From: Candidatus Eiseniibacteriota bacterium
Lineage (GTDB): Bacteria > Eisenbacteria > RBG-16-71-46 > CAZAMP01
Direction of reading: 5' to 3'
Assembly: GCA_965224245.1 (NCBI GenBank)
Contig: OZ245046.1
Coordinates: 4,864,001-4,928,000, forward strand
DNA length: 64,000 bases
Part shown: positions 1 through 64,000 of the stretch, one piece after another
Position numbering within the stretch: position 1 is the stretch's first letter
Layout of the letters: each line of letters opens with the position of its first letter
Notes under the pieces: generated by a model
Databases searched by the model: none
Told to the model about the DNA's origin: nothing
Seen by the model: only the letters and a program-made list of their open reading frames with translations
Program-made: the position numbers and the translations under genes

Positions 1-927
1 CGGGATCTCGAGGAGGCGAGGCGAGATACTCCTGTCTTGATGTGGCTTGCATGGATACCGGCGGTGGTGTGGCCCCTCGCCCTGCTCGGGGTGTTGTGGG
101 GGGTGTGGGGGGCGCGTCTTGGTTTTTTGATCGTTTCTTTTGTGTCTCTATATGGTTTCTCGGTTGTTTTGTTTTTTGTGAACAGTCGCCTCCGGCTGCC
201 AGTGATGCCCGGGCTGTTGATCGCGGCGGCGTACGGTGCCGTCGCCCTGGTGGCCGTGATACGAGAGCGGCGGACGCGTGCTCTCCTGGTGGCCGTGGGT
301 ATCCTGGGCGTGAGCGCTGCCGCCACGCACTCCCGCCTGCTCGGTGTCGATGAGCAGCGAGGCCTCACGGCGTTTCGCCTGAATCGGGCCGTGCTCCTGA
401 TCGAGTCGGGGCGGTGTGCACCCGCTCTCGACACATACCGCGAGCTCGCGGGGGACAATCCCGACTTGACCGAGGCCGCTTTCGGCCTGGCCCGGGCGAT
501 GGAGCGGTGCGGCGACGTGGGGGGGGCACTCGACCAGTACTCGGCGGTCAGCGCGCGGTGGCCGGAGTTCCCCTTCGCGGAGCTGGCGCGGGCGCGGCTG
601 CTCGCCGACCTGGATCGGGACGACGAGGCCGACGCCGCGTATCGCCGTGCCATCGACATGGACCCGGGCCTGGCGGATGGGCCACTCAACTACGCCAGCT
701 ACCTGGCCCGCGAGCAGCGGTTCGTCGAGGCGGTCACGCAGTTCGAGCGAGGCCTCGAGATGGATCCGAGCCGGTTGAAGTCGTGGGTGGCGTATGGCTA
801 TACTCTCGCGCGAGTTGGGCGTATCGAGGACGCTCGGGCGGCTTTCCGCCGTGCGCTCGCGCTCGACCCCCACGACGCGGCCGCGCAGGCCGGACTCCGG
901 ACGACCGACGCCAAACCGGGACCATGA
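1..927 (+). CDS. Membrane protein with C-terminal TPR repeats (3' part; resembles GT-C/TMTC-like glycosyltransferase-TPR proteins); starts before the window
   Basis: Frame is open from base 1. Several hydrophobic helices (FFVNSRLRLP motif) are followed by TPR-like repeats (AAFGLARAM..GD..GA, AYRRAIDMDP, AFRRALALDP). Confidence 0.75.
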   Translation, partial: RDLEEARRDTPVLMWLAWIPAVVWPLALLGVLWGVWGARLGFLIVSFVSLYGFSVVLFFVNSRLRLPVMPGLLIAAAYGAVALVAVIRERRTRALLVAVGILGVSAAATHSRLLGVDEQRGLTAFRLNRAVLLIESGRCAPALDTYRELAGDNPDLTEAAFGLARAMERCGDVGGALDQYSAVSARWPEFPFAELARARLLADLDRDDEADAAYRRAIDMDPGLADGPLNYASYLAREQRFVEAVTQFERGLEMDPSRLKSWVAYGYTLARVGRIEDARAAFRRALALDPHDAAAQAGLRTTDAKPGP

Positions 928-1019
928 GCGTCGGGGCCCACCGAGGCGCCGACTCACCGCATGACCGGGGGCGACCGTGGCGCAGGACCCTTCCTCTTCG
1001 AGAACGGAGACGCGGAAAC

Positions 1020-1469
1020 GTGAAGACTCAGGCAGCGATCGGGGCCGTGATCGCGCTCCTCGCGGCGGGTGCGGTCGTCTGGGTGCTGATGCCTCGCGGG
1101 CCGCGCGTCGTCGCGGTCGAGGGTGAGGGAGGCGAGCCTGCTCGGTCCGTCGTCGTCCTCGGCGCGGAGGATGGCGCTCGAGAGGTCATTCAGGTAATCG
1201 AGCCGCGCGATGGGGCGAGAGTATCACAATCGAGGACGGAGGACGTGTTCTTCCGCTGGCACGCAGTTCCAGGCGCAACCCGGTACATGTTCGTGGCCAA
1301 CGATGAGGTCGGCAAGATCGTGTGGCGAGGCGCGACGGTGGACACGGTGTTTCAGATGCCCGACAAGGCGTGGCGGATCCTCGTGCCAGGCGAGCGCCTG
1401 AAGTGGATCGTCCAGGCGCCGGGCGTGGGGGCGAGCTCCGACATCCAGCGCGTTCGGATCGGGTCGTAA
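1020..1469 (+). CDS. Hypothetical membrane-anchored protein with an Ig/FN3-like extracytoplasmic domain
   Basis: GTG at 1020 after GGAGA. N-terminal TM (AAIGAVIALLAAGAVVWVL), then a beta-rich domain (FFRWHAVPGATRY...WIVQA). Confidence 0.65.
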   Translation: MKTQAAIGAVIALLAAGAVVWVLMPRGPRVVAVEGEGGEPARSVVVLGAEDGAREVIQVIEPRDGARVSQSRTEDVFFRWHAVPGATRYMFVANDEVGKIVWRGATVDTVFQMPDKAWRILVPGERLKWIVQAPGVGASSDIQRVRIGS

Positions 1470-1522
1470 GCCGACCGATCGTGCGGCGAGGGGCCGCCGG
1501 GTAATCCGCGGCGACGCGACCG

Positions 1523-1538
1523 TGTTTCACGTGAAACC
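1523..1538. promoter_or_regulatory. parS: parS site (15/16 match)
   Basis: TGTTTCACGTGAAACC versus consensus TGTTTCACGTGAAACA, just upstream of parA. Confidence 0.9.
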
Positions 1539-1716
1539 CGCACCTCGGCGCGTGACGGGCTATCTCCATGCTGGCGACGGGCTTCGCCATCGGGCCTAAC
1601 GTGAATCAACGTGGCTGGAGCTAAGTCGCGACGTGCTCAGCGGGTGTATTGGCGCGGAATCTCTCCGCCCAGGGCGCGGCCACCATGTGACCGGGCGCCG
1701 TCGGCGCAACTCGTTG

Positions 1717-1732
1717 TGTTTCACGTGAAACA
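1717..1732. promoter_or_regulatory. parS: parS site (perfect palindrome)
   Basis: TGTTTCACGTGAAACA, exact match. Confidence 0.95.
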
Positions 1733-1912
1733 GCAGCCCGGGTTGTCCCATGCGCCCGTCCGCGCTACTCCTAGGCGCGCCCCGGGATTCCAGGGATCGA
1801 CGCACGTTGGTCACGCGACCCCGGGTAGAAACGCGACTGTGGAGACGGGCACGATGCGATGCTAGGTGCGACACGACCCGACGACTCGAGCAACGGCTTT
1901 GAGACGGCACCG

Positions 1913-2815
1913 ATGGCCGAGAGTGCCGCGGTGCCGCGCACGCGCTTCAGGCCGGGTGACGAGACCCGGATCATCGCGATCACGAACCAGAAGGGCGGCG
2001 TCGGAAAGACGACCACAGCGGTCAATCTGGCCGCCGCCCTCGCGATGGAGTCCCGGCGCGTGCTTCTCGTCGATCTGGACCCCCAGGCCAACTCATCGAG
2101 CGGTCTTGGAATCGACGGAAACGCCTACCCCGTGACCGTTTACGAGGCCGTCGTCGGCATCGGATCGCTCGTCGATGCGATACTCCCGACGGACGTTGCC
2201 GGGCTCGACCTTGCGCCGTCTTCTCGCCGGCTGGTCGGAGCAGAGATCGAGCTAACGTCGATGGAGCGCCGAGAGCACCGTCTCGCCGCCGCCCTCGCGT
2301 CGATCGAGGGACAGTACGACTTCGTCCTGATCGACTGCCCGCCCTCATTGGGGCTCTTGACGTTGAATGCGCTCACGGCAACGCGATCCGTCCTGATCCC
2401 CATCCAGGCGGAGTACTACGCACTGGAAGGACTCAGTGGACTGATGCAAACCATCCGGCGCGTCCAGCAGGCGCTGAATCCGGCCCTCTTCGTGGAGGGC
2501 GTGCTTCTCACGATGTATGACGCCCGACTGAATCTCGCTCGCCAGGTCGCGGACGAGGCGCGCCGGTTCTTCGGCGACCGCGTGTATGACGTGGCGATTC
2601 CACGCAACGTGAAGATCTCCGAAGCGCCGAGCTTCGGTCAGCCCGTTCTTGTTTACGATCCACAATGCGTCGGAGCCACGAGCTTCAAGACGCTCGCGGA
2701 GGAAGTGCTACGCGATGAGCAAGCGAGTTCTGGGGCGGGGGCTAGACGCCCTTCTGCCGGACACGAGACCGGAGACGACACCCTCGGGCAACCTGGTTCT
2801 CCAGGTCCCGCTTGA
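1913..2815 (+). CDS. parA: Chromosome partitioning ATPase ParA/Soj
   Basis: Deviant Walker [41 protein letters not shown]. Start codon uncertain (1859 or 1913). Confidence 0.95.
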
Positions 2816-3596
2816 CGCCGTTCTCCCGAACCCCGAGCAGCCTCGACACGAGATGAACCCCGAGGCACTCACCGACCTGGCGAACTCCATCCGCGAGTTC
2901 GGCGTCATCGAGCCGATCCTGGTCAAGAGAGATGGTGATCGCTACATTCTGGTTGCCGGCGAGCGGCGCGTCATGGCTGCGCGAAAGGCCGGGCTCGAGT
3001 CCATTCCCGCGATCCTCCGCGACGACGCACCCGAGGAGATGCTCGCCGTTGCGCTCATCGAGAACATCCAGCGCGAGAACTTGAATGCGGTCGACGAGGC
3101 TCGTGCATACCGCCGACTGCAGGACGAGTACGGGCTGACCCACGAGGAGGTCGCCGACCGCGTGGGCAAGAGCCGCGTCGCGATCTCCAACTCTCTTCGC
3201 CTGCTCCAGCTCCCGACGGCCGTTTTGGACGATGTCTCGGCCGGGGTCCTCAGCGCTGGTCACGCGAGGGCGCTCCTTGCGGTGCAGGACTCGGAGGCCA
3301 GGGCGGCTCTCTGGGAGCGGATCAAGTCGGAGCAGCTCTCGGTACGGGCATCGGAGGATGCAGCCCGGGCAGCCTCATCGCCCAGGAAGACCAGCGGGCC
3401 GCGCCCCCGTACGGAGCAGCCGCGTGATCCTCAGCTCGGACATCTGGAGGACCGACTCCGGGAGACCCTCGGGACACAGATCCGGATCGCTCCGAAACGC
3501 GGAACCCGGGGCGGCCGGATCGAGGTCGAGTACTACGACCACGACGATCTCGATCGCCTGGTCACACTCCTCGTCGGACCAATCGACGCCTACTGA
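2715..3596 (+). CDS. parB: Chromosome partitioning protein ParB/Spo0J
   Basis: N-terminal LGRGLDALL ParA-activating peptide, [23 protein letters not shown] region. Confidence 0.95.
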
Positions 3597-3736
3597 GGCT
3601 CGTGCGCAACCGCGCAACGTCCGGCGCGGGCAGGCGTAGTCAAACGTAAGTGATTGGGAACTAAAGCGAATCGATCAGCTGACGATTGATTCCAGAAGGA
3701 CGGAGTCAACCTACAACCCAAGGGGGTCATCCCGCG

Positions 3737-4219
3737 ATGTTTGGGCGCAAGAAGAGTGAGAAGCCAGCGAGACGGCCGTCACCACCGGAGCCGGCGTCGC
3801 GTCGGGAGCCAGCGGCGCCGACACCGACCCCGACCCGGGCCCCGACGTCGGCGTCCACGCCGATGAACTCGGTCCTCGGTGGATCCGCGCGGTTCGTCGG
3901 GGACGTCGCCGTCGTCGGGACGATCCGGATCGATGGCGAGATCGAGGGAAACGTGGAGGCCAGCGAGCGAGTGCACATCGGTCGCGGCGGCGTCGTCAAC
4001 GGGTCGGTCGCGGCGCAGGACGTGATCGTCACCGGTAGCGTCGGCGGATCCATAACCGCCTCCGGAAAGGTGCATCTTCAGGCCACGGCCGCGCTGAGTG
4101 GAGACGTGGCGTGTCAGCGTCTCGTGATCGAGGAAGGGGCGCGCTTTGACGGCGCCTCGGTGATGGGCGGGGGGCAGCAGAAGCTCGAGGTGCTCGAAAC
4201 CAGCCGGGCGCACTCCTAG
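3737..4219 (+). CDS. Bactofilin (polymer-forming cytoskeletal protein)
   Basis: MFG-K membrane-targeting N-terminus, Pro-rich linker, beta-helix repeats (IRIDGEIEGNV, VHIGRGGVVNGSV, LVIEEGARFDG). Confidence 0.9.
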   Translation: MFGRKKSEKPARRPSPPEPASRREPAAPTPTPTRAPTSASTPMNSVLGGSARFVGDVAVVGTIRIDGEIEGNVEASERVHIGRGGVVNGSVAAQDVIVTGSVGGSITASGKVHLQATAALSGDVACQRLVIEEGARFDGASVMGGGQQKLEVLETSRAHS

Positions 4220-4224
4220 GTCGC

Positions 4225-4460
4225 TGTGGATAACCGAGGCGATCTGGGGATAAACATGGATTGTGTTGCGGGACAGTTGCTTGCGGCACTTTGTTCGTGT
4301 GTGCAACATCGCCTTATCCACATGACCGGAGCCTGGCGTGGGGCCGGATTCGACCCAAAACCCATAACGATCCGGGCGTGAGATTCACGAGGCCGCTTAC
4401 CCGTGCGATGAAGCGAGAGTGGTGCTTCTCTTGGTATGTTGATTGGGTTATGCATTGAGC
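4225..4460. other. oriC: Putative replication origin (oriC): DnaA-box cluster plus AT-richer tract
   Basis: TGTGGATAA 4225-4233 (perfect), TGGGGATAA 4245-4253 (1 mismatch), TTATCCACA 4314-4322 (perfect), weaker boxes between them. AT-richer tract at about 4425-4457. Lies in an ~800 bp gap next to parABS. Confidence 0.65.
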
Positions 4461-5030
4461 GTCGTGCCCGTCGGGTTGAGACTCCTGTGGGGCGGTGACA
4501 CGGCAGGTCGGCACGCGAGCCATAAATAAGCGGTTATGCGTTTGCGGTGGCGGCTTGGCGGATGGCGAGCACGAGTCGATCGGGGCCGGGTCGGGCGGAC
4601 GACGATCGTGCCATCGGGGCATGTTGAGAAGGGGCGCAGACCCGATACGCCGCGTTGCGGACCCGTTGAAACGCGCGGGTGTATTCTCCGGCTACCGGCC
4701 GAGGCGATCGCACGTGAAACGCCGCGATGTGGCTCGCCCCGGCTTGGGTCGAAGTGTTGCTGTCCTCTTCGTCTGCCAGATGAGAACGCGCGCCGATGTA
4801 TCGTATCGTGCGGTCTGCACCCCAAACAGCCGCGTCGATCGATCTCGTCGCCAGCAGGTGACGCGAAGAGAATCGTACGTGTACAGCACCAGCGGCGCAA
4901 CGAAAACGGGGACGGCGCCGCGGGTCCGGTGCTCGGCGCGTCGCGCCGGCAAACGGCCCGAAGGCCGCTTCTGTCCAATTGTTTAGGATCGCCGGTGCTT
5001 GCTCGCGCGTGACGCGAAGGAGGCGACGGA

Positions 5031-6140
5031 GTGCCAGGCAACTCGTTCGGTCAGCTCTTCCGGATCACGACCTTCGGCGAGTCGCACGGCCCGGCTCTCG
5101 GCGTCGTCGTGGATGGTTGCCCTCCGGACCTCGCGCTCGGCGAAGAGGATCTACGACCCGATCTCGCGCGGCGCCGACCGGGGCAGAGCGAGCTGACAAC
5201 CTCGCGGTCGGAGCGCGACGAGCCCCGCATCGTGTCGGGGGTGTTCGAGGGGCGCACGACCGGCACGCCGATCTGCATTCTCTTCGAGAACACCGACGCC
5301 CGCTCGCGCGACTACGACAGGATCGCGGGCGCGTATCGTCCCGGACACGCCGACTACACCTACGACGCCAAGTACGGCCGACGCGATCATCGCGGCGGCG
5401 GCCGTGCGTCGGCGCGCGAGACGGTGGCCCGCGTCGCCGCGGGCGCGATCGCGCGGAAGCTCCTGCTGAGAGACGGCATCCGGGTCGTCGGCTACACCCA
5501 GCGAATCGGCGATGTCGTCTACTCCGCGCCGGATCCGTCGGCCCTGACACACGCCGACGTGGATCGTCACGATGTGCGCTGCCCGGATCCCACCACCGCC
5601 GAGCGCATGGCGGAGCTCGTTCGCGACGTCAAGAAGGACGGCGACTCCATCGGCGGCGTCGCGGAGTTCGTGGCGGTGAACTGTCCGCCGGGACTCGGTG
5701 AGCCGGTCTTCGACAAGCTGAAGGCCTCGCTCGCCGCCGCGCTGCTCAGCATCCCCGCGGTGGTCGGGTTCGAGTACGGAAGCGGATTCGCGGCCGCGTC
5801 CATGCGCGGATCCGAGCACAACGATCCGTTCGTTCCCACCGATCTCGGAACCGGCACGTCCAGCAACCGCCACGGGGGCATGCTCGGCGGGATCTCTTCG
5901 GGCCAGCCGATCATCCTTCGCGCCGTCGTGAAGCCGACGTCGTCGATTCCACGGGAGCAGCGGACCGTCACTCGCGATGGCGAGGAGACCACGATCCGGG
6001 TGACGGGCCGCCACGATCCGTGTCTCATCCCGCGCTTCGTTCCGATCGGCGAGGCCATGATCGCGCTCGTCTTGATCGATCACCTGCTGCGCTGGCGCGC
6101 ACAGTGCGCGCCGCCCGGAGACGGACGCGACCGCGGTTAG
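5031..6140 (+). CDS. aroC: Chorismate synthase
   Basis: TTFGESHG, RPGHAD, RGGGRASARET, GGMLGGIS, GRHDPC signatures. Confidence 0.97.
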   Translation: MPGNSFGQLFRITTFGESHGPALGVVVDGCPPDLALGEEDLRPDLARRRPGQSELTTSRSERDEPRIVSGVFEGRTTGTPICILFENTDARSRDYDRIAGAYRPGHADYTYDAKYGRRDHRGGGRASARETVARVAAGAIARKLLLRDGIRVVGYTQRIGDVVYSAPDPSALTHADVDRHDVRCPDPTTAERMAELVRDVKKDGDSIGGVAEFVAVNCPPGLGEPVFDKLKASLAAALLSIPAVVGFEYGSGFAAASMRGSEHNDPFVPTDLGTGTSSNRHGGMLGGISSGQPIILRAVVKPTSSIPREQRTVTRDGEETTIRVTGRHDPCLIPRFVPIGEAMIALVLIDHLLRWRAQCAPPGDGRDRG

Positions 6141-6174
6141 TCGGCGACCCGGGCGGCGCCGCCGCCGTGGCCGG

Positions 6175-6804
6175 TCATCCCCGGGGATCGAGCACGAAGC
6201 ACGAGTGGTACGGGAGATCCGGGTTGCGGTACGCCCGGACGATGCGAGCCCCCGTGGAGCGGATCGCGCGCGTCACGTCCCGGTAACGCGTCCCCCGGTA
6301 GCCGATCTCCCAGTGGTGCTCCCCGTCGTACCGATACGGACCCAGCGTGTATCGCTCCGGAGACAGCGCGAACGTGCGCCAGCCGATCCTGGGCAGCCGA
6401 ACGCGCGCGGCGAGATACATGCGCACGTCCGGTACCGACACGAGCACCGCTCGCCGTGCGACGCGCGAGAGCTCGCCGACGCCGGATGCGAACTCGCCGA
6501 ACGGAAGGTGCTCCAGGACCTGGCAACACATGACCACGTCGAACGCCCCGTCCCCGAACGGGAGCGCGAGCACCGAGGCCGCGACGTCCGGTCCGAGTGC
6601 CGGGTCCACGTCAAGCGAGACCAGCGAGTGGCGCGTGAACGTGGGCACGACCGCGGACATGAACCCGTCGGCGACTCCGATCTCCAGGACGTCCGCCGCC
6701 TCCAGCTCGTACAGCTCCCGGAGCTGATTCGCGTACCCGTGAATGCGGAGGTGACTCCAGTACGCCGTCTTCTCGTAGTGTGCCTTCTCGGCCTGCTTGG
6801 CCAC
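6175..6804 (-). CDS. Class I SAM-dependent methyltransferase
   Basis: VLEIGVADG motif I, LPFGDGAFDVV, VLEHL, HHWEIG. Confidence 0.85.
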   Translation of the reverse strand: MAKQAEKAHYEKTAYWSHLRIHGYANQLRELYELEAADVLEIGVADGFMSAVVPTFTRHSLVSLDVDPALGPDVAASVLALPFGDGAFDVVMCCQVLEHLPFGEFASGVGELSRVARRAVLVSVPDVRMYLAARVRLPRIGWRTFALSPERYTLGPYRYDGEHHWEIGYRGTRYRDVTRAIRSTGARIVRAYRNPDLPYHSCFVLDPRG

Positions 6805-6921
6805 CCATCACGTCCTTTGCCAGCGATCCGATCGGAGTCCGGACGGAAACCACGGCGGGCATGGTAACGTAGCACCTCGGAGGCGTGCGACGACCGAGCG
6901 CGCCCAGGCGAGGAGGCGCAC

Positions 6922-7317
6922 ATGACCGGTGAGATCATCGTCACCCGCGAGCGACGTCAGGGGCTGCTGTTCCGGCTCCTGGCCAACGCGGCCGCCGTTT
7001 ACGTGGCCGGCGCGGTGCTGTCCGGCGTGCATGTCAGCGGCGTCGTGGGCGCCCTGATCGCCGCCCTCATTCTCACCATCGTCAACGCGATCGTCCGACC
7101 CGTGCTGGTGTTCATGACGCTGCCGCTCACGCTGATGACGCTGGGGCTGTTCCTGCTCGTCGTCAACGCGATGAGCCTGGGGCTGGCCGCCTGGCTGGCC
7201 GGCGGCGCGTTCGACATCTCGGGGTTTGGATCCGCCGTCGCCGCCTGGATTCTCATCTGGGCCGTGAACTGGGTCATCAGCTTGATCTTCCGGCGTGAAC
7301 GGGTCGAGGTCCGCTGA
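6922..7317 (+). CDS. YvlD/phage-holin-family (Phage_holin_4_2-like) membrane protein
   Basis: Four TM helices with NAIVRPVL..TLPLT.MTLGLF.LVVNA. RBS AGGAGG. Confidence 0.85.
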   Translation: MTGEIIVTRERRQGLLFRLLANAAAVYVAGAVLSGVHVSGVVGALIAALILTIVNAIVRPVLVFMTLPLTLMTLGLFLLVVNAMSLGLAAWLAGGAFDISGFGSAVAAWILIWAVNWVISLIFRRERVEVR

Positions 7318-7375
7318 CCGGACCGGACCGGACCCGCCCGCCCGTCGCCCCCGTCGGCCCCGTCGGCCCCGGGGC
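7316..7375. repeat. Short GC-rich tandem repeats
   Basis: (GACCG)x3 followed by CCCGTCGCCC, CCGTCGGCCC and CGTCGGCCCC directly after the stop codon. Confidence 0.5.
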
Positions 7376-8006
7376 CCAGGACCTCCGAGGCCTCCGTCCC
7401 CGACAACCCCGCGGTGGACCACCGCGAGAAGGCGGGACCGAACCGACCAAACCGACGACCCTCGACCGTCGATGCTCGACCGTCGTGCCGAATCCCCGGC
7501 ACGACGCCCGGGGGCGCCCCAGGCCGGCCTTCCACCCAACCATCTGAAAACAAACGACCTGGGGGCGCCGATCCGAACGCCGCCGCTACCTGGCACGTCG
7601 CCTGCAATGAAGAACGGGCGAGGCTCGAGACGGTCAAGCGGGCAGACATCCTCCGGAAAGTCCGGCGCGATGTCTTTCGTCGACGGCCTCAGCGAAAGCA
7701 ACCGCGCTTCCGCGAGCCGCCCCGCCCGAGGGGGTGACTCCCGACCGCGGAGACACGATGGCTCAATGCGGACCGGCCATCGCGCTCCGGGGAGGGGGTC
7801 GCCGCTCTCGACGATGGGCCGCGCAGCGGGCGCGCGACATGTTAGGGGATGCCTGAGAGGCTCGGTTCAAAGCGGGCGAGACTGAGCTGATCGGGCATAC
7901 CCATTTCGAGGGGCGCTCGGCTCCCTTTCGGGACCGGGCGCCCCTCGTCGTTGTACCCTCGGCGGGATGACGGTCGAAGTCCAACGTCCCACGCCCGAGG
8001 TGCCAC

Positions 8007-8984
8007 GTGAAACGCATCCACGTCCTGATCGCGGCCTGCGCCCTGGCCGTGTCGGCTCGAGCCGAACCGCCCCCACCCACCACGTTCTCCATCGTCGCCG
8101 CCGACCCGGCCGCCGGCGAGGTCGGGGTTGCGGTCGCCAGCCGGTTCTTCGCCGTGGGCACCGTCGTCCCACACGCGCGAGCCGACGTCGGCGCCGTGGC
8201 CACACAGTCCTTCGCCAACACGAGCTTCGGCCCGCGCGGGCTCGAGCTGCTGGCGGCCGGGGCCAGCCCGGAGGAGGTCCTAGCCATCCTGCTGCGAGCC
8301 GACGACGGCCGCGCCCAGCGCCAGGTCGGTGTCGTGTCCGCCGACGGGCAATCCGCCACGTTCACCGGCGACGCGTGTCTCGCGTGGGCCGGCGGCCGCA
8401 TCGGGGACGGCTACGCCGTGCAGGGCAACATCCTGGCGGGCGAGGCGGTCGTCGTCGAGATGGAGCGCGCGTTCCTGGAGAGCGCGGGCGAGCCGCTCGC
8501 CACGCGACTGTTCCGCGCGCTGGCCGCGGGCGACGCGGCCGGCGGAGATGCGCGCGGGAAGCAGTCCGCGGCGCTGGTCGTCGTTCGCGACTCGGCGGGC
8601 TACGGCGGATACACCGATCTCGCGGTGGACGTGCGCGTGGACGATCATCCCCGGCCGTTCGCCGAGCTCGAGCGTCTGCTCGGTCTCGCGCTCGTCAACG
8701 ATACGTGGAACCGGGGGTGGACCGCGTTCACCGAGAAGCGCTACGCGGAGGCGCTGGCGTGGCAGCGGAAGACGGCCGCCCTCGCCGAGTCCACGGGGTC
8801 GATGCTGCCCGAAGTGCTGTATGACCTCGCGGTCATCCAGGTCGCGAACGGGGACCTCGAGCCGGCGCGACGCTCGCTCGAGCGCGCGGTCTCGCTGAAC
8901 CCGAAGCTGGCCACGCAGGCCCGCGCCGACGCCGACCTGTCCGCGCTGGGCGACACGCTGGATCAGCTGCCCCAGGCGCCGTAG
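8007..8984 (+). CDS. Exported DUF1028 (Ntn-hydrolase-like) protein with C-terminal TPR
   Basis: Signal peptide, TFSIVA, VGAVATQS, QGNILAG, GGDARGKQSAAL, DVRVDDH, then a TPR (YDLA..GD...A...LERAV.LNP). Confidence 0.9.
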   Translation: MKRIHVLIAACALAVSARAEPPPPTTFSIVAADPAAGEVGVAVASRFFAVGTVVPHARADVGAVATQSFANTSFGPRGLELLAAGASPEEVLAILLRADDGRAQRQVGVVSADGQSATFTGDACLAWAGGRIGDGYAVQGNILAGEAVVVEMERAFLESAGEPLATRLFRALAAGDAAGGDARGKQSAALVVVRDSAGYGGYTDLAVDVRVDDHPRPFAELERLLGLALVNDTWNRGWTAFTEKRYAEALAWQRKTAALAESTGSMLPEVLYDLAVIQVANGDLEPARRSLERAVSLNPKLATQARADADLSALGDTLDQLPQAP

Positions 8985-9008
8985 TCGCCGGACCTGTCCG
9001 CGGTCGCG

Positions 9009-10064
9009 TCACTCGACGAGGCTCGTGTCGATCGGCAACACCGGGAGGCAGGCCCCGACGGGCGGGCGATAGTCGCCACGCACCATCAGATTGACGAGGT
9101 GCGAGACCCGGAAGCCGATTCCGAGGAGCGACCGGATCAGCTCGCTGTGCGACGTCGGCGCGAAGACGGCGACCGCATCGTGAGGATGCACGCATCGATC
9201 GGCCAGGCCGACGATGATCGACACCAGCGTGTGACAGTCGTTCGCCCACCCCGGGCCGATCACCCAGACACCGGTCCCGTGGAACGCACAGGCGAAGCCG
9301 TACGCGCCGTCGGGCGGATCCAGGATGACGCCGCGCGCGCGAGCGGCGAGCCGCTCGATCAGCACCGAGCGGTCCACGCCGATCGCCGCGGTGTCGAGCG
9401 CCCCGATGAGCGTGAGATCGGATCGGGCCGACGACGCGGGCGTCGAGGCGACGGTGTCGTCGCCGGCCCCGGCCGAGAGATCCGCGTCCCGGAGTGATGG
9501 CGCGGCGTTCGCCGCCGCCGGGCTGCGCACCTCCGACTCCCGCGCGCCGACCCCGGTCTCGCCGGACGCCGCCGTCTCGTGGATGAAGGGTCGATGGAAG
9601 GGACTGGCGTACGGACCTCCGGGTCCGGTCACGAGCAACGCCAGCGTCTCGCGAACGTCGAATCCCGCGCGGGCGTACAGCCGGTAGCTGATCGGGTTGA
9701 ACGAATCCTGAAGCAGCCGTGCGCTCCGGTCGCCCACGCTCAGCAGGATCTCGTTCAGGAGTCGGCGTCCATGGCCGCGTCCCTGCACGTCCGGGTCTAT
9801 CGCCACCGGACCGATGAACGCTGCCTCGGGCGAGAGCTGCGTGAAGCTGACACCCAGCGCCTGCCCGGCCGGGCCCTCCAGGATGAGGCCGCCGGACGGA
9901 TCCGAGGCGAGCGCGGCCGCCGCGAGCGCCGCCCCGCTGCGACTGTCGGTCACCGGCTCGGGGTAGCCGTAGCGTCGAAAGCTCCGCGAGAAGGCCCGGT
10001 AGATGATGCGTCCGGCGATCTCGAGATCGCCGGGCTCGAGCGGCCGGATCGTACAGTGTGTCAC
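9009..10064 (-). CDS. GNAT acetyltransferase (tandem GNAT, YitH-like)
   Basis: IGPVAIDPDVQGRGHGRRL acetyl-CoA motif, LYARAGF. GTG start after AAGGA. Confidence 0.8.
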   Translation of the reverse strand: MTHCTIRPLEPGDLEIAGRIIYRAFSRSFRRYGYPEPVTDSRSGAALAAAALASDPSGGLILEGPAGQALGVSFTQLSPEAAFIGPVAIDPDVQGRGHGRRLLNEILLSVGDRSARLLQDSFNPISYRLYARAGFDVRETLALLVTGPGGPYASPFHRPFIHETAASGETGVGARESEVRSPAAANAAPSLRDADLSAGAGDDTVASTPASSARSDLTLIGALDTAAIGVDRSVLIERLAARARGVILDPPDGAYGFACAFHGTGVWVIGPGWANDCHTLVSIIVGLADRCVHPHDAVAVFAPTSHSELIRSLLGIGFRVSHLVNLMVRGDYRPPVGACLPVLPIDTSLVE

Positions 10065-10230
10065 GCGCCGGTCCTTGCTGATTGCCAGGCGCGCGCCCGA
10101 GGCGTGGACAGCGCTGCCGACGCGGCGCGCACCGAGGGGCGCGAGCATCGTACCCAGCGGCCGGCGCGGGTTCAAACGGGTTGGCGTTGCGCCGAACGCC
10201 TCAGTGCCATGCGGTCGAGGCTGGCCCGGG

Positions 10231-11169
10231 TCAGTCCGTCCCCGAGTCGGCGCCGCCGTCATCGTCGCCGGTCGCCGGGGAGAGGTCGACCGGCGGCGGC
10301 GTCTTGCAGAAGAGCTGATGTATCGGCTTCCACATGGGAGTGCCGGCATCGCCGCTCCGCTCGAACGTGATCAGGCAGCGCTCGGCGATCAGCACGTCCC
10401 CCGGGCCCATGCCGGAGCCGAAACGCTCGAGGCTGACGTGCGCGATCCGCCCGTCGGTGCTGGACAGACACGCGCGGATGCCGAGCGGGCCGCCTCCGCC
10501 GGCTGGCACGGTCGGGGCATGCCCGACCTCGAGGCTCACCTCGTCGGAGAGCCGAACGTGCGTCGCGCTCCCGCCCGTCACCTCGAATGTGACCCCGCCG
10601 TCGGCCGCGAGCGCGAGGAGCAGGGGGAGGCGATCCGGCGCGATCGCCGTCGCCAACGCGAGCGAATAGAGCGCCTCCTGATCCTCGGTCGAGAGCGTCG
10701 CGTCCGGTGCGTCGTCGCACGTCACCCGCACGGCGCGGATCGGCAGCGGCACCTTGATCGGGCGCGGCAGGACGACCCGGGGCAGGAACGCGGTGACCGT
10801 GCATCCCTGTCTCACGCTCACCCGGTGGGTGCCGCCCGGAACGCCGCGCAGCACGAAGTCGCCGCGCGCGTCCGTCTGGGCGACGTGCTCGGTGCCCTCT
10901 ATCGAGACGATCGCGCCGGACACCGACCGATCGAACTGGTCGATCACGAAGCCCCGGAGGTCGTACGTGCGGGAGGCGGCGTCGGCCGGGCCGGTCGGCG
11001 CCGCGGCCGCGGCGAGCATGGCGCTCACGGCGATCCCGGGGATCATGCGGATCGCGGCGATCAGGCGAATCGCCGCCCACACCGCATGCGACGGCTCACC
11101 GCGCGCGAGGCGGGCCCGCCGACCGCCGAGATCAGGACGACGATCGAGAGAACGGCCGCCGTGCTTCAT
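10231..11169 (-). CDS. Exported protein with carboxypeptidase-regulatory-like (prealbumin-fold) domain
   Basis: GFVID..DRSVSGAIVSIEG...QTDARGDFVLRGVPGGTHRVSV. GGAGG upstream of ATG; start uncertain. Confidence 0.65.
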   Translation of the reverse strand: MKHGGRSLDRRPDLGGRRARLARGEPSHAVWAAIRLIAAIRMIPGIAVSAMLAAAAAPTGPADAASRTYDLRGFVIDQFDRSVSGAIVSIEGTEHVAQTDARGDFVLRGVPGGTHRVSVRQGCTVTAFLPRVVLPRPIKVPLPIRAVRVTCDDAPDATLSTEDQEALYSLALATAIAPDRLPLLLALAADGGVTFEVTGGSATHVRLSDEVSLEVGHAPTVPAGGGGPLGIRACLSSTDGRIAHVSLERFGSGMGPGDVLIAERCLITFERSGDAGTPMWKPIHQLFCKTPPPVDLSPATGDDDGGADSGTD

Positions 11170-11202
11170 CTGCACCCACCTCCCGCATTTCGGTCCGGGC
11201 CG

Positions 11203-13470
11203 TCATGGGCCCACGAAGATCACCTTGCTGTGTGCCGTCAGCTCGGATGTCGAAAGCCGGACGAAGTACACGCCCGCAGCCAGACGGCGTCCATCCGATC
11301 CCGTTCGATCGAAGGGTACACGATGCGTGCCGGCCGGGAGCACCGCCGGGACGAGCTCACGCAGCCGCCGGCCCGCGGTCGTGTACACCCCGACCCGCGC
11401 CGTGATGCTCCGATCGGTGGTCACGACGACGGTGGCCGGCCCACGCGCGGGCATCGGGTCGACGCGTACCGACACGACCGGGAGTCCGACCCCCGGCGCG
11501 GCTCCCGCCGGGGGCGCCGCGCCCGACTCCGGCGATTCCAGGCGCCAGGTGGTCAGGAGATCCGAGGACGCCGGACGGCGGCGCCCACTCGCCCGGACCT
11601 CGACCGGCTTGGCGAGCGTCCGGCCCGGATCGTCGGGATAGCTCACGAGGAGTCCCACCGTCGTCGCCAGTGTGTCGCCGGCAACGACGAGCGTCAGCGC
11701 TCCGTGCAGGGTCGCGCCGCCCGACGCGCCGGGCCCCATGGATCCGACGAGATCCAGCGACGTCACCGCGTCGACGTCGAACGTCAGCGTGTCGACGCTG
11801 CCGGTGACGTCGAGGGCCACCGCGCTCGGCGAGGACGTCGTCATCGAGGCGATGCCGGACAGCCGCCCGGCCCCGCCCGCATCCACGTCGATCGCGGTGA
11901 TGATCCGGCCGGCGTCGGGGGTCCAGAGCCCGTCGCCGCTGACCGGCCAGGCGAGGAGCACGTGCGACAGCGCGGCGATGAGCTCCGCCCCGCCGATCGT
12001 GACGCCGACCGGCAACGAGGCCGCGGCGGCGACGCGCCAGGCGACGCCGTCGTCGCCGCTCCCGGCGCCGGTCACGTCGATCGTGACCACGTCGTCGACG
12101 CGACCGAAGACCACGTCGGGATCTCCGTCACGCGCATCCGACCAGAGGCCGTACACGGCGTGATCCCCGACCGCGTGCGCGACGTAGTCGCCGAAGTTCG
12201 GGACCATGTCGGCGGGCACCCCCTCCCAGGGAGCCGCCACGCTCGATGCCGGACGATTGGGGCCGAACGACGCGCCGCCGTCGAGAGACTGCGCCACCAT
12301 GACCTCGCACGCGCTGACGTCGGCGAGGTCGCGCCGACGGTCGTACCAGAGCACGCTCACGCGGCCGTCGTCACCCACGTCCACGCGTGGCCAGAACGAC
12401 TCGGTGGGGTCGGCGTTGTCGTTCACGCGAACCGGCTCGCCCCACGTGATGCCGCCGTCGGCCGACGCCGAGACCCACACGTCGAAGTGCCCGGCCTGGC
12501 CGTCGGACCACGCCACGTACACGACCCCACGATGCGGACCGCCGGAGCGATCGACGGCCAGCGACGCGAACGTCGGGCCCACGGGTCGATCGAAGCCACG
12601 CGGCGGATCGTGCGAGCGGGGTCCGAGCGTGGCGACCGCCGTGGCCGGCCCGACCCACTGTGCGCCGACGAGGCACCGGGACCAGATCGTGCCGCCGCCC
12701 TCCCCGATCGGATCGGTCCACACGACGTGAACCTCGCCCAGGGGGCCCTCGGCCAGCGCGATGCCGTTGGCCCGGCTGCTCTCGAAGATCGTGAGCGGAT
12801 CGGTCCACGTCTCGCCGCCGTCCGTGGAGCGGCACAGCTCGCCGCGGTTCTGGCTCCAGTTGACGTATCCCAGGTGGACGTCCCCCGACGCGGACGCCAT
12901 CAGCGCCGGCTTGTCGAGGTACTCGCCGCCGTTCCGGACGAACGTGTGGGTGTCGCCCCAGACGCCGCCGCCCGGGATCGGCGTGAGCCGGGCCAGGGCG
13001 ATGCCGTCGTCGTTGCCCAGATCGACGCAGGCGATGAGAAACTCGCCCGTTGCGAGGGCCACGACCGCGGGGTCGCCCATCACGTCGGTGTCGGGGCCCT
13101 GCGGCACGGCCCCCAGATCGGTCCACGTCGTGCCGCCGTCGAGCGAGACGCCGACCCCGGTCAGGGCCTCGGGACCCAGAAACCCCGCCGCGTCGTTCCA
13201 CACGGCGACCATCGTGTCACCGGCGACGGCGAGGCTCGTCTCGGATTGCACGCGTCCGGGCGGGTCGCCGGCTCGGTGGTTGACCATCACGTTCCAGGGA
13301 CGGCCGGCGCCCGCGTGTGTGCGCTCGCCGGCATCGCGATCGGCCGCCCAGGCGGTGCGCGGCGCCGCGCGGATCGGGGGATCGAGCACGGGCGACCGGG
13401 GGTGTGGGGCCACCAGGGGCGTCAGGACGAACCAGCACAGGGCGCTCGACGAGAGCATGTCACGCTCCAT
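11203..13470 (-). CDS. Secreted BNR/Asp-box (sialidase-like) repeat protein with FlgD-Ig/T9SS-like C-terminal domain
   Basis: Asp-boxes SLDGGTTW, STDGGETW, SADGGITW, SLDGGASF; GDY motif; C-terminal VYTTAGRRLREL...DGRRLAAGVYFVRL. Confidence 0.85.
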   Translation of the reverse strand: MERDMLSSSALCWFVLTPLVAPHPRSPVLDPPIRAAPRTAWAADRDAGERTHAGAGRPWNVMVNHRAGDPPGRVQSETSLAVAGDTMVAVWNDAAGFLGPEALTGVGVSLDGGTTWTDLGAVPQGPDTDVMGDPAVVALATGEFLIACVDLGNDDGIALARLTPIPGGGVWGDTHTFVRNGGEYLDKPALMASASGDVHLGYVNWSQNRGELCRSTDGGETWTDPLTIFESSRANGIALAEGPLGEVHVVWTDPIGEGGGTIWSRCLVGAQWVGPATAVATLGPRSHDPPRGFDRPVGPTFASLAVDRSGGPHRGVVYVAWSDGQAGHFDVWVSASADGGITWGEPVRVNDNADPTESFWPRVDVGDDGRVSVLWYDRRRDLADVSACEVMVAQSLDGGASFGPNRPASSVAAPWEGVPADMVPNFGDYVAHAVGDHAVYGLWSDARDGDPDVVFGRVDDVVTIDVTGAGSGDDGVAWRVAAAASLPVGVTIGGAELIAALSHVLLAWPVSGDGLWTPDAGRIITAIDVDAGGAGRLSGIASMTTSSPSAVALDVTGSVDTLTFDVDAVTSLDLVGSMGPGASGGATLHGALTLVVAGDTLATTVGLLVSYPDDPGRTLAKPVEVRASGRRRPASSDLLTTWRLESPESGAAPPAGAAPGVGLPVVSVRVDPMPARGPATVVVTTDRSITARVGVYTTAGRRLRELVPAVLPAGTHRVPFDRTGSDGRRLAAGVYFVRLSTSELTAHSKVIFVGP

Positions 13471-13635
13471 TGGGGAGAGCGTGTCTGCCCGGGGACGCTA
13501 GGCGGGGGGCGGAGGATTGCAAACACCGCCCCGCCGGTCCAGCGATTTCGCGATTTCCGGGAGACGGTGAACGCGTCCTTCCCGCATCTGTCATTCCCGT
13601 TGCGCGATTCGCGCAGAGGGTGCAGGCTTGTCGGC

Positions 13636-13971
13636 ATGCGAACGACCCATGGACTCCTGGCGGCGATCGTCCTCCAGATCGCACTCGTCGCTCTGCAGCC
13701 GGCGCTCCTGGTTGCCGCGCTGGACGCGCATCTACACCACGGCGGTCATCATGCCGCCAGGGTCTCCCTCGACGACGCGTCGAGCCACGCCGGCCACGTT
13801 CCGTGCGCACTGTGCTCTCAGCCCTGCTCGTCACCGTGCGCACTGACCGTCGAACGCGGACTCGCCGACTGTTCGACGCTCGTCGATGGACCCGACCCGG
13901 CGCCGGAGGTCGTCTCGTCGAGCATTGCCCGCACCGCGCGCTCGCGGGCGCCCCCGCCCCCCATCGCCTGA
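13636..13971 (+). CDS. His/Cys-rich leader protein with CxxC and C-terminal RAPP motif (DUF2946/CruR-like)
   Basis: Hydrophobic N-terminus, HLHHGGHH, CALC, ends in SRAPPPPIA; directly upstream of a metal-uptake operon. Confidence 0.75.
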   Translation: MRTTHGLLAAIVLQIALVALQPALLVAALDAHLHHGGHHAARVSLDDASSHAGHVPCALCSQPCSSPCALTVERGLADCSTLVDGPDPAPEVVSSSIARTARSRAPPPPIA

Positions 13972-14068
13972 GCGTCCGGCCCCGCGCCGCGCCGCTCCCC
14001 CGTAACCACGACAACCCGTAGCACCCCGGGCGGCCCGCCGGCCGACCCGGGACGAGAAGGGGCGTGCG

Positions 14069-15190
14069 ATGCAGTTTCTCTTCCGCGCGACGCGGACCGC
14101 CACCGCGTTCGCGATGCTTCTGACCGGGCTCGCTCAGACCACGAGCGCCGCCGGAAACCCGGCGATCTCCGTGCTCGGAGATCTGCGCGCCAAATGGTCG
14201 AACGAGTCGGACACCGAGGCCGATCTCCACGAGCTCGAGATCGGCGTCGTCGGTCCACTCAATCCTTACGCCAGAGCCGAGGTGTACCTCGCGATCCACG
14301 ACGGCGAGTCCATCGAGGTCGAGGAGGCCAGGATCCATCTGGATCGATACCTCCCGGCCGGGCTGTCGCTGATGCTGGGACGCTCGCTGATCGACGTCGG
14401 GCGTCTCAACCGAACCCACCCGCACGCGTACCCGTTCGTGGACCGGCCGCTGATGCACGAGCGGTTCTTCGGATCCGACGGCGCGGTGGACGTCGGCGCA
14501 CGGCTGGAGTGGCTCGCCCCCCTCGACGCGATCGCCACCACGGCGTCGGTCGGTGTCGTCCGGGGCGACGTGTTCCTGGGCGGACACGAGCACGACGCCG
14601 ACGTGGAGGCGGACGACGCCGCGGACGCGACGGGCCCCCACGCCGAGGAGGAGCCCGAGTTCGGCGTGACCGGTCGCGTCGAGCTCTTCCTCGAGGCGTC
14701 GGCCGACCTGTCCGTCGCTCTGGGCGGCTCGTTCCTGACCGGTGAGATCGAGCCCGACGCCGGCACCCGGGCCGTGTGGTTCGGGCCCGACCTCGTGATG
14801 AAGCTCGATCTCGGCCCCACGCGCCGACTCGTCGTGAACGTGGAGGCACTGTTCGCGTCGATCGACGACATGGAGACGTCGCTCGAGCGTGTCGGGGTGC
14901 ACAGGTCCTCCGGCATGCGCGGCGATCCCGGCGGCGTCTTCGCCGCGGCGGATCTCCGGACATCGAAACGCTGGAACCTGGGTATGTTCGGAGAGTCGGC
15001 CACGGGGCGACTCCACGACGCGGACCGCACCACGCGCGTCGGCGCCTTCGTCGGTCTGTCCCTGATGGAGGAGACGACCGTGTTTCGTCTGCTGGCCCGG
15101 CACACCGATCCCGACGCCGGCGACGGTGAGAACGAGCTCGTGTTCCAGGCCCTCTTTGGGCTGGGTCCGCACTCACCCCACAGGTACTGA
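14069..15190 (+). CDS. Outer-membrane beta-barrel associated with Zn/Mn uptake
   Basis: Signal peptide, NPAISVLGD, EVEEA, GRLNRTHPHAYPFVDRP, His/acidic loop, C-terminal LGPHSPHRY. Confidence 0.75.
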   Translation: MQFLFRATRTATAFAMLLTGLAQTTSAAGNPAISVLGDLRAKWSNESDTEADLHELEIGVVGPLNPYARAEVYLAIHDGESIEVEEARIHLDRYLPAGLSLMLGRSLIDVGRLNRTHPHAYPFVDRPLMHERFFGSDGAVDVGARLEWLAPLDAIATTASVGVVRGDVFLGGHEHDADVEADDAADATGPHAEEEPEFGVTGRVELFLEASADLSVALGGSFLTGEIEPDAGTRAVWFGPDLVMKLDLGPTRRLVVNVEALFASIDDMETSLERVGVHRSSGMRGDPGGVFAAADLRTSKRWNLGMFGESATGRLHDADRTTRVGAFVGLSLMEETTVFRLLARHTDPDAGDGENELVFQALFGLGPHSPHRY

Positions 15191-15192
15191 CC

Positions 15193-16110
15193 ATGAACAC
15201 GCCCATGCATCCGCCACGTGCGTCCCGGCTGCTCGGGGTCGTTCTGGCCACGCTCGTGGCCATGCTCGGCGCCGGCGCCGCCGAGGCACGCGTGCGCGTC
15301 GTGGCCGCGATCACCGACCTCGGCGCGATCGCCGAGGCCGTCGGCGGCGATCACGTCGAGATCGAGGTCGTGGCTCGACCGGATCGCAATCCGCACGCCG
15401 TCGAGATCCGGCCCAGCACGATGCGGAAGACCGCGCGCGCCGACGTGTATCTCGAGGCGGGGCTGTCGCTCGATCCCTGGTCCCGCGGGATCATCGACGG
15501 CTCGCGAAACCGCGAACTCGTCGTCGTGGACTGCTCGTCGGCCATCGTGCCCCTGGAGGTACCCACCGGGCCGGTCGACGCGTCGATGGGCGACGTGCAC
15601 CCCGACGGCAATCCACATTACTGGCTGGATCCGGTGAACGGCGTCGCGGTGGCGCGTCACGTCGCAGAGGTGTTCGCCACGCACGACGCCGCGCACGCGG
15701 CGACGTACCGCACGAACGCCGACGCGTTCGCGACGCGGATCGCGGCGGCCTCCAGCCGATGGTCCGAGATGCTGGCGGGCCGGTCGTTCATCGAGTACCA
15801 CCGCACGTGGGTGTACTTCGCCACCCGCTTCGGCATGACGATCGCCGACACCGTGGAGCCGTTCCCGGGAATACCCCCGAGCGCGCGTCACCTGGCGGCG
15901 CTCGTCGAGCGCATTCGCGCGGACGCGATCTCGCGGGTGGTCTACGACGTCTATCACGACCCGGGTCCGGTGGAGTTCCTGGCGCGCGAGACGGGCGTGG
16001 TCACGACGCGACTCACGTCGATGTGCGCCCGGCCCACCGCGGAGTCGTACCTCGAGAATCTCGAGCGTGCGGCCACCGCGTTCGGTGTCGCCGATGCGGA
16101 GACACCATGA
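15193..16110 (+). CDS. Metal ABC transporter substrate-binding protein (ZnuA/TroA family)
   Basis: NPHAVE, GDVHPDGNPHYWLDP, YHRTWVYF, EPFPGIPPS. Confidence 0.9.
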   Translation: MNTPMHPPRASRLLGVVLATLVAMLGAGAAEARVRVVAAITDLGAIAEAVGGDHVEIEVVARPDRNPHAVEIRPSTMRKTARADVYLEAGLSLDPWSRGIIDGSRNRELVVVDCSSAIVPLEVPTGPVDASMGDVHPDGNPHYWLDPVNGVAVARHVAEVFATHDAAHAATYRTNADAFATRIAAASSRWSEMLAGRSFIEYHRTWVYFATRFGMTIADTVEPFPGIPPSARHLAALVERIRADAISRVVYDVYHDPGPVEFLARETGVVTTRLTSMCARPTAESYLENLERAATAFGVADAETP

Positions 16111-16925
16111 GCGGCGGGTGGCTCACCGAGCCGTGGACGTACCCGTTCATGCGCTGGGCGCTTCTTGCGTGTCTCGTGCTCGCCGGCATTCACGCGTATC
16201 TCGGGTTCCACGTGGTGCGCCGGGGCGTGCTGTTCGTGGACCTGGCGATGGCGCAGATGGCGGCGCTCGGGTCGGCGGTCGGCGTCGTGCTCGACATCGA
16301 GCATGGCACGGCGGCCGAGTACGCGATCTCGCTCGGGTTCGCACTGGCCGCGGCCGCCCTGTTCGCCTCGATCCGGGGACGTCGCATCCCGGCCGAGGCC
16401 ATCATCGCGGCGGTCTACGGGCTCGCGTCCGCCGCCACGTTCGTCGTGCTCGAGCACTCGCCGCACGGCATGGACGAGGTGAAGCACCTCCTCGTCGGTC
16501 AGGTGCTGACGGTCGCGCCGGCGAAGGTCCTGACGACGACGATCGTGTACGCGGTGATCGGGATGGTCTTCATCCGGTTGCACGCACGCTTCCTGGCCGC
16601 GAGCGACGGACGGGACGTGACACATCCGAAGTGGACCGAGTTCGCGTTCTTCGCGGCGTTCTCCGTGGTGGTGACGAGCTCGGTCTCGATGGTCGGGGTG
16701 CTGCTCGTGTTCAGCTTCCTGGTGTTGCCGGCGATCGGAGGCGCGTTGATCGCGCGGCCGCCGGCGCGCCAGCTCGCGGTCGGGTGGTCGCTGGCACTGG
16801 CCTCGGCGTTCGTGGGGCTTCACGCCGCGTTCCACCTGGATTCGCCGGCGGCGCCCATCATCTCGCTCACGCTGGGGGCGATGCTCGTGGTGACGTCGGT
16901 GCTCGCGTCGCGCCGGCGGGCGTGA
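16107..16925 (+). CDS. Metal ABC transporter permease (ZnuB/ABC-3 family)
   Basis: ATGA overlap with the binding-protein gene; GFHVVRRGVLFVDLAMAQ, GVLLVFSFLVLPA; multiple TM helices. Confidence 0.9.
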   Translation: MSGGWLTEPWTYPFMRWALLACLVLAGIHAYLGFHVVRRGVLFVDLAMAQMAALGSAVGVVLDIEHGTAAEYAISLGFALAAAALFASIRGRRIPAEAIIAAVYGLASAATFVVLEHSPHGMDEVKHLLVGQVLTVAPAKVLTTTIVYAVIGMVFIRLHARFLAASDGRDVTHPKWTEFAFFAAFSVVVTSSVSMVGVLLVFSFLVLPAIGGALIARPPARQLAVGWSLALASAFVGLHAAFHLDSPAAPIISLTLGAMLVVTSVLASRRRA

Positions 16926-16941
16926 CGCCGGTGCCGGAGCG

Positions 16942-17181
16942 TCAGCGGCCGCCGCGCTCGCGGAGGATGCGCGCCTCGAGCTCGCGCAGGAGCGCCTCGT
17001 CGAAGCGCTGATCGTCGGCCAGGCGCCGGAACGCGGCGCCGATCCGGCGAATCTGCTGGGCGTAGCGGCGACACCCGGGGCACAGCGCCAGATGCAGGCG
17101 CGCCTCGAACCGCCTCATCTTGCCGAGGTCGCCGAACCCCTCCTCGGCGACGAGTCGAACCAGATCTCGACAGGTCAACAT
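16942..17181 (-). CDS. Small zinc-binding anti-sigma factor (zf-HC2)
   Basis: MLTC...HLALCPGC (C-x26-H-x3-C-x2-C pattern); follows an ECF sigma gene. Confidence 0.85.
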   Translation of the reverse strand: MLTCRDLVRLVAEEGFGDLGKMRRFEARLHLALCPGCRRYAQQIRRIGAAFRRLADDQRFDEALLRELEARILRERGGR

Positions 17182-17187
17182 GTCACG

Positions 17188-17778
17188 TCAGCTCAGCCCC
17201 ACGCCCTTGCCTTCGAGGCACTCGCGCATCCGGTTGCGCGCACGAAAAAGTAGCACACCCAGGTTGGTGACGCTGACCTCCAGAACCTTACAGAGCTCGT
17301 CGGTGGAGAGACCCTGAACCTCCCGTAAGAGCAGGGCCAGACGCTGGTTCCGGGACACGCCGTTCAGGCAGTCCTCGATCTCGGCCCGGACCTCGGCCCG
17401 CTCCAGATCCAGATCGACCGCCTTGGGCCCCGTGCTCCAGCGTCCGCGGGCGTTGAATCGCGTCTCCACCACGTCGTCGATGTCGTCGTGCTCCCTCTCG
17501 CGCTTCACCGCGCGGTAGGTCTCCTGGATCTTTCGATAGAGGATACCGAACAGGAACGTGCGCACGTGCGAGCGACCCTCGAACTCCGGTAGCTTCTCGA
17601 GAAACGTGATGAACGTGTTCTGGGTGGTGTCGCGCGCGTCGTCCTCGGAGAGCCCTGCGCCGCGCGCGGCGCGCAGCACCTGCGGCAGGTAGGTGCGGAC
17701 GACGTCGCGGACCGCCGCCTCGTCACCGTTTCGCAGCTTCTCGACGAACTCGGGCCCAGCGAACGATCGCGCGGTCAT
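17188..17778 (-). CDS. ECF RNA polymerase sigma factor
   Basis: Region 2 (DTTQNTF, FEGRSHVRTFLFGIL) and region 4 (LLREVQGLSTDELC, LLFRAR). Confidence 0.92.
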   Translation of the reverse strand: MTARSFAGPEFVEKLRNGDEAAVRDVVRTYLPQVLRAARGAGLSEDDARDTTQNTFITFLEKLPEFEGRSHVRTFLFGILYRKIQETYRAVKREREHDDIDDVVETRFNARGRWSTGPKAVDLDLERAEVRAEIEDCLNGVSRNQRLALLLREVQGLSTDELCKVLEVSVTNLGVLLFRARNRMRECLEGKGVGLS

Positions 17779-18012
17779 TGGACTCTTCCCGTGCTGTGGC
17801 GGCGGGGGCGGGCGGCCGCCAGGTCGCGCATGTCTTGACGCTGCAACGACTCTGCTGGTCTGATACCCCCATGGGGCGCCGGTGGATCCAGCAGCCCGAT
17901 CGTGCGCTCCCCGGCGTCTGGAAACAAGGTCAGACCGATCACCTTTTCGTCACGTCGTGCTCACGCGCGCGCGACCGTGAAACGTGAGACCCCAGCCTGC
18001 GAGGTGCGCGCC

Positions 18013-18849
18013 ATGTCATCGACCGGATCGTCCACGAACCACCGGCTGGCCGTTCTCGGAGGGGGCAACATCGGCGGCGCGATCGCCAGGGGCCTCGTGC
18101 GGTCGGGCTGGCTGCCGGCGAGCGCCATCACGCTGACCCGGCGCCACGCCGACTCGCTGGCGCCCCTGGCCAGCGAGGGGTTCGGCACGACCGCCGACAA
18201 CCCGGCCGCCGTCTCGGCGGCCGATCTGGTGATCCTGGCGGTCGCGCCGGGGCACCTCGACGGGCTCCTGGACGAGATCGCGCCCGCGGTGGACGCTTCC
18301 CGGCACACCCTCGCGTCGGTGGTGTCGGGGGTCTCGTGCGACCACATCCGCGACCGGCTCCGCCTGGATCCGGCGCCCCCGATCATCCGCGCGATGCCCA
18401 ACACGGCCGCCGCGCTGGCCCAGTCGATGACGTGCCTGGCCGGATCGGACCTGGCGGGTCCGGGCGGCGAGGCCGCGACCGCCCTGTTCGGGGCAATCGG
18501 GCTGACGCTGATCGTGGACGAGGAGCAGATGGCCTCGGCCACGGCGCTCGGGGCCTGCGGGGTCGCGTTCTTCCTCCGCGCCATTCGCGCGGCGTCGCAG
18601 GGGGGGATCGAGATCGGCTTCCACGCGCCGGAGGCGATCATGATCGCCGCCCAGACGGCGCTCGGCGCGGCGTCGTTACTCCTTTCGGGACAAGCACATC
18701 CGGAGCGCGCCATCGATCACGTCACGACTCCCCGGGGCTGCACGATCGCCGGCCTCAACGAGATGGAGCACCGGGGATTCAGCTCGGCGATGATCAAGGG
18801 GATCGTCACGTCGGCCACCAAGGCGGGACATCTTTATACGAACGGTTAG
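18013..18849 (+). CDS. proC: Pyrroline-5-carboxylate reductase
   Basis: LGGGNIG, IRAMPNTA, VTTPRGCTIAGL. Confidence 0.93.
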   Translation: MSSTGSSTNHRLAVLGGGNIGGAIARGLVRSGWLPASAITLTRRHADSLAPLASEGFGTTADNPAAVSAADLVILAVAPGHLDGLLDEIAPAVDASRHTLASVVSGVSCDHIRDRLRLDPAPPIIRAMPNTAAALAQSMTCLAGSDLAGPGGEAATALFGAIGLTLIVDEEQMASATALGACGVAFFLRAIRAASQGGIEIGFHAPEAIMIAAQTALGAASLLLSGQAHPERAIDHVTTPRGCTIAGLNEMEHRGFSSAMIKGIVTSATKAGHLYTNG

Positions 18850-19123
18850 GTCTCGGCAGGCCCCGACGGTGAACCCCACGGCGTGACGGTGCGACCCGTC
18901 GAGCTGGCGTTAGTATAGATATCGTTTCAAAAACAAACCAAAACAAACTGCCTCGAGCCCCGATGTCGCGAACGGTTCCGGGCCCCCTTCCGGGCGAGGC
19001 CCCGGCCGCCCGCTCCGGAACCGACGCAACGTTGCCGGGGTGGGCACGTCAGCGGTACAGTTCACGGCCCGCGAACGGGGCCACTCCGCCTCGCCGCACG
19101 ACCGTCGCGAAGGAGCCGCCGAG

Positions 19124-20200
19124 ATGGCGATCGTTGCCGCCTCCCCCGAGGCCACCTACGAGCAGATGAAGGCGAAGCTCCGGGACGTCGTCCCCGACTT
19201 CGAGCTGCGCGAGAAGGCCGAGCTGGCCTTTCGCATCAATCAGCTGAAGGCCGAGCGCGACGCCGTCATCCTCGGGCACAACTACATGGAGCCCGCGCTC
19301 TTTCACTCGGTGCCCGACATCACCGGCGACTCGCTCGAGCTCTGTCGTCGCGCGAAGGCGGCCACCCAGTCGGTGATCGTCTTCTGTGGCGTCGAGTTCA
19401 TGGCCGAGACGGCGAAGATCCTGAACCCCGAGCGCACGGTGCTGATCCCGTCGCAGAAGGCGGGGTGCTCGTTGGCGTCGTCGATCACCGCCGCCGACGT
19501 GCGTGCGCTCCGCGAGCGATACCCGGGCGTGCCGGTCGTCACGTACATCAACACGTACGCCGACGTGAAGGCCGAGTGTGACATCGTGTGCACGTCGGGC
19601 AACGCGGCCGCGGTCGTCGAGTCGCTCGAGAGCGACACGATCATCTTCCTGCCCGACGAGTATCTCGCGGCCAACGTGGCCGACGAGACCGGCCGTCACA
19701 TCATCTACCCGACGAAGGATCCGGTCGCGTCCGCGAAGGTGGAGTCGTCGTCGATCCAGGTCGAGATGATCGGCTGGCACGGGCGCTGCGAGGTACACGA
19801 CAGGTTCACGGTCGAGGACATCGAGAACGTGCGCCGGCAGTTCCCCGACGTGCTGGTCCTCGCGCACCCCGAGTGCAGCCGCGAGGTCGTGGCGGCGTCG
19901 GACTTCTCGGGCTCCACGAGCGCGATGATCGCGCACGTGCGCGAGTCGGACGCGCCGCGCTATCTCCTCCTGACCGAGTGCTCCATGGGAGACAACATCA
20001 TGGCGGAGAACCCCGACAAGGAGATGCTGCGGCTCTGCAGCGTCCGGTGCCCGCACATGAACACGATCACGCTCGAGGACACGCTCGCGGCGCTTCAGCA
20101 CCTGCAGTACGAGGTGCACGTGCCTGCCGACATCCGCGTGCGCGCGCTCCGGGCCGTCGAGCGGATGCTCGAGGTCACCGGCCAGGACGTTCCGGGATAG
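19124..20200 (+). CDS. nadA: Quinolinate synthase
   Basis: ILGHNY, GDSL, FCGVEFMAETAKILNP; three cluster cysteines (GCSLA, CEVH, CPHM). RBS AAGGAG. Confidence 0.95.
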   Translation: MAIVAASPEATYEQMKAKLRDVVPDFELREKAELAFRINQLKAERDAVILGHNYMEPALFHSVPDITGDSLELCRRAKAATQSVIVFCGVEFMAETAKILNPERTVLIPSQKAGCSLASSITAADVRALRERYPGVPVVTYINTYADVKAECDIVCTSGNAAAVVESLESDTIIFLPDEYLAANVADETGRHIIYPTKDPVASAKVESSSIQVEMIGWHGRCEVHDRFTVEDIENVRRQFPDVLVLAHPECSREVVAASDFSGSTSAMIAHVRESDAPRYLLLTECSMGDNIMAENPDKEMLRLCSVRCPHMNTITLEDTLAALQHLQYEVHVPADIRVRALRAVERMLEVTGQDVPG

Positions 20201-20216
20201 CCGTCCACGAACGACG

Positions 20217-20242
20217 AGGGCGCCGCGTCACCGCGGCGCCCT
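20217..20242. terminator. Hairpin between convergent genes (possible bidirectional terminator)
   Basis: AGGGCGCCGCG-TCAC-CGCGGCGCCCT, perfect 11-bp stem, no U tract. Confidence 0.5.
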
Positions 20243-20284
20243 GACGACGGTGCGGGGATCGCACCCCGCAGATGAGACCCGAGC

Positions 20285-20989
20285 CTAGTACATCGACTTG
20301 ATCCGCGACCAGCTGGCGCTCTCGACCGGCGTGGAGCCGCCCGTGTACGCGATGCGCAGGTTGTCGGCGCCGACGTTCCACTGCTGGAACGCGGCGAAGA
20401 AGCACGGGTCGATCCACCACATCTCGACGCGATCGACGCTCGTCATGATGTCGAGCCACGTGACGCCGGGGCGGAAGTTCTCGCAGTCACCGGCCCAGCC
20501 GCCCTTCCAGCCGGCCGGCAGCGCGTCGTCCGACTGACTCGGAACGTCGAAGACGTAGCTGACCCAGCCCTCGCCGACGCGCGGCACGTTCGGTCCGACG
20601 AAGTACGCGATGTCGTCGTCGTCGAAGTCCGTCGGCGTGCCGTTCGTGTCGCGGAGCACGAGGGTCATGTTGAAGCCGGACCCGTCGCCGAAGTCGACCG
20701 CATCGGTGCGGGCGTCGAAGGAGATCTCGGTCACCCCCGTCGCGCGGTAGTCGCCCGTGAACGGCGTGGATCCGTCGAAGCTCGACTCCAGCGTCGGCGC
20801 GAACGTGTCGTACGTGCGCTGATGGAGCCACCAGCCGGGGTTGCCGCCGCTCGACTCGAGCGTGTCTCCGCCCCGGATGAATGCCCACGCGGCCTCGTTG
20901 GCGCCGCCCTCGAAGTCGTCGACGAACTCCGCCGCGACGGTAACGCTCGCCGCGCCGGTCAGTGCTGCGGTCAGTAGCCACCACTTCAT
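20285..20989 (-). CDS. Secreted beta-sandwich protein with C-terminal SW.RIK..Y sorting-like motif
   Basis: Signal peptide, GGNPG, FTGDY, DNLRI; ends in TPVESASWSRIKSMY. Confidence 0.8.
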   Translation of the reverse strand: MKWWLLTAALTGAASVTVAAEFVDDFEGGANEAAWAFIRGGDTLESSGGNPGWWLHQRTYDTFAPTLESSFDGSTPFTGDYRATGVTEISFDARTDAVDFGDGSGFNMTLVLRDTNGTPTDFDDDDIAYFVGPNVPRVGEGWVSYVFDVPSQSDDALPAGWKGGWAGDCENFRPGVTWLDIMTSVDRVEMWWIDPCFFAAFQQWNVGADNLRIAYTGGSTPVESASWSRIKSMY

Positions 20990-21051
20990 CTCTCTGCTCC
21001 TTGGGTTCTCGGGTGCATGGGGCCGTCGTGATCCGAACCTGGAACGCCCGG

Positions 21052-21149
21052 AGTATCGACGGCGGACCCCGGCTGTGTCAAGGATGTTTCCAGGAAACAT
21101 CTTAGATTCTTCGGGGCCGCTTGTTCCGTAGGCCGGTCCGGTCTATACT
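21052..21149. promoter_or_regulatory. Divergent sigma70-like promoters flanking a 9-1-9 palindromic operator
   Basis: Minus strand: TTGACA (21081-21076)-N18-GATACT (21057-21052). Palindrome GATGTTTCC-A-GGAAACATC at 21083-21101. Plus strand: TTGTTC (21121)-N17-TATACT (21144-21149). Confidence 0.65.
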
Positions 21150-21203
21150 GCCTGGAGCTGGCATCCTCGTCCTGAAGTTCAACTCATTGATACGGAATGA
21201 AAT

Positions 21204-22442
21204 ATGGAATCGCCTCCCCCGATCGCCGACGCCTCGACGACGGCTCCGGACACCCGGATCGCGACTCTCGGGCGCCGGCTCCAGTCGACGTTCGGCGCGA
21301 TCCTCGACGCCGTCGCCGCGCCGCCCCAGAACCCCCAGCTTCTCGTTCACGCCCTCGGCGTGGACAAGGTCCTGGCGAGTCGCCTCCTCAAGGCGTTGCG
21401 CGCCGACGATCCCCTGGCGGCCGTTCATCACGCACCGGGGCCCGAACCCCTCCGGCGCGTGGCCCGAGCCGCTCGGCGCAGGAGCGTCGACGCGGAGCTC
21501 GTCCGGGGAGCGCTGGCCGCGGTCGACGAGTTCGAGGAGCTCGTTCGCCTGCTCGGAGGCGACCGGGCATCGCTGGCCGCGATCATCAGCGCGTCGCTCC
21601 CCGAGGTGCGTCGCGAGCACGAGCTCCGGAACAAGCAGACCGCTTTCCGCGCCGTCAGTCAGCTGAAGGGCGTGATGGCCGACACGTGCCTGTCGACGGT
21701 GGTTCTGCATCCGGCGGCGGACGGCGAGACGATCGACATCGTCTGGGGCTTCGGGTTCCTCTCGCTGACCCGACTGCGTCCGGGCGTACCGGTCAAGTTC
21801 ACGACGCGGCGCATGGCGGACGTCGCCTCTCCGCGCCGGCCGACGAACCTGGACGGGCATCCGATTCACGACCTGGGCGATGCGCGCCTCGACGCGTTCT
21901 GTCGCGCACCGGCCACGATCCAGGTCTCGCGCGTGGAGGACGTCGTCCACTACACCCTGGGGGATCATGGCTACGGTCCGACGTCCGCCACCGATCTCGT
22001 CATGGTCGAGGTGAACCTGGCCGAGATGCCGCGCTACGTGCCGGCCGAGGAGCCTCGCAAGGGGCACGTCTTCGCCGAGGTCAGCGCCCCCTCCAAGCGC
22101 CTGCTCTTCGACGTGTTCGTCCACGCGGACGTCTACCCGGGTCGTGAGCCCGAGCTCATCCTGTACGACACCGTGCTCGACGGCGTGGCCAACGTGAACG
22201 ATCGCACGCGGGACATCGATCGCCTCGACATGCTCGAGTCCATCGAGCCCCTGGGGCGAGGGCTCGGACGGGCGCAGCACCCGGGGGTGCCGAAGCACGT
22301 CGAGCTTCTCACGCACGTCTTCCGGAAGCTCGAGTGGGATCCGTCGGCGTTCCGGCTGTACCGGTGTCGAATCGACTATCCGATCTACGGCTCCCAGGTC
22401 GCGCTGGCGTTCGATCCCCCGCCGCCGCCCGCTCCGGCCTAG
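21204..22442 (+). CDS. Hypothetical protein, probable transcriptional regulator with N-terminal HTH-like segment
   Basis: 412 aa with typical codon usage; PQLLVHALGVDKVLASRLLKAL resembles a helix-turn-helix. Confidence 0.65.
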   Translation: MESPPPIADASTTAPDTRIATLGRRLQSTFGAILDAVAAPPQNPQLLVHALGVDKVLASRLLKALRADDPLAAVHHAPGPEPLRRVARAARRRSVDAELVRGALAAVDEFEELVRLLGGDRASLAAIISASLPEVRREHELRNKQTAFRAVSQLKGVMADTCLSTVVLHPAADGETIDIVWGFGFLSLTRLRPGVPVKFTTRRMADVASPRRPTNLDGHPIHDLGDARLDAFCRAPATIQVSRVEDVVHYTLGDHGYGPTSATDLVMVEVNLAEMPRYVPAEEPRKGHVFAEVSAPSKRLLFDVFVHADVYPGREPELILYDTVLDGVANVNDRTRDIDRLDMLESIEPLGRGLGRAQHPGVPKHVELLTHVFRKLEWDPSAFRLYRCRIDYPIYGSQVALAFDPPPPPAPA

Positions 22443-22620
22443 CACGCCACGGCGCGGAGGGCGGCTCGGTGGCTGGACGCGATGCCACCGCCCGGGCCGC
22501 ACGCGCCCCCGGGGCCGTTCACCTCGAACATCGGCGTCCGGGCGCGGTATCATCGTCGTCTCCGATGGCCGGCTCCACCGGCCACGGAGACGCCCATCCC
22601 ACCGCGGAGGTTTCGACACG

Positions 22621-24105
22621 ATGCTCTTCCGTCTCGTCTACGACGACCACCTCGCCCAGGCCGCGTACCTGATCGGCTGCCAGGTCACCGGCGAGGCGAT
22701 CCTCGTCGATCCCGAGCGGGACGTGGACCGCTACCTCGCGCTCGCCGATCGCGAGGGGCTCCGGGTCACCGCGGTCACCGAGACACACATCCACGCGGAC
22801 TACCTGTCCGGCGCCCGCGAGCTGGCCGAGCGGCTCGACGTGCGCCTCTACCTCTCGGACGAGGGCGGCGACGACTGGCGCTACCGGTGGCCCCACGAGC
22901 CCCGAACGCGCGGGGGCGCCTACGACGTGACCTGGCTTCACGACGGCGACACGTTCCCGGTCGGCAACATCCGCTTCCGGGTCATGCACGTGCCCGGCCA
23001 CACGCCCGAGCACGTCGTCTTCCTGGTGAGCGATCTCGGCGCCGGCGCGCGCGAGCCGATGGGCGTCCTGACCGGCGACTTCGTGTTCGTCGGCTCGCTG
23101 GGACGCCCCGATCTCCTGGAGGCCGCCGCCGGGATCGCACACACCACCGAGCCGGCCGCGCGTGCGCTCGCGCGCTCGAGCACGCGCTTTCTCGAGCTCC
23201 CCGACTATCTGCAGCTCTGGCCCGCGCACGGCGCCGGCAGCGCCTGTGGCAAGGCGCTCGGCGCGGTGCCCCAGAGCACGCTCGGCTACGAACGCCGGTA
23301 CAACGCGGGCCTGTCGCTGGCCACCGACGAGGACGCGTTCGTGCGGTTCATCCTCGAGGGTCAGCCCGATCCACCCCGGTACTTCGGTCGCATGAAGGTG
23401 CAGAACCGCGACGGCGTCCCGCTGCTGGGCGCGCTGCCGTCGCCCCGTGCGATGGCCGCCGACACGCTCGTCGGTGCCGGCGCCACCGGGAGCGTCGATG
23501 CGTCGCGAACGGTGCTCCTCGACACGCGACCCTGGGACGCGTTCTGCGAGCGGCACGTGCCCGGTGCGATCCACGCGCCGTGGGAGTCCGCGTTCTATGC
23601 GATCGCCGGCTCGTACGCCGAGCCGGCCGACGAGATCGTGCTCATCGTCGACGAGGACGACCTCGCCGATGCCGTTCGCGTGCTGGTCCGGATCGGTCTG
23701 GATCGTGTCGTGGGCTACGTGACGCCGTCCGATCTCGACGCGCTCGGGGAGGGCCTCGAGACGTTCGAGGAGGTGGACGCCGACGAGTTCGAGGCACGGG
23801 CGACAGGCGGTGCCTTCGTCCTCGACGTCCGGAATCCCGACGAGTTCGCATCGCGCTCGTTGCCCGGCGCGGCGCGGATCGGGTACACGCGTCTCCTGGA
23901 TCACCTGGCCGAGCTCCCGCGCGATCGCCAGATCCTGGTGCACTGCCAGAGCGGACATCGATCGGCCGCGGCGGTGTCGTTCCTGGTGAAGCACGGATTC
24001 GACGCGGTGCACCTGGCCGGTGGCCTCGATGCCTGGGTCGCCGCGCGCAAGTCGACACGGTCGGCCCCCGACGTCGGCGGATCCGACACGGCCGCCACCG
24101 TCTGA
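22621..24105 (+). CDS. MBL-fold persulfide dioxygenase fused to two rhodanese domains (CstB/Blh-like)
   Basis: ETHIHADY, PGHTPEH, TGDFVF, PAHGAGSACGK; C-terminal rhodanese HCQSGHRS. Confidence 0.9.
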   Translation: MLFRLVYDDHLAQAAYLIGCQVTGEAILVDPERDVDRYLALADREGLRVTAVTETHIHADYLSGARELAERLDVRLYLSDEGGDDWRYRWPHEPRTRGGAYDVTWLHDGDTFPVGNIRFRVMHVPGHTPEHVVFLVSDLGAGAREPMGVLTGDFVFVGSLGRPDLLEAAAGIAHTTEPAARALARSSTRFLELPDYLQLWPAHGAGSACGKALGAVPQSTLGYERRYNAGLSLATDEDAFVRFILEGQPDPPRYFGRMKVQNRDGVPLLGALPSPRAMAADTLVGAGATGSVDASRTVLLDTRPWDAFCERHVPGAIHAPWESAFYAIAGSYAEPADEIVLIVDEDDLADAVRVLVRIGLDRVVGYVTPSDLDALGEGLETFEEVDADEFEARATGGAFVLDVRNPDEFASRSLPGAARIGYTRLLDHLAELPRDRQILVHCQSGHRSAAAVSFLVKHGFDAVHLAGGLDAWVAARKSTRSAPDVGGSDTAATV

Positions 24106-24117
24106 ACGAGAGAGACG

Positions 24118-24912
24118 ATGCTGTACCTCGTCGGCGGTGCGCTCGTGGTGGGGCTGAGCCTGGGACTGCTCGGCTCCGGTGGATCGATCCTCACCGTTCC
24201 CGTGCTCGTCTACCTGCTCGATCACGCAGAGAAGATCGCGATCGCCGAGTCGCTCGCCATCGTGGGGGCGATCTCCTTCGCGGGTGCGCTGCCGTTCGTG
24301 GCGAGGCGGCTCGTGAGCTGGCGGAGCGTCCTGTTCTTCGGGGTGCCCGGCATGCTCGGCACGTATGCGGGGGCGTGGGGCTCGAAGCTCGTCAGCGGGA
24401 GCGTGCAGCTCGCCGTGTTCGCCGGCGTCATGCTGACCGCGGCGTGGATGATGGCGCGGCGTCAGCGCGCGCTGGAGGGACGCCGGTCGTCCGGGGATCC
24501 GGGCACGGAGCGCGAGGCCGTGCCGACGCGGCACGTCGGTCGCATCGCGGCCGACGGTCTCGTCGTGGGAATCATCACCGGGCTCGTCGGTGTGGGCGGC
24601 GGGTTCCTGATCGTGCCCGCGCTCGTGGTGCTCGGCGGTCTGCCGATGCACCGCGCGATCGGAACGAGCCTCCTCATCATCGCGCTGAAGTCGTTCACCG
24701 GGTTCGCGAAGTACCTGGGCGTCCTGGACGCACTGGGTCTCGCGGTGGACGCGCACGCCATCCTCTGGTTCTCCGCGATCGGGATCGCCGCCAGCATCCT
24801 GGGCGGCCGCATCGGGGCCCGGCTCCGCCAGGAGCAGCTCCGGCGCGGGTTCGCGGTCGTGCTCGTCGTGATGGCGATCCTGATTCTCGTCAAGGAGGTG
24901 CCGAAGCTCTGA
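24118..24912 (+). CDS. Sulfite exporter TauE/SafE family protein
   Basis: LGLLGSGGSILTVP and GLVGVGGGFLIVP duplicated motifs, AIGTSL. Confidence 0.92.
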   Translation: MLYLVGGALVVGLSLGLLGSGGSILTVPVLVYLLDHAEKIAIAESLAIVGAISFAGALPFVARRLVSWRSVLFFGVPGMLGTYAGAWGSKLVSGSVQLAVFAGVMLTAAWMMARRQRALEGRRSSGDPGTEREAVPTRHVGRIAADGLVVGIITGLVGVGGGFLIVPALVVLGGLPMHRAIGTSLLIIALKSFTGFAKYLGVLDALGLAVDAHAILWFSAIGIAASILGGRIGARLRQEQLRRGFAVVLVVMAILILVKEVPKL

Positions 24913-24930
24913 GCTGAGCGCCGGCCCCCG

Positions 24931-25524
24931 CTACCGCCAGTGACCTCCGAGCGCCGCCACCTGGCTCGGCTTCAGCCCCATGCCCGCCGCCTGATCGTCG
25001 TAGCCGAACGTGCCCTTGTCGCCCACCACGCTCGTGTTGTTGGAGTTCCGCGGCGAGTAACGACAGCATAGCCAGTAGATCGTCGTGGAGATCACGCCGC
25101 CGGATCCGGCGCCGCCGATGATCTGTGACAGGCGGTACTCCCGGCCGTGCGGGACCCTGAAGCACGGGCCGTTGTTCGGATCGGCGCCGACCCAGTACAG
25201 ACCGGTCGGATAGGTGAAGTTGGGATCGTCATCGGCCGCGCCGCTGGCGACGTAGTTCGGAATCGTCTCGAACTGCTTCTTGACCTCGGTCGCGTACTTC
25301 TGGACCGTCAGCTCGTCGGGCGCCGTGGTGAGGAGCAGGTCCTCGAGCCACGTCGCGCCGCTGGATTGCCGGTCGCCCGCGTCGTCGGTCCACGACTGCC
25401 CTTCGGACAGGATGACCGTGTCGTCGGTGAAGAAGTAGATCTTCACGCCCTTCGGCACCACGTATGTCCCCTTACTCGTACCCGCTCCACGGCCGCCATG
25501 ACAGCTCACGACCAAGCTCGGCAT
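24931..25524 (-). CDS. Hypothetical protein resembling the 'putative adhesin Stv' domain
   Basis: CHG...VPKGVKIYFF...PNY...YRLSQI...IYWLCCR pattern. RBS GAGGAGG. Confidence 0.6.
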   Translation of the reverse strand: MPSLVVSCHGGRGAGTSKGTYVVPKGVKIYFFTDDTVILSEGQSWTDDAGDRQSSGATWLEDLLLTTAPDELTVQKYATEVKKQFETIPNYVASGAADDDPNFTYPTGLYWVGADPNNGPCFRVPHGREYRLSQIIGGAGSGGVISTTIYWLCCRYSPRNSNNTSVVGDKGTFGYDDQAAGMGLKPSQVAALGGHWR

Positions 25525-25660
25525 TCGATCCTCCTCGGTTGACCCAGAGAGCGACATTCTACGTCGGTGCCGGCGCGAAGAACAGCCGTCGTCGGTGGAC
25601 GTGGACCTCTACCCCCACGGTCGCCGAGCCCGTCGCCAGCGGGACGCTCGGGTCGGCGCG

Positions 25661-26800
25661 TCACTGATAGCGAAACACGCGTGCTCCGAGCACGAGCAGC
25701 AGCACCGCGGCGAGAGCCATCGCCACCACGTGTGGCAGGACCGACAGCGGCCCGTGCCCGAACGCGATCAGCCGGTGCAGCGCGTCCATCGCCCATCCGG
25801 TGGGAAACACGAGCTGGAGCGCCTGCATCCAGCGCGGCGCCACCTCGATCGGCCACCAGCACCCGCCGAGCGCGGCGAACACGTTGGCGGTGATGACGCC
25901 GATCGCCGACGCCTGCGCCGGGCTCCGCGCGATCGATCCCAGGACGAGACCGAGCGCCGCCATCATCCCCGCGTATACGGCCATCAGCACGATCACCATC
26001 GGGAGTGCGCGACCCCAGTCCATGCCGAAGAGGATCGTCCCGGTCAGCATGCCGAACGCGATCTGCACGAAGCCGAGGAGGAGCTTGCCCAGCCACTTCC
26101 CGGCCACCACGTGTCGCCGCGGGATCGGCGCCGACGCCAGCCGTCGAAGGAGTCCCTGCTCCCGCTCGATCACGAGGAGGATCGCGCCGCTGGTGGCCAT
26201 GACGAGGAGGGTGAACATGACGAGGATCCCCGGGATCGCCTGCTGAAACCCCGTCGGGATGATCGGTCGCTCACCGCCCGAGGAGACCTCGAGCGTCAGC
26301 CGTCGGGGCATCTCCGCGAGCGCTCGAAACGCGGCCGGGGTCGGCTCGGCCGCTCGCTCGCTCACCGCGGCGAGATCGGCGAGGACCGTGTAGACGCCGC
26401 GTCGCAGGCGCATCGCGTCGCGATCGGCGGTGAGGCCGGGGTCGCCGATCCTCGACTCCAGCGTCGCGGGGGTCCCCGCGAGAACCGAGTCGGTGAAGCC
26501 GGCGGGCACCCGGAGCCGCCGGACGATGCGCTCGTCGACGGCGCCCGTGTCGCTCCGCACGACGGCGAAGCCAGCCTCGCCGAGACGTCCCGCCAGCTCG
26601 TCGACCAGAAACCCGGCGCCGGGCGCCACGTCGAGCGCGAGCGCCGGCGGTCGCGCCGCGCCGGGTCCCGAGAAGCCCGACGTGGTCGATCCGATGAAGT
26701 AGAAGAACGCGATCGGCATCACGAACACCCACAGGATCGTCGGTCGCGAGCGCAGCATGAAGCGAAGATCGTTCCTCGCGAGATACACGACGTCGCGCAC
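25661..26800 (-). CDS. ABC-2 exporter permease
   Basis: EREQGLLRRL, LGGCWWPIE, PTGWAMDAL. Confidence 0.9.
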   Translation of the reverse strand: MRDVVYLARNDLRFMLRSRPTILWVFVMPIAFFYFIGSTTSGFSGPGAARPPALALDVAPGAGFLVDELAGRLGEAGFAVVRSDTGAVDERIVRRLRVPAGFTDSVLAGTPATLESRIGDPGLTADRDAMRLRRGVYTVLADLAAVSERAAEPTPAAFRALAEMPRRLTLEVSSGGERPIIPTGFQQAIPGILVMFTLLVMATSGAILLVIEREQGLLRRLASAPIPRRHVVAGKWLGKLLLGFVQIAFGMLTGTILFGMDWGRALPMVIVLMAVYAGMMAALGLVLGSIARSPAQASAIGVITANVFAALGGCWWPIEVAPRWMQALQLVFPTGWAMDALHRLIAFGHGPLSVLPHVVAMALAAVLLLVLGARVFRYQ

Positions 26801-26803
26801 GGC

Positions 26804-28072
26804 TCAGGCCTCCCGCATGAACCGCGTGTCGAGCCGCCACGCGGAGAACACGAACAGTAGGACGATCACGCAGAGGAGCGCGCCCAGCGCCACACCCATC
26901 GCCGCGGCATCGACGCGATCGAAGAGGATGTCCTTCAGGCGCGCGAGCGCCCAGCCGTTCGGCGTGAGCTTCCCGATCGTGGCGAAGAGGTCGGGCATCG
27001 CCTCGAACGGGAAGAAGCTCCCCCCGAGCATCATCAGCGGGAGCACGACGACCATGCCGAGCACCTCCGCGTCGCGCTGCGTGGACGAGATGACGGTCAG
27101 CGTGGTCATGACGAGCAGCAGGAGAAGGCCCGACAGCGCCGCCCACGCGATCGCGAGCGGCAGGCGCGACCATCCGAGCTCGAAGTACGCGGTGGTGGCC
27201 ACGAGCGTGACGCTCGCCACGACCGTCATCAGGGTGATCCCCGCCGCGAGCTTGCCGGCGAGGAGACGGGTCGCGCTCTGGGGCGTGGTCGAGAGACGCC
27301 GGAGCGTGTGCAGGCCTCGCTCGGTCCAGAGATCGTTCGAGAGGCCCTGGGCCATGAACAGGAGCGCCATGAAGAGAAGACCCGGAACGAAGAGCAGCGC
27401 CATCGGCGGCCCGGACGCGGCGTCCTCGCCCGCGCCCACCGCCTCCTCCAGGTCGTCGGTGGTGCGAACGACGAGATCCATCACCGGCGGTATCAGGGTG
27501 CCCTCGAGCCGGGACACCGCGTCGTTGATCCGGATGCTGACCGCGGACACGGTCGTGTCGGTGCCCATCGAGTCCACGCCGGCCGCCTCGAACGTCGCGC
27601 GCACGTCGTCCCCGACGATGCGCTGGGCGTAGAAGACCGCATCGACGGCCATCGTCAGCATCTCCTCGACGATGGACGGGAGAATCGTCTCGGCCGGGTT
27701 CTTGATCAGCTGGAGCGTGGTCGGCTCGTCCCGGAGAATGGCACCTCCGAAGCCGTCGGGGATCACCAGGAGCGCGCTCGCCTCGCCGCCGTCGAGCCGC
27801 GCCCGGCCCTCGCCGGCGTCGACGGCCTCGGCGCGAACGAGACCGCCGGTGCGATCCTGGCTCAGCGCTCCCACCAGGAGGCCCGAGACGAGTGAGTCGT
27901 CCTCGTCGGCGACCAGCACGAAGGCCTCGGGGCGCGGCCCGCTCTTGCCGCCGGACAGCAGCGTCAACAGCGTTCCAATGATCAACGGGATGCCGATCCA
28001 GAGCACGAGCGCCAGGGGATCGCGAAGGCGCCGCCGGAGATCCTTGATCGAGGTCGCCCAGACGAAGCGCAC
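26804..28072 (-). CDS. ABC-2 exporter permease
   Basis: KDLRRRLRDP, ER..HTLRRL, MLGGSFFPFE. GTG overlaps the ATPase stop. Confidence 0.9.
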   Translation of the reverse strand: MRFVWATSIKDLRRRLRDPLALVLWIGIPLIIGTLLTLLSGGKSGPRPEAFVLVADEDDSLVSGLLVGALSQDRTGGLVRAEAVDAGEGRARLDGGEASALLVIPDGFGGAILRDEPTTLQLIKNPAETILPSIVEEMLTMAVDAVFYAQRIVGDDVRATFEAAGVDSMGTDTTVSAVSIRINDAVSRLEGTLIPPVMDLVVRTTDDLEEAVGAGEDAASGPPMALLFVPGLLFMALLFMAQGLSNDLWTERGLHTLRRLSTTPQSATRLLAGKLAAGITLMTVVASVTLVATTAYFELGWSRLPLAIAWAALSGLLLLLVMTTLTVISSTQRDAEVLGMVVVLPLMMLGGSFFPFEAMPDLFATIGKLTPNGWALARLKDILFDRVDAAAMGVALGALLCVIVLLFVFSAWRLDTRFMREA

Positions 28073-29001
28073 TACTCCCGGAGCTCCTTCCCCGTCAGCT
28101 TGATGAAGAGGCTCTCGAGGTTCGGCTGCGTCATCGTGGTCTCGCGAATGACGCCGCCGGCGTTGCCGATCGTCTCGAACAGGGCCGGCAGCTGCGCCGA
28201 CGCCCCGGCCACCGCGAGGGTCAGCAGCTCCTCCTCGGCCTGGACGATCTCCACGTCGCCGGCGAGGCCGAGCGCGTCCCGCACGCGCGCCGGGTCGAAC
28301 GTGCCCGCCAGACGGAGGACGTCGCGCTCGCCGAGCATGCGGCGGAGCTCGCCGAGCGTGCCCGCCGCGATGACCTTGCCGTGGTCCACGATCGCCAGGC
28401 GCTCGCAGAGCTGCTCGGCCTCCTCCATGTAGTGCGTCGTGTAGAGAACGCACGTGCCCGCGGCCGCCTCTTCCCTCACGAGGTCGAGGAGGCTCACGCG
28501 GCTCTGCGGATCCACGCCCACCGTCGGCTCGTCCAGGAGGAGCACCTTCGGCCGGTGCACGATGCCGCAGCCGAAGTTCAGGCGACGCTTCATGCCGCCC
28601 GAGTACGTCTTCACCCGGTCCGTCGCGCGGTCGGTGAGTCCGGTGCGCGCGAGCACCTCGTCCACGCGGGTCGACAGCGCCGATCCGCCGAGCCCGTAGG
28701 CGCCACCCCAGTACCGGAGGTTCTCGGCGGCGGAGAGATCCTCGTACAGCGCGAGCTCCTGGGGCACGACGCCGAGCGCGCGCCGGGACGCCGGACCGTC
28801 GGAGACCACGTCGTGCCCGAGCACGCGCACGGTGCCCTCGGTCGGCCTCAGGAGCCCCGAGATGCAGCCGATCGTCGTGGACTTGCCGGCGCCGTTCGGA
28901 CCGAGGAGCCCGAAGATCGAGCCGGCCTCGGCCGAGAACGACACGCCGTCGACGGCGAGGAGATCGCCGTAGCGCTTGCGGAGGTTGGAGACGTCGATCA
29001 T
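28072..29001 (-). CDS. ABC exporter ATP-binding protein (DrrA/LnrL-like)
   Basis: GPNGAGKST, YSGGMKRR, LLLDEPT, TTHYMEE. Confidence 0.95.
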   Translation of the reverse strand: MIDVSNLRKRYGDLLAVDGVSFSAEAGSIFGLLGPNGAGKSTTIGCISGLLRPTEGTVRVLGHDVVSDGPASRRALGVVPQELALYEDLSAAENLRYWGGAYGLGGSALSTRVDEVLARTGLTDRATDRVKTYSGGMKRRLNFGCGIVHRPKVLLLDEPTVGVDPQSRVSLLDLVREEAAAGTCVLYTTHYMEEAEQLCERLAIVDHGKVIAAGTLGELRRMLGERDVLRLAGTFDPARVRDALGLAGDVEIVQAEEELLTLAVAGASAQLPALFETIGNAGGVIRETTMTQPNLESLFIKLTGKELRE

Positions 29002-29030
29002 GGGCGCGAGGGTAGCGTGCCGCGCGGGGG

Positions 29031-30317
29031 CTAGTCGAGCACGACGAGCTTGGCCGACGCACGGCCGTCGCCGCCGTCGGCGACGAGTACCCGTACTACG
29101 TAAACGCCCGGCGCCACCCGATCTCCGTCGTCGCCGCGATCGTCCCATGTAACCACGTGCCGGCCCACACCCCGATGCATGTCGGAGAGGCGGCGCACGA
29201 GACGTCCGCGAACGTCGAAGACGCCCAGGACCACGTCGGCCTCCCGCGACAGCACGAACGCAATGCGCGTTCCGTGATCGGTCGGGTTGGGGGAGACGGT
29301 CGTGATGCGGGACACGATCTCCGGGTGGGCGACACTCGCCGGCGTGTCGGTGCCGATCCGGAAGTCGTCACCGAACACGTAGAGCGCCTGGCCCACCTTG
29401 CCATCCAGCTCGCGGAGCTCGAACGTCGTGAAACCGGTCGGTCGATGGTCGACGACGCCGAAGAACTGGTGTGGACCGCCCACGATGTGCCCGCCCCCGA
29501 TCGGCGCGCCGCCGTCGATCAGGATGCCGAGGTTGGCGCCGTAGGTGCCGGTGAAGTAGCCGCCCACCGCGTGAAGCGTGCCGGCGCCCGAGACGAGCGT
29601 GCCCGTGACGCCGTCGTGGTAGAGGCAGCTCTCCGGCGGATCGTCGACGTCGCAGAACGACGGCGAGCCGGTCGCGTAGCCGTGATCGGGATCGTACACG
29701 GCCCACAGACCCGAGCGCGGAGGCCCGGACGTGGTGCTGATGGAGTTCTCCGCGGGCGGATCGGGATGGTTGGATCTCCACTCGATGCCCTGGCTGACGA
29801 CGCTCGGGAGTCGCGCCGGAGTCCGCACCGCTCCCCAGGCGTCGTCGTCCTCGAACCCCTCCTCGAGGACCGCGTAGCCGGCGGCGGTCACCTCGGCCAG
29901 GAAGGCCGACTCGTTCCAGCACGTGTAGACGTCGGGTCCGCCCTCGCACGCCGACAGCGTGACCACGGCCTCGTCGATCGCGGACTCGAACTCGGCGCGA
30001 TACACGAACGAGTCGGTCCCGTCGAAGCCGGCGCCCGGGCTGTACGTGAACGAGCCGTCGGCGGCCAGCGACAACGTCCCGAAGCTGACGTCCGAGACGA
30101 GCACCGCGGTGGCCCCGCTCTCGCCGGCACTCTCCCCGTCGAGGAGGTCGTTCTCGAGCACGCCGAACGGCTCGAGGACGAGCGGGGTGTCGTAGGGGAC
30201 GCCGTAGGCGTCGTCGACCGCCACGAGATCCTGGGCAACCGCCGGGGTTGCCCACGGCACGACCGCAATCAGTAGCCCCCCCGCGCGGAGGGTGACGTGG
30301 ATGTCGGTGGGTGTCAT
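29031..30317 (-). CDS. Secreted protein: Big_9/cadherin-like Ig domain plus FlgD-Ig/T9SS-like C-terminal domain
   Basis: AVDDAY..GVLEND..DGSFTYSP..FDGTDSFVY; C-terminal SPNP..VFDVRGRLVRRL..WD..GVYVVR. Confidence 0.8.
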   Translation of the reverse strand: MTPTDIHVTLRAGGLLIAVVPWATPAVAQDLVAVDDAYGVPYDTPLVLEPFGVLENDLLDGESAGESGATAVLVSDVSFGTLSLAADGSFTYSPGAGFDGTDSFVYRAEFESAIDEAVVTLSACEGGPDVYTCWNESAFLAEVTAAGYAVLEEGFEDDDAWGAVRTPARLPSVVSQGIEWRSNHPDPPAENSISTTSGPPRSGLWAVYDPDHGYATGSPSFCDVDDPPESCLYHDGVTGTLVSGAGTLHAVGGYFTGTYGANLGILIDGGAPIGGGHIVGGPHQFFGVVDHRPTGFTTFELRELDGKVGQALYVFGDDFRIGTDTPASVAHPEIVSRITTVSPNPTDHGTRIAFVLSREADVVLGVFDVRGRLVRRLSDMHRGVGRHVVTWDDRGDDGDRVAPGVYVVRVLVADGGDGRASAKLVVLD

Positions 30318-30622
30318 CTCGTCTCTCCCGTTTCGAGGCGGCACCACCGGCCGGGCGGCGGTCGCCGAGTCGCTCGCGAGACGACGTCGGGACACACCTC
30401 GATGGATGGTGGATACCGGGAACGTAGACACGGCCCGAACGAGAGCGATTGTACCAACGAGCATCCGTCGGCCGTCAGTGACCCGAGGACCGGTCGCGCA
30501 CCGCTTCGAACGCCATACGTATCAAACGGACCCCTACCTCCCTCCATCTCCACAAGCCGGGCTTGGTCACGTCCACTCATCGAATTCGATGTCGGCGCGC
30601 GACCGGCGCGCAGGAGGTTCTC

Positions 30623-32062
30623 ATGCTCGGTGTGCCGCACTCCCCCCACGCCTCCGGCTTCCGGATCTCGTTGTCAGTGATTGCGTTGAGCGCGTCGGTG
30701 GCGAGCTCGATCTCGGCCGAGACGTTTCGCTACAGCTGCATCCTGTCGGGGCTCCAGGAGGCCCCGCCCGTCGCGTCGACCGGAATGGGTGCCGGGTCGT
30801 TTCTGATCGACACGGACGCGAACACGGTCACCTACAACATCGCGTACACCACGTTGAACTCGGCCGAGTCGGCCGCCCACATCCACGGCTTCTCCGATCC
30901 GGGGGTCGGCTCGGGCGTCGTGCACGCGCTGCCCGCCGGCAATCCCAAGGTCGGAACGTGGAACTACTCCGAAGCCCAGGAGGCCGACATCCTGGCCGGC
31001 CGAGCGTATGTGAACATCCATTCGGCCACGTCGCCCGGTGGCGAGATCCGCGGTCAAATCACGGCGCTGAACGCGTTCCTCGACGGAGCGCAGGAAGCCC
31101 CGCCGGTAGCCACGCCCGCGACCGGGTTCGCGACGTTCACGATCGACACCGACGCCAACATGCTCGGCTACTACATCTTCTACGCGGGTCTGACCGGTGC
31201 CGAGTCGGCCGCGCACATTCACGGCTACTCGTTGCACACGGTCGGCTCGGGCGTCGTGCACGCGCTGCCCGCCGGCAATCCCAAGGTCGGCACCTGGAAC
31301 TACTCGGACGGCGACGAGGCGGCGATCCTCGCCGGGCTCGCGTACGTGAACATCCACTCGAGCACCGCGCCCGGCGGCGAGATCCGCGGACAGATCAGCC
31401 CCGCGGTGATTCCGATCGACGGCGGGCAGGAGGTGCCGCCGGTCGCCTCGGGCGGTGCGGGCGTCGGCGTGTTCGCGATCGATCTCGACACGAACCGGCT
31501 CAGCTACGACATCCGCTTCGCGGGGCTCAACTCGGCCGAGACCCAATCGCACATCCACGGGTTCGCGCCTCCGGGCGGCGGCGCCGGCGTGCTGCACGCG
31601 CTCCCGCTGGGGTCCCCGAAGCTCGGCATGTGGAACTACACGGACGCGCAGGAGGCCGACATCCAGAACGGGCTCACGTACGTGAACGTTCACTCGTCGA
31701 CGTCGCCGGGGGGCGAGATCCGCGGTCAGGTCGAGGGCCTTCCGGCGCCCGAGCCGCTGGCGATCGGCGACATCGCGTCGCCGCGGCCGTACTCGCTGGC
31801 TCCGGGCTCACCGAACCCGTTCCGGTCGGGCACGATCGTACGTTATCGCCTGGACGCGGCGGCCGAGGTGTCGCTGACGGTGCACGACGTGGGCGGACGC
31901 CTCGTCCGGACGTTGCTCTCGGCCGCGATCGCGGCCGGGGAGCACGAGATCGTCTGGGATGGTCGCGACGACGCGAGCCGCGCGGTCGCGGCCGGAACGT
32001 ACTTCTATCGTCTGACGACGCCGAGCGGTGTCGCGACGAGATCGATCGCGGTGCTGCGGTAG
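30623..32062 (+). CDS. Secreted protein with three CHRD domains and FlgD-Ig/T9SS-like C-terminal domain
   Basis: Three repeats of QE.PPV..HIHG..YVN(I/V)HS..PGGEIRGQ; C-terminal PNPF..DVGGRLVRTL..WDG..GTYFYRL. RBS AGGAGG. Confidence 0.9.
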   Translation: MLGVPHSPHASGFRISLSVIALSASVASSISAETFRYSCILSGLQEAPPVASTGMGAGSFLIDTDANTVTYNIAYTTLNSAESAAHIHGFSDPGVGSGVVHALPAGNPKVGTWNYSEAQEADILAGRAYVNIHSATSPGGEIRGQITALNAFLDGAQEAPPVATPATGFATFTIDTDANMLGYYIFYAGLTGAESAAHIHGYSLHTVGSGVVHALPAGNPKVGTWNYSDGDEAAILAGLAYVNIHSSTAPGGEIRGQISPAVIPIDGGQEVPPVASGGAGVGVFAIDLDTNRLSYDIRFAGLNSAETQSHIHGFAPPGGGAGVLHALPLGSPKLGMWNYTDAQEADIQNGLTYVNVHSSTSPGGEIRGQVEGLPAPEPLAIGDIASPRPYSLAPGSPNPFRSGTIVRYRLDAAAEVSLTVHDVGGRLVRTLLSAAIAAGEHEIVWDGRDDASRAVAAGTYFYRLTTPSGVATRSIAVLR

Positions 32063-32104
32063 CCCCTGGCAGCACCGTGTTAGGGGATGCTGAACCCCTG
32101 GCGG

Positions 32105-32140
32105 AGGCCCCGGCATCCCGAGGATGTCGGGGCCTTCTTC
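32105..32140 (+). terminator. Intrinsic terminator
   Basis: AGGCCCCGGCATCC-CGA-GGATGTCGGGGCCT followed by TCTTC. Confidence 0.7.
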
Positions 32141-32190
32141 ATCGTGGCGCGGCGCGCCGATCCGCGAAGCGGCACCGGCCGCGCCCATCG

Positions 32191-32925
32191 TCAGCCCGTC
32201 TGCCAGGGCTCTCGCTTGGCCCCACCCCAGCCTCCGGGATCCTCGATACGCCACGGATTGCCTGTCCCCCATCCCTCCCTGAGCCACATCTCGAGGTGCG
32301 GGACGCCATGGTACCGGTGAACGAGTCGGTACAGATCGGTCTCGAGGTCGAGCACGTAGACGCTGAGATCGGGAAACAGACTGTGGTGGACGACACGAGT
32401 GGGGGTGTCACCGTCGGGCCGCAGGTCCAGCGAGAGTCCGCACCAGATCGGGGGGAAGGCGACCTCCTCGGCCACCTCTCGGCCCACTCGGGCGCACACG
32501 TAGGGCACGGGGACTCTCATGAAGGCGCAGGCTGCGTCCCCCGCGAGCTCGCCGATCCTCTCGCCGCTCTGAGTTCTCGCGCCGACGAGCTGATAGAAGT
32601 GCCAGCCCAGGGCGTCGTCGAGCCGGTAGCCACGACGCAGGGTCTTAAAAGTCTCCGGTGGGATGGACGCGAACGAGGTCGTGGTCACGAGACCGCTGGA
32701 CTCCAGAAAGCCGCAGGTGTCCGACTCGGGGTCCGCGTAGACGTCCAGGACGTTGGCGAAACGAAACGAACCCGACGTGAGCAGCCTCGCGCGGGGAACA
32801 TGCGGTGCCGGATGAAATGTGTCGGTTACCGGAAGGACGAACCTTCGGTCACCGACGGTGATCTCGCTCGCGGGATGAATCCAGCTCACGCTGACGAGCG
32901 AGCCGGTGAGTCGAGCATCTGACAT
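32191..32925 (-). CDS. Hypothetical protein (uncharacterised; last gene of the leftward arm of the accessory block)
   Basis: Strong RBS AAAGGAGG; globular-looking sequence with SWI, FRFAN, PPIW, SLFP motifs. Confidence 0.65.
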   Translation of the reverse strand: MSDARLTGSLVSVSWIHPASEITVGDRRFVLPVTDTFHPAPHVPRARLLTSGSFRFANVLDVYADPESDTCGFLESSGLVTTTSFASIPPETFKTLRRGYRLDDALGWHFYQLVGARTQSGERIGELAGDAACAFMRVPVPYVCARVGREVAEEVAFPPIWCGLSLDLRPDGDTPTRVVHHSLFPDLSVYVLDLETDLYRLVHRYHGVPHLEMWLREGWGTGNPWRIEDPGGWGGAKREPWQTG

Positions 32926-33022
32926 GACGCCTCCTTTCCCGACGACGCGTCCGGCGGGCCGGCTGACGCGATGGGCGCATCGAAGGCGCTCACGCACCTC
33001 GGCGCCGCGTCGTCGCAGCCGA

Positions 33023-33718
33023 TCATCCGCCGGCTCGCTGTTCAGAAAGCTCAACGGCCAGTCGACCTCGCACGTACCGGAGCGAGTCGAGCACGTGCTT
33101 GGCTGCTCGTCGATCGGCACGGTCGCCCTCACATCGACCCGCATGTACCGCGAGCTCACGACCGGACAGCTCGAACGCAGCCCCGGCGATCAGAAGCGGC
33201 GCGTCGCCACCGAGGCCGTTGACCACCGCCCACGTGCGCCGGAAGCGCTCGCGGGCCTCGACGTGCCTGAGAGGTCCGGGTGAGCCGTCCACCAGACACT
33301 CCGTCGTCTCGCGCGAGTCCTCGAACGAGATGCGGCCGACACACTCCCTCGTCCAACTCCGCAACCGATCACGGACGTGGTTCGAGACGATGCGACACAG
33401 CCAGTGCACAAAGGGCCTGCCGCGATTCCGATAGGAACGAAGCCGCCGGAAGTCTCTCTCGACGCACGCAAGAAACACATCAGGCAGCACGTCGTCGCGC
33501 ATGTGCTCGGGCAGCGGACGCACGAGCCACGGGCGTGCGTTCAGAAGTTCATGCAGGAGTTGTGCAAGGGCCTCTTGGGCCAATGCTGGGCAGCAGTCGA
33601 GATCGTCGAGAAACGTGGGCCACGCGGGGTCGGCCGCGGCGACCCGACCGGATGATCGTGCCCCGGGTCGGTCATCGACGCACGCGAGAGAGGGACCACG
33701 AGCGTTCGCGGGCGCCAT
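33023..33718 (-). CDS. ECF-type sigma factor (divergent paralogue)
   Basis: DVLPDVFL..DFRRLRSY..GRPFVHWLCRIVSNHVRDRLR (region 2); region 4 degenerate. Start uncertain (up to 33811). Confidence 0.65.
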   Translation of the reverse strand: MAPANARGPSLACVDDRPGARSSGRVAAADPAWPTFLDDLDCCPALAQEALAQLLHELLNARPWLVRPLPEHMRDDVLPDVFLACVERDFRRLRSYRNRGRPFVHWLCRIVSNHVRDRLRSWTRECVGRISFEDSRETTECLVDGSPGPLRHVEARERFRRTWAVVNGLGGDAPLLIAGAAFELSGRELAVHAGRCEGDRADRRAAKHVLDSLRYVRGRLAVELSEQRAGG

Positions 33719-34001
33719 CGAGGATCCAGTGGGTGAGCTGTCAGTGCGCTCCAGCAGCAAGTTCGCCTCCCGGGCTCGAGGGGGTCGACGGCGGCGTCCT
33801 GCAGGACGCACGTTGTCGCCAGCGCAGATCGCCGGCAGTCGACGGGCCTGGGAGGAAGCGGGGACACCACGTATGCCGATGTGGCGGGCCTCGCGTGCTG
33901 CGGCAGAACTCCCGAGTCCGGCGACTCGAGGGTTTCAACGGATCGAGAGCGAGTTTTTCCATGGAGGTCGCTAGCGGCAACGATGTCGCCGTGTCGAGAG
34001 A

Positions 34002-37000
34002 TCAGCGACTGCGGCAGGCGAACCCCGACCAGTAGAACGGATGGTGAGGGCCACCTTGCCGCTCCCTCTCGGCGAGCAATGCGCGCGATGCCTCCCGGAC
34101 GGCACGTTGCACATCTCGGTCGCCATCCAGATACGCCGCATAGAAGCGACGCATCCACCCGACGGCCACGGCATCGTGGATCTTCCACAGACTCATCACC
34201 ACGCTCCGCGCCCCAGCCAGCTGGAATGCGCGAGGAAGGCCCCACGCGCTCTCACCGACCACGAGAGTACCGAGCCCGGTCTCGCACGCCGACAGCACCG
34301 CGAGATCGACACCCCGAAGATCGAGCGCCACGATCTCCTCCGCGGTGAGCAGTCCATCGGTGTCGTGGCTCTCGAAGGGGCGGTTGGCGCCGGACAGTAC
34401 GAGGCAGCTTCGCACGAGAGGGTCCAGCTGCTGAACCGCACCGATCGCGGTGGCGTGCCCTTCCGCAGTGATGGCTGCGGAGCGGACGCAGGAGCCACCC
34501 AGGTAGAAGCCGTGGGTGGCGAAGTGCACGACGGACGCGCCGCGAATGCCCTCACGAACGCGTCGCTCGCTCGCATCAACGGCAAGGAACACGCGCGACA
34601 TGCCCCCGCCATCGGACCAGATCGACGCAACCGACGCGGCCTCCTCCGCGGTCCGGTTCAGCGGCGCGAAAGTCTCCGGCTCATCGCACTCGTCGCCGAT
34701 CCCTCGCATAGCCGCGACCAGATCCGGCGCCACGCCCGACTCGTCGAAGGACGGATCCGCCACGATCATGGCTACACTCCCCGCACTCGCTGGATCGTTC
34801 GACTCGCGCAATGAGCGCTCGGTGTTCAGAAAGCGCATCTCGGGATCGCGTTGCACAAGATAGCCGTCCCCCTCGGCGGTGGGAAGGGCGTGGAAGTCGA
34901 CCAGGTCGAGCAGCCAATCGGAGACGATGAACACCGTCGAGACCCCGGTAACGTGCGGAGCAACCGGGTCCCAGATGCGCCGACGAAGTCGCGACCCGAG
35001 ATCGTTCACGCTTCGCATGCGGGCGCTCGGCGACTCGGTCAGGATCGGGCGCATCTCCGCCCGCCAGTCGACGATCAAGCTGTCGATCGGCCCGGCGGCG
35101 CCCAACGGAATCAGTGTCGGTGCGCGGTCGTCCGGGTTCAGGACGAAGGCCACGTAGCCCGAGCGTGACTCGAGATCAATGGTTCCGTCGTTCTGTCGCA
35201 CAGGTCGTGGATAGGCATACGAGACATACGAGACGAGGCACTCGTCGCGCGCGAGGGCGGCGGTCAGGTCATCGACGTCCACCGGGGTTCCGGGATCCAG
35301 GGGAGTGGCCTCGGCCAATGCATGCGTGAGCTCGATGGCCGCCAGCTCCTTCCTCAGCGCAGCTGCCAGCAAGGGGTCGGCGAGTGCACCGGGCTTCTTG
35401 CGGGATCGGTGCCAGTGCTCCGAGAGCGTTCTTCGGGTGTCTTGCAGGCGTGACACGAGTGACACGATCGTGGAATCGGTCGACGAGACGCCCGCACGCC
35501 ACATCGCTGTCGACAGCTCCATCTGCCGGCCACGATGGTCGATCACCATCTCGTAGACCTCGGAGACGAGTTCGTCCGACGGATCGGAGGCCAGCTCCAC
35601 CACGGAGTAGAGCAAGCCCTCACGCACCGCTGCCAGCGGGACCTGTATCAGCTCGAGGCTGACCGGTCTCGCCACACCACGATCGCGTTGTCGGCGGGCC
35701 AGACCCTGCCAGGTTCGGATCGATGCAGCCGGCTGGCGCCGAAGTGCCTCGATGTCGGCGGCGATTCCGGACAGCTCCCCGTCGTCGGTCCCCAGGGAGC
35801 CCGCGGCGCGTCGGGCGCGCCCCACGTAGGTCCATGCCGAGTCCAGCTCCCCGTGACGAAAGAAGCCGTAGGCCGCGGCGCGCAGCGCATTCGTGGTCCA
35901 GGGATGCTCGTCACCGAACTGGCGCCGCGCCATGTCCACGCCTTCGAGTAGATACGGCAGCCCCTCCGCGGCGCGCCCGGAGTATGTGAGGGCTGCCCCC
36001 AGTGCGGATGTCGAGATGCAGTACAGTCGGGTATCCGACCGGACGCTGTCCCGAGACGCGCGCGCGAGAACGACGGCGTCTTCGTAGCGCCGGCGCGCGA
36101 TGTCGTTGATCGCGAGGTGTTGCATCACGCGCCCAACGTGGACTGGATCGGGTCGACGCTGGCCGCCGAGAGCCTCGAGAGCAGCGCGAAACAGCAGATC
36201 CGCCACGACGCGACGTCCCAGCCGCTGATAGATCATCCCGGAGCCGTCCACGACGAGCGCCCAGATGCCGGGATGCTCCGCTCGGTCGACGACCTCGAGC
36301 GTCTCGAGATTCGCACGCAACGCGGGTGCAAACCGTCCCTCGGCAAGCGCGTTCGCGGACAGATTCGAAGTTAGCCCGACAATGTACTCGATCTGACCAG
36401 GACGGTACTCGCGTGCCAGCTCGACCGCGGTCTCGAAAGCGGAGAACGCCGAGTCGATGACGCCCTCGGTGTAGTAGGAGATACCCAGTCGGTTCCACGT
36501 GTTCGGCAGGCGATCGAGCGCCTCCGGCGTTCCGAGAGTCGTCAGGTCCCCGACGACGCTGCGCAGGAGCGCGCGCCCTTCTGGATGCCGTCCGAGTGTC
36601 ACCTGAAGGTCTGCGAGGTCGTCGCGCGTCTTGCACGCATCGAGTGAATGCTCTCCGAACGTCACGACACGCAGCTCGAGCAGTTGCTCGAGCTCCTGGC
36701 GGCTCTCGTCGAGTCGCCCCATCCATCGCAGGAGGTTGGCGACGTTGCTCAGGGAGCGATGAAGATCGGGGTCGGTCTCGTCCAGGAACTCGCGTCGCAC
36801 GGCAACCGCGTCACGAAACGCGTCGAGTGCCTCTGGGTCCATGTCCACGCGGTAGTAGCAGCTCCCGAGCACGTGCAGCGCACGGCCGAGCTCGGGGCCG
36901 CAATCGTCGCTCGATCGAAACAGGTCGATCGCGTCCGCGACGAGCTGGATCGTCGACGTGGTGTCACGCATGGCACGGCTGCGTTGTCGGCCCTCGGCGA

Positions 37001-37208
37001 CCAGCATCTTCACCACGGCCACTGTTCGCGGCTCCGCCGCCTGGCGTTCCGGCGAGTCGAGCCAGGCCGTGCCCATCGAGTCCGCGAGCGACCACTCACG
37101 CTGGGAGAGATGTGCCTCCAGCGAATCGATCAAGGCCGTCTCGTTCGCGTGTGTCCGGGCCGCGATCACCAGGGACACGGCGAGGATGAGTCGATACATG
37201 ACGGTCAT
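34002..37208 (-). CDS. Exported TPR-repeat CHAT (caspase-like, clan CD) protease
   Basis: Signal-peptide-like N-terminus, kinesin-light-chain-type TPRs, intact catalytic HFATHG and VLSACETG, SLWKI, HPFYWSGF. Confidence 0.92.
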   Translation of the reverse strand: MTVMYRLILAVSLVIAARTHANETALIDSLEAHLSQREWSLADSMGTAWLDSPERQAAEPRTVAVVKMLVAEGRQRSRAMRDTTSTIQLVADAIDLFRSSDDCGPELGRALHVLGSCYYRVDMDPEALDAFRDAVAVRREFLDETDPDLHRSLSNVANLLRWMGRLDESRQELEQLLELRVVTFGEHSLDACKTRDDLADLQVTLGRHPEGRALLRSVVGDLTTLGTPEALDRLPNTWNRLGISYYTEGVIDSAFSAFETAVELAREYRPGQIEYIVGLTSNLSANALAEGRFAPALRANLETLEVVDRAEHPGIWALVVDGSGMIYQRLGRRVVADLLFRAALEALGGQRRPDPVHVGRVMQHLAINDIARRRYEDAVVLARASRDSVRSDTRLYCISTSALGAALTYSGRAAEGLPYLLEGVDMARRQFGDEHPWTTNALRAAAYGFFRHGELDSAWTYVGRARRAAGSLGTDDGELSGIAADIEALRRQPAASIRTWQGLARRQRDRGVARPVSLELIQVPLAAVREGLLYSVVELASDPSDELVSEVYEMVIDHRGRQMELSTAMWRAGVSSTDSTIVSLVSRLQDTRRTLSEHWHRSRKKPGALADPLLAAALRKELAAIELTHALAEATPLDPGTPVDVDDLTAALARDECLVSYVSYAYPRPVRQNDGTIDLESRSGYVAFVLNPDDRAPTLIPLGAAGPIDSLIVDWRAEMRPILTESPSARMRSVNDLGSRLRRRIWDPVAPHVTGVSTVFIVSDWLLDLVDFHALPTAEGDGYLVQRDPEMRFLNTERSLRESNDPASAGSVAMIVADPSFDESGVAPDLVAAMRGIGDECDEPETFAPLNRTAEEAASVASIWSDGGGMSRVFLAVDASERRVREGIRGASVVHFATHGFYLGGSCVRSAAITAEGHATAIGAVQQLDPLVRSCLVLSGANRPFESHDTDGLLTAEEIVALDLRGVDLAVLSACETGLGTLVVGESAWGLPRAFQLAGARSVVMSLWKIHDAVAVGWMRRFYAAYLDGDRDVQRAVREASRALLAERERQGGPHHPFYWSGFACRSR

Positions 37209-37228
37209 GAGGTTGCTCTCCGTTCGGA

Positions 37229-38167
37229 TCACGGTACGCGACGAACGAGTGTTGCCGACCATGACGTATCGGTGGGGAACGTGGCTGTGACCCACAGCTC
37301 CTCATCGTCACCGAAGTCTGTCTTGAACCGCCACGGCCGCGTCCCCTCCAGAAACCGCATCTCGCCCGAGGGCAGCGCGAGCAGCCAGAGCTGCCAGGGT
37401 CCGTTCTGTGGGAGTGCCAGATGCACCGAGGACGTCAGTCCGGACGGACGGCGCAGCTCGATCCTCTGCTCGCGACCGGGCCAGGACACATACTCGTCTC
37501 GAACCGGAACGAAGCGTCCGCCTCGGCTCACGATACCGTCGATGAACGCCCGGCTCGCCGCCGCCCTCGGATCGGATGGGGTCGCGTCGGGCGACCCGGA
37601 ACCGCGCATGGCGCCCGCGTCGAACTGCGAGCCGAACATCCGCTCAGCGGTGTTCCAATCGGATACCGGTCGCCACTGAAACGCCGGGGGAATCAAGACC
37701 AGCAGCGCCGTGGCGGAAGCCAGTGCGATCACGACCGCACCGGGCCGCCACCACGCCTTCAATCTCGACTGCCAACGCTCAGCGGGTCCGGACGACGACT
37801 CCGACACGGACGCGGCCACGAGCGTGGGCGGGGTTCCCCTCCTGGACGGCGACGCCGCCATCGCGGCTGCGAGGAGGGACTCGTCCTCACCGATGGACAT
37901 CACGTCCGGCGGCACGATGATCGAAGCGCGCAGCCGACTGTGAGCAGGGTCACTCGACTGCTCAATGGCGGCCATGAGGTCGAGCATGTCTCGCCGGAAC
38001 ACGACCGATTGGGCCAACGCTCGTTCCACCTGAGCTCGTTCGACGTCGGACGCCGTTCCGTTGACGTAGGCCACGATCGCCGGAACGTCGGGCGGCGAGA
38101 CGTTCTCGTCTTCGAGGTGCCTCACGAGTTCGTCCAGGAGCTGGTCGATCGCGTCATCGTCACGCAC
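37229..38167 (-). CDS. Putative membrane-anchored anti-sigma factor
   Basis: Overlaps the end of the sigma gene; ASD-like IVAYVNG..ERAQVERAL; one TM (AVVIALASATALLVLI); extracytoplasmic beta domain. Confidence 0.7.
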   Translation of the reverse strand: MRDDDAIDQLLDELVRHLEDENVSPPDVPAIVAYVNGTASDVERAQVERALAQSVVFRRDMLDLMAAIEQSSDPAHSRLRASIIVPPDVMSIGEDESLLAAAMAASPSRRGTPPTLVAASVSESSSGPAERWQSRLKAWWRPGAVVIALASATALLVLIPPAFQWRPVSDWNTAERMFGSQFDAGAMRGSGSPDATPSDPRAAASRAFIDGIVSRGGRFVPVRDEYVSWPGREQRIELRRPSGLTSSVHLALPQNGPWQLWLLALPSGEMRFLEGTRPWRFKTDFGDDEELWVTATFPTDTSWSATLVRRVP

Positions 38168-38786
38168 GGTGCGGCCGCCTCCCGATCGTGGAAAGCTCCG
38201 CCGCGAGGTCGATGCCGAGCTTCTCGAGTTCCTGCCTCAGCTTCTGGCGGCATTGGCGAACGACATTGCCCGCGTCGTGATTGCTCAACCCCAGCAGTGC
38301 GGAGAAGTCTCGGTTGTTCCATCCCTCGCCACGGGCTCGCAGGACGAACTGGCAGCGCGGATCGAGCTGGCGGATTGCCTCGGTGGTCAGCTCCAGCAGA
38401 CGCCGCCAGCCCACGCCGGCATCGACGGATGGGTCGGAGGATGCCGTTTGCTCGTAGTCGGCTTCCTCCGGCTCGGGTCGTTGTGCACGCAGCACGTCGA
38501 TGGCGCATCGACGGGCGACCACGAGGAACCACGTCCGGAACCGGTACCCACGAGGCTCGTATGCAAGTAATCGGCGACAGCTCTGGGCGACCATGGAGTC
38601 CAGCACCTCGACCACGAGATCGTGGCGCCGCTCGCCGGCGTTCGCGAACACCGGAAGGCTCGTGCACATGAGCTCCCGGTACGCCTCCTCGAGGAACATG
38701 TGTCGCCCCCGCACAGGATCCTCGCGCAACATCGCGATGCAGTCGGGCAGCGTCTGGTCGAAGCCGCCGGACCCGGTGTCGTCCAC
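38160..38786 (-). CDS. ECF RNA polymerase sigma factor
   Basis: DLVVEVL..RRLLAY..FRTWFLVVARRCAIDVLR; region 4 IRQLDPRCQFVL..CRQKLR. Confidence 0.8.
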   Translation of the reverse strand: MDDTGSGGFDQTLPDCIAMLREDPVRGRHMFLEEAYRELMCTSLPVFANAGERRHDLVVEVLDSMVAQSCRRLLAYEPRGYRFRTWFLVVARRCAIDVLRAQRPEPEEADYEQTASSDPSVDAGVGWRRLLELTTEAIRQLDPRCQFVLRARGEGWNNRDFSALLGLSNHDAGNVVRQCRQKLRQELEKLGIDLAAELSTIGRRPHRA

Positions 38787-38999
38787 GCTCGTCCTTCCGC
38801 TGGATTACGTTCCAATGTCCGAGGGGCGGATCGTAGCACTTTTTTGGAGTGATGGTCACGGAAGACCCCCTGGGCGTCGACGCGATCCCGCCGGCGGTGG
38901 CGTCCGGGCTCTCCGGGTCGAGGGGTCGAGGGCGATGACCCGGCCCGGTGCGGTCCGGAAGAGCGCGTCGCGCCGGCCATCCGGCGCGACGCACCGTCG

Positions 39000-40676
39000 T
39001 TACGGCGTCACCTCCCGCGACATCGTGCTCTCCTGGTCGACGGGGACGGCGTCGGTGACCGGGGCGGCGTCGATTGCCGGCTGGATGCCACCCGCCCGGG
39101 CAATGCTCGCCTCGAGCCTGCGCGCCTCGTCGTCGTCGAGGATGCGCACTTCCGCCACCGGTTCCCCCGATCCTCCCCGCGCCGAGGTCCAGCGCACACA
39201 GACATAGACCGATCGCGCCACTGTCGTGTCGTTGGGGTGCGAGATGGACGCGCTATCGTAGAGCTTCACCTGCGCACAGTACTCGCCGGTCCGGTCGGTG
39301 AAGCAGCTGTAGCTGATCCACGCCCAGAAGTCGAAGGTCGTGCGGTCACTGGCCGGACACGAGTCGTCGAAGATGCTGCCGATGTAGCCCCAGCGATTCA
39401 AGGAACACGGCGTCCGGACGTAGTAGTACGATCCTCCGCTCGGACGAAACCACCACACAGCTTGCGCCTTGCACTGATTCCGATAGCCCCACATGTCGAG
39501 CTTGCCGCGAACGTAGAGGCGCTGGTTCGGATTGTCCGGCTCGGCGCGCACGTTGTAGAAGCGGGCCTTCTTGCGGAAACCGGTGTCGGACGCACTCCGC
39601 GAGCTCTGGTCGCAAGACCATTCCGCGCGCACGCTGTACGAGTAGGTCCGAGACGTGGACGAGCTGCGATCGTCGTAGGACGTCCCGGTCGTCGTGGCCA
39701 GGCGCGAGCCGTCGCGATAGATTGCGTAGCGCGCCGGCCGGGGCGACACCGAGCTCCAGGTGACGCGCACGTACGACGAGTACGTCCCGTTGCTGGCTCG
39801 CACGTTGGTCGGTGTCGGAGGCGAGTACGAGATGTCCGCCGAGCGCACCTGGATCGTCTTCGTCTGGTACCGGTCGACCGTCACGGTCTTGGACCTCGAC
39901 ATCAATCCACAGCCGGGATCTCGAACCGTCCACCGGTGAGTGCCCGGAGTCACCTCGATACGCGGGTTTCCGGACAGCCGCCCGATCGAACGATCGTCGA
40001 CGAACACGTCGTACGTTCCACTTCCGGAGAAGGACAGCTGCGTCGGCGGGCACACCACCCAGTCGATCGAGAGCCCTCCGGCGCCGACCCGCACGGTGTC
40101 GGTCGCCGCCAACCCGATCGTTCGCGTGAAGCTCTGGCTGACGCAACCGTCGTCGTTTCGGAAGCGAAAGCGCTGCTCTCCGACGTCGACGATCTCGCAG
40201 CGGCTCGAGCCCACGGAGATGCTACCGACCCAGTGGCCGTTCAGCTCGAGCTCCAGGTCCTCGGAGAGCCCGCTGAGCGTGAAGCAGAGCCGGGAGTCCG
40301 GACATGACGCCCAGTCGGGCGGCGAGTCCGCGTCGAACTCGACGGTCACCGTCTTCCCCGACTCCGCCACGACCGACTGCGACTTCGATACGCACTGGGT
40401 CCGGGCATTGACGACGTGAACGTCGTGAGGTCCCGGCTCGACGTCGACATCCAAATCCGACTCGTGATCGATGACGCCGACGCGCACCGTATCGACGTAC
40501 ACGCCGAGCGGGTCCGCGTAGTCGCCGAGAGCGAACGACAGCATCGCAGGCTCGGTCGGCGGCGGGGGGTCGGTCACGCCAGTCGTGTCATCCGGCCCGC
40601 AGCCGGCGAGCACCGCCACCGCCAGCGCCGCGCAAGCGAACCACGAGGCGCGCATGCCGAAGTATCGCAGGAACAT
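39000..40676 (-). CDS. Cys-rich multidomain lipoprotein (PEGA-like repeats plus FN3-like domain)
   Basis: Lipobox LAGC; repeats V.PG.H.V; PPTPTNVRAS..VRVTW..YAIYRDG..YSYSVRA. RBS AAAGGAGG. Confidence 0.75.
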   Translation of the reverse strand: MFLRYFGMRASWFACAALAVAVLAGCGPDDTTGVTDPPPPTEPAMLSFALGDYADPLGVYVDTVRVGVIDHESDLDVDVEPGPHDVHVVNARTQCVSKSQSVVAESGKTVTVEFDADSPPDWASCPDSRLCFTLSGLSEDLELELNGHWVGSISVGSSRCEIVDVGEQRFRFRNDDGCVSQSFTRTIGLAATDTVRVGAGGLSIDWVVCPPTQLSFSGSGTYDVFVDDRSIGRLSGNPRIEVTPGTHRWTVRDPGCGLMSRSKTVTVDRYQTKTIQVRSADISYSPPTPTNVRASNGTYSSYVRVTWSSVSPRPARYAIYRDGSRLATTTGTSYDDRSSSTSRTYSYSVRAEWSCDQSSRSASDTGFRKKARFYNVRAEPDNPNQRLYVRGKLDMWGYRNQCKAQAVWWFRPSGGSYYYVRTPCSLNRWGYIGSIFDDSCPASDRTTFDFWAWISYSCFTDRTGEYCAQVKLYDSASISHPNDTTVARSVYVCVRWTSARGGSGEPVAEVRILDDDEARRLEASIARAGGIQPAIDAAPVTDAVPVDQESTMSREVTP

Positions 40677-40710
40677 CTCGATCCTCCTTTGTCAGTGTCG
40701 TCTCGTCGAC

Positions 40711-41403
40711 TCACGGCGTCAGGCTCGTACCGATCCGAATCCCCATCCACCAGGCGTCCATGGGCACACCGCGGTGCTCGACCTCGCCCGAGTAGCGCAA
40801 CGTCTGCTCGTGACCGGAGATGGCGACCCGACTCACCTGCAGCTCGAGCACGCCGGGATGCAACCGCCAGCCGCAGGCCAGCGTCGTGAGAAGCCCCGGT
40901 TCGATGGATGACGTTGCGGATGCCACGTCGGGGTGCCCGTCGAAGCGCAGGCGGTTCGACACCCAGCCGATTCCGAGCCCCAGCTCGACGTAGATCGTTC
41001 CGCCCACGGGTCGCGGCATCGTCGACCGGACCACGGCGCCGATCCCGGTCACCGTCCACCGCCCGGTGACCTCGATGTCGTCCACGGTCCCGGCATCCAG
41101 GCCCAATCGCTCGTGGGTCACGAACGGGCCGATCTCGTAGTGCGCCGTGCGATCCAGGGACCACGTCGCACAGGCCTCCAGCGACAGTCCGGTGCTCGCT
41201 CCGGCGCCGGGACGTTCCGAGAAGCTGCCCGTCGGCATCGCGAATCCCACGAGGCCGTCCACGCGCGCTCCTCCGGCGAAGGAGGGCATCGCCACCAGCA
41301 GGCAAGCCAGGGCGGCCAGCGCACATCCTCGCGTGACGCACGTGAGCGTTCGTCGGCCACCCGTCTCACCTCGCCACCCAGCTCGCGATCGGACATTCGA
41401 CAT
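40711..41403 (-). CDS. Putative small outer-membrane beta-barrel protein
   Basis: Signal peptide ending AMPSFA; alternating amphipathic strands (IYVELGLGIGW, WWMGIRIG). RBS GGGAGG. Confidence 0.55.
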   Translation of the reverse strand: MSNVRSRAGWRGETGGRRTLTCVTRGCALAALACLLVAMPSFAGGARVDGLVGFAMPTGSFSERPGAGASTGLSLEACATWSLDRTAHYEIGPFVTHERLGLDAGTVDDIEVTGRWTVTGIGAVVRSTMPRPVGGTIYVELGLGIGWVSNRLRFDGHPDVASATSSIEPGLLTTLACGWRLHPGVLELQVSRVAISGHEQTLRYSGEVEHRGVPMDAWWMGIRIGTSLTP

Positions 41404-41456
41404 GGCGTCCTCCCTTCACGATCGAGACCCCTCGGTCCGCTCCATCCGCGTCGAAG

Positions 41457-41489
41457 TTTGAACGGCTGGATCGCCGGCTTTTCGGAACG
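41457..41489 (-). promoter_or_regulatory. Block-specific ECF-type promoter motif, leftward copy
   Basis: Minus strand CGTTCCGAAAAG-N13-CGTT-CAAA, upstream of the OMP/lipoprotein genes. Confidence 0.7.
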
Positions 41490-41497
41490 GGCTTTTC

Positions 41498-41535
41498 GTG
41501 TCCGAAAAGCACGGCCCCGCCACGTTGAGATGATG
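41498..41535 (+). promoter_or_regulatory. Block-specific ECF-type promoter motif, upstream of the tssK-like gene
   Basis: GTGTCCGAAAAG-N13-CGTT-GAGA-TGATG. Confidence 0.7.
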
Positions 41536-41566
41536 CAGACGACGGGACGCACACGGGGGACGCGAC

Positions 41567-42787
41567 ATGCAATCAGAACTGGTACGGAACCCGATCCCGC
41601 ACCTGAGGCTCACGCGTGAGTTCCTGCTCGACCAGATCAGCTACGCCGAGTGGCACGGTCGGGTGGGCTCCCGACCCGGGCTACTGCCACCGGTGGGTGC
41701 CGAGCCGAGCTTGCAGCTCGACATGGAGCCCGCCGACGTCATGTGGCTCCGGAGACTCACGGCCATCGGCGAGCTCGGACAGCCCCTCCTGGTCGGTGAC
41801 GGGGGTCGGGACGTGTCGCCACTGGACACGACCCGTCTCGGCGTGGGGCGGCATCGTGTGTTCGCCGCACTCGAGCGAACCAGGGAGCCGTGTGGTGACG
41901 TCGTGGAGTGTCTGCCGGCCGATGGCGCCCGACGTGCGGTGTCCGGACATGCTCACTTGAAGCCCAGGGTGTCGCTGGTCGTCGGCGACGATCGTTTCCA
42001 GCACCGCGACTGGCTGGAGATCGCACACGTGGAACGAGCACGTGATCGCGGCGCGATGCGAACCTTCCTCGACGGCTCGTTTCACCCGGCGATTCGGGAC
42101 ATGTCGGCGTACACGAAGCCCAACCCGCTGGTGACGCTGGCCCGACTCGGACTGGACGCGTGCGGTGACATCGAGAGCGAGATCGCGAGGGTCGTACTCC
42201 GGTCCGAGCTCGTCGTGCTTCAGAACGTGGCGACCCACGGATGCCCGCAGCTTGCCGTGATCCAAGCACAGCGGTGTCTGGCGTTGCTGAGCGAGCTCGG
42301 CGGCGCTGCGGTTCCGGTACATGCCGGTGCGGAGCGTGTGCGATACGCGCCCGACACCGTGTGTCGATTCCTCTCCACGGTCGCCGGAGATCTCGCCGAT
42401 GGCGGCGATGGCCCGGTCTATCCCGACATCATCCGGGTGGACGAGACGAGCTACCAGCGTCTCGATGGTGAGCTCGAGGAGGACGGTCGCTACTGGACGT
42501 GGCAGGCTCGCCGACCCGGTGGGCTCTGGGCCAACGGCCTGGTGATCTACCTCCCGCGCTCGTCACCCGACGCGCTACCCATCGTGCAGTTCGGTCAGCA
42601 CAAGGCCGAGCCGCACTCGTTCAGGCGGGCCAGAACCTCCCACGCCAACGGTCGACCAGGGGCCACGCTTCGGCTGGATCCGATCACGGAGAGGTTGGGC
42701 GCGATCTACCTCGTGACTGACGCGGCTCAACACGAGCTCGAGCTGCGCGCTCAGCTCGGGGACGGACATGCGATCTACTACTTTTGA
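41567..42787 (+). CDS. tssK: Divergent T6SS subtype-iii baseplate protein TssK-like
   Basis: GLLP...LRRLTAI..LG; R.P.G...P.VSL...LEIA...D.SF.P pattern recalls Bacteroidota TssK; first gene of the operon. Confidence 0.5.
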   Translation: MQSELVRNPIPHLRLTREFLLDQISYAEWHGRVGSRPGLLPPVGAEPSLQLDMEPADVMWLRRLTAIGELGQPLLVGDGGRDVSPLDTTRLGVGRHRVFAALERTREPCGDVVECLPADGARRAVSGHAHLKPRVSLVVGDDRFQHRDWLEIAHVERARDRGAMRTFLDGSFHPAIRDMSAYTKPNPLVTLARLGLDACGDIESEIARVVLRSELVVLQNVATHGCPQLAVIQAQRCLALLSELGGAAVPVHAGAERVRYAPDTVCRFLSTVAGDLADGGDGPVYPDIIRVDETSYQRLDGELEEDGRYWTWQARRPGGLWANGLVIYLPRSSPDALPIVQFGQHKAEPHSFRRARTSHANGRPGATLRLDPITERLGAIYLVTDAAQHELELRAQLGDGHAIYYF

Positions 42788-43736
42788 CGACGCGGCGATG
42801 CCGCGCGGGACACCGCTCGGCATGGTCGACCCCACGCTGGCCGCCGGCACGGCGGAGGGACTTCGCGTGCTCAACGAGCTACTCCTTCGAGTAGCACGGC
42901 CGCGCACGTACACCGCCGAGCGGTCGGCACTCGAGGCCATCAGGGCCATCCGTGATGATCGAGTGAGCATCGCCGCGGACACCGACGCCGCCTTCGACGA
43001 GCTTAGGCGCAACGTCCAGTACGTACGCGCCCAGGATGTCGAGGGACTCGCGGAGTGGCTCCAGCTTTCGAGTCGGTCCCTGGTGCCGAGCACCGAGGCC
43101 CGAAAGCGACGCCATGCACTCCTGATCGCCCTTACGGCGAAGGTCGTCGCCACGACGAGCGGATACGACGTCCCGGCCGCGATCGATGGCTCCGCGCTCT
43201 ATCCATGGAGTGAGGGGCTCGCGCCCCTTCTGACCTGGATGCCCACGAGGCCACTGACGCGTACGTACGGCGAGTTGGCCGGCCGCTATCTCGAGGTCAC
43301 GCAGGAGATCGTGTTCGACGTGCACCTGCATCCCATCGACGCGACGACCCCCGAGGAGTTCGACGGATGGCCGTGGTGGAAGCGCCTCGTCCAGCTGCGC
43401 GGCTGGAGAGCTCGCCACCGGCGCGAGGGGCCCGACAACCCGACCCTGGATGCGGGGCGGCTCGAGTTCCGCCTGGCCAGAAACGGGAGCTTCCGTCGGC
43501 TCGAACGTGACGGGGGCCTCGTCGCCCGCCGTTGGCTCACCACGCTCGGGTACCGCGACGTCGTTCGGCGGACCCGCCCGGGGCTTGCCTGGGTCCTCGG
43601 AGCGTTGGTAGCGGTGATCTCGACGACTGCATTGCTGCTCGTCCTTCACCATCGCATGGACACCATTGCGGGACGCGACCGGGCGCTGGCGGACCACGCA
43701 GCTCGGATCGCCCGCGAGCTGGGGAGTGGACGATGA
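42768..43736 (+). CDS. Hypothetical protein with C-terminal TM helix (candidate membrane-complex component)
   Basis: Coupled to its neighbours; TM LAWVLGALVAVISTTALLLVL. YGEL..Y..HPID..WPWW faintly recalls the TssN cytoplasmic domain. Confidence 0.6.
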   Translation: MRSTTFDDAAMPRGTPLGMVDPTLAAGTAEGLRVLNELLLRVARPRTYTAERSALEAIRAIRDDRVSIAADTDAAFDELRRNVQYVRAQDVEGLAEWLQLSSRSLVPSTEARKRRHALLIALTAKVVATTSGYDVPAAIDGSALYPWSEGLAPLLTWMPTRPLTRTYGELAGRYLEVTQEIVFDVHLHPIDATTPEEFDGWPWWKRLVQLRGWRARHRREGPDNPTLDAGRLEFRLARNGSFRRLERDGGLVARRWLTTLGYRDVVRRTRPGLAWVLGALVAVISTTALLLVLHHRMDTIAGRDRALADHAARIARELGSGR

Positions 43737-45826
43737 CGAGGATGACGGCCACCCGCATCTCGAAACGACTGCGGCGTTTGTCGAGCCTCTTCGGGCGGAC
43801 GAAACGTGTGGTGCTGATCGGACGTGACGTGAGGGACGCTCGAGGAGTCCTCGACGCCTGGCTCAACACCTGTGAAGGCGGGGGGGCGCTGCGGACGGTC
43901 ACACCCCCGACGGGAGATTCCGCGCGCGGAGATCGGGTTGCTCACGAGATCGTCGTGCTCTCGACGGAGCGTCCCGGGCGCTCGTGCCGCTGGGGCGTCG
44001 ATGTCCCCGATCTCGCGACGATCGACCGGGACGAGACCTGGCCCACCCAGGCAAACGCCGCCGTGATCTGCTGGCCCCACGCGGCATTGACCGAGCCGGC
44101 GGAGCGCGTGGCCGAGGCGGTGTTTCGGCTCAGCGGTGCCGTCGGCGAAGGAAGAGCGCGGGGCAAACTCCGGCGTGTCGCGTTCGTGATCACCGGCATT
44201 CCGGCGGACATCGGGCCACGACATCCGTCGCAGGCGCGCCTGGATCTTCCACCGAAGCGACGCCTCGACGACGCCATTCGTGTACAGGCCCGCGAGGGCG
44301 CCGGCGTCCCCGGGCATCCACTCGCGGATGATCGCTGGAGCACCTACCTGCGCTCGAGCGTGGCCGGCAACGCGTCGGTCCGGAAGCTGCATGAGAACGT
44401 GCGCCTGGCATGCGGCGGCGCCTGCCCCATCTTCTTCCTGGCCACCGAGCCCAGCGGCACAGCCGTCACGCGTATTCTGCGATGGCTGAACGGCGACCCG
44501 GAGCCGCGCCGCCAGCGGGTGCGCCCGTTGCTGGCCGCTGGCGTCGCCGCCTCGCTGCTGGCCGCTCTGGTCACATTGATCGTGGTCGTACCGCCCGGTA
44601 CCCAGGCGCGCGTCGCGCCGTCGACGACGTCCGTGGAGAAGATGGCCGGGCTGGCGGACGCGCTGGATGAGCGGCTGTCGGCACACGAGCGATGGTCGGT
44701 GCGCACCGCCGCAATGCTGTCGAGATCGGCCCTCGAGACCGAGCCTCTGCGCGCGGCACGGGATGCCATCCGCGATGCCCGAGCCCGCATCGCCGACGTG
44801 GACGCATTCGTATCCTGGCGGTCGCGCCTGTCTCGGACCCGGGCAGCTCTGGTCGACAGCGTCTCGTCGCGCGGGGTGATCGCGCCCTCCACTTCCGACG
44901 CGGCCCGGGTGGCCGCGGAGTCGGCACTCGACTCGCTCCGGAACTGGTCCGATCGGCCCTGGATCACCCGATGGCGCCACGCCGATCTCACGGAGGCCAG
45001 GCAGCAGGCAGGCGAGATCGCGGTGTGGTGGGCGTTGACGTCGCTGGACGTCGACCTCCGCCCCAGTGGGAGGCTCGTGGCCGATCTCGGGCGGCAAGCA
45101 GCGATCTCGTCCGAGCTGACGCGACTCTCGTTCACCGAGGAGGCGCAGTGGATTCACCTCCGGCTCGACACCCCGCTTCACTTTCTCGCGGACTACGCCA
45201 TCCGTCTGCGTGACGACATCAACCCCTACGCGGGCGTCTTCCGCCGCTTCGTGCCGTTCCTGTCCGAGCCGGACGTCCGGTCGGAGGTCGCGGCCCTGAG
45301 GGAGCTTTCGGTGGCGGAGGTCCTCGCCGCGCGAGACCTGCTCCGAGAGCGCGTTGACGAGCTCGTGACGCTGGTCGAGATGTGGGAACGCGTATCCAAC
45401 ACCTCCCGTGCCGACCTGAAGTCGGACCTGAGCACGCTCGCCACCGGACTCGATGAGATCGACGACGCGGTGTACATGGAGATCGCGCTGAACGTGGCAG
45501 GCGATACGCACTGGCACGTCGACTACGCAACATCTTCGAGTGGCCCCTGGCGCGCATCCACTCTGGACGGCGACGGTGGTGCCACGATCGTGGCGGCGAC
45601 TGCCCGGCCTGACGCAACGCTCTACCTCCGGTTCAACTGGCGGTCTCGGACCCACGCCGTCGAAAGCCGCCGGGCAGGCAGCGCATGCACGGGTGGATCG
45701 AGGATTGAGCTCCCGCTCTGGCAAGGTCACGGCGTGATCCAGACGCGCACGAGGAACGTGCACTGGAACGTGCGGGACGGCCGTCCGACGTGGCCGCCCT
45801 CGAAAGTGGATGGAGGTGCGGAATGA
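43733..45826 (+). CDS. Large bitopic membrane protein: degenerate P-loop-like N-domain, one TM, helical plus beta extracytoplasmic region (TssM-like topology)
   Basis: ATGA overlap; KRVVLIG, DVPD, AVICW and RVAFVITG strands without GKS/T; TM LLAAGVAASLLAALVTLIVVV. Confidence 0.6.
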   Translation: MTRMTATRISKRLRRLSSLFGRTKRVVLIGRDVRDARGVLDAWLNTCEGGGALRTVTPPTGDSARGDRVAHEIVVLSTERPGRSCRWGVDVPDLATIDRDETWPTQANAAVICWPHAALTEPAERVAEAVFRLSGAVGEGRARGKLRRVAFVITGIPADIGPRHPSQARLDLPPKRRLDDAIRVQAREGAGVPGHPLADDRWSTYLRSSVAGNASVRKLHENVRLACGGACPIFFLATEPSGTAVTRILRWLNGDPEPRRQRVRPLLAAGVAASLLAALVTLIVVVPPGTQARVAPSTTSVEKMAGLADALDERLSAHERWSVRTAAMLSRSALETEPLRAARDAIRDARARIADVDAFVSWRSRLSRTRAALVDSVSSRGVIAPSTSDAARVAAESALDSLRNWSDRPWITRWRHADLTEARQQAGEIAVWWALTSLDVDLRPSGRLVADLGRQAAISSELTRLSFTEEAQWIHLRLDTPLHFLADYAIRLRDDINPYAGVFRRFVPFLSEPDVRSEVAALRELSVAEVLAARDLLRERVDELVTLVEMWERVSNTSRADLKSDLSTLATGLDEIDDAVYMEIALNVAGDTHWHVDYATSSSGPWRASTLDGDGGATIVAATARPDATLYLRFNWRSRTHAVESRRAGSACTGGSRIELPLWQGHGVIQTRTRNVHWNVRDGRPTWPPSKVDGGAE

Positions 45827-46404
45827 CGCGGACCGCTTCTGGGCTGGGTGCGACGCTAATCCTCCTGACGACGCTCGTCGGTACGGGCGAAGGGGTCGAC
45901 GCGGCGGGCGCGTTCCTCGAGGCCGAGTGTCGGGTCGTCACCGGCGGTGACTCGACCGAGGTCGTCCTCGAGGTCGTGAACGTGCGCAACCTGGCGACCG
46001 GTCCATCGGACTGGACCGCGTCGCTCTCGATCGACTGTTCCGTGGAGGAGTCGCGCCTTCCCTGGCGAACCGAGCTGGGGAGCGGCTGGCGTGCGGTCGC
46101 GGCCTGGACGGTCACCAGTCCGAGCCGAGGCTTCCTCTTTCTCGGGGGCCGGGGCGGACGCGCCACGCTCACGCTGCCATCGGCCGGCTGGTCGATCCGG
46201 TGCCACTGCGCGGGCAAGAGCGACGAACCCCGCGTTCGAGTGTTCGGCGTCCTGATCGGGCCGGACGGCGAACCGGTCCCGTCTCTGAGCTACGTCGGCG
46301 AGCAGGAGTCGTTCTTCGCGCGTCTCCTTCCCTTCGGGTCCGGGCACCCCGCCGAGCTGCCGTCGTCGGTTCGGCTGCGCCTGGCCTGGGAGCCGTTCGA
46401 GTGA
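45823..46404 (+). CDS. Hypothetical exported beta-rich protein
   Basis: ATGA overlap, RBS GGAGG, N-terminal hydrophobic signal. Confidence 0.6.
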   Translation: MTRTASGLGATLILLTTLVGTGEGVDAAGAFLEAECRVVTGGDSTEVVLEVVNVRNLATGPSDWTASLSIDCSVEESRLPWRTELGSGWRAVAAWTVTSPSRGFLFLGGRGGRATLTLPSAGWSIRCHCAGKSDEPRVRVFGVLIGPDGEPVPSLSYVGEQESFFARLLPFGSGHPAELPSSVRLRLAWEPFE

Positions 46405-46489
46405 TCGGCGCGCTCCGTCGGTTGACCGCAAGATGCGTGTCCACATTGCAACGCCGACCCGACACACATCTCGAGGAAGATCCAATCCC

Positions 46490-46527
46490 ATCTCCGAAAT
46501 CGCCGCTCGAGGCCCGTTCATCTGGTG
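46490..46527 (+). promoter_or_regulatory. Block-specific ECF-type promoter motif, upstream of tssB
   Basis: ATCTCCGAAATC-N13-CGTT-CATC-TGGTG. Confidence 0.65.
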
Positions 46528-46562
46528 AGACCACGAGCCTTCGCATGATGAGGAGGATCCCC

Positions 46563-47087
46563 ATGGCGGACGACAAAGGTCTGAAAGCGCACATCGTGTA
46601 CCCCGATCCCGAGAAGGCGCTCTCGGCCCCGGTGTTGCCGGAGGTCGCGATCGCCTTCGACGCTTCTCTTCAGCCCAGGCGCCGATCACTCGCGGCGCTC
46701 AAGGCTGCTCACCCGACCGACCTCACGGCCAACAGCGTCGACGAGGTCTGCTCCGGGCTCGGTCTGGTGATCCGGGGCACGGTCGAAGATGAGACGGGCG
46801 CGAAGAAACAGGTCGTCATCCCGGTCGCGAACGAAAACACGTTCACGCCGGGCGGGCTGACCGCCCGCTGCGAGCCTCTCTTCGACCTGTACACCGCGCA
46901 TCGAACGGCCGATCAAATCGCGACGCTGTCGGAGGAAGTCGAGCTCGACCAGGCGCTCTCAGCGATCGAGACGCTGGATGCATTCGAGCGAGCACTCGCC
47001 GCCGTGGACGCGCCGAGTAACGATGACGTCCCTGACCCGGCGAGCGACGACGAGACCTCGCCCAACGAGCAACCCGGAGGAATGTGA
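46563..47087 (+). CDS. tssB: Contractile sheath small subunit, T6SS subtype-iii TssB-like
   Basis: SVDEV...EDETG...N..FTP..LT...L..L recalls Bacteroidota TssB. RBS GAGGAGG; precedes the sheath large subunit. Confidence 0.7.
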   Translation: MADDKGLKAHIVYPDPEKALSAPVLPEVAIAFDASLQPRRRSLAALKAAHPTDLTANSVDEVCSGLGLVIRGTVEDETGAKKQVVIPVANENTFTPGGLTARCEPLFDLYTAHRTADQIATLSEEVELDQALSAIETLDAFERALAAVDAPSNDDVPDPASDDETSPNEQPGGM

Positions 47088-48442
47088 TGATGAGCGCAGT
47101 GGCCACACGCCTCGACCACGAGATGCTGGAGCGTCTGCGTGGGATTCATGCCGTCATGCCCGGGCTCCAGCCCGATCCAGTCACCGGAGGCGACCTCGAG
47201 TGTCCCGGCATCGACGTCACCGAGAGCGACATCGACCTCCGGGACCTGCTCAACCGTCGCGGAGAAGCGGCACGGCAAAGCAGGCGTCTCCTGCGGGCAC
47301 ACATCCGGGCGTTCATCGCGATCACGCGTCGCGCCGAGGCGAACGGCCAGACCCTGAAACAAGCCGCGTCCGAGCACGCGGACGCATCGGCCCAGGCGCT
47401 GGAACGATCCTGGGTATCGCTCCTCACTGCGAACCGCGAGCTGGAGACCCGGGTGCGAAGCGTGGCGTTGATGTTTGCCAACCTCGCATCATCCCGGGCC
47501 GCGCTCACCGATCGCATCCACTTTCTGGACGTCAGCCACGAGGAGCTGAACACGCCCGCCGGCCAGGACTTCGTCCGCGACTACCTGAGCCACTTCGTGG
47601 ATCGCCCGGATCCCCGGGAGGCCCGCGGATACTTCTGGGCTCCCGGCTGGCTAGGAGATGCCGATGGCGTCAACGCGCTCGGTCGAGTCGTGCACGAGCA
47701 TCGTGCGCTCTTCGTGTCGGACGCGCCGCCGTACGAGTCGGAGGTCGCGCTGAAGAAGGCCGCCAGGCCCGGACGTCTCCTGGACTCGCTGAAGGGAGAG
47801 GACGTTCACCATCGGCACATGATCCTGATCGGCAACCCGACCCGTGCCCGCGGCGCGTTTCGCGGACGCACGGCATCAGAGGCCGACGACGTTCGGGTTC
47901 CGGGCAGCTCGGCCTGGTTCGGCATGCAGCTCGACACGATCGTGCGCGGTACGCCGTGGATTCCGGTCGCCGGCTACCTGAACCCGCTGGCCGGCGTGGA
48001 CGACGTCGCGGTCGATCTCCGGCTGGAAGACGTGGCCGGGTTCCGTCTGTATGCGAGCCATCGCATCAATCCCGTCATCCTGAGGGGCGCCGGCTCGAAC
48101 ATCGCGGTCGTCTGGGGCGCCTACACCCTCGGCGGGCAGCAGGTCGGCGAGGCGGTGGCCGAGCTCGAGGTGGTCCGTTTTGCGGAGTGGGTCATGAACC
48201 AGCACGGACTCCTGGTCGAGCTCGACAAGGGCGCCAGGGAGGTTCGCCGCCAGCTCGCCCACTTCGTCACGTTGAACCGCGGCGCGGGAAAGATGTTCAG
48301 AGCGAAGAGCCGAGTCGACGTGCGGGTCGAGGGAAAGACGATCGTCGTCGACTTCGATCTCCACTACCGAGTGGTCACCGAACACGCGGTCATTCGGATG
48401 AACAAGTCGTCAGACGAGACCGCGCTCGAAATCACGGACTGA
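47087..48442 (+). CDS. tssC: Contractile sheath large subunit, T6SS subtype-iii TssC (DUF5458)-like
   Basis: RELE..RSVAL.F.N, DR.D....G....PGWLG, HE.....V.D, L.G.DV, DD..VP, AG....L..VD.V..DL, VVR; about 450 aa. Confidence 0.8.
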   Translation: MMSAVATRLDHEMLERLRGIHAVMPGLQPDPVTGGDLECPGIDVTESDIDLRDLLNRRGEAARQSRRLLRAHIRAFIAITRRAEANGQTLKQAASEHADASAQALERSWVSLLTANRELETRVRSVALMFANLASSRAALTDRIHFLDVSHEELNTPAGQDFVRDYLSHFVDRPDPREARGYFWAPGWLGDADGVNALGRVVHEHRALFVSDAPPYESEVALKKAARPGRLLDSLKGEDVHHRHMILIGNPTRARGAFRGRTASEADDVRVPGSSAWFGMQLDTIVRGTPWIPVAGYLNPLAGVDDVAVDLRLEDVAGFRLYASHRINPVILRGAGSNIAVVWGAYTLGGQQVGEAVAELEVVRFAEWVMNQHGLLVELDKGAREVRRQLAHFVTLNRGAGKMFRAKSRVDVRVEGKTIVVDFDLHYRVVTEHAVIRMNKSSDETALEITD

Positions 48443-48461
48443 TCGTCGACGGGAGGATGAC

Positions 48462-48896
48462 GTGCCTAACTACAGGATCCGCGCAGAGCTGAAGCCGCGA
48501 AGTGGCGAAGCGATCGAGCTCGACCACATCCTGAGCCTATCGTGGAGGGCCTGGCGTAGCCCGGGCCCCAACAACAACCTCGGGCAGGTGGGGCACCAGG
48601 TCGACGAGATCGTGCTGACCCGGCACAAGTCGCTGCCCAATGGCGAGCAGCCGGCGGAGGACAGGACGGTCGCGGCTGCCGCGGCACGCGAGCAAGACGC
48701 CTTCCACTCCGGCGAGATCACGGTGGCACGCCCGGAGGATCCGACGAACCCGGTACAGACGATCCGCTTCGACGAGGGTCACGTGACGTCGATCCAGCAA
48801 GAGATCAACGGCAGCCGGTTCGTGGAGACGCTCAACATCGCCGTGAAGTCACTCCAGGTCGACGACAACATCTTCGAGCCGGAACCGGCGGAGTGA
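48462..48896 (+). CDS. tssD: Tube protein, TssD/Hcp-like
   Basis: 144 aa beta protein between sheath and spike genes; GEITV.R...QTIRFDEG...ETLNI pattern. Confidence 0.7.
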   Translation: MPNYRIRAELKPRSGEAIELDHILSLSWRAWRSPGPNNNLGQVGHQVDEIVLTRHKSLPNGEQPAEDRTVAAAAAREQDAFHSGEITVARPEDPTNPVQTIRFDEGHVTSIQQEINGSRFVETLNIAVKSLQVDDNIFEPEPAE

Positions 48897-50362
48897 GTGT
48901 CACCGGTGCAGTGGCCCCCGGCGCGGACTGTCGGTTTCGGGTACTCGTGGACGACGATCGGCTCGACGGCATCGGCGACGTGACCATCGTCGAGGATCTC
49001 CGGGGCGGGGTGGATGCCAGGTTCGATCTGTGGCTCGACCCGGCGACTCGCATCCGGCCTGGCCAGCGCGTGACGGTTCGGGTGGAGCGGGTGGGCAGGA
49101 TCAACCACGACACCGAGATCCACACGTGGTGCCGTACCACGTCGACCTTTCGGGTCTCGGGCGAGCGGGCAACGTGCCGTACGCACGCCACCGATCCCCT
49201 CCGCGTGCATCCGCCGCAGCCGGAGTTCCGGAGTCATGCCGGCGGTGTCGGGTTGCTGCAGCTCGCGCGCGCGGTGGCGCGTCTGCCGAAAGGCGTGCGC
49301 GCGTCCGCCCAAGACGTACCGGTGCGCGCGGCCTGGCTTCTGCAAGCCGACGAATCCGCGGTCGAGTTCATGCACCGGGTAGCGGCCGCGATCGACCACG
49401 TCGTGTTCTGGAGTCGAGACGAGCTGACCGCGGCGATGATCGGTGACGACCGCGAGGACCACGAGCTCGGCGACTTCGGCGAGGACGACGTTCTGCGAGC
49501 GACCTACGTGGAGTCGGTGGGCCTGCATGGGACCAACACGACGTGGATCCATCCGGAGACGCGATCGGTGCAGCAACGTCGTCAGGACCCGCACCGCTCG
49601 GGCGGTACGATCGCAACGCGTCGAAGCGCGTGGCGCGCCGGCGGCGCGGTCATGCCGGCACCGGCCGATGGTCTGTGGATGGCGACGACATTGTCGACAC
49701 ATCGGCCGGACGTCCGCCTCGGGTCGCGGCTCGAGATGGAGAACGGTCCCTGGATTGTCCACCGCGTCGAGCATCACCTCACGGCTCGCGGCACCTACGA
49801 GAACGTGATCCACGCCGTGCGCGCGGTGGACTGGGGACGTCCCGCGTACGCGCTGACGCCGTTGGTGATCGGCCCGCTGCACGCGACGGTGGTCGACAAC
49901 GAGGATCCGGCTGCTCTGGGACGGATCCGTGTCGTCCTGCTCGAGGATCCTGACCGGCGTCCGACACCGTGGGTGCCTTACGGATTTGCCTACGCGGGTC
50001 CAGCACATGGGATTCACTACGTTCCCGAGAAGGGCGACCTGGTCCTCGTGGATGCCGAGCCCGGCTCGCCCGAGCGTCTCTACGCTCGAGGCAGCATCCG
50101 AAGCGCTCGGTCGCCGGTGCCCGACGATTGGCAGGTCCGTGGTAACGCGATCAAGACCTGGGTGACCCGGGGCGGCAGCGGTGTCGTCATCGACGACGGG
50201 AGCCGCACCCTCCGGGCGACCGCGGGCGCCATGCTGAGTGTGAACGCCGACGACCTGGTCGCCGAAGCGACGACTCTCCGACTCCACGCTGCCGGGAGTC
50301 TGGCGCTCGACGGTGACGAGCACGTCGCGATTCGGTCTCGCCGTCGCATCGATCTGGGGTGA
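48893..50362 (+). CDS. vgrG: VgrG/TssI spike protein (gp27-like hub, gp5 OB-fold, short beta-helix)
   Basis: Q.DES..EF..R; ATVVDNEDP..LGRIRV; TPW; YAG..HG...VPE.GD.VLV; N.IKT..TRGG..V.IDD; terminal IDL. Confidence 0.85.
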   Translation: MSVTGAVAPGADCRFRVLVDDDRLDGIGDVTIVEDLRGGVDARFDLWLDPATRIRPGQRVTVRVERVGRINHDTEIHTWCRTTSTFRVSGERATCRTHATDPLRVHPPQPEFRSHAGGVGLLQLARAVARLPKGVRASAQDVPVRAAWLLQADESAVEFMHRVAAAIDHVVFWSRDELTAAMIGDDREDHELGDFGEDDVLRATYVESVGLHGTNTTWIHPETRSVQQRRQDPHRSGGTIATRRSAWRAGGAVMPAPADGLWMATTLSTHRPDVRLGSRLEMENGPWIVHRVEHHLTARGTYENVIHAVRAVDWGRPAYALTPLVIGPLHATVVDNEDPAALGRIRVVLLEDPDRRPTPWVPYGFAYAGPAHGIHYVPEKGDLVLVDAEPGSPERLYARGSIRSARSPVPDDWQVRGNAIKTWVTRGGSGVVIDDGSRTLRATAGAMLSVNADDLVAEATTLRLHAAGSLALDGDEHVAIRSRRRIDLG

Positions 50363-51936
50363 ACATGTTCGAGCTGGAGGCATTGACTCGCACCATGCTG
50401 GATGCGATCGACGATGTCGGCGCCGCCCTCGTGGAACGGACGCGCACCGCGTGCGCGAACGCGCTGCTGGCGGTGTCGGATCCAGGGCTTGCACTACCGT
50501 CTCCACCGGTCGCGCTGATGGAGTTCGACACGGACGAGACGGCAACCCTCGACCGACGGGCCTTGCTGCGGTCAGAGCTGGCACTCAAGGCGTCAGGCGA
50601 GATCCTGGTGACTCCGGTGTGCGGGGACATCGTGGTTCATCCGTGGCGCATCGAGAGCGCCGAGTGGATCATGGACGACCCACGCGACACCGGTGAGGAC
50701 GATCCCAGGGTGGCGAGGGGCGTCGTGTGTCGGCTTCGGAGATCCCCGGCGTCGACTTGCACGCCGGGTCCCCTGACCGTGCACGTGGGAGTGGACCCGG
50801 CGGTGGTTGGAAGCCTCAGACGGAGCATCGCGACGGCGCGCGCGATCGACGACTCGGACACCCAGCGACTGCTCGTCGTGGACCGAAAGCCGGAGACGTA
50901 TCTTGCCACACGGGTCCCCGTCGGTCCCACGACGACCGATCAGCAGGTCGCGGCACAGGAGGAGACGCTCGTCAGCGTGTATGTGACGCGCGAACTCTGC
51001 GAGCGCGAGTCATGGACGCTCGAGCTCCGCTTCGCGCGGCGAGCACTGGCCGTGTCGTCGACGCCGTCCGTGACGGCAAACGTGCACTCGGTCTGGAACT
51101 CCCTGTGGACGCGGTATCCAGAGCGCGCGTCGGTGCAGCAGACCGTGTCCGAGAACCGGAATCGCTGGGTACATGCGCTCGGGTCCCGAGACGTGGGATC
51201 GAGCTGGCGTGCGTGGAGCGTCGTTCGCGTCGGGACCTCACGGCGCCTCCATTCCGCCACGTCCTGGTTCGCGTCGACGGGCCGTTCGCCGGCGACCGAC
51301 ACACCGGCGCTCCTGCTGGCGTACGTCGGTGAACAGACGTCGCATCCCGAGCGACAAGTGCGCGCGACGTCTCCTACCCCCGTTCTGTCGATCGTGGTCG
51401 ACGCGACCACGCGGCGACACCTGGACGATGCCCGCACGAAACTGACGGCGGAGTACTGGATCACGACGGGTGCCGACGGCAATGGCGTTCCGGCTGGCAC
51501 CGCATTTCACGTCGACTCACCCCTGTCGGCTCGTCTTCAGGGACGGCTCGTCACGTCGATGTGGGGTGGCACCGACGGCGCGATGGGCCATGTGGTCGAC
51601 TTCTCGGGAGACGAGCAGCCATCGGTGTTCGTGGCTCCACGTGGCTTGCTCACGGTGACTGACGCGATGAACATCATCGCGCGTGCCTCGGGAGGGATGC
51701 TGGACGTGGTCGATCCGCGGGACTTCCTTCGCTGGGGGGCAGCGTCGCCGATCGAGCCGCTCGTCGTGCGCGTGCGGTTCCGCGACCGCGTCCCCGGCCA
51801 TCAGGGCGGAATCGTGCTGGCAGCGTGTCGCGGCGCACTCGAGCAGCGGATGGGCAGCGCGGTCGCGGCCGGACTCGTGCTCACTTGCGACGAGATGCGA
51901 GATGGGGTCGCAATGGATGTTTCCGATGACGCGTAG
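50359..51936 (+). CDS. tssF: Divergent baseplate wedge protein TssF-like
   Basis: FELE.L...P..ALM, TP, YW.T.G..GNG..AG, GG.D, LLT..D motifs; position after vgrG with GTGA overlap. Confidence 0.55.
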   Translation: MNMFELEALTRTMLDAIDDVGAALVERTRTACANALLAVSDPGLALPSPPVALMEFDTDETATLDRRALLRSELALKASGEILVTPVCGDIVVHPWRIESAEWIMDDPRDTGEDDPRVARGVVCRLRRSPASTCTPGPLTVHVGVDPAVVGSLRRSIATARAIDDSDTQRLLVVDRKPETYLATRVPVGPTTTDQQVAAQEETLVSVYVTRELCERESWTLELRFARRALAVSSTPSVTANVHSVWNSLWTRYPERASVQQTVSENRNRWVHALGSRDVGSSWRAWSVVRVGTSRRLHSATSWFASTGRSPATDTPALLLAYVGEQTSHPERQVRATSPTPVLSIVVDATTRRHLDDARTKLTAEYWITTGADGNGVPAGTAFHVDSPLSARLQGRLVTSMWGGTDGAMGHVVDFSGDEQPSVFVAPRGLLTVTDAMNIIARASGGMLDVVDPRDFLRWGAASPIEPLVVRVRFRDRVPGHQGGIVLAACRGALEQRMGSAVAAGLVLTCDEMRDGVAMDVSDDA

Positions 51937-52468
51937 CATGCTGCACGATGCCGACACCCCTCGTCGAGAGCTGGGCATCGACGTCGGTCGACAGATCACG
52001 GAACGGATCGGGGAGCGCCTCGGCGCCGACGAAGGAGCCCGTGACGACGTCCCGGGGCGGGTGTCGAAGCAGCTCGGTGACGCGCTCGCGCTCCTCGCCT
52101 CGCCTCCGGTTCGACAGCGTCTCGACGAGCTGGAAACGCTGCTGGCCGTCGTGCTCACGACACCGTGGCACGTCGCCGCGATCGAGATCGCCAAGCCTCT
52201 GCCGCACGTGATCACCCGCTTCACGCGATCGGCGCACCGCGGAGCGCGCATCTCGGTGGGGAGAGGACGGCGCGCGAGCCGAATCGGAGAATGTCGGGTC
52301 GCCGAAACGCCGATCACCGTGCACCTGCCACAGGTGAGTGAGGTCGGGCCGGATCAGCCGCGGGACTGGGTGCTCCGGGCGCCAGTCGGCACGGTCGTGC
52401 GGCCAGCCGAGGAGGCGCCGTTGGATGTCCGGGTCGGCGTCAGTTGCATCGAGGAGGATGCATCATGA
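51917..52468 (+). CDS. Short hypothetical protein, possibly a reduced TssG-like wedge subunit
   Basis: Follows tssF and is coupled to the PAAR gene (ATGA); LE.LL..VL..P motif. Start uncertain (51917, 51926 or 51938). Confidence 0.45.
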   Translation: MFPMTRSMLHDADTPRRELGIDVGRQITERIGERLGADEGARDDVPGRVSKQLGDALALLASPPVRQRLDELETLLAVVLTTPWHVAAIEIAKPLPHVITRFTRSAHRGARISVGRGRRASRIGECRVAETPITVHLPQVSEVGPDQPRDWVLRAPVGTVVRPAEEAPLDVRVGVSCIEEDAS

Positions 52469-52791
52469 GAGGTATCGCCCGCCGGGGCGATCGCATCGAA
52501 GGGGGTGTTCACTGCCACGGTGGCCACTCGCACCCTCCGCCGGCGAGCCCGGGCCGGATCGTCGGGGGCGCGCGCAAGGTGTTCGTCAACGGTCGCCCGG
52601 CGGCTCGCGCCGGAGACAGTGGGTACTCGCCGCTCTGCTGCGCCGGCATCGGCCGCATCTCGATCCGAGAGGACCAGATGCTCGTGTGGATCGAGGGAAA
52701 GCCGGCGGCTGGCGTCGGAACACCCACCATGCACTGCGACGTCGCCCCGGGACGCATTGCCACCGGAAGCACCGAGGTCCGCATGCCGTAG
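52465..52791 (+). CDS. PAAR-repeat spike tip protein
   Basis: IARRGD, VFVNGRPAARAGD, IEGKPAAGVG, GRIATGS.EV; His/Cys metal ligands. Confidence 0.92.
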   Translation: MRGIARRGDRIEGGVHCHGGHSHPPPASPGRIVGGARKVFVNGRPAARAGDSGYSPLCCAGIGRISIREDQMLVWIEGKPAAGVGTPTMHCDVAPGRIATGSTEVRMP

Positions 52792-52810
52792 CGCGGCGTC
52801 CGGCTACACG

Positions 52811-52848
52811 GTGTCCGAAAAGGGCACCTCCCGCGCGTTCACTTGATG
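52811..52848 (+). promoter_or_regulatory. Block-specific ECF-type promoter motif, upstream of the terminal lipoprotein
   Basis: GTGTCCGAAAAG-N13-CGTT-CACT-TGATG; first 12 nt identical to the 41498 copy. Confidence 0.7.
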
Positions 52849-52871
52849 GACGCCATCAAGGGAGGTGAGAG

Positions 52872-53639
52872 ATGACGACGCGAACGGGCGCGACCCGCTG
52901 GCCGGGCCGCCTCGGTGCACTGCTCGTACTGGTATGTGGGATACAGGCTTGCGAGAAGCCGACGGAGTCCGAGCCGGACGATCGACGTGAGTTCTCGATC
53001 CGCGCGACGCTGGGCGCCGACACGCCCGTGCGGGGCGCAACGGTGCGAATCCCGCTCGGGACTCGCTCGCTCAGTGAGCGAACCGGTGACGACGGACGCT
53101 GCACGTTCTATTTCGAAAGGGATGAGGATCTTCCACCGCGCCTCGTCGCCACGATCGAGCACGCGTCGATCATGCCCGATGCGGTCGCGTTCGACACGTC
53201 CGGCGACGGGGACGCCCTCCGTCGCACGTGCGTTCGACGACCGTCGACGACGTACGTCGAGGACGTGACGCTTCACCACCTCGGGAACGATCGGTACGGT
53301 GGCGACCCCAACTCGCAGCTCCAGATTCCGTCTCAGGGGATCTCGCAGACGTACCGCTTCCACCTCGACACGTATCCGTCACGGATGCCGACGATCCGGC
53401 TCTATGCGCGAGGCATCCAGCATCCGACACGGATTCAGCTCAACGGACAGACGGTGTCGCGGCTCGGGGACAGCGACCCGTCGGGCGGGCTGAGCAGGTA
53501 CAACTTCCGGCTCGGGGGCGCTCCGCGTTCGGTGCTCCGTCCCGGCATGAACACGCTGACCGTTCACACCGCCCCGTACAACGAGAGCGATCCGTGGGAC
53601 GACATCGAGTTCTGCGCGCTGATGCTGTACTTCGAGTAG
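52872..53639 (+). CDS. Lipoprotein with prealbumin-like and jelly-roll-like domains
   Basis: Lipobox IQAC; PVRGATV..TGDDG; LHHLGND.Y.G..NS.LQ; WDDIEF. RBS GGAGG. Confidence 0.75.
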   Translation: MTTRTGATRWPGRLGALLVLVCGIQACEKPTESEPDDRREFSIRATLGADTPVRGATVRIPLGTRSLSERTGDDGRCTFYFERDEDLPPRLVATIEHASIMPDAVAFDTSGDGDALRRTCVRRPSTTYVEDVTLHHLGNDRYGGDPNSQLQIPSQGISQTYRFHLDTYPSRMPTIRLYARGIQHPTRIQLNGQTVSRLGDSDPSGGLSRYNFRLGGAPRSVLRPGMNTLTVHTAPYNESDPWDDIEFCALMLYFE

Positions 53640-53677
53640 CGGCGCCCCATCGCGGGGTGGGCGAGCAAATGGGATCG

Positions 53678-53710
53678 AGGCGACTCGGCACGGAGGGCGC
53701 CGAGTCGCCT
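53678..53710. terminator. Hairpin between convergent genes
   Basis: AGGCGACTCGGC-N9-GCCGAGTCGCCT, 12-bp stem. Confidence 0.55.
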
Positions 53711-53721
53711 AGCAATGGACG

Positions 53722-54333
53722 CTAGCCGCGCGCGGCGGCGTACAGCGATCCAACCTTGTCCCAGTTCACGACGTTCCAGAACGCCGAGATGTAGTCCGGC
53801 CGGCGATTCTGGTAGTGGAGGTAGTACGCGTGCTCCCACACGTCGAGTCCGAGGATCGGCGTGTAGCCCTGCATGTACGGCGAGTCCTGGTTGGCGGTCG
53901 AGAACACCTCGAGCTTGCCGTTCTTCACCGCGAGCCAGGCCCAGCCGCTGCCGAATCGGGTGGCGCCGGTCTTCGAGAACGCGTCCTTGAAGGCGTCGAA
54001 GCCACCGAGCTCGGAGCCGATCGCCTTGCCGAGATCGCCCGACGGCGCGCCGCCGCCGCTCGGTCCCATGATCTGCCAGAAGAGTGAGTGGTTGGCGTGG
54101 CCACCGCCGTTGTTGATGACGGCCTGTCGAGCCGAATCCGGGATGTCGCCGATGCCACGCAGCACGTCCTCGATCGACTTCGACGGGAAGGCGGAGTGGC
54201 CCTCGAGCGCCTTGTTGAGGTTCGTGACGTAGGCGTTGTGGTGCTTGCCGTGATGGATCTCCATCGTGCGGGCGTCGATGTGCGGCTCCAGCGCGTCGTG
54301 CGCGTACGGGAGGTCGGGCAACGTGAAGGCCAT
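53722..54333 (-). CDS. sodA: Superoxide dismutase (Mn-type signature)
   Basis: [34 protein letters not shown]. Confidence 0.95.
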
Positions 54334-54783
54334 GTCGAGGCTCCTCTCGGTGTGAAAGACGTCGGTTTCGGATGGTCAAGGACCCCTCGCGCTCGGGCGG
54401 CGAGGGGCGGCGGGTCGCGTGGCGCGGTCCCGCGGCGCGGGCGATGGTGCGTGCTCACCGTCAGCGGCGGACGGGCCGTCCAATCGACGAGTGGAACAGG
54501 GTACCACCGCGGGCACGCCGGCGAAAGGGACGCCCGCTCGCCGGCGCTGTCGCGTCGAGCGACAACACGTGTGCTCGCAGAGCGTTAGCGTGACCCGAAC
54601 GACGACCCCGCAAGGACGCGCGGCGACCCGGCGGGGACTCGTGGAACGCCCCCGGGTGGAAACGCGCGGACACGCCCCCGGGTTCCGTCCCGCCGTGGGT
54701 GGACGGCGGCCCGTCCCCACGTCTCACGCCGACACCCGGGTGTCGGCTTTCCCCGCGCCGCCCTCGCGTGCGAAGCTTCCGCC

Positions 54784-55608
54784 ATGAAACGACCCGGACA
54801 GCGCCTCGACGCGTTCCTCGCGCACGCCGGCGTCGGATCTCGTTCGGAGGTCCGCCGCCTCATTCGCTCGCGCCGGATCGTCACGGTCGACGGCGAGACG
54901 TGCATCGATCCCGGGCGTCACGTGTCGACCGAGACGATCGCGGTCGACGGCACGATCGTCGCCGCCGCGCCCACCGACGTCGTGCTCCTGATGCACAAGC
55001 CCCTGGGACACGCGTGCAGCCACGACGTCGCCGAGTCGCCCACCGTGTTCGAGCTTCTGGACGACGTCTACACGGGTACGTCGCTCCAGTGCGTGGGCCG
55101 CCTCGACCGCGAGTCGTCCGGCCTCCTCGTGCTCACCGACGACGGTCAGCTCAATCACGCGCTGACGCATCCGAAGCGCAAGGTGCCGAGGCGGTATCGT
55201 CTCGTCTACGAGGGCGAGCTCGTGCCGGACGCCGTCCAGCGGGTGGCGGAAGGGATCGTGCTCCGGGACGACGAGCGGCCGACGAGGCCGGCGGTGCTGA
55301 CGCTCGGGGAGGCCGTCGCCGGGGCCGACGCGTCGCCACCCGGGCACGCCGCGACGATCGTGCTCAGCGAGGGCCGGTACCATCAGATCCGGCGGATGAT
55401 CGCCGCGCTCGGTGGACGCGTCGTGTCGCTGCACCGGGATCGGATCGGTCGGCTGGAGCTGCCGGCCGATCTCGCGCCGGGCGAGTCGCGCCCGGCGACC
55501 GCGGAGGAGCTGGAGCGTCTCGTCACGTCCGACCAGGTCCGGGGCACCGTCACGTCGACGCGCGACGACCCATCGCCATCATGCGAGTGCAAGCCGTCGC
55601 GCGAGTGA
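54784..55608 (+). CDS. rsuA: RsuA-family rRNA pseudouridine synthase
   Basis: N-terminal S4 (RLDAFLA..GSRSEV), HKP.G, VGRLDRESSGLL, EGRYHQIRRM. Confidence 0.85.
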   Translation: MKRPGQRLDAFLAHAGVGSRSEVRRLIRSRRIVTVDGETCIDPGRHVSTETIAVDGTIVAAAPTDVVLLMHKPLGHACSHDVAESPTVFELLDDVYTGTSLQCVGRLDRESSGLLVLTDDGQLNHALTHPKRKVPRRYRLVYEGELVPDAVQRVAEGIVLRDDERPTRPAVLTLGEAVAGADASPPGHAATIVLSEGRYHQIRRMIAALGGRVVSLHRDRIGRLELPADLAPGESRPATAEELERLVTSDQVRGTVTSTRDDPSPSCECKPSRE

Positions 55609-55619
55609 CCTCCGGAACG

Positions 55620-57647
55620 TCACTCGGCCAGGACGACGCGCACCGCCCGCACGCCAGGGCTCCCTCGCACGAAGTACACGCCAGGAGCCACCCGGTCCCC
55701 GCGGTCGTTGCGCGCATCCCAGTCGAACCGTCCGCCCAGCCCCGGCACGGTCGATCGCACGACGCGGCCGGTCGCGTCCAGAACCTGAACCGATCGAGGC
55801 GGTCCGGTGACGCCGTCCAGGACCACGCTCACCCGCTGCGTGAACGGATTGGGGACCGCACGACGCGTCACCGACCGTTCATCGACCACGGGCCCCTCCA
55901 CGTCGAGCGACGACAGGAGGTCGTCGATCACCCCGGTCATCAACAGGGGGTCGTAATCACAGGATCGGTACGCGACCCTCCCGTCGGGGTCGATGATGAA
56001 GTCACGCGGGAACGGAGATGCGCAGTTGTGAATCAGGTAGTCGACGTACGTCGCCGAGGTCCCCGCCGGATCGGCCAGGATCGGGAACGTCACGCCGAAC
56101 TGATCGGCGAAGTCGGCCGCGATCGCGGCCGACTCCCCCCGGTCGATGCCGAGCACCACCACGCCGTCGGCCTGGTACGTCTGCCAGATCGTCACCTCGA
56201 GGTCCGAAAACTCCGGACCGCACACCGGTCACCAGGATGCGAAGAAGGCGAGAAGGACCACCCGGCCTTCGTAGTCGGACAGCGTGTACGTGAGTCCGTC
56301 GATGCCCGGCAACGAGAAGTCGGGAGCGTCGTCCCCGACCTGGAGCGTCGTCGGGTTCCCCTCGAGATAGACCTGCGTCATCGGCTCGTCGGGGTCGTTG
56401 CTGGCCAGGCGCAGCGACGCCACGTAGTCCTCGCCGCCCGGGGAGGTGAACGTGACCACCACGTCGCGGGATTCGTCTTCGCCGAGCATGAAGGGGCCCG
56501 TGTCCACGCTGAACGCCCCGGCGCCGGACCCCCCGAGGTTCACACCCGTGACGTCGAGCACGCCCACGCCCGTGTTCGTCACCGTGACGATCGCGTCGGC
56601 GCTCTCGCCGGCGGGTACGTCGTCGGCGACGAACTCGTCGGGAGTGGCGCGAATGTCCGGCGACACCTCGGCGCCGTACTCGTACACACGGAACGTGGAC
56701 CAGTCGGCGACGTAGATTCGCGTGCCCTCGGCCACGAGACCCATGGCACGATAGGGCGTGTCCTCCCAGCCGACTCGCGTCGGAACGGACGGGATCGAGA
56801 CGTCGACGACCGAGAGCTCCTCCCACTCGGCCACGTACAGAAGGGATCCCGAGAGATGGAGGTTGAACGCCGTCAGCGACGTGTCGTAGGTGCCGACCAG
56901 GACCGGCAGATCCGGATTCGAGAGGTCGTACACGTCGGCGCCGTCGGTCCCGACCGCCGTGGCCAGCAGTCCGCCGTCGGACGTGATGTCCTGCGCGACG
57001 CCGGATCCCGCGACGGATGCGAGGTGAACGGGGCTCCCGGGCGCGGACACGTCGAGGACCGACACGCCGCCCGCGCCGTCGGCCACGTAGAGCCGATCGT
57101 CCACCAGCACCATGCGGTAGGCGTTCTGGACGCCGTCCGTCACGACGCTCACCGGCGCCGGGTTCGCCGGATCGGTCAGGTCGAGCACCTGGATCCCGGC
57201 GTCGTGTCGCGCCGCGTACAGCGTCGTACCGTTTCGCAACACGCCCTCGATCTGGATGCCCGGAAGATCGATCGTGTCCACGACGTGGGGATTCGTGGGA
57301 TCCGAGAGATCGTACGTGCGGAGACCGTTCTCACGGGCTCCGCAGTAGCCGTGCGCGGCGCCCAGCGCCATTCCGTAGTATGCGACGGTCTGATCCGATC
57401 CGACGAGGCTCGGCGCGCCGGGATCGCCGACGTCGTAGACGCTGAGTCCCCCGGTTCCGATCACGTAGACCGTGTCGCCGACCTTCTCCGCGTCGAGGTA
57501 GTGCACGAAGAACGTCGGCCTGAACGCGCCGAGGAGCTCGACGCCGTCGCTGGCCTCGGCCCCGGTGCCGAGCAACGCCAGTGCACCGCCGACGAGGACG
57601 CGCGGCACGATCCGGCCCGCGCCCGGGCTGTTCGAACGGGATGACAT
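55620..57647 (-). CDS. Exported selenoprotein: LVIVD repeats, ASH-type Ig domain, redoxin (UxxC), FlgD-Ig/T9SS-like C-terminal domain
   Basis: ORFs 56229-57932 and 55620-56225 share one frame, separated only by TGA (56231-56229). Readthrough gives [24 protein letters not shown]. Confidence 0.85.
56201..56219 (-). promoter_or_regulatory. Bacterial SECIS-like hairpin
   Basis: GGUCCGGA-GUU-UUCGGACC starts 9 nt after the UGA; the apical loop begins with GU at +18. Confidence 0.7.
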
Positions 57648-57861
57648 GGCTCCCTCCCGGTTCCGGCCGGATCTCGGACTGCGCGACGCGGCGAGGCCGT
57701 GATCGCGCTGGACGGGGCGAGGCGCTCGGGAATCGAGAAGATCGTACCACGCGGAGGGGGCCAGATCGTCCGGGCCCATGCACAACGGCCTCGGCCGAGG
57801 CGACCGAGAAGCGCTCTCGTTCCGAGGCCGCCGATGGAGACGATTCACCGCCGAACGGCGA

Positions 57862-60138
57862 TCACGGGAGCCGCACGACCCGTCGCACGTCCGTGCGTGC
57901 GCCCGTGTCGAGGCGGACGACGTACACCCCACTCGCGATCACGCGGCCCCTGTCGTCGAGACCGTCCCACGCGAGGTCGTGTCGCCCGGCATCGAGTCCT
58001 CCGGCGAGCAGCGTCCGGACCGACCGCCCGCGCACGTCGAAGACGCCCACCCTTACGTCGGTCGGCCACTCGAGCGTGAACGCGAGCGTCGTGGAGCTGC
58101 GGAACGGGTTCGGTCGGCTCACGAGACGCGTCACGACGTCGCTCACCGGCGGGGTGTCGAGCGCGCCGCCGAGCGCGTGAGCCGGCAGCACGACGATGTC
58201 CCCCGGATAGCTGCCGTTCGTCAGCATCACGGTCTCCTCGTCGGCCGCGATCTGCGACAGCACGAGCCCGGGCTCGGTGTACTCGCCCACGAGCACCGGG
58301 GCGATCGGGTCGCTCCAGTCGATCACGTAGAGCGTGCCCGATGCGGTGCCGGCGTAGACGATCTCCCCGGCGCCGGTGGGCGCGCCTCCGTCGGAGGACA
58401 CGACGGCCAGCGTGCGTGCGCCCACGTCGATGGAGGCGACCTCGGAGCCGACCGCGAAGTCGTATCGCACGACGCGTGCGCCCGGCTCCACCGAGCTGCC
58501 TAGGTACACCTGTTCGGGAACCGAGGAGGGCGCGACCGACTCGACTCCCGTCAGCGGCGTCACGTGGTCGATCACCGGCGCGTCCGGATCGCCGACGTCC
58601 CAGCGCGCGGTCTGGCTGGTCGTCGCGACGACGGCGAACGTGCCGTCCACGTGAAACTCGTTCACCGCGTTGGGGGTCGCACCGAAGCCGCGGTCGAAGG
58701 GGGCCTCGGGCGTCGAGACGTCGACCACGTAGAACCCGAGCGGCGACGAGCTCGAGCGCACGACGCGGCTGCCGTCCGGCGTCGCGTCCACGCTGGAGCT
58801 GAAGCCGGGAAGCGATCCGACGATCGCCGGGTTCGCGGGGTCGGTGAAGTCGACGATGTCGAAGCCCGCGAGCCCGCCGGCCACCGCGAGCGATCGCTCG
58901 GTTGGCCCCCCCGCCGCGACGCGCAAGAGCTCGTGCTTGTAGTGGCGGAGCCGCTGGACGGCGGCCGCGCCCGTCTCACCCAGAAGGACCGGGAGGCACG
59001 GATTGATCACGTCGTACACGCGGATCCGCCCTCCGGACATCCCGCCTGAGTCGGACATGAGCATGTGGTTGCCCATCGGGCGGGTGAGCGCCGCCGGCAC
59101 CACGAACTCGTCGGCGAGGCGAGCGAGGGGGCTCGGCGTCATACCGTTGCCGTGTCGATACAGCACGAGCTCCGGGCTCGTTCCACCGCGCCGGGTGAGG
59201 AAGCGATCGCCGTGCGAGGAGACGCGACGGACACCGTGGTGGCCGCGCAGGGTTCCAATCCGTTCGAGAGCCTCCGACAGCACGTGAACGAGATCCTCTC
59301 CGGCGGCGATCGTGGACGTCCCCGGGGCCCGCGCCACGGCCACGATGTTCGTCAGGTCGATGTTCTCGCCGAGCGGGATCGGAGGCGACGTTCCGTACCG
59401 CTTGACGCCGGCGCCGGTCGCGAGAACGATCTCGTGGTTACCGTTCAGGGCGACGTCGCGCACCGTGCCGGGGACGGTTGTGACGAGGCTCGTCGGGGGC
59501 TCCATCGTGAGATCCGAGACGACGAGCACGGCGGACCCGACGAAGGCGGCAGTGCCGGCGTGGGCATCGTGCGCGAGGGTCGCCTCCTCCGCAAACGGGA
59601 TGGCGGCCGACGTGAGGCTCGGGCCGCACGGCGAGGTGAGACGCACGACGACGGCGCCCAGGCCGTACTGCACGACGAGGTCGTTCCCGGACAGAGAGAT
59701 CGACCCGACGTCGCCCACGGGGCCGAGGTCGATCGTCTCGACGAGGGTCGGGTTCTCGGGATCGGAGAGGTCGTAGCGCCTCACGACGTCCATACCGGCG
59801 ACCCAGAGGCACGTGCCGTCGGGCGAGGCCACGACGTCGAACGCCTCGTCGCCGAAGCTCCCGATCTGCTCGCCGTCGTCGGCATGGATGTCGACCCCGA
59901 AGTCCCCGACCGCCACGTAGGTGTAGGAGTCCACCGAGACGGCGCCGTACTCGTCCTCCTCTCCGAGCCGTTCCCCGGCCGGGCGCCGCCCGTCCAGGTC
60001 GATCCGGCGGATTCGCCGCGCGTACTCCTCGTAGTCGATGGCGTCGCCCGTGGCGCCGGCCGGCGCGGGCAACGAGATCGTGGCCGCCGCGGCCACGATG
60101 AGGGTCAGGGAAAGAACGAGATGGGACTCGAGACGCAT
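57862..60138 (-). CDS. Secreted LVIVD-repeat (beta-propeller) protein with FlgD-Ig/T9SS-like C-terminal domain
   Basis: Signal peptide; [27 protein letters not shown] repeats; [26 protein letters not shown]. Confidence 0.85.
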
Positions 60139-60240
60139 GGACTTCCTCCGATCGGTTGCCGGCTCGCGGGCGGGGCTTCTTCTCGGAGGTATTGGTGCGG
60201 GGAGGCTGGATTTCTTCCGGGGACCGGCGGTTTTTCGTCC

Positions 60241-63200
60241 CTACGGCAACGCCACCAGCCGCCAGAGCTGGCGCGGGACCGCTCCCGTCACCGCGAGGAT
60301 GGGCGGATACCGATCTCCGTCGTCCACGTAGTCGAGGGACCGCCCGACCCCGCCCCCGCTCGTGCGGAGCCGGTACAGGTAGTCGCCGCCCAGCTCCACC
60401 GCGGTCAGCGTCCAGTACTGGTCCGCATCGTCGGCCACATCGACGATCGTGGCGGGCGCGCCGCCGTCTCCCCCGTCGATGACGCGGTCGACCCCGAGCA
60501 CCACCGGTGAGAGGCGCAGGAAGCCGGTCGTGCCGACCGGACCGAGCCGCCACCGGGACGCGTCCGAGTCGTCGGTTCCCATGAACAGAAGCGGCGGCTC
60601 GATCGCGCTCACGGTCAGGCGCTCTCCGGACACCAGCGTGGCGTTCGTGATCCGGTACACGTCGCCGGCGTCGAGATCCTCGCGCGGGCCATACTCGATC
60701 ACGTAGCCGTTCATGTCGTCGGTGTCGAGCTGGGTGTCGTTCCAGCCGCTCGTGCGGAGCTCGAGGAAGTCGGAGTCCCCGACGACGTCATTCGGACGAC
60801 CGAACGCCCAGGCCGTGAACGCGAACGGCTCGCCGGTGACCCACCGCCACCCGCCGTCGGGCTCGGCGGAATCGACGTCGCCGTCCACCTGGTAGCCGCC
60901 GATCCACACCGGCTTCGTCGCGAACGGCACGAGCGCGTCCACGAACGCGTTCTCGTCGGCGTCGGCGATGCATGCGAGATAGCCGCGCAGGCCCAGGTGT
61001 GTCCGGGCGGCCGCGTCGGCCCGTGCGGCGGGCCAGGTGATGTCGAGCTGCTCGACGAGCTCGTAGTAGTGACCGTTGGCCCCGTTCAGGACGACGTTGC
61101 CGAAGAGCACCTCGGTCGTGAAGGTCCAGTTCACGCCGGCGATCAGCGGATTGCCGGCGAGGTCGGTGACGGAGCCCGTCACCATCGCCGTGTACGAGCG
61201 CCCGCCTCCGAGCGGAGCCGCCGGCGTGAAGGTCGCGCTCGCGCCGACGGCGTCGACGGTGCCCGCCACCGCGCCGTCGGGGCCGGTCACGAAGAACGAC
61301 GAGCTGGTCACCGTGGCCGGGTCGATCGGCTCGTCGAACGTGACGCTGACCGTCGCCGACACCGGCACGTCCACGGCGCCGTTCGGGGGATCGAAGTCGA
61401 TGGCGAGGGGGCCGCGATTCGTCTCGAACGTCCATACGGCGCCCGCGGCGATCGGGCTGCCGTCGAGGTCGGTGATGTCGGTCGTCAGCGATGCCTCGTG
61501 GACCGACGCGCTCTCGAGCGGCGCGGACGGCACGAAGGTCGCCGTGGGTCCGCTGACGTTCAGCGAGCCGTCCACGTCCACGCCGTCCCGGCGCACGCGG
61601 AACGACGTGGGCGTCACGCTGCCCGGATTCACGTCCTCGGAGAACGTGGCCACGACCGAGGCGCTCTCGTCCACGTCGGTGGCGCCGTCGGCCGGGGACG
61701 TCTCGATGACGCGCGGCGGATCGGGGTCGAGCGTCGTGAAGCCGGCGTCGAACGCCACCAGCGGATTCCCCGCGAGATCCTGGATGCCGGTCGTGAGCTC
61801 GACGGTGTACGCGGTGAAGCCGTCGAGGTCACCGGTCGGCGTGAACGTGGTCGTGCTCCCGACCGTGGAGCGCGTGCCGTCGACCGGCGGCGGGCCGCCG
61901 GTCGCGCGCACCCGGAACGTGCCGGCGGTCACGCTCCCCACGTCCTCGGAGTACGTGACCGTGATCACCGCGTCGAGGGGAACGTCCACGGCGCCGTCGG
62001 CGGGGTCGATGGTGAGGACGGTTGGGCTCTCGGTGTCGACGGGCACCGTGGTGAAGCTCCAGATCACGTCGGTCTGCAGGGGGTTGCCCGCGAGGTCGGT
62101 GATGGCGGTGGTCAGGGTCGCCGTGTACGGGATGTCGCCGTCGAGCGGCGCCAGCGGCGTGAACGTGACGGCATCTCCGAACGTGGACACGGCCACGTCT
62201 CCGGCCACCGAGCCGCGCGGACCGGTCAGCATGACGCTTCGCCCGTCGACGGTGGCGGGGTCGATCTCCTCGGAGAACGTCGCCGACACGACGACGTCGA
62301 GGGGCACGTCCACCGCGCCGTCGACCGGAAACCGCTCCAGCACACCGGGGGCCTCGACGTCGGCGACCGTGAACGTGGACGTGAAGACCGCGGCGAGCGG
62401 GTTGCCGGCGAGGTCCTCGATGCCCGTCTCCAGACGAACGGTGTACGTGGTCGCGCTCGCCAGCGCCGCCGTCGGATCGAACGTGGCCATGTTCCCGGAC
62501 GCGGACACGCTGCCGGCCACGGTCCCCGTGGGTCCTTCGAGCGAGAACGTCGACGGGGTCACCGATGCTGGATCCACGTCCTCGGAGAACGTCGCCGTGA
62601 TCGAGACGCCCGGGGCCTGATCCACCGCGCCGTCGGCCGGTGAGATGCCGGTGACGCTCGGCGGCGTCACGTCGGCGATCGTGAACGACCAGACGACCTC
62701 CTCGGCAAGCGGGTTGCCGACGACGTCGGTCACGGCGCGGGTGATGCGGGCGGTGTACGCCGTCTCGCCGGCGAGGTCGGCCGAGGGTGTGAACGTGGCC
62801 GTGTTTCCGGCGGCCGCCGCGGCGCCCCCGACGGCGCCGCCGGGACCGGTGAGCGTGAACGACGCCGGCGTCACCGTGGACGCGTCGATCTCCTCGGAGA
62901 ACGACGCCCGCACGACGACGTCGGGGGCCACGTCCACGGCCTCGTCGGCCGGCTCGGTGCTGGTGACGACCGGCGGCTCGGTATCGACGAACGCGGTGGT
63001 GAAGGACCACTCGACGCCGGCCTCGAGCGGGTTGCCGGCGAGATCGCGGATGCCGGTGGTGATGCGCGCCGTGTACGCAGTCGAGCCGGTCAGCGGCGCC
63101 GACGGCGTGAGCTGCGCACTGGAGCCGCTCGCCTCGACGACGCCGGCGACGTCGCCGCCCGGGCCCGAGAGCGTGAACGTCTCGGCCGTCGCGCTGGCCG

Positions 63201-63999
63201 GATCGATCGGCTCGGAGAAGCTCGCGCTGACCACCACGCCGGGCGAGACGTCCACCGCCTCGTCGGCCGGCGACGTGGCCGTGACGCGGGGAGGCTCGAC
63301 GTCGCTCGTCGTGAACGACCACGTGAACTCGGCGGCGAGCGGGTTGCCGGCGAGGTCGGTGATGCCGGTGGTGAGCCGAGCGGTGTACGTGGTCGCGCTG
63401 GCCAGGTCGTCCGTGGGGTCGAAGGCGATGGCGCGGCCCGCGGCGTTGACGCCACCGGTCACCGCGCCGCCGGGGCCGGTGACGCGGAACGTCGACTCGG
63501 TCGCCGTCGCGGGATCGATGTCCTCGGAGAGCTCCGCGCTCACGATCACGTCCAGCGGCACGCCGGTGGCGCCGCTCGCCGGGAGCGTGGTCACGACCGC
63601 GGGGCCCTCGACGTCGACCGTCGTGAACGACCAGGTGACGTCGGCGGCGAGCGGGTTGCCGGCGAGGTCGGTGATGCCGGTGGTGAGCCGCGCGGTGTAT
63701 GTCGCGTCGCTGGCCAGGGGTCCGAACGCCTGGAACGTCACGGCGCTGCCGCTGGCGTCGACGCTGCCGGCAACGGCACCGCCGGGGCCGATCAGCGTGA
63801 ACGTGGACGTGGTCACCGACGCGGGGTCGACGTCCTCGCTGAACGCGGCCCCCACGACGACGTCGAGCGGCACGTCGATCGCGCCGTCGAGCGGCTGCGT
63901 CGCGGTGACCGAGGGGGGCACGACGTCGGCGGTGGTGAAGCTCCACTCGACGTCCGACGCGAGCGGGTTGCCCGCGAGGTCGGCGATGCCGGTGGTGAG
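60241..63999 (-). CDS. Large surface adhesin (3' part): at least 9 SbsA/Big_5 Ig repeats, C-type lectin domain, ricin-type beta-trefoil; starts beyond the window
   Basis: Repeats PP.V...P.DGA.DV..FSE..ITDLAGNPL..WSFTT; NGHYYE..W..A..WIGG..PND..WND; terminal (Q/R)xW repeats. Confidence 0.88.
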   Translation of the reverse strand, partial: LTTGIADLAGNPLASDVEWSFTTADVVPPSVTATQPLDGAIDVPLDVVVGAAFSEDVDPASVTTSTFTLIGPGGAVAGSVDASGSAVTFQAFGPLASDATYTARLTTGITDLAGNPLAADVTWSFTTVDVEGPAVVTTLPASGATGVPLDVIVSAELSEDIDPATATESTFRVTGPGGAVTGGVNAAGRAIAFDPTDDLASATTYTARLTTGITDLAGNPLAAEFTWSFTTSDVEPPRVTATSPADEAVDVSPGVVVSASFSEPIDPASATAETFTLSGPGGDVAGVVEASGSSAQLTPSAPLTGSTAYTARITTGIRDLAGNPLEAGVEWSFTTAFVDTEPPVVTSTEPADEAVDVAPDVVVRASFSEEIDASTVTPASFTLTGPGGAVGGAAAAAGNTATFTPSADLAGETAYTARITRAVTDVVGNPLAEEVVWSFTIADVTPPSVTGISPADGAVDQAPGVSITATFSEDVDPASVTPSTFSLEGPTGTVAGSVSASGNMATFDPTAALASATTYTVRLETGIEDLAGNPLAAVFTSTFTVADVEAPGVLERFPVDGAVDVPLDVVVSATFSEEIDPATVDGRSVMLTGPRGSVAGDVAVSTFGDAVTFTPLAPLDGDIPYTATLTTAITDLAGNPLQTDVIWSFTTVPVDTESPTVLTIDPADGAVDVPLDAVITVTYSEDVGSVTAGTFRVRATGGPPPVDGTRSTVGSTTTFTPTGDLDGFTAYTVELTTGIQDLAGNPLVAFDAGFTTLDPDPPRVIETSPADGATDVDESASVVATFSEDVNPGSVTPTSFRVRRDGVDVDGSLNVSGPTATFVPSAPLESASVHEASLTTDITDLDGSPIAAGAVWTFETNRGPLAIDFDPPNGAVDVPVSATVSVTFDEPIDPATVTSSSFFVTGPDGAVAGTVDAVGASATFTPAAPLGGGRSYTAMVTGSVTDLAGNPLIAGVNWTFTTEVLFGNVVLNGANGHYYELVEQLDITWPAARADAAARTHLGLRGYLACIADADENAFVDALVPFATKPVWIGGYQVDGDVDSAEPDGGWRWVTGEPFAFTAWAFGRPNDVVGDSDFLELRTSGWNDTQLDTDDMNGYVIEYGPREDLDAGDVYRITNATLVSGERLTVSAIEPPLLFMGTDDSDASRWRLGPVGTTGFLRLSPVVLGVDRVIDGGDGGAPATIVDVADDADQYWTLTAVELGGDYLYRLRTSGGGVGRSLDYVDDGDRYPPILAVTGAVPRQLWRLVALP

Positions 64000-64000
64000 C

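Follow-up and report, generated by a model that had tools for sequence, protein, structure and literature searches.

Predicted promoters of one ECF sigma factor family mark a type VI secretion-like gene cluster and its divergent neighbours in a Candidatus Eiseniibacteriota genome

The window (the whole 64,000-nt stretch of DNA analysed here) contains two divergent groups of genes. In the leftward group, on the minus strand, the first gene (40711–41403) encodes an exported protein with an N-terminal hydrophobic stretch and no match in Pfam or NCBIfam; the name OMP, given to it in an earlier note on this DNA, reflects the look of its sequence. It is followed by a lipoprotein gene of unassigned function (39000–40676; N-terminal hydrophobic stretch ending in LAGC, all Pfam matches sub-threshold) and by the sigma factor gene ECF-A (38160–38786), which overlaps the start of a gene for a putative single-pass anti-sigma factor (37229–38167) with an ASD-like N-terminus and a transmembrane helix at residues 145–163. 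An alignment of 22 anti-sigma homologues revealed a conserved Arg-Gly past this helix and no conserved His or Cys as zinc ligands in the N-terminus; zf-HC2 matched weakly in 4 of the 22, with a best E of 0.0045, below the cut-off. Next lies the gene for a TPR-CHAT caspase-like protease (34002–37208; Pfam CHAT, E 5e-58, plus TPR), in which both motifs of the CHAT His-Cys dyad are present, at residues 895 and 972. Its N-terminus is signal-peptide-like by eye, and a hydropathy scan gave no flag. The anti-sigma factor and the protease are separate open reading frames, as they are in the homologues. The second sigma factor gene, ECF-B (33023–33760), is an intact reading frame whose start we set at a TTG because of a GGAGG site, and its downstream neighbour (32191–32925), which has a strong ribosome-binding site and no family match, is possibly co-transcribed with it. 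Both sigma factors have a sigma2 and a sigma4 domain and no other, in about 200 aa, and match the same family model, ECF-B aligning to model positions 10–204 of 217; TIGR02937 is over its cut-off for ECF-A and below it for ECF-B, and the family profile matches solved ECFs (best E 5e-11). PADLOC gave no match among ten proteins of the block.

The rightward group, on the plus strand, resembles a type VI secretion system (T6SS). Its first gene (41567–42787) encodes a TssK-like protein; here the name given in the earlier note gains some support from a fold search, in which TssK 5m30 was the top Foldseek match (E 4.8e-6) and more TssK entries followed at ranks 8 and 10, with a query model of low confidence (pLDDT 51, TM 0.18). 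The TssL-position protein (42768–43736) has a C-terminal transmembrane helix (275–293) and no family match. The TssM-position protein (43733–45826) has a transmembrane helix at 268–286, a helical C-terminal part and possibly a GTPase-like N-terminus, the lead being a 0.79 Atlas score to clusters in which 18–27% of members carry DO-GTPase families; its structure model (pLDDT 37) was unusable. After a protein without a family match (45823–46404) comes the TssB-position gene (46563–47087), which owes its name to its position: its product has no Pfam match and does not resemble its positional counterpart in homologous locus L006. The TssC sheath subunit (47087–48442; PF17541, E 4.3e-11, over the cut-off) and an Hcp/TssD-like tube subunit (48462–48896; PF17642, E 0.0078, below the cut-off) follow, both recognised by what we take to be Bacteroidota-type models. 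Then come a short VgrG-like spike (48893–50362; PF04717, E 6.9e-13; TIGR01646, E 1.1e-8), a TssF/baseplate-J-like protein (50359–51936; an Atlas score of 0.92 to a cluster in which 23% of members carry PF05947; no significant pairwise BLAST match with the L005 protein), a tssG-position protein without a family match (51902–52468, the start being uncertain between 51902 and 51938), a PAAR protein (52465–52791; PF05488, E 1.3e-16) and a last lipoprotein (52872–53639). Family matches identify sheath, spike and PAAR, all reading frames are open, and the junctions are mostly overlapping or tight, with ribosome-binding sites. TssA, TssE, TssJ and ClpV were not recognised in the cluster; the sole gp25/TssE match of the genome is in another cluster, and none of the four Clp-motif proteins on contig C1 falls within the T6SS-like block. 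A second cluster, at 1.55–1.58 Mb of C1, looks like a full canonical T6SS.

How might these two groups be expressed together? The earlier note had listed four copies of the motif TCCGAAA-N15-CGTT, and all four hold in place, flanks and uniform 15-nt spacing, each of them intergenic, 5′ of a gene and on its sense strand. Site A (41501–41526, plus strand) precedes the tssK-like gene; site B (46493–46518, plus) is internal and precedes the TssB-position gene, tssC and hcp; and site C (52814–52839, plus) serves as the last lipoprotein gene's own predicted promoter. The distance from the end of the −10 element to the next start codon is 40, 44 and 32 nt, respectively. Site D (41461–41486, minus), whose −10 element ends 57 nt from the ATG at 41403, heads the leftward arm of the OMP-like gene and the lipoprotein, possibly with read-through into ECF-A, the anti-sigma factor and the protease. 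The perfect 10-bp inverted repeat at 41477–41510 (arms 41477–41486 and 41501–41510) is likewise present, and it is the two −35 elements of sites A and D lying back to back; divergent site pairs occur in homologous loci L026 and L056 too.

The exact motif has no other match in the 6.94-Mb genome. Because exact matches at spacers 11–20 number 0–4 each and are scattered, a genome-wide count of four is unremarkable by itself; what is exceptional is that all four are clustered in 11.4 kb, upstream of genes and sense-oriented. With at most one mismatch, the window holds six matches against 0.64 expected, and none of 100 shuffles got to six. A block null that allowed for post-hoc choice of the word (any 7+4, 6+5, 5+6 or 4+7 word with a gap of 12–20) found, among 2,959 gene-anchored 13-kb blocks of C1, a single block with any word in at least four upstream regions: the present block, with this very word. 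A matrix built from 29 sites of other genomes only ranked sites B, D, C and A first, second, third and ninth in the genome.

Homologous ECF loci support the earlier note's reading of the motif as an ECF promoter. In the first 21 loci (336 kb), from which the degenerate W and the 14-nt spacer were learnt, we counted 15 matches at N14, 14 at N15 and 4 at the other 14 spacers together. In 29 held-out loci (466 kb), TCCGAAW-Nk-CGTT occurred 15 times at N14 and 17 times at N15 (32 in all), against 11 over the 14 other spacers. The phylum background of 206 genomes totals 344 N15 matches; of the genome-wide N14/15 matches, 3 of 3 in genome G034, 4 of 6 in G114 and 4 of 8 in G047 sit at the ECF locus. 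Within 260 nt past the ECF stop, an exact site lies on the same strand at 14 of 49 loci and on the opposite strand at none. The elements are bipartite, with a CGT-type −10 and spacers of 14 or 15 nt only; they lie upstream of genes in the sense direction and co-occur with one ECF family. The motif is therefore very probably the promoter of the family that contains both local sigma factors, with the predicted consensus TCCGAAW-N14/15-CGTT. By its gene neighbourhoods, this little-studied family appears to be usually encoded with a single-pass anti-sigma factor and a TPR-CHAT protease (a CHAT homologue is found at 34 of 49 loci). At the other loci the downstream genes are mostly anti-sigma, ECF and assorted exported-protein genes rather than T6SS genes.

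The link between promoter and T6SS-like genes recurs in a second genome, G114, only in part. The TssK-like gene is found in 2 of the 206 phylum genomes, whereas searches of two other groups, with 208 and 251 genomes, yielded none. In G114, a 37% identical TssK-like homologue has an N14 site 44 nt upstream, a homologue of the last lipoprotein (E 3.4e-59), placed elsewhere in the locus, has one 77 nt upstream, and the TssL-position protein also has a homologue. The 8.5-kb contig stops after the second gene and carries no CHAT gene, and local queries did not find TssC, VgrG or the TssM-position protein in this genome (98% complete).

Which sigma factor reads the TCC sites? The earlier note had proposed one of the two; the family tie stands, and the type of the −35 helix narrows the choice to ECF-B as the likelier reader. 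Exact TCC sites occur at 29 of 42 loci with a non-Gly helix (13 are without one) against 0 of 7 Gly loci, a split with a Fisher p of 0.0009 among loci that are kin rather than independent. GAAW cores in ECF-flanking slots start with TCC in 21 of 31 cases at non-Gly loci and 0 of 6 at Gly loci, which retain the GAAW-N14/15-CGTT core with varied triplets. In the tree, ECF-A (Gly-Asn subtype) falls within the Gly-Asn clade and ECF-B (helix V-L-D-S-L-R-Y) on the other side; scored against 28 TCC-associated ECFs, the ECF-B helix obtained 20.9 and that of ECF-A −0.6. We consider that ECF-B alone probably reads the TCC sites; joint reading by both sigma factors seems quite unlikely.

A fifth site, non-TCC and absent from the earlier note's list, lies at 33937–33962 on the minus strand (ATG-GAAA-N15-CGTT), 176 nt 5′ of the likely ECF-B start. 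On C1, 12 other GAAW-N14/15-CGTT cores occur in 583 kb of sense-upstream DNA, or about 0.5% per 240 nt. This site before ECF-B gives a hint of a cascade of two sigma factors, gated by the anti-sigma factor and the TPR-CHAT protease, in which ECF-A, freed first, would transcribe ECF-B; we advance that step tentatively, at somewhat less than even odds. Alternatively, ECF-B might autoregulate from the fifth site, with both sigma factors acting in parallel and no cascade. Several homologous loci do have sites 5′ of the ECF gene itself (6 TCC cores), and triplets other than TCC, AGT and GCC for example, are also in use at non-Gly loci (10 of 31 flanking cores); however, the fifth site starts with A, like the Gly-type cores, whereas 28 of the 31 non-Gly flanking cores and 0 of the 6 Gly cores start with T, and we regard autoregulation as rather doubtful.

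It is also conceivable, if unlikely, that the promoters are real but drive a partial or relic contractile system, or an envelope complex put to a new use, rather than a working T6SS. The four unrecognised components, the purely positional naming of tssB and tssG and the canonical-looking system elsewhere on C1 would fit such an outcome. Against it stand the open frames, tight junctions and ribosome-binding sites of the cluster, the presence of TssC, VgrG, PAAR, TssK-like and TssF-like proteins, and the exact preservation of three promoters.

An improbable alternative makes ECF-A alone the reader, as the working sigma factor with relaxed upstream specificity, ECF-B a decaying copy and TCC a remnant of an ancestral regulator. 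ECF-A does overlap the anti-sigma start like the family's usual pair, and because the Gly-type loci keep the core and vary the triplet, it could tolerate TCC. ECF-B may be decaying, since it has the longest branch of the tree, has lost a pair of cysteines retained together in 117 of 130 family members, and has a GC3 of 0.71, under the genome's first percentile. Yet TCC is exact in four of four sites and a TCC site is found at none of seven Gly-type loci, while ECF-B is intact, keeps the D, L, R and Y of its helix and has a core site of its own upstream. That the motif is instead an operator, bound by a dimeric transcription factor and with the inverted repeat at its centre, is hardly credible, for all the repeat's perfection, given that sites B and C each stand alone with a definite orientation and that homologous loci hold the 14/15-nt spacer with the halves facing downstream genes (14 versus 0).

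The motif, its tie to the ECF family and its orientation were computed directly. On these grounds we propose, with a probability of roughly 0.7, that ECF-family promoters (−35 TCCGAAW, −10 CGTT) define a local regulon comprising the T6SS-like cluster and the exported-protein arm, the cluster having one promoter at its head, one before the sheath and tube genes and one before the last lipoprotein. By analogy with DdvA, activation would begin outside the cytoplasm with cleavage of the anti-sigma factor by the CHAT protease, and intramembrane proteolysis would then free a sigma factor; we lean slightly towards this. In a fuller version, the cut would fall near the conserved Arg-Gly, and ECF-B, with its different −35 helix, would go on to fire all four TCC sites; read-through from one of these promoters could restock ECF-A, anti-sigma factor and protease, and a single helix position (Ser versus Gly) would set the promoter class that a family member reads. 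The full chain, from extracytoplasmic protease through a two-step sigma cascade to an armed, atypical contractile injection machine, is speculative and unlikely to hold in every part.

The arrangement nevertheless suggests a T6SS-like machine under a protease-gated switch. If this is true, CHAT-gated sigma control would reach beyond anti-phage islands to such a machine; no split ECF/anti-sigma/CHAT module with a T6SS as its output turned up in our look-ups. The module would offer a ready-made readout for a class of split ECF/anti-sigma/TPR-CHAT switches resembling DdvA, as protease, inhibitor, sigma factors and promoters come as small individual parts that lend themselves to rebuilding as reporters, and ECF-A and ECF-B form a natural variant pair for a −35 recognition rule.

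Compared with the component lists of T6SS subtype i and the Bacteroidota subtype iii, the cluster shares TssC, Hcp-like, VgrG, PAAR, TssK-like and TssF-like proteins, and differs in the four components not recognised and in very divergent TssL- and TssM-position proteins. In Xanthomonas citri, EcfK/PknS likewise involves an ECF sigma factor that induces T6SS genes, but EcfK (ECF43) is activated by phosphorylation, whereas here an anti-sigma factor and a protease are encoded and no kinase gene was recognised in the block (PMC13147305). ECF54 genes also adjoin TPR-CHAT genes; that group is actinobacterial, with no putative anti-sigma factor and a predicted promoter GTATCAG/CTCC (PMC7826278), and both the promoter and the putative anti-sigma factor found here set our family apart from it. 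The searched part of the supplement to the Casas-Pastor ECF classification contains no occurrence of CCGAA (PMC7826278). The type III-E CRISPR system CASP-sigma/Csx30/Csx29 has, as here, a separate TPR-CHAT protease; Csx29 cuts the anti-sigma factor, freeing an ECF with a few sites in its own locus (PMC10028731). It is cytoplasmic and RNA-triggered, and its motif, TCACA...CGAC, is unlike ours (PMC10028731); with this motif difference, no Cas genes and no PADLOC match among the ten proteins, we excluded membership. TCCGAAAA occurs inside the spacer of two of the three CASP-sigma locus sites, which we take as coincidence (PMC10028731). The nearest parallel is DdvS/DdvA of Myxococcus xanthus, in which the trigger and the proposed self-cleavage are unproven (PMC11506125). 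There, TPR-CHAT is fused to a zinc-binding anti-sigma factor (PMC11506125), whereas here the proteins are separate and the anti-sigma N-terminus has no zinc ligands; the DdvS promoter is GTAA-n16-CGT (PMC6061681) against CGAA-n15/16-CGT here, with a different −35, and its output is CBASS/CRISPR rather than T6SS-like and exported-protein genes under two sigma factors. Both systems nonetheless combine an ECF sigma factor, a single-pass anti-sigma factor and a TPR-CHAT His-Cys dyad (PMC11506125), and the mapped DdvS promoters, like the sites described here, number four in one island and share the AA-n16-CGT geometry (PMC6061681).

An earlier note had described four copies of the bipartite word TCCGAAA-N15-CGTT and read them as ECF promoters. 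We confirmed the copies at 41461-41486(-), 41501-41526(+), 46493-46518(+) and 52814-52839(+); all four are intergenic, a start codon lies 32-57 nt downstream of each, and the 6.94-Mb assembly contains no further exact match. Because the same word at other spacers also gives 0-4 matches, scattered over the whole assembly, the signal is the clustering of the copies and not their number. When any 11-base bipartite word was considered, so that the null allows for post-hoc word choice, recurrence in four upstream regions was seen in one of 2,959 gene-anchored 13-kb blocks of the contig (genes from a simple caller of our own), and this was the studied block. This null replaced a fixed-step version (0 of 897 blocks with four copies), the steps of which had cut the studied block in two. 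A matrix built from 29 foreign sites ranks the window sites 1, 2, 3 and 9 in the genome; because spacers 14/15 were not enriched over other spacers in the genome-wide matrix scan, a regulon beyond the block was not found. The reading of CCGAA as a SigK-like -10 element was rejected, since nothing upstream of it is conserved and CGTT is fixed downstream. Sigma-70 and terminator scans gave results at chance level. Inspection by eye suggested that TG-C-TACGAT at 38815-38845(-), about 30-40 nt upstream of the sigma factor gene ECF-A and absent from the sigma-70 scan output, may be an extended -10 promoter of the housekeeping type.

The leftward arm of the block encodes, in order, an exported protein, a lipoprotein, ECF-A (38160-38786(-)), a single-pass protein (37229-38167(-)), a TPR-CHAT protease with both dyad motifs (34002-37208(-)), a second sigma factor, ECF-B (33023-33760(-)), and an unknown gene. 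This last gene, at 32191-32925(-) behind ECF-B, encodes 244 aa and has a strong ribosome-binding site but no match in a family search. ECF-A is preceded by a gap of 214 nt, which transcription from the minus-strand site may cross. The block is flanked by genes for secreted proteins with C-terminal FlgD-Ig domains (30623-32062(+) and 29031-30317(-)), one with three CHRD repeats, and a third, ordinary ECF sigma outside the ECF-A/ECF-B family is found at 17188-17778(-). The rightward arm runs from a TssK-like gene through two transmembrane proteins in TssL/TssM order, an unknown gene, a tssB-position gene, tssC, an hcp-like gene, vgrG, a TssF-like gene, a tssG-position gene and PAAR to a lipoprotein. 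The best Foldseek match of the TssK-like protein is TssK (E 4.8e-6, query model pLDDT 51), and the TssF-like assignment has an Atlas score of 0.92; the model of the 43733-45826 protein (pLDDT 37) was too poor for a structure search. TssA, TssE, TssJ and ClpV were not recognised in the block, and PADLOC matched 0 of 10 proteins. The block genes have GC3 values of 0.71-0.87, below the median of 0.89, as acquired DNA would show. Word-index protein searches with ECF-A, ECF-B and the TssK-like protein returned self-matches only, and a metagenome scan with the TssK pair yielded 265 pattern matches, none of them confirmed. Among sequencing runs, four of five rows contain the stretch, all from a single study, and no RNA run containing it was listed.

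Elsewhere in the genome, a second cluster (1548600-1576500 of the same contig) resembles a complete canonical T6SS; its genes (ClpV-like, sheath, tube, VgrG) were named by inspection of the sequences, it holds the genome's single gp25 match, and it has no exact copy of TCCGAAA-N15-CGTT. Two T6SS-like clusters from the same class, L005 (G033:C95) and L006 (G050:C134), each have a TssC homologue and two hcp-position genes, and L006 additionally has a Clp-like gene and a small baseplate-position gene, again named by inspection. In the 20 kb fetched, neither has a TCCGAAW-N14/15-CGTT site (hereafter TCC site), and pairwise BLAST between their proteins and the tssB-, tssF- and tssG-position proteins of the block was not significant.

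How widely is the motif shared? In a representative library, ECF-A has no close relatives, and 231 proteins match it at E<=0.001. A family model built from the top 60 gives the two ECFs of the block 192 and 135 bits and the other ECFs of the genome at most 51. The family's frequency is 13/206 genomes in the window's phylum, 10/208 in a second phylum and 22/251 in a sampled class; named records with a family member carry the titles Ignavibacteria, Eisenbacteria and Krumholzibacteriia. We kept 49 distinct loci, after removing the duplicates L027, L029, L049 and L052, as well as L037 from the locus counts. Among the first 21 loci, TCCGAAW-Nk-CGTT had 15 matches with a 14-nt spacer, 14 with a 15-nt spacer and 4 with 14 other spacer lengths together. 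The conservation check proposed in the earlier note bore the motif out: 29 held-out loci, fetched once the pattern was fixed, gave 15, 17 and 11 matches, respectively (L037, without a site, is still among them; L041, where there is no ECF, was left out of both spectra). Genome-wide matches lie at the ECF in 3/3 (G034), 4/6 (G114), 4/8 (G047) and 0/5 (G005) cases. Within 260 nt past the ECF stop, a site is found on the same strand in 14 of 49 loci and on the opposite strand in none, and the genes behind sites, with start calls that are heuristic, are mostly putative anti-sigma factors, ECFs and exported proteins or lipoproteins. On one contig (L026 and L041, G209:C398), six N15 sites lie within 21 kb, mostly ahead of small exported proteins. 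FeeM-like N-acyl amino acid synthase genes directly behind the motif (L025:8734-9657, L026:3034-3855, L056:15150-16766) suggest a lipid or signal-molecule output of the family. CHAT genes adjoin 34 of the 49 loci; the window's genome has 13 CHAT-domain matches, of which one only stands beside an ECF of this family. The family tie, the spacer and the orientation toward downstream genes thus uphold by computation the reading of the motif as an ECF promoter, and such a promoter with a local regulon is well supported.

Which sigma factor reads the sites? The predicted -35 recognition helix, which we placed by analogy with sigma-E, has the sequence K-K-V-S-D-D-L-R-Y-C-R in the majority of members, with Gly for Ser in a minority. 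Exact TCC sites occur in 29 of 42 non-Gly loci versus 0 of 7 Gly loci (p 0.0009, a value inflated by kinship); the split was first noticed on three Gly loci and then held in four later ones. Gly loci retain a GAAW-N14/15-CGT core beside the ECF gene, preceded by the triplets CAG, GCC, CGA, CCG, AAC and GCA. No common consensus for Gly-type sigmas was found. In non-Gly loci, the triplet is TCC in 21 of 31 such cores and T-initial in 28. In a midpoint-rooted FastTree phylogeny of 65 sequences, with supports of 0.8-0.9, ECF-A (helix G-N-V-V-R-Q) clusters with a Gly-Asn clade, and ECF-B (helix L-D-S-L-R-Y) falls on the other side of the tree. Scored against the helices of 28 TCC-site ECFs, from which L063 was excluded because its one site is 7 kb away, ECF-B reaches 20.9 and ECF-A -0.6. 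Judged from sequence, ECF-B is therefore the likelier reader of the TCC sites. Against it stand the longest branch, a GC3 of 0.71 and the loss of two family cysteines. These sigma4 residues, C145 and C179 in the numbering of ECF-A (38160-38786), are both present in 117 of 130 members; both are missing in five, the first only in seven and the second only in one. The two may form a disulfide bond or pack together.

Between the end of the CHAT gene and ECF-B there is a fifth site, ATG-GAAA-N15-CGTT (33937-33962(-)). Because GAAW-N14/15-CGTT cores are rare upstream of genes (12 others in 583 kb of sense-upstream DNA on the contig), this site is probably genuine; its reader could be ECF-A, in a cascade, or ECF-B, in autoregulation.

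The T6SS output is partly traceable in G114, a genome of another family, in which a TssK-like homologue (37% identical) keeps an N14 site, as does the homologue of the last lipoprotein despite its changed place. The G114 contig breaks off behind the second gene, and searches of this genome with the queries used recovered neither TssC nor VgrG nor the TssM-position protein; the full output is therefore seen in one genome only.

Computation shows the motif, the ECF family to which it belongs, its orientation and the correlation with helix type, and a protease-gated two-sigma cascade is the mechanism that we propose, at a probability of about one in four. The single-pass protein is a putative anti-sigma factor by gene position, one transmembrane helix and weak zf-HC2 matches in 4 of 22 homologues; against solved structures, its profile gave no E below 0.065. 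A complex prediction of ECF-B with the N-terminus of this protein scored 0.01, which carries no weight for or against interaction. An Arg after the transmembrane helix, Arg188 in the window protein, is nearly invariant. By analogy with DdvA (PMC11506125) and Csx29/Csx30 (PMC10028731), the CHAT protease might cut the putative anti-sigma factor, perhaps near this Arg, and so free the sigma factor. The internal promoter upstream of the sheath and tube genes would then feed the most abundant subunits. Because the regulons hold exported proteins, our guess at the trigger is envelope damage or contact.

Our literature search found no description of the TCCGAAA-N15-CGTT motif, of a secretion system under the control of a CHAT-gated sigma, or of T6SSiii in Eisenbacteria, and no paper joining TPR-CHAT, a sigma factor and a secretion system. 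The family may be an already numbered ECF group. ECF54 has CHAT neighbours as in the window, but its promoter differs and the anti-sigma is absent (PMC7826278); CCGAA has 0 occurrences in the searched part of the supplement of that paper. EcfK already provides a case of an ECF sigma that controls a T6SS, by way of phosphorylation (PMC13147305). Because the window protease is separate and the zinc ligands are absent, the window system does not belong to the DdvA type; it is nevertheless alike in logic and in promoter geometry to DdvS/DdvA of Myxococcus xanthus, the promoter of which is given as GTAA-n16-CGT (PMC6061681).

What the first reader, a model, noticed from the sequence alone, without database searches (positions are those of the whole stretch)
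42768..46404. Three unknown coupled genes occupy the membrane-complex position: possible novel T6SS anchor
Seen between tssK-like and tssB: a 322-aa protein with a C-terminal TM (TssL-like topology), a 697-aa bitopic protein with a dead P-loop-like N-domain and large extracytoplasmic part (TssM-like topology), and a small exported beta protein (TssJ-like size, but no lipobox). I cannot recognise TssO/P/Q/R or TssJ/L/M by sequence. Inference: either a third kind of membrane complex, or an L/M/J-like anchor joined to a subtype-iii tail.
Basis: inference. Interest (0 to 1): 0.72.

Follow-up and report, generated by a model that had tools for sequence, protein, structure and literature searches.

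The report
Third type VI secretion membrane anchor
These three genes are likely a fast-evolved copy of a gene set that sits behind the baseplate gene of a Bacteroidota-style secretion needle in about half of the Zixibacteria genomes sampled, and that is predicted to fasten the needle to the cell envelope without either of the two known anchors.

Summary
Observation confirmed: three coupled, intact ORFs lie between a tssK-like gene and the sheath genes, with no Pfam/NCBIfam match. Related loci carry the same block: tssK, a ~310-aa tail-anchored helical protein, a ~740-aa bitopic DO-GTPase2-like GTPase, often a GAP1-like gene, and an exported TrbI/VirB10-like protein. The tail-anchored gene is found in 128 of 130 sampled Zixibacteria with subtype-iii TssC; only 2 of those have TssL, none TssN. 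Window gene 1 belongs to that family (best of 29,688 genome ORFs, E 9e-7). Genes 2 and 3 are assigned by position, topology and motif remnants only; gene 2's P-loop is dead here but invariant in relatives. The families match neither TssJ/L nor TssN/O/P/Q/R; only the GTPase domain weakly resembles TssM's N-domain. A model docks the family's TssK head on the tail-anchored protein (0.66 versus control 0.01; unstable across runs). Best reading: a third T6SS membrane anchor (0.6). The window copy lacks tssE, clpV and GAP1 and may be a relic. Not found in my literature searches; this scan found the same system before on other DNA (three notes).

The parts
41567..42787 (+). tssK-like baseplate connector, 406 aa, strongly diverged
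   Evidence: hhalign to the related K family score 31.2 vs <=22.2 for 8 shuffles, E 0.002; that family matches TssK-i (P 99.3) and TssK-iii (P 99.9) over its first ~350 residues; its C-terminal head aligns colinearly but not significantly (E 0.12)
42768..43736 (+). g1: 322-aa tail-anchored helical protein (TM 275-293) of an unnamed family; predicted TssK-docking adaptor (works like TssL or TssN-cyto)
   Evidence: best of 29,688 genome ORFs with the family HMM, E 8.8e-7, next 0.3; hhalign P 89.8, score 49 vs <=18.3 for 8 shuffles; keeps D73, D140, R216, E233, four of the family's most conserved residues
43733..45826 (+). g2: 697-aa bitopic protein (TM 268-286); likely pseudo-GTPase domain in the cytoplasm, helical stalk and small beta domain outside; positional counterpart of the DO-GTPase2-like family
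   Evidence: position and topology; same order of secondary structure as the family model (the g2 model itself is poor, pLDDT 37); G4/G5 and last-helix remnants align; ordered-motif score beats 200 of 200 shuffles, but 29 of 400 real segments do as well; not detected by family HMM or hhalign
45823..46404 (+). g3: 193-aa likely exported protein without lipobox; positional counterpart of the TrbI/VirB10-like family, homology not shown
   Evidence: position and size match; ordered-motif score reached by 6 of 200 shuffles and 24 of 400 real segments; no hhalign or HMM match
46563..47087 (+). tssB-like small sheath subunit (by position only)
   Evidence: directly before tssC; not detected by Pfam or the family HMM
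47084..48442 (+). tssC, subtype-iii type
   Evidence: PF17541 E 4.3e-11, over cut-off; family HMM E 6.8e-25; end branch 5.62 in the quick tree
48462..48896 (+). hcp (tssD)
   Evidence: PF17642 E 0.0078; family HMM E 0.021
48893..50362 (+). vgrG, short (489 aa)
   Evidence: PF04717 E 7e-13, TIGR01646 E 1e-8
50359..51936 (+). tssF-like
   Evidence: family HMM E 0.0019, best in the genome
51926..52468 (+). short tssG-like ORF (180 aa, against ~300-330 aa in relatives), by position only
   Evidence: no Pfam match, not detected by the family HMM
52465..52791 (+). PAAR
   Evidence: PF05488 E 1.3e-16

Best explanation
The three genes are likely a fast-evolved copy of a third kind of T6SS membrane anchor, conserved behind tssK in Zixibacteria and in the window's own phylum, in which a tail-anchored helical protein is predicted to catch the head of TssK, a single-pass GTPase-domain protein would span the inner membrane and periplasm, and an exported TrbI/VirB10-like protein would form the outer ring. 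Shown: the conserved gene block, its tie to subtype-iii tails, the near absence of TssL and absence of TssN in those genomes, g1's membership, and the small-GTPase fold and invariant G1/G3/G4 motifs of the family's large protein. Predicted: the TssK-head/g1-family contact. Inferred: that g2 and g3 are the counterparts of the large and small proteins, that the set oligomerises into a channel, and that GTP (with the GAP1-like partner where present) gates assembly or docking. In this window the P-loop is lost, so g2 would act as a nucleotide-free scaffold.
For: Same order K, tail-anchored, GTPase-TM, (GAP1), small exported in loci of both phyla. In 251 Zixibacteria-phylum genomes: subtype-iii TssC 130; g1 family 119, all within the 130; 9 more found in the 10 loci fetched from the remaining 11 genomes, giving 128 of 130 against 0 of 121 TssC-negative genomes. 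TssL over cut-off in 22 of 251, only 2 among the 130; TssN over cut-off in 0 of 251 (control 3 of 3). Own phylum: g1 family in 13 of 206, 11 of these without a TssL match. The K family matches TssK-i and TssK-iii only up to residue ~340-350 and has its own ~130-aa head; the head is the part that binds the membrane complex in subtype i (PMC6300606, passages). Complex of Zixibacteria proteins: score 0.66, best of 3 controls 0.01 (mark reached by 116 of 157 solved and 2 of 215 mismatched pairs; partner pLDDT >=77; run agreement at least 0%); confident contacts are all K head 408-426/443-460 with g1-family 81-110/144-150, including near-invariant D109, kept as D140 in g1. Large-protein model pLDDT 86.8: GTPase, one TM, ~250-aa helical part, ~100-aa beta domain; best matches are Ras/Rag/Arf-type GTPases, Z 16.0, rmsd 3.0, 177 aligned; DO-GTPase2 in 35 of 35 members. 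The small family aligns over 132 columns (P 98) to a domain with a TrbI match at E 1.6e-5; the nearest named Atlas cluster is also TrbI (0.77, a lead only).
Against: g2 and g3 are not detectably homologous to the families by HMM or hhalign; window tssB and tssG are missed too, so this is expected but leaves the assignment unproven. The complex failed in 1 of 3 runs (0.00), and the control that kept the K head and g1 family but replaced the GTPase scored 0.01, which an independent K-g1 interface should have survived; it was run on G309 proteins, not the window's. The block is not fixed: of 20 Zixibacteria loci the GTPase gene was adjacent in 17 and the small gene in 13, so the outer ring cannot be obligatory in this form. 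The TrbI match is under Pfam's cut-off (25.3 vs 35 bits) and indirect. The window locus lacks tssE, clpV and a GAP1-like gene and has a short tssG. No lipoprotein is conserved in the block. No expression or function data. Genomes are related, so the counts are not independent.
Confidence: 0.6

Rival explanations
1. The block is a very diverged TssL/TssM pair, with the small exported protein replacing TssJ.
For: Gene order K-L-M and topology mirror tssK-tssL-tssM, as in this genome's own subtype-i locus. The large family matches PF14331 IcmF-related_N weakly in 18 of 35 members (best E 4e-4) and aligns to TssM's NTPase domain (196 columns, P 31, E 5e-4). Its outer part is helical then beta, as in TssM (recalled).
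Against: g1 family vs 37 TssL sequences P 0.4, and no alignment of the periplasmic parts, while K vs K gives P 99.3. DO-GTPase2 scores better than IcmF-related_N (35 vs 18 of 35 members). Lengths differ: ~255 vs ~190 aa cytoplasmic, ~370 vs ~670 aa periplasmic. The small family is TrbI-like, has no lipobox and gives P 0.6 against a 4-sequence TssJ profile.
Confidence: 0.18
2. The family is an anchor elsewhere, but this window's copy is a decaying relic that no longer builds a machine.
For: Every gene is on a very long branch (TssC end branch 5.62 vs median 0.12); P-loop lost; tssE, clpV and GAP1 absent, tssG short; no close relative found; the genome has a complete subtype-i T6SS at C1:1.549-1.577 Mb.
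Against: All 11 ORFs are open over 11 kb with stop/start overlaps kept and GC3 0.78-0.87; g1 keeps the family's most conserved residues. Extreme divergence with no stop or frameshift is more typical of selection than of decay (inference).
Confidence: 0.14
3. The block is not the anchor but a membrane-bound GTPase switch borrowed from DO-GTPase/GAP1 conflict systems that regulates firing; the tail is held by something else or acts unanchored.
For: DO-GTPase2 followed by a GAP1-N2/GAP1-M-like gene (E 5e-5 to 0.06, around or under cut-off; 23 such sequences collected) is the core pair described as a regulatory switch in PMC7159879 (passages). Three of 20 loci lack the adjacent GTPase.
Against: These are the only conserved membrane proteins in the operons; both known anchors are missing in 128 of 130 carriers; relatives' operons carry a ClpV-like gene, which implies a recycled, cell-bound sheath; the predicted partner of the TssK head is the g1 family.
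Confidence: 0.08

Closest known systems
T6SS subtype iii of Bacteroidota with the TssNQOPR membrane complex (PMC10781749)
   Same: TssC PF17541, Hcp PF17642 and TssK type (P 99.9 over residues 7-350); the anchor connector is encoded next to tssK.
   Different: No TssN, O, P, Q or R match by profile; extra ~130-aa TssK head; host outside Bacteroidota, to which the paper restricts the subtype; tail-anchored and GTPase-bearing membrane proteins instead of a 5-TM hub.
T6SS subtype i membrane complex TssJ-TssL-TssM
   Same: Order K-L-M; tail-anchored plus bitopic topology; an N-terminal P-loop domain distantly related to TssM's; predicted docking through the TssK head.
   Different: No detectable TssL homology; periplasmic part about half the size and not alignable; no TssJ lipoprotein; TrbI-like exported protein instead; subtype-iii tail.
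DO-GTPase/GAP1-N2 conflict systems (PMC7159879)
   Same: DO-GTPase2-like domain followed by a GAP1-N2/GAP1-M-like gene; membrane location.
   Different: Single GTPase, no zinc ribbons seen, no FNIII or effector genes seen in the block, GAP1-like protein short (~240-290 aa) and optional; embedded in a T6SS operon, a link not made in the passages read.
VirB10/TrbI C-terminal domain of type IV secretion systems (PF03743)
   Same: Relatives' small exported protein aligns over its mature length to a domain with a TrbI match and has a hydrophobic stretch near the end where the VirB10 antenna lies (antenna recalled, not tested).
   Different: Stand-alone ~175 aa, indirect and sub-threshold Pfam match, no other T4SS genes seen; the window's g3 is not shown to belong.

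Membership tests
T6SS (contractile core) | Sheath TssC, tube Hcp, spike VgrG and PAAR | tested here: met
   PF17541, PF17642 (weak), PF04717, PF05488
T6SS (contractile core) | Baseplate TssE/F/G/K, TssB and ClpV in the locus | tested here: inconclusive
   Window: F E 0.002, K E 0.002, B and G by position only, E and ClpV not in the locus. Relatives have all of them
T6SS subtype iii | Subtype-iii TssC and TssK | tested here: met
   PF17541 over cut-off; K family vs TssK-iii P 99.9; groups with Bacteroidota away from subtype i in a quick tree
T6SS subtype iii | TssN, TssQ, TssO, TssP, TssR membrane complex | tested here: not met
   No TssN in the genome or over cut-off in 251 Zixibacteria-phylum genomes (control 3 of 3); all hhalign P <=1.2 against 2-3-sequence profiles of each (shallow profiles, so weak for O/P/Q/R); no Pfam TssO/P/R match
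T6SS subtype i | TssL/DotU domain (PF09850), by sequence | tested here: not met
   0 of 61 members listed with DotU (25 of 38 families shown); hhalign P 0.4 vs 37 TssL
T6SS subtype i | TssL fold | tested here: inconclusive
T6SS subtype i | TssM N-terminal NTPase domain (PF14331) | tested here: inconclusive
   18 of 35 members match under the cut-off; hhalign P 31
T6SS subtype i | TssM periplasmic domains | tested here: inconclusive
   No sequence match; the fold searches were filled by the GTPase domain, residues 31-331
T6SS subtype i | TssJ outer-membrane lipoprotein with lipobox | tested here: not met
   No lipobox Cys in g3 or in the small family's consensus; P 0.6-1.0 against a 4-sequence TssJ profile
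DO-GTPase/GAP1 system | DO-GTPase profile with intact G motifs | tested here: met
   Family: PF19993 in 35 of 35, over cut-off in 5 of 6; G40, G45, K46, T47, G135, K206, D208 invariant. Not met for the window's g2
DO-GTPase/GAP1 system | Glutamate in Walker B | tested here: inconclusive
   Family consensus is DYxG(E) with near-invariant D132; I could not map which position the paper means
DO-GTPase/GAP1 system | GAP1 gene downstream of the GTPase | tested here: inconclusive
   GAP1-N2/GAP1-M matches around or under cut-off in part of the loci; none in the window's genome
DO-GTPase/GAP1 system | FNIII or GASH component and variable effectors | tested here: inconclusive
   None seen among genes next to the GTPase; most loci were not scanned with Pfam
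VirB10/TrbI | PF03743 over cut-off | tested here: not met
   0 of 28 members match; indirect link through P0063, 25.3 vs 35 bits; none in the window's genome
VirB10/TrbI | Ring formation in the outer membrane | not tested

The most novel reading that the evidence does not exclude
A third, independently built T6SS trans-envelope machine, made from a conflict-system GTPase switch (DO-GTPase plus GAP1) and a VirB10-type outer ring, is the main contractile weapon of Zixibacteria. It is GTP-gated, shares the ancestor of TssM's NTPase domain, and predates the Bacteroidota TssNQOPR complex, which nests among these systems in the quick TssC tree. This window shows the switch can die while the scaffold stays.
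Probability: 0.28. Interest if true: 0.88.

Novelty: new variant of a known kind. Interest (0 to 1): 0.72.

Why it matters
Two non-homologous membrane complexes are described for subtype-i and subtype-iii T6SS, and PMC10781749 leaves open which the common ancestor had and how TssK adapted to each. A third solution on a subtype-iii tail outside Bacteroidota, with its own TssK head, a GTPase related to TssM's N-domain and a TrbI-like exported protein, makes that question testable by phylogeny, pull-down and structure. It also suggests that about half of the sampled Zixibacteria genomes carry a contact weapon that models requiring TssJLM or TssNQOPR would score as incomplete (inference).

Tried and rejected
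Single-sequence AlphaFold of g2: pLDDT 37, not searched. Homologue search with g2: self only. hhalign of g2 and g3 against family profiles: no significant match; the global-mode test was uninformative. PDB sequence searches with the small and large family profiles: 0 hits, and 11 hits with best E 0.066. Foldseek and VIA searches list no TssM chain, but the GTPase filled the lists, so this is no evidence on the periplasmic part. Atlas for the g1 family: nothing usable; g2 and g3 could not be searched there. The complex model gave no confident contact to the GTPase chain (no support; not evidence against binding). Use of the genome's own TssJLM in trans was considered and set aside for the family, since 128 of 130 carriers lack TssL; it is not excluded for this one genome. 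The TssC tree is the quick tree only (careful search unfinished), with two subtype-i rows from one genome as outgroup and long branches meeting, so no order of events is claimed. No RNA holder listed. The script for interface conservation and the K-head shuffle test did not run; searches cover part of it, without shuffles. Literature: searches (listings only, apart from four papers read in part) gave no description of this system. Subscription papers are not covered, and supplements were not read; the neighbourhood lists of PMC7159879 could hold these loci.
Full report
Observation. The three ORFs are as described: g1 42768-43736 (322 aa, TM 275-293), g2 43733-45826 (697 aa, TM 268-286), g3 45823-46404 (193 aa, likely signal peptide, no lipobox), coupled by overlaps between a 406-aa tssK-like gene and tssB-tssC-hcp-vgrG-tssF-tssG-PAAR. 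None matches Pfam or NCBIfam, and g2 finds only itself. TssC and Hcp match the Bacteroidota-type models PF17541 and PF17642. Contigs from one sample, possibly the source, agree letter for letter over 41400-52900.

Finding relatives. The window's TssC found 9 other genomes among 206 of its phylum. Where the fetched stretch reached tssK (6 of the 9), it was followed by a 300-340-aa protein with a C-terminal TM and a 740-800-aa protein with an intact Walker A and a TM near residue 330-370; a ~175-aa exported protein lay next in 5 of these 6. Alignments of these found the same block in records titled Zixiibacteriota and Krumholzibacteriia. The Zixibacteria operon reads clpV-like, tssB, tssC, hcp, vgrG, tssE, tssF, tssG, tssK, tail-anchored gene, GTPase gene, then a GAP1-like gene, the small gene, or both (gene lists printed for 8 of 20 loci).

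Distribution. Of 251 genomes drawn from the phylum of G206, 130 have subtype-iii TssC and 119 the tail-anchored family, all 119 within the 130. I fetched 10 of the other 11 loci; 9 have it and the tenth is a 5.6-kb contig end. So 128 of 130, against 0 of 121 without TssC. TssL passes its cut-off in 22 of 251, and only G321 and G399 are among the 130; TssN passes in none (control 3 of 3). In the window's phylum the family is in 13 of 206, 11 of them without TssL, which 53 of 206 have. Genomes are incomplete and related, so these are patterns, not statistics. Against a fixed block: in 20 Zixibacteria loci, K and the tail-anchored gene were present in 20, the GTPase in 17 and the small gene in 13. 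The tail-anchored family is small: 38 hits among 1.84 billion 50%-identity representatives.

Do the window's genes belong? g1 does: it is the best of 29,688 genome ORFs (E 8.8e-7, next 0.3), hhalign P 89.8, and it keeps the conserved D, D, R and E. g2 and g3 are not detected by HMM or hhalign. The whole locus is that far out: window tssB and tssG are also missed, tssK scores only E 0.002, and TssC has an end branch of 5.62. For g2 the case rests on position, topology, the same order of secondary structure as the family model, aligned remnants of G4, G5 and the last helix, and an ordered-motif score above 200 of 200 shuffles but matched by 29 of 400 real segments. The Walker A is lost on either alignment. 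For g3 the case is position and size, with a weak motif score (reached by 6 of 200 shuffles and 24 of 400 real segments).

What the families are. Large protein: DO-GTPase2 in 35 of 35 members, IcmF-related_N weakly in 18; G1, G3 and G4 residues invariant. AlphaFold (144 rows, pLDDT 86.8) gives a GTPase domain, a long helix holding the TM, about 250 helical residues and a ~100-residue beta domain. The best structural matches are Rag/Arf/Ras-type GTPases (Z 16.0, rmsd 3.0, 177 aligned); the outer part was barely tested. Against 21 TssM sequences only the NTPase domain aligns (P 31). Tail-anchored protein: no family in 61 members, P 0.4 against TssL where K against K gives 99.3; its fold is untested. 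Small protein: no direct Pfam match, but its profile finds P0063 at E 2e-16 and aligns over 132 columns to a domain with a TrbI match at E 1.6e-5, under the cut-off; the Atlas's nearest named cluster is TrbI (0.77, lead). None of the three matches TssN, O, P, Q or R, tested on shallow profiles. The optional extra gene matches GAP1-N2/GAP1-M near or under cut-off; DO-GTPase plus GAP1 is the core pair of the conflict systems in PMC7159879 (passages; those shown make no T6SS link).

Mechanism. TssK binds the membrane complex in both known types: through its head to TssL and TssM (PMC6300606, passages) and to TssN (PMC10781749, first ninth and passages). Here the K family is homologous to both up to residue ~350 and carries its own head. 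A three-chain model of G309 proteins scored 0.66 against a best control of 0.01 (116 of 157 solved and 2 of 215 mismatched pairs reach the mark; partner pLDDT >=77; runs agree in at least 0% of contacts). All confident contacts lie between the K head and the tail-anchored protein, at conserved D109 among others. One run scored 0.00 and the control that replaced only the GTPase scored 0.01, so this is support, not proof. I infer that the tail-anchored protein is the baseplate adaptor, the bitopic GTPase the inner-membrane and periplasmic scaffold with a nucleotide switch, and the TrbI-like protein an outer ring; the last two steps are untested. In the window the switch is dead and GAP1 is gone.

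State of this copy. The locus lacks tssE, clpV and GAP1, has a short tssG and vgrG, and the genome also has a complete subtype-i T6SS with tssJKLM at C1:1549499-1555497. All ORFs are open and coupled. I put a relic at 0.14.

Comparison and novelty. It works like a T6SS with a subtype-iii tail; it fails membership of subtype iii (no TssNQOPR found) and of subtype i (no TssL or TssJ by sequence; fold tests inconclusive). Reviews list four subtypes, with iii confined to Bacteroidota (PMC10433429, passages; PMC10781749). Eight searches found no description; subscription papers and supplements were not seen. The quick TssC tree places Bacteroidota among these systems, away from subtype i, but with long branches and a thin outgroup (49 rows, TssC pieces under 330 aa left out). 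Three earlier notes of this scan describe the same system on other DNA; I reached my reading before seeing them and do not count them as support. Verdict: new variant (an undescribed T6SS subtype with a likely third anchor), interest 0.72.

Noticed in passing
G000:C1:1549499-1577012 (L066): The same genome has a complete subtype-i T6SS with tssJ, K, L, M, preceded by a lipoprotein, beta-barrel-like and kinase gene group.
   Followed up: partly
L014:8885-13319; L019:6252-8132; L020:752-5463; L046:312-4265; L034:12852-19509: Many GTPase-anchored T6SS loci are flanked, often on the other strand, by a TPR/peptidoglycan-binding (CsgG-like) protein, a barrel-like protein, lipoproteins and a Ser/Thr kinase, or by a kinase-FGE fusion: a possible shared envelope-sensing module.
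   Followed up: no
window 52872-53639: 255-aa lipoprotein with a lipobox-like Cys directly after PAAR, no family match; could be an outer-membrane partner or an immunity protein.
   Followed up: no
window 33023-38786: Two ECF-sigma-like genes, an anti-sigma-like zinc-finger membrane protein and a 1,097-aa TPR-CHAT protein upstream of the locus.
   Followed up: no
window 39000-41403: Divergent pair: a 230-aa protein with a weak outer-membrane barrel match and a 558-aa lipoprotein-like beta protein.
   Followed up: no
L012:16684-17544; L014:5078-5899: TssE (gp25) fused to an N-terminal PDZ domain in two relatives.
   Followed up: no
L046:16736-19293; L053; L060; L117: In many Zixibacteria the clpV-like gene before tssB appears as two ORFs (~480 and ~365 aa), while others have one ~813-aa gene.
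   Followed up: no
L055, L056, L057 (G400, G294, G424): Operons with tssK and the tail-anchored gene but no adjacent GTPase or small gene.
   Followed up: no
G000:C1:3780081-3780647 and 6446979-6447680: Two stand-alone exported proteins hit by the small-protein profile (E 6e-5, 6e-4), far from any T6SS gene.
   Followed up: partly
L036 / L023: The same 14,335-base contig is titled Saccharimonadales in the public record but lies in a genome of the window's phylum (G074) at 72% GC; the title looks wrong.
   Followed up: no
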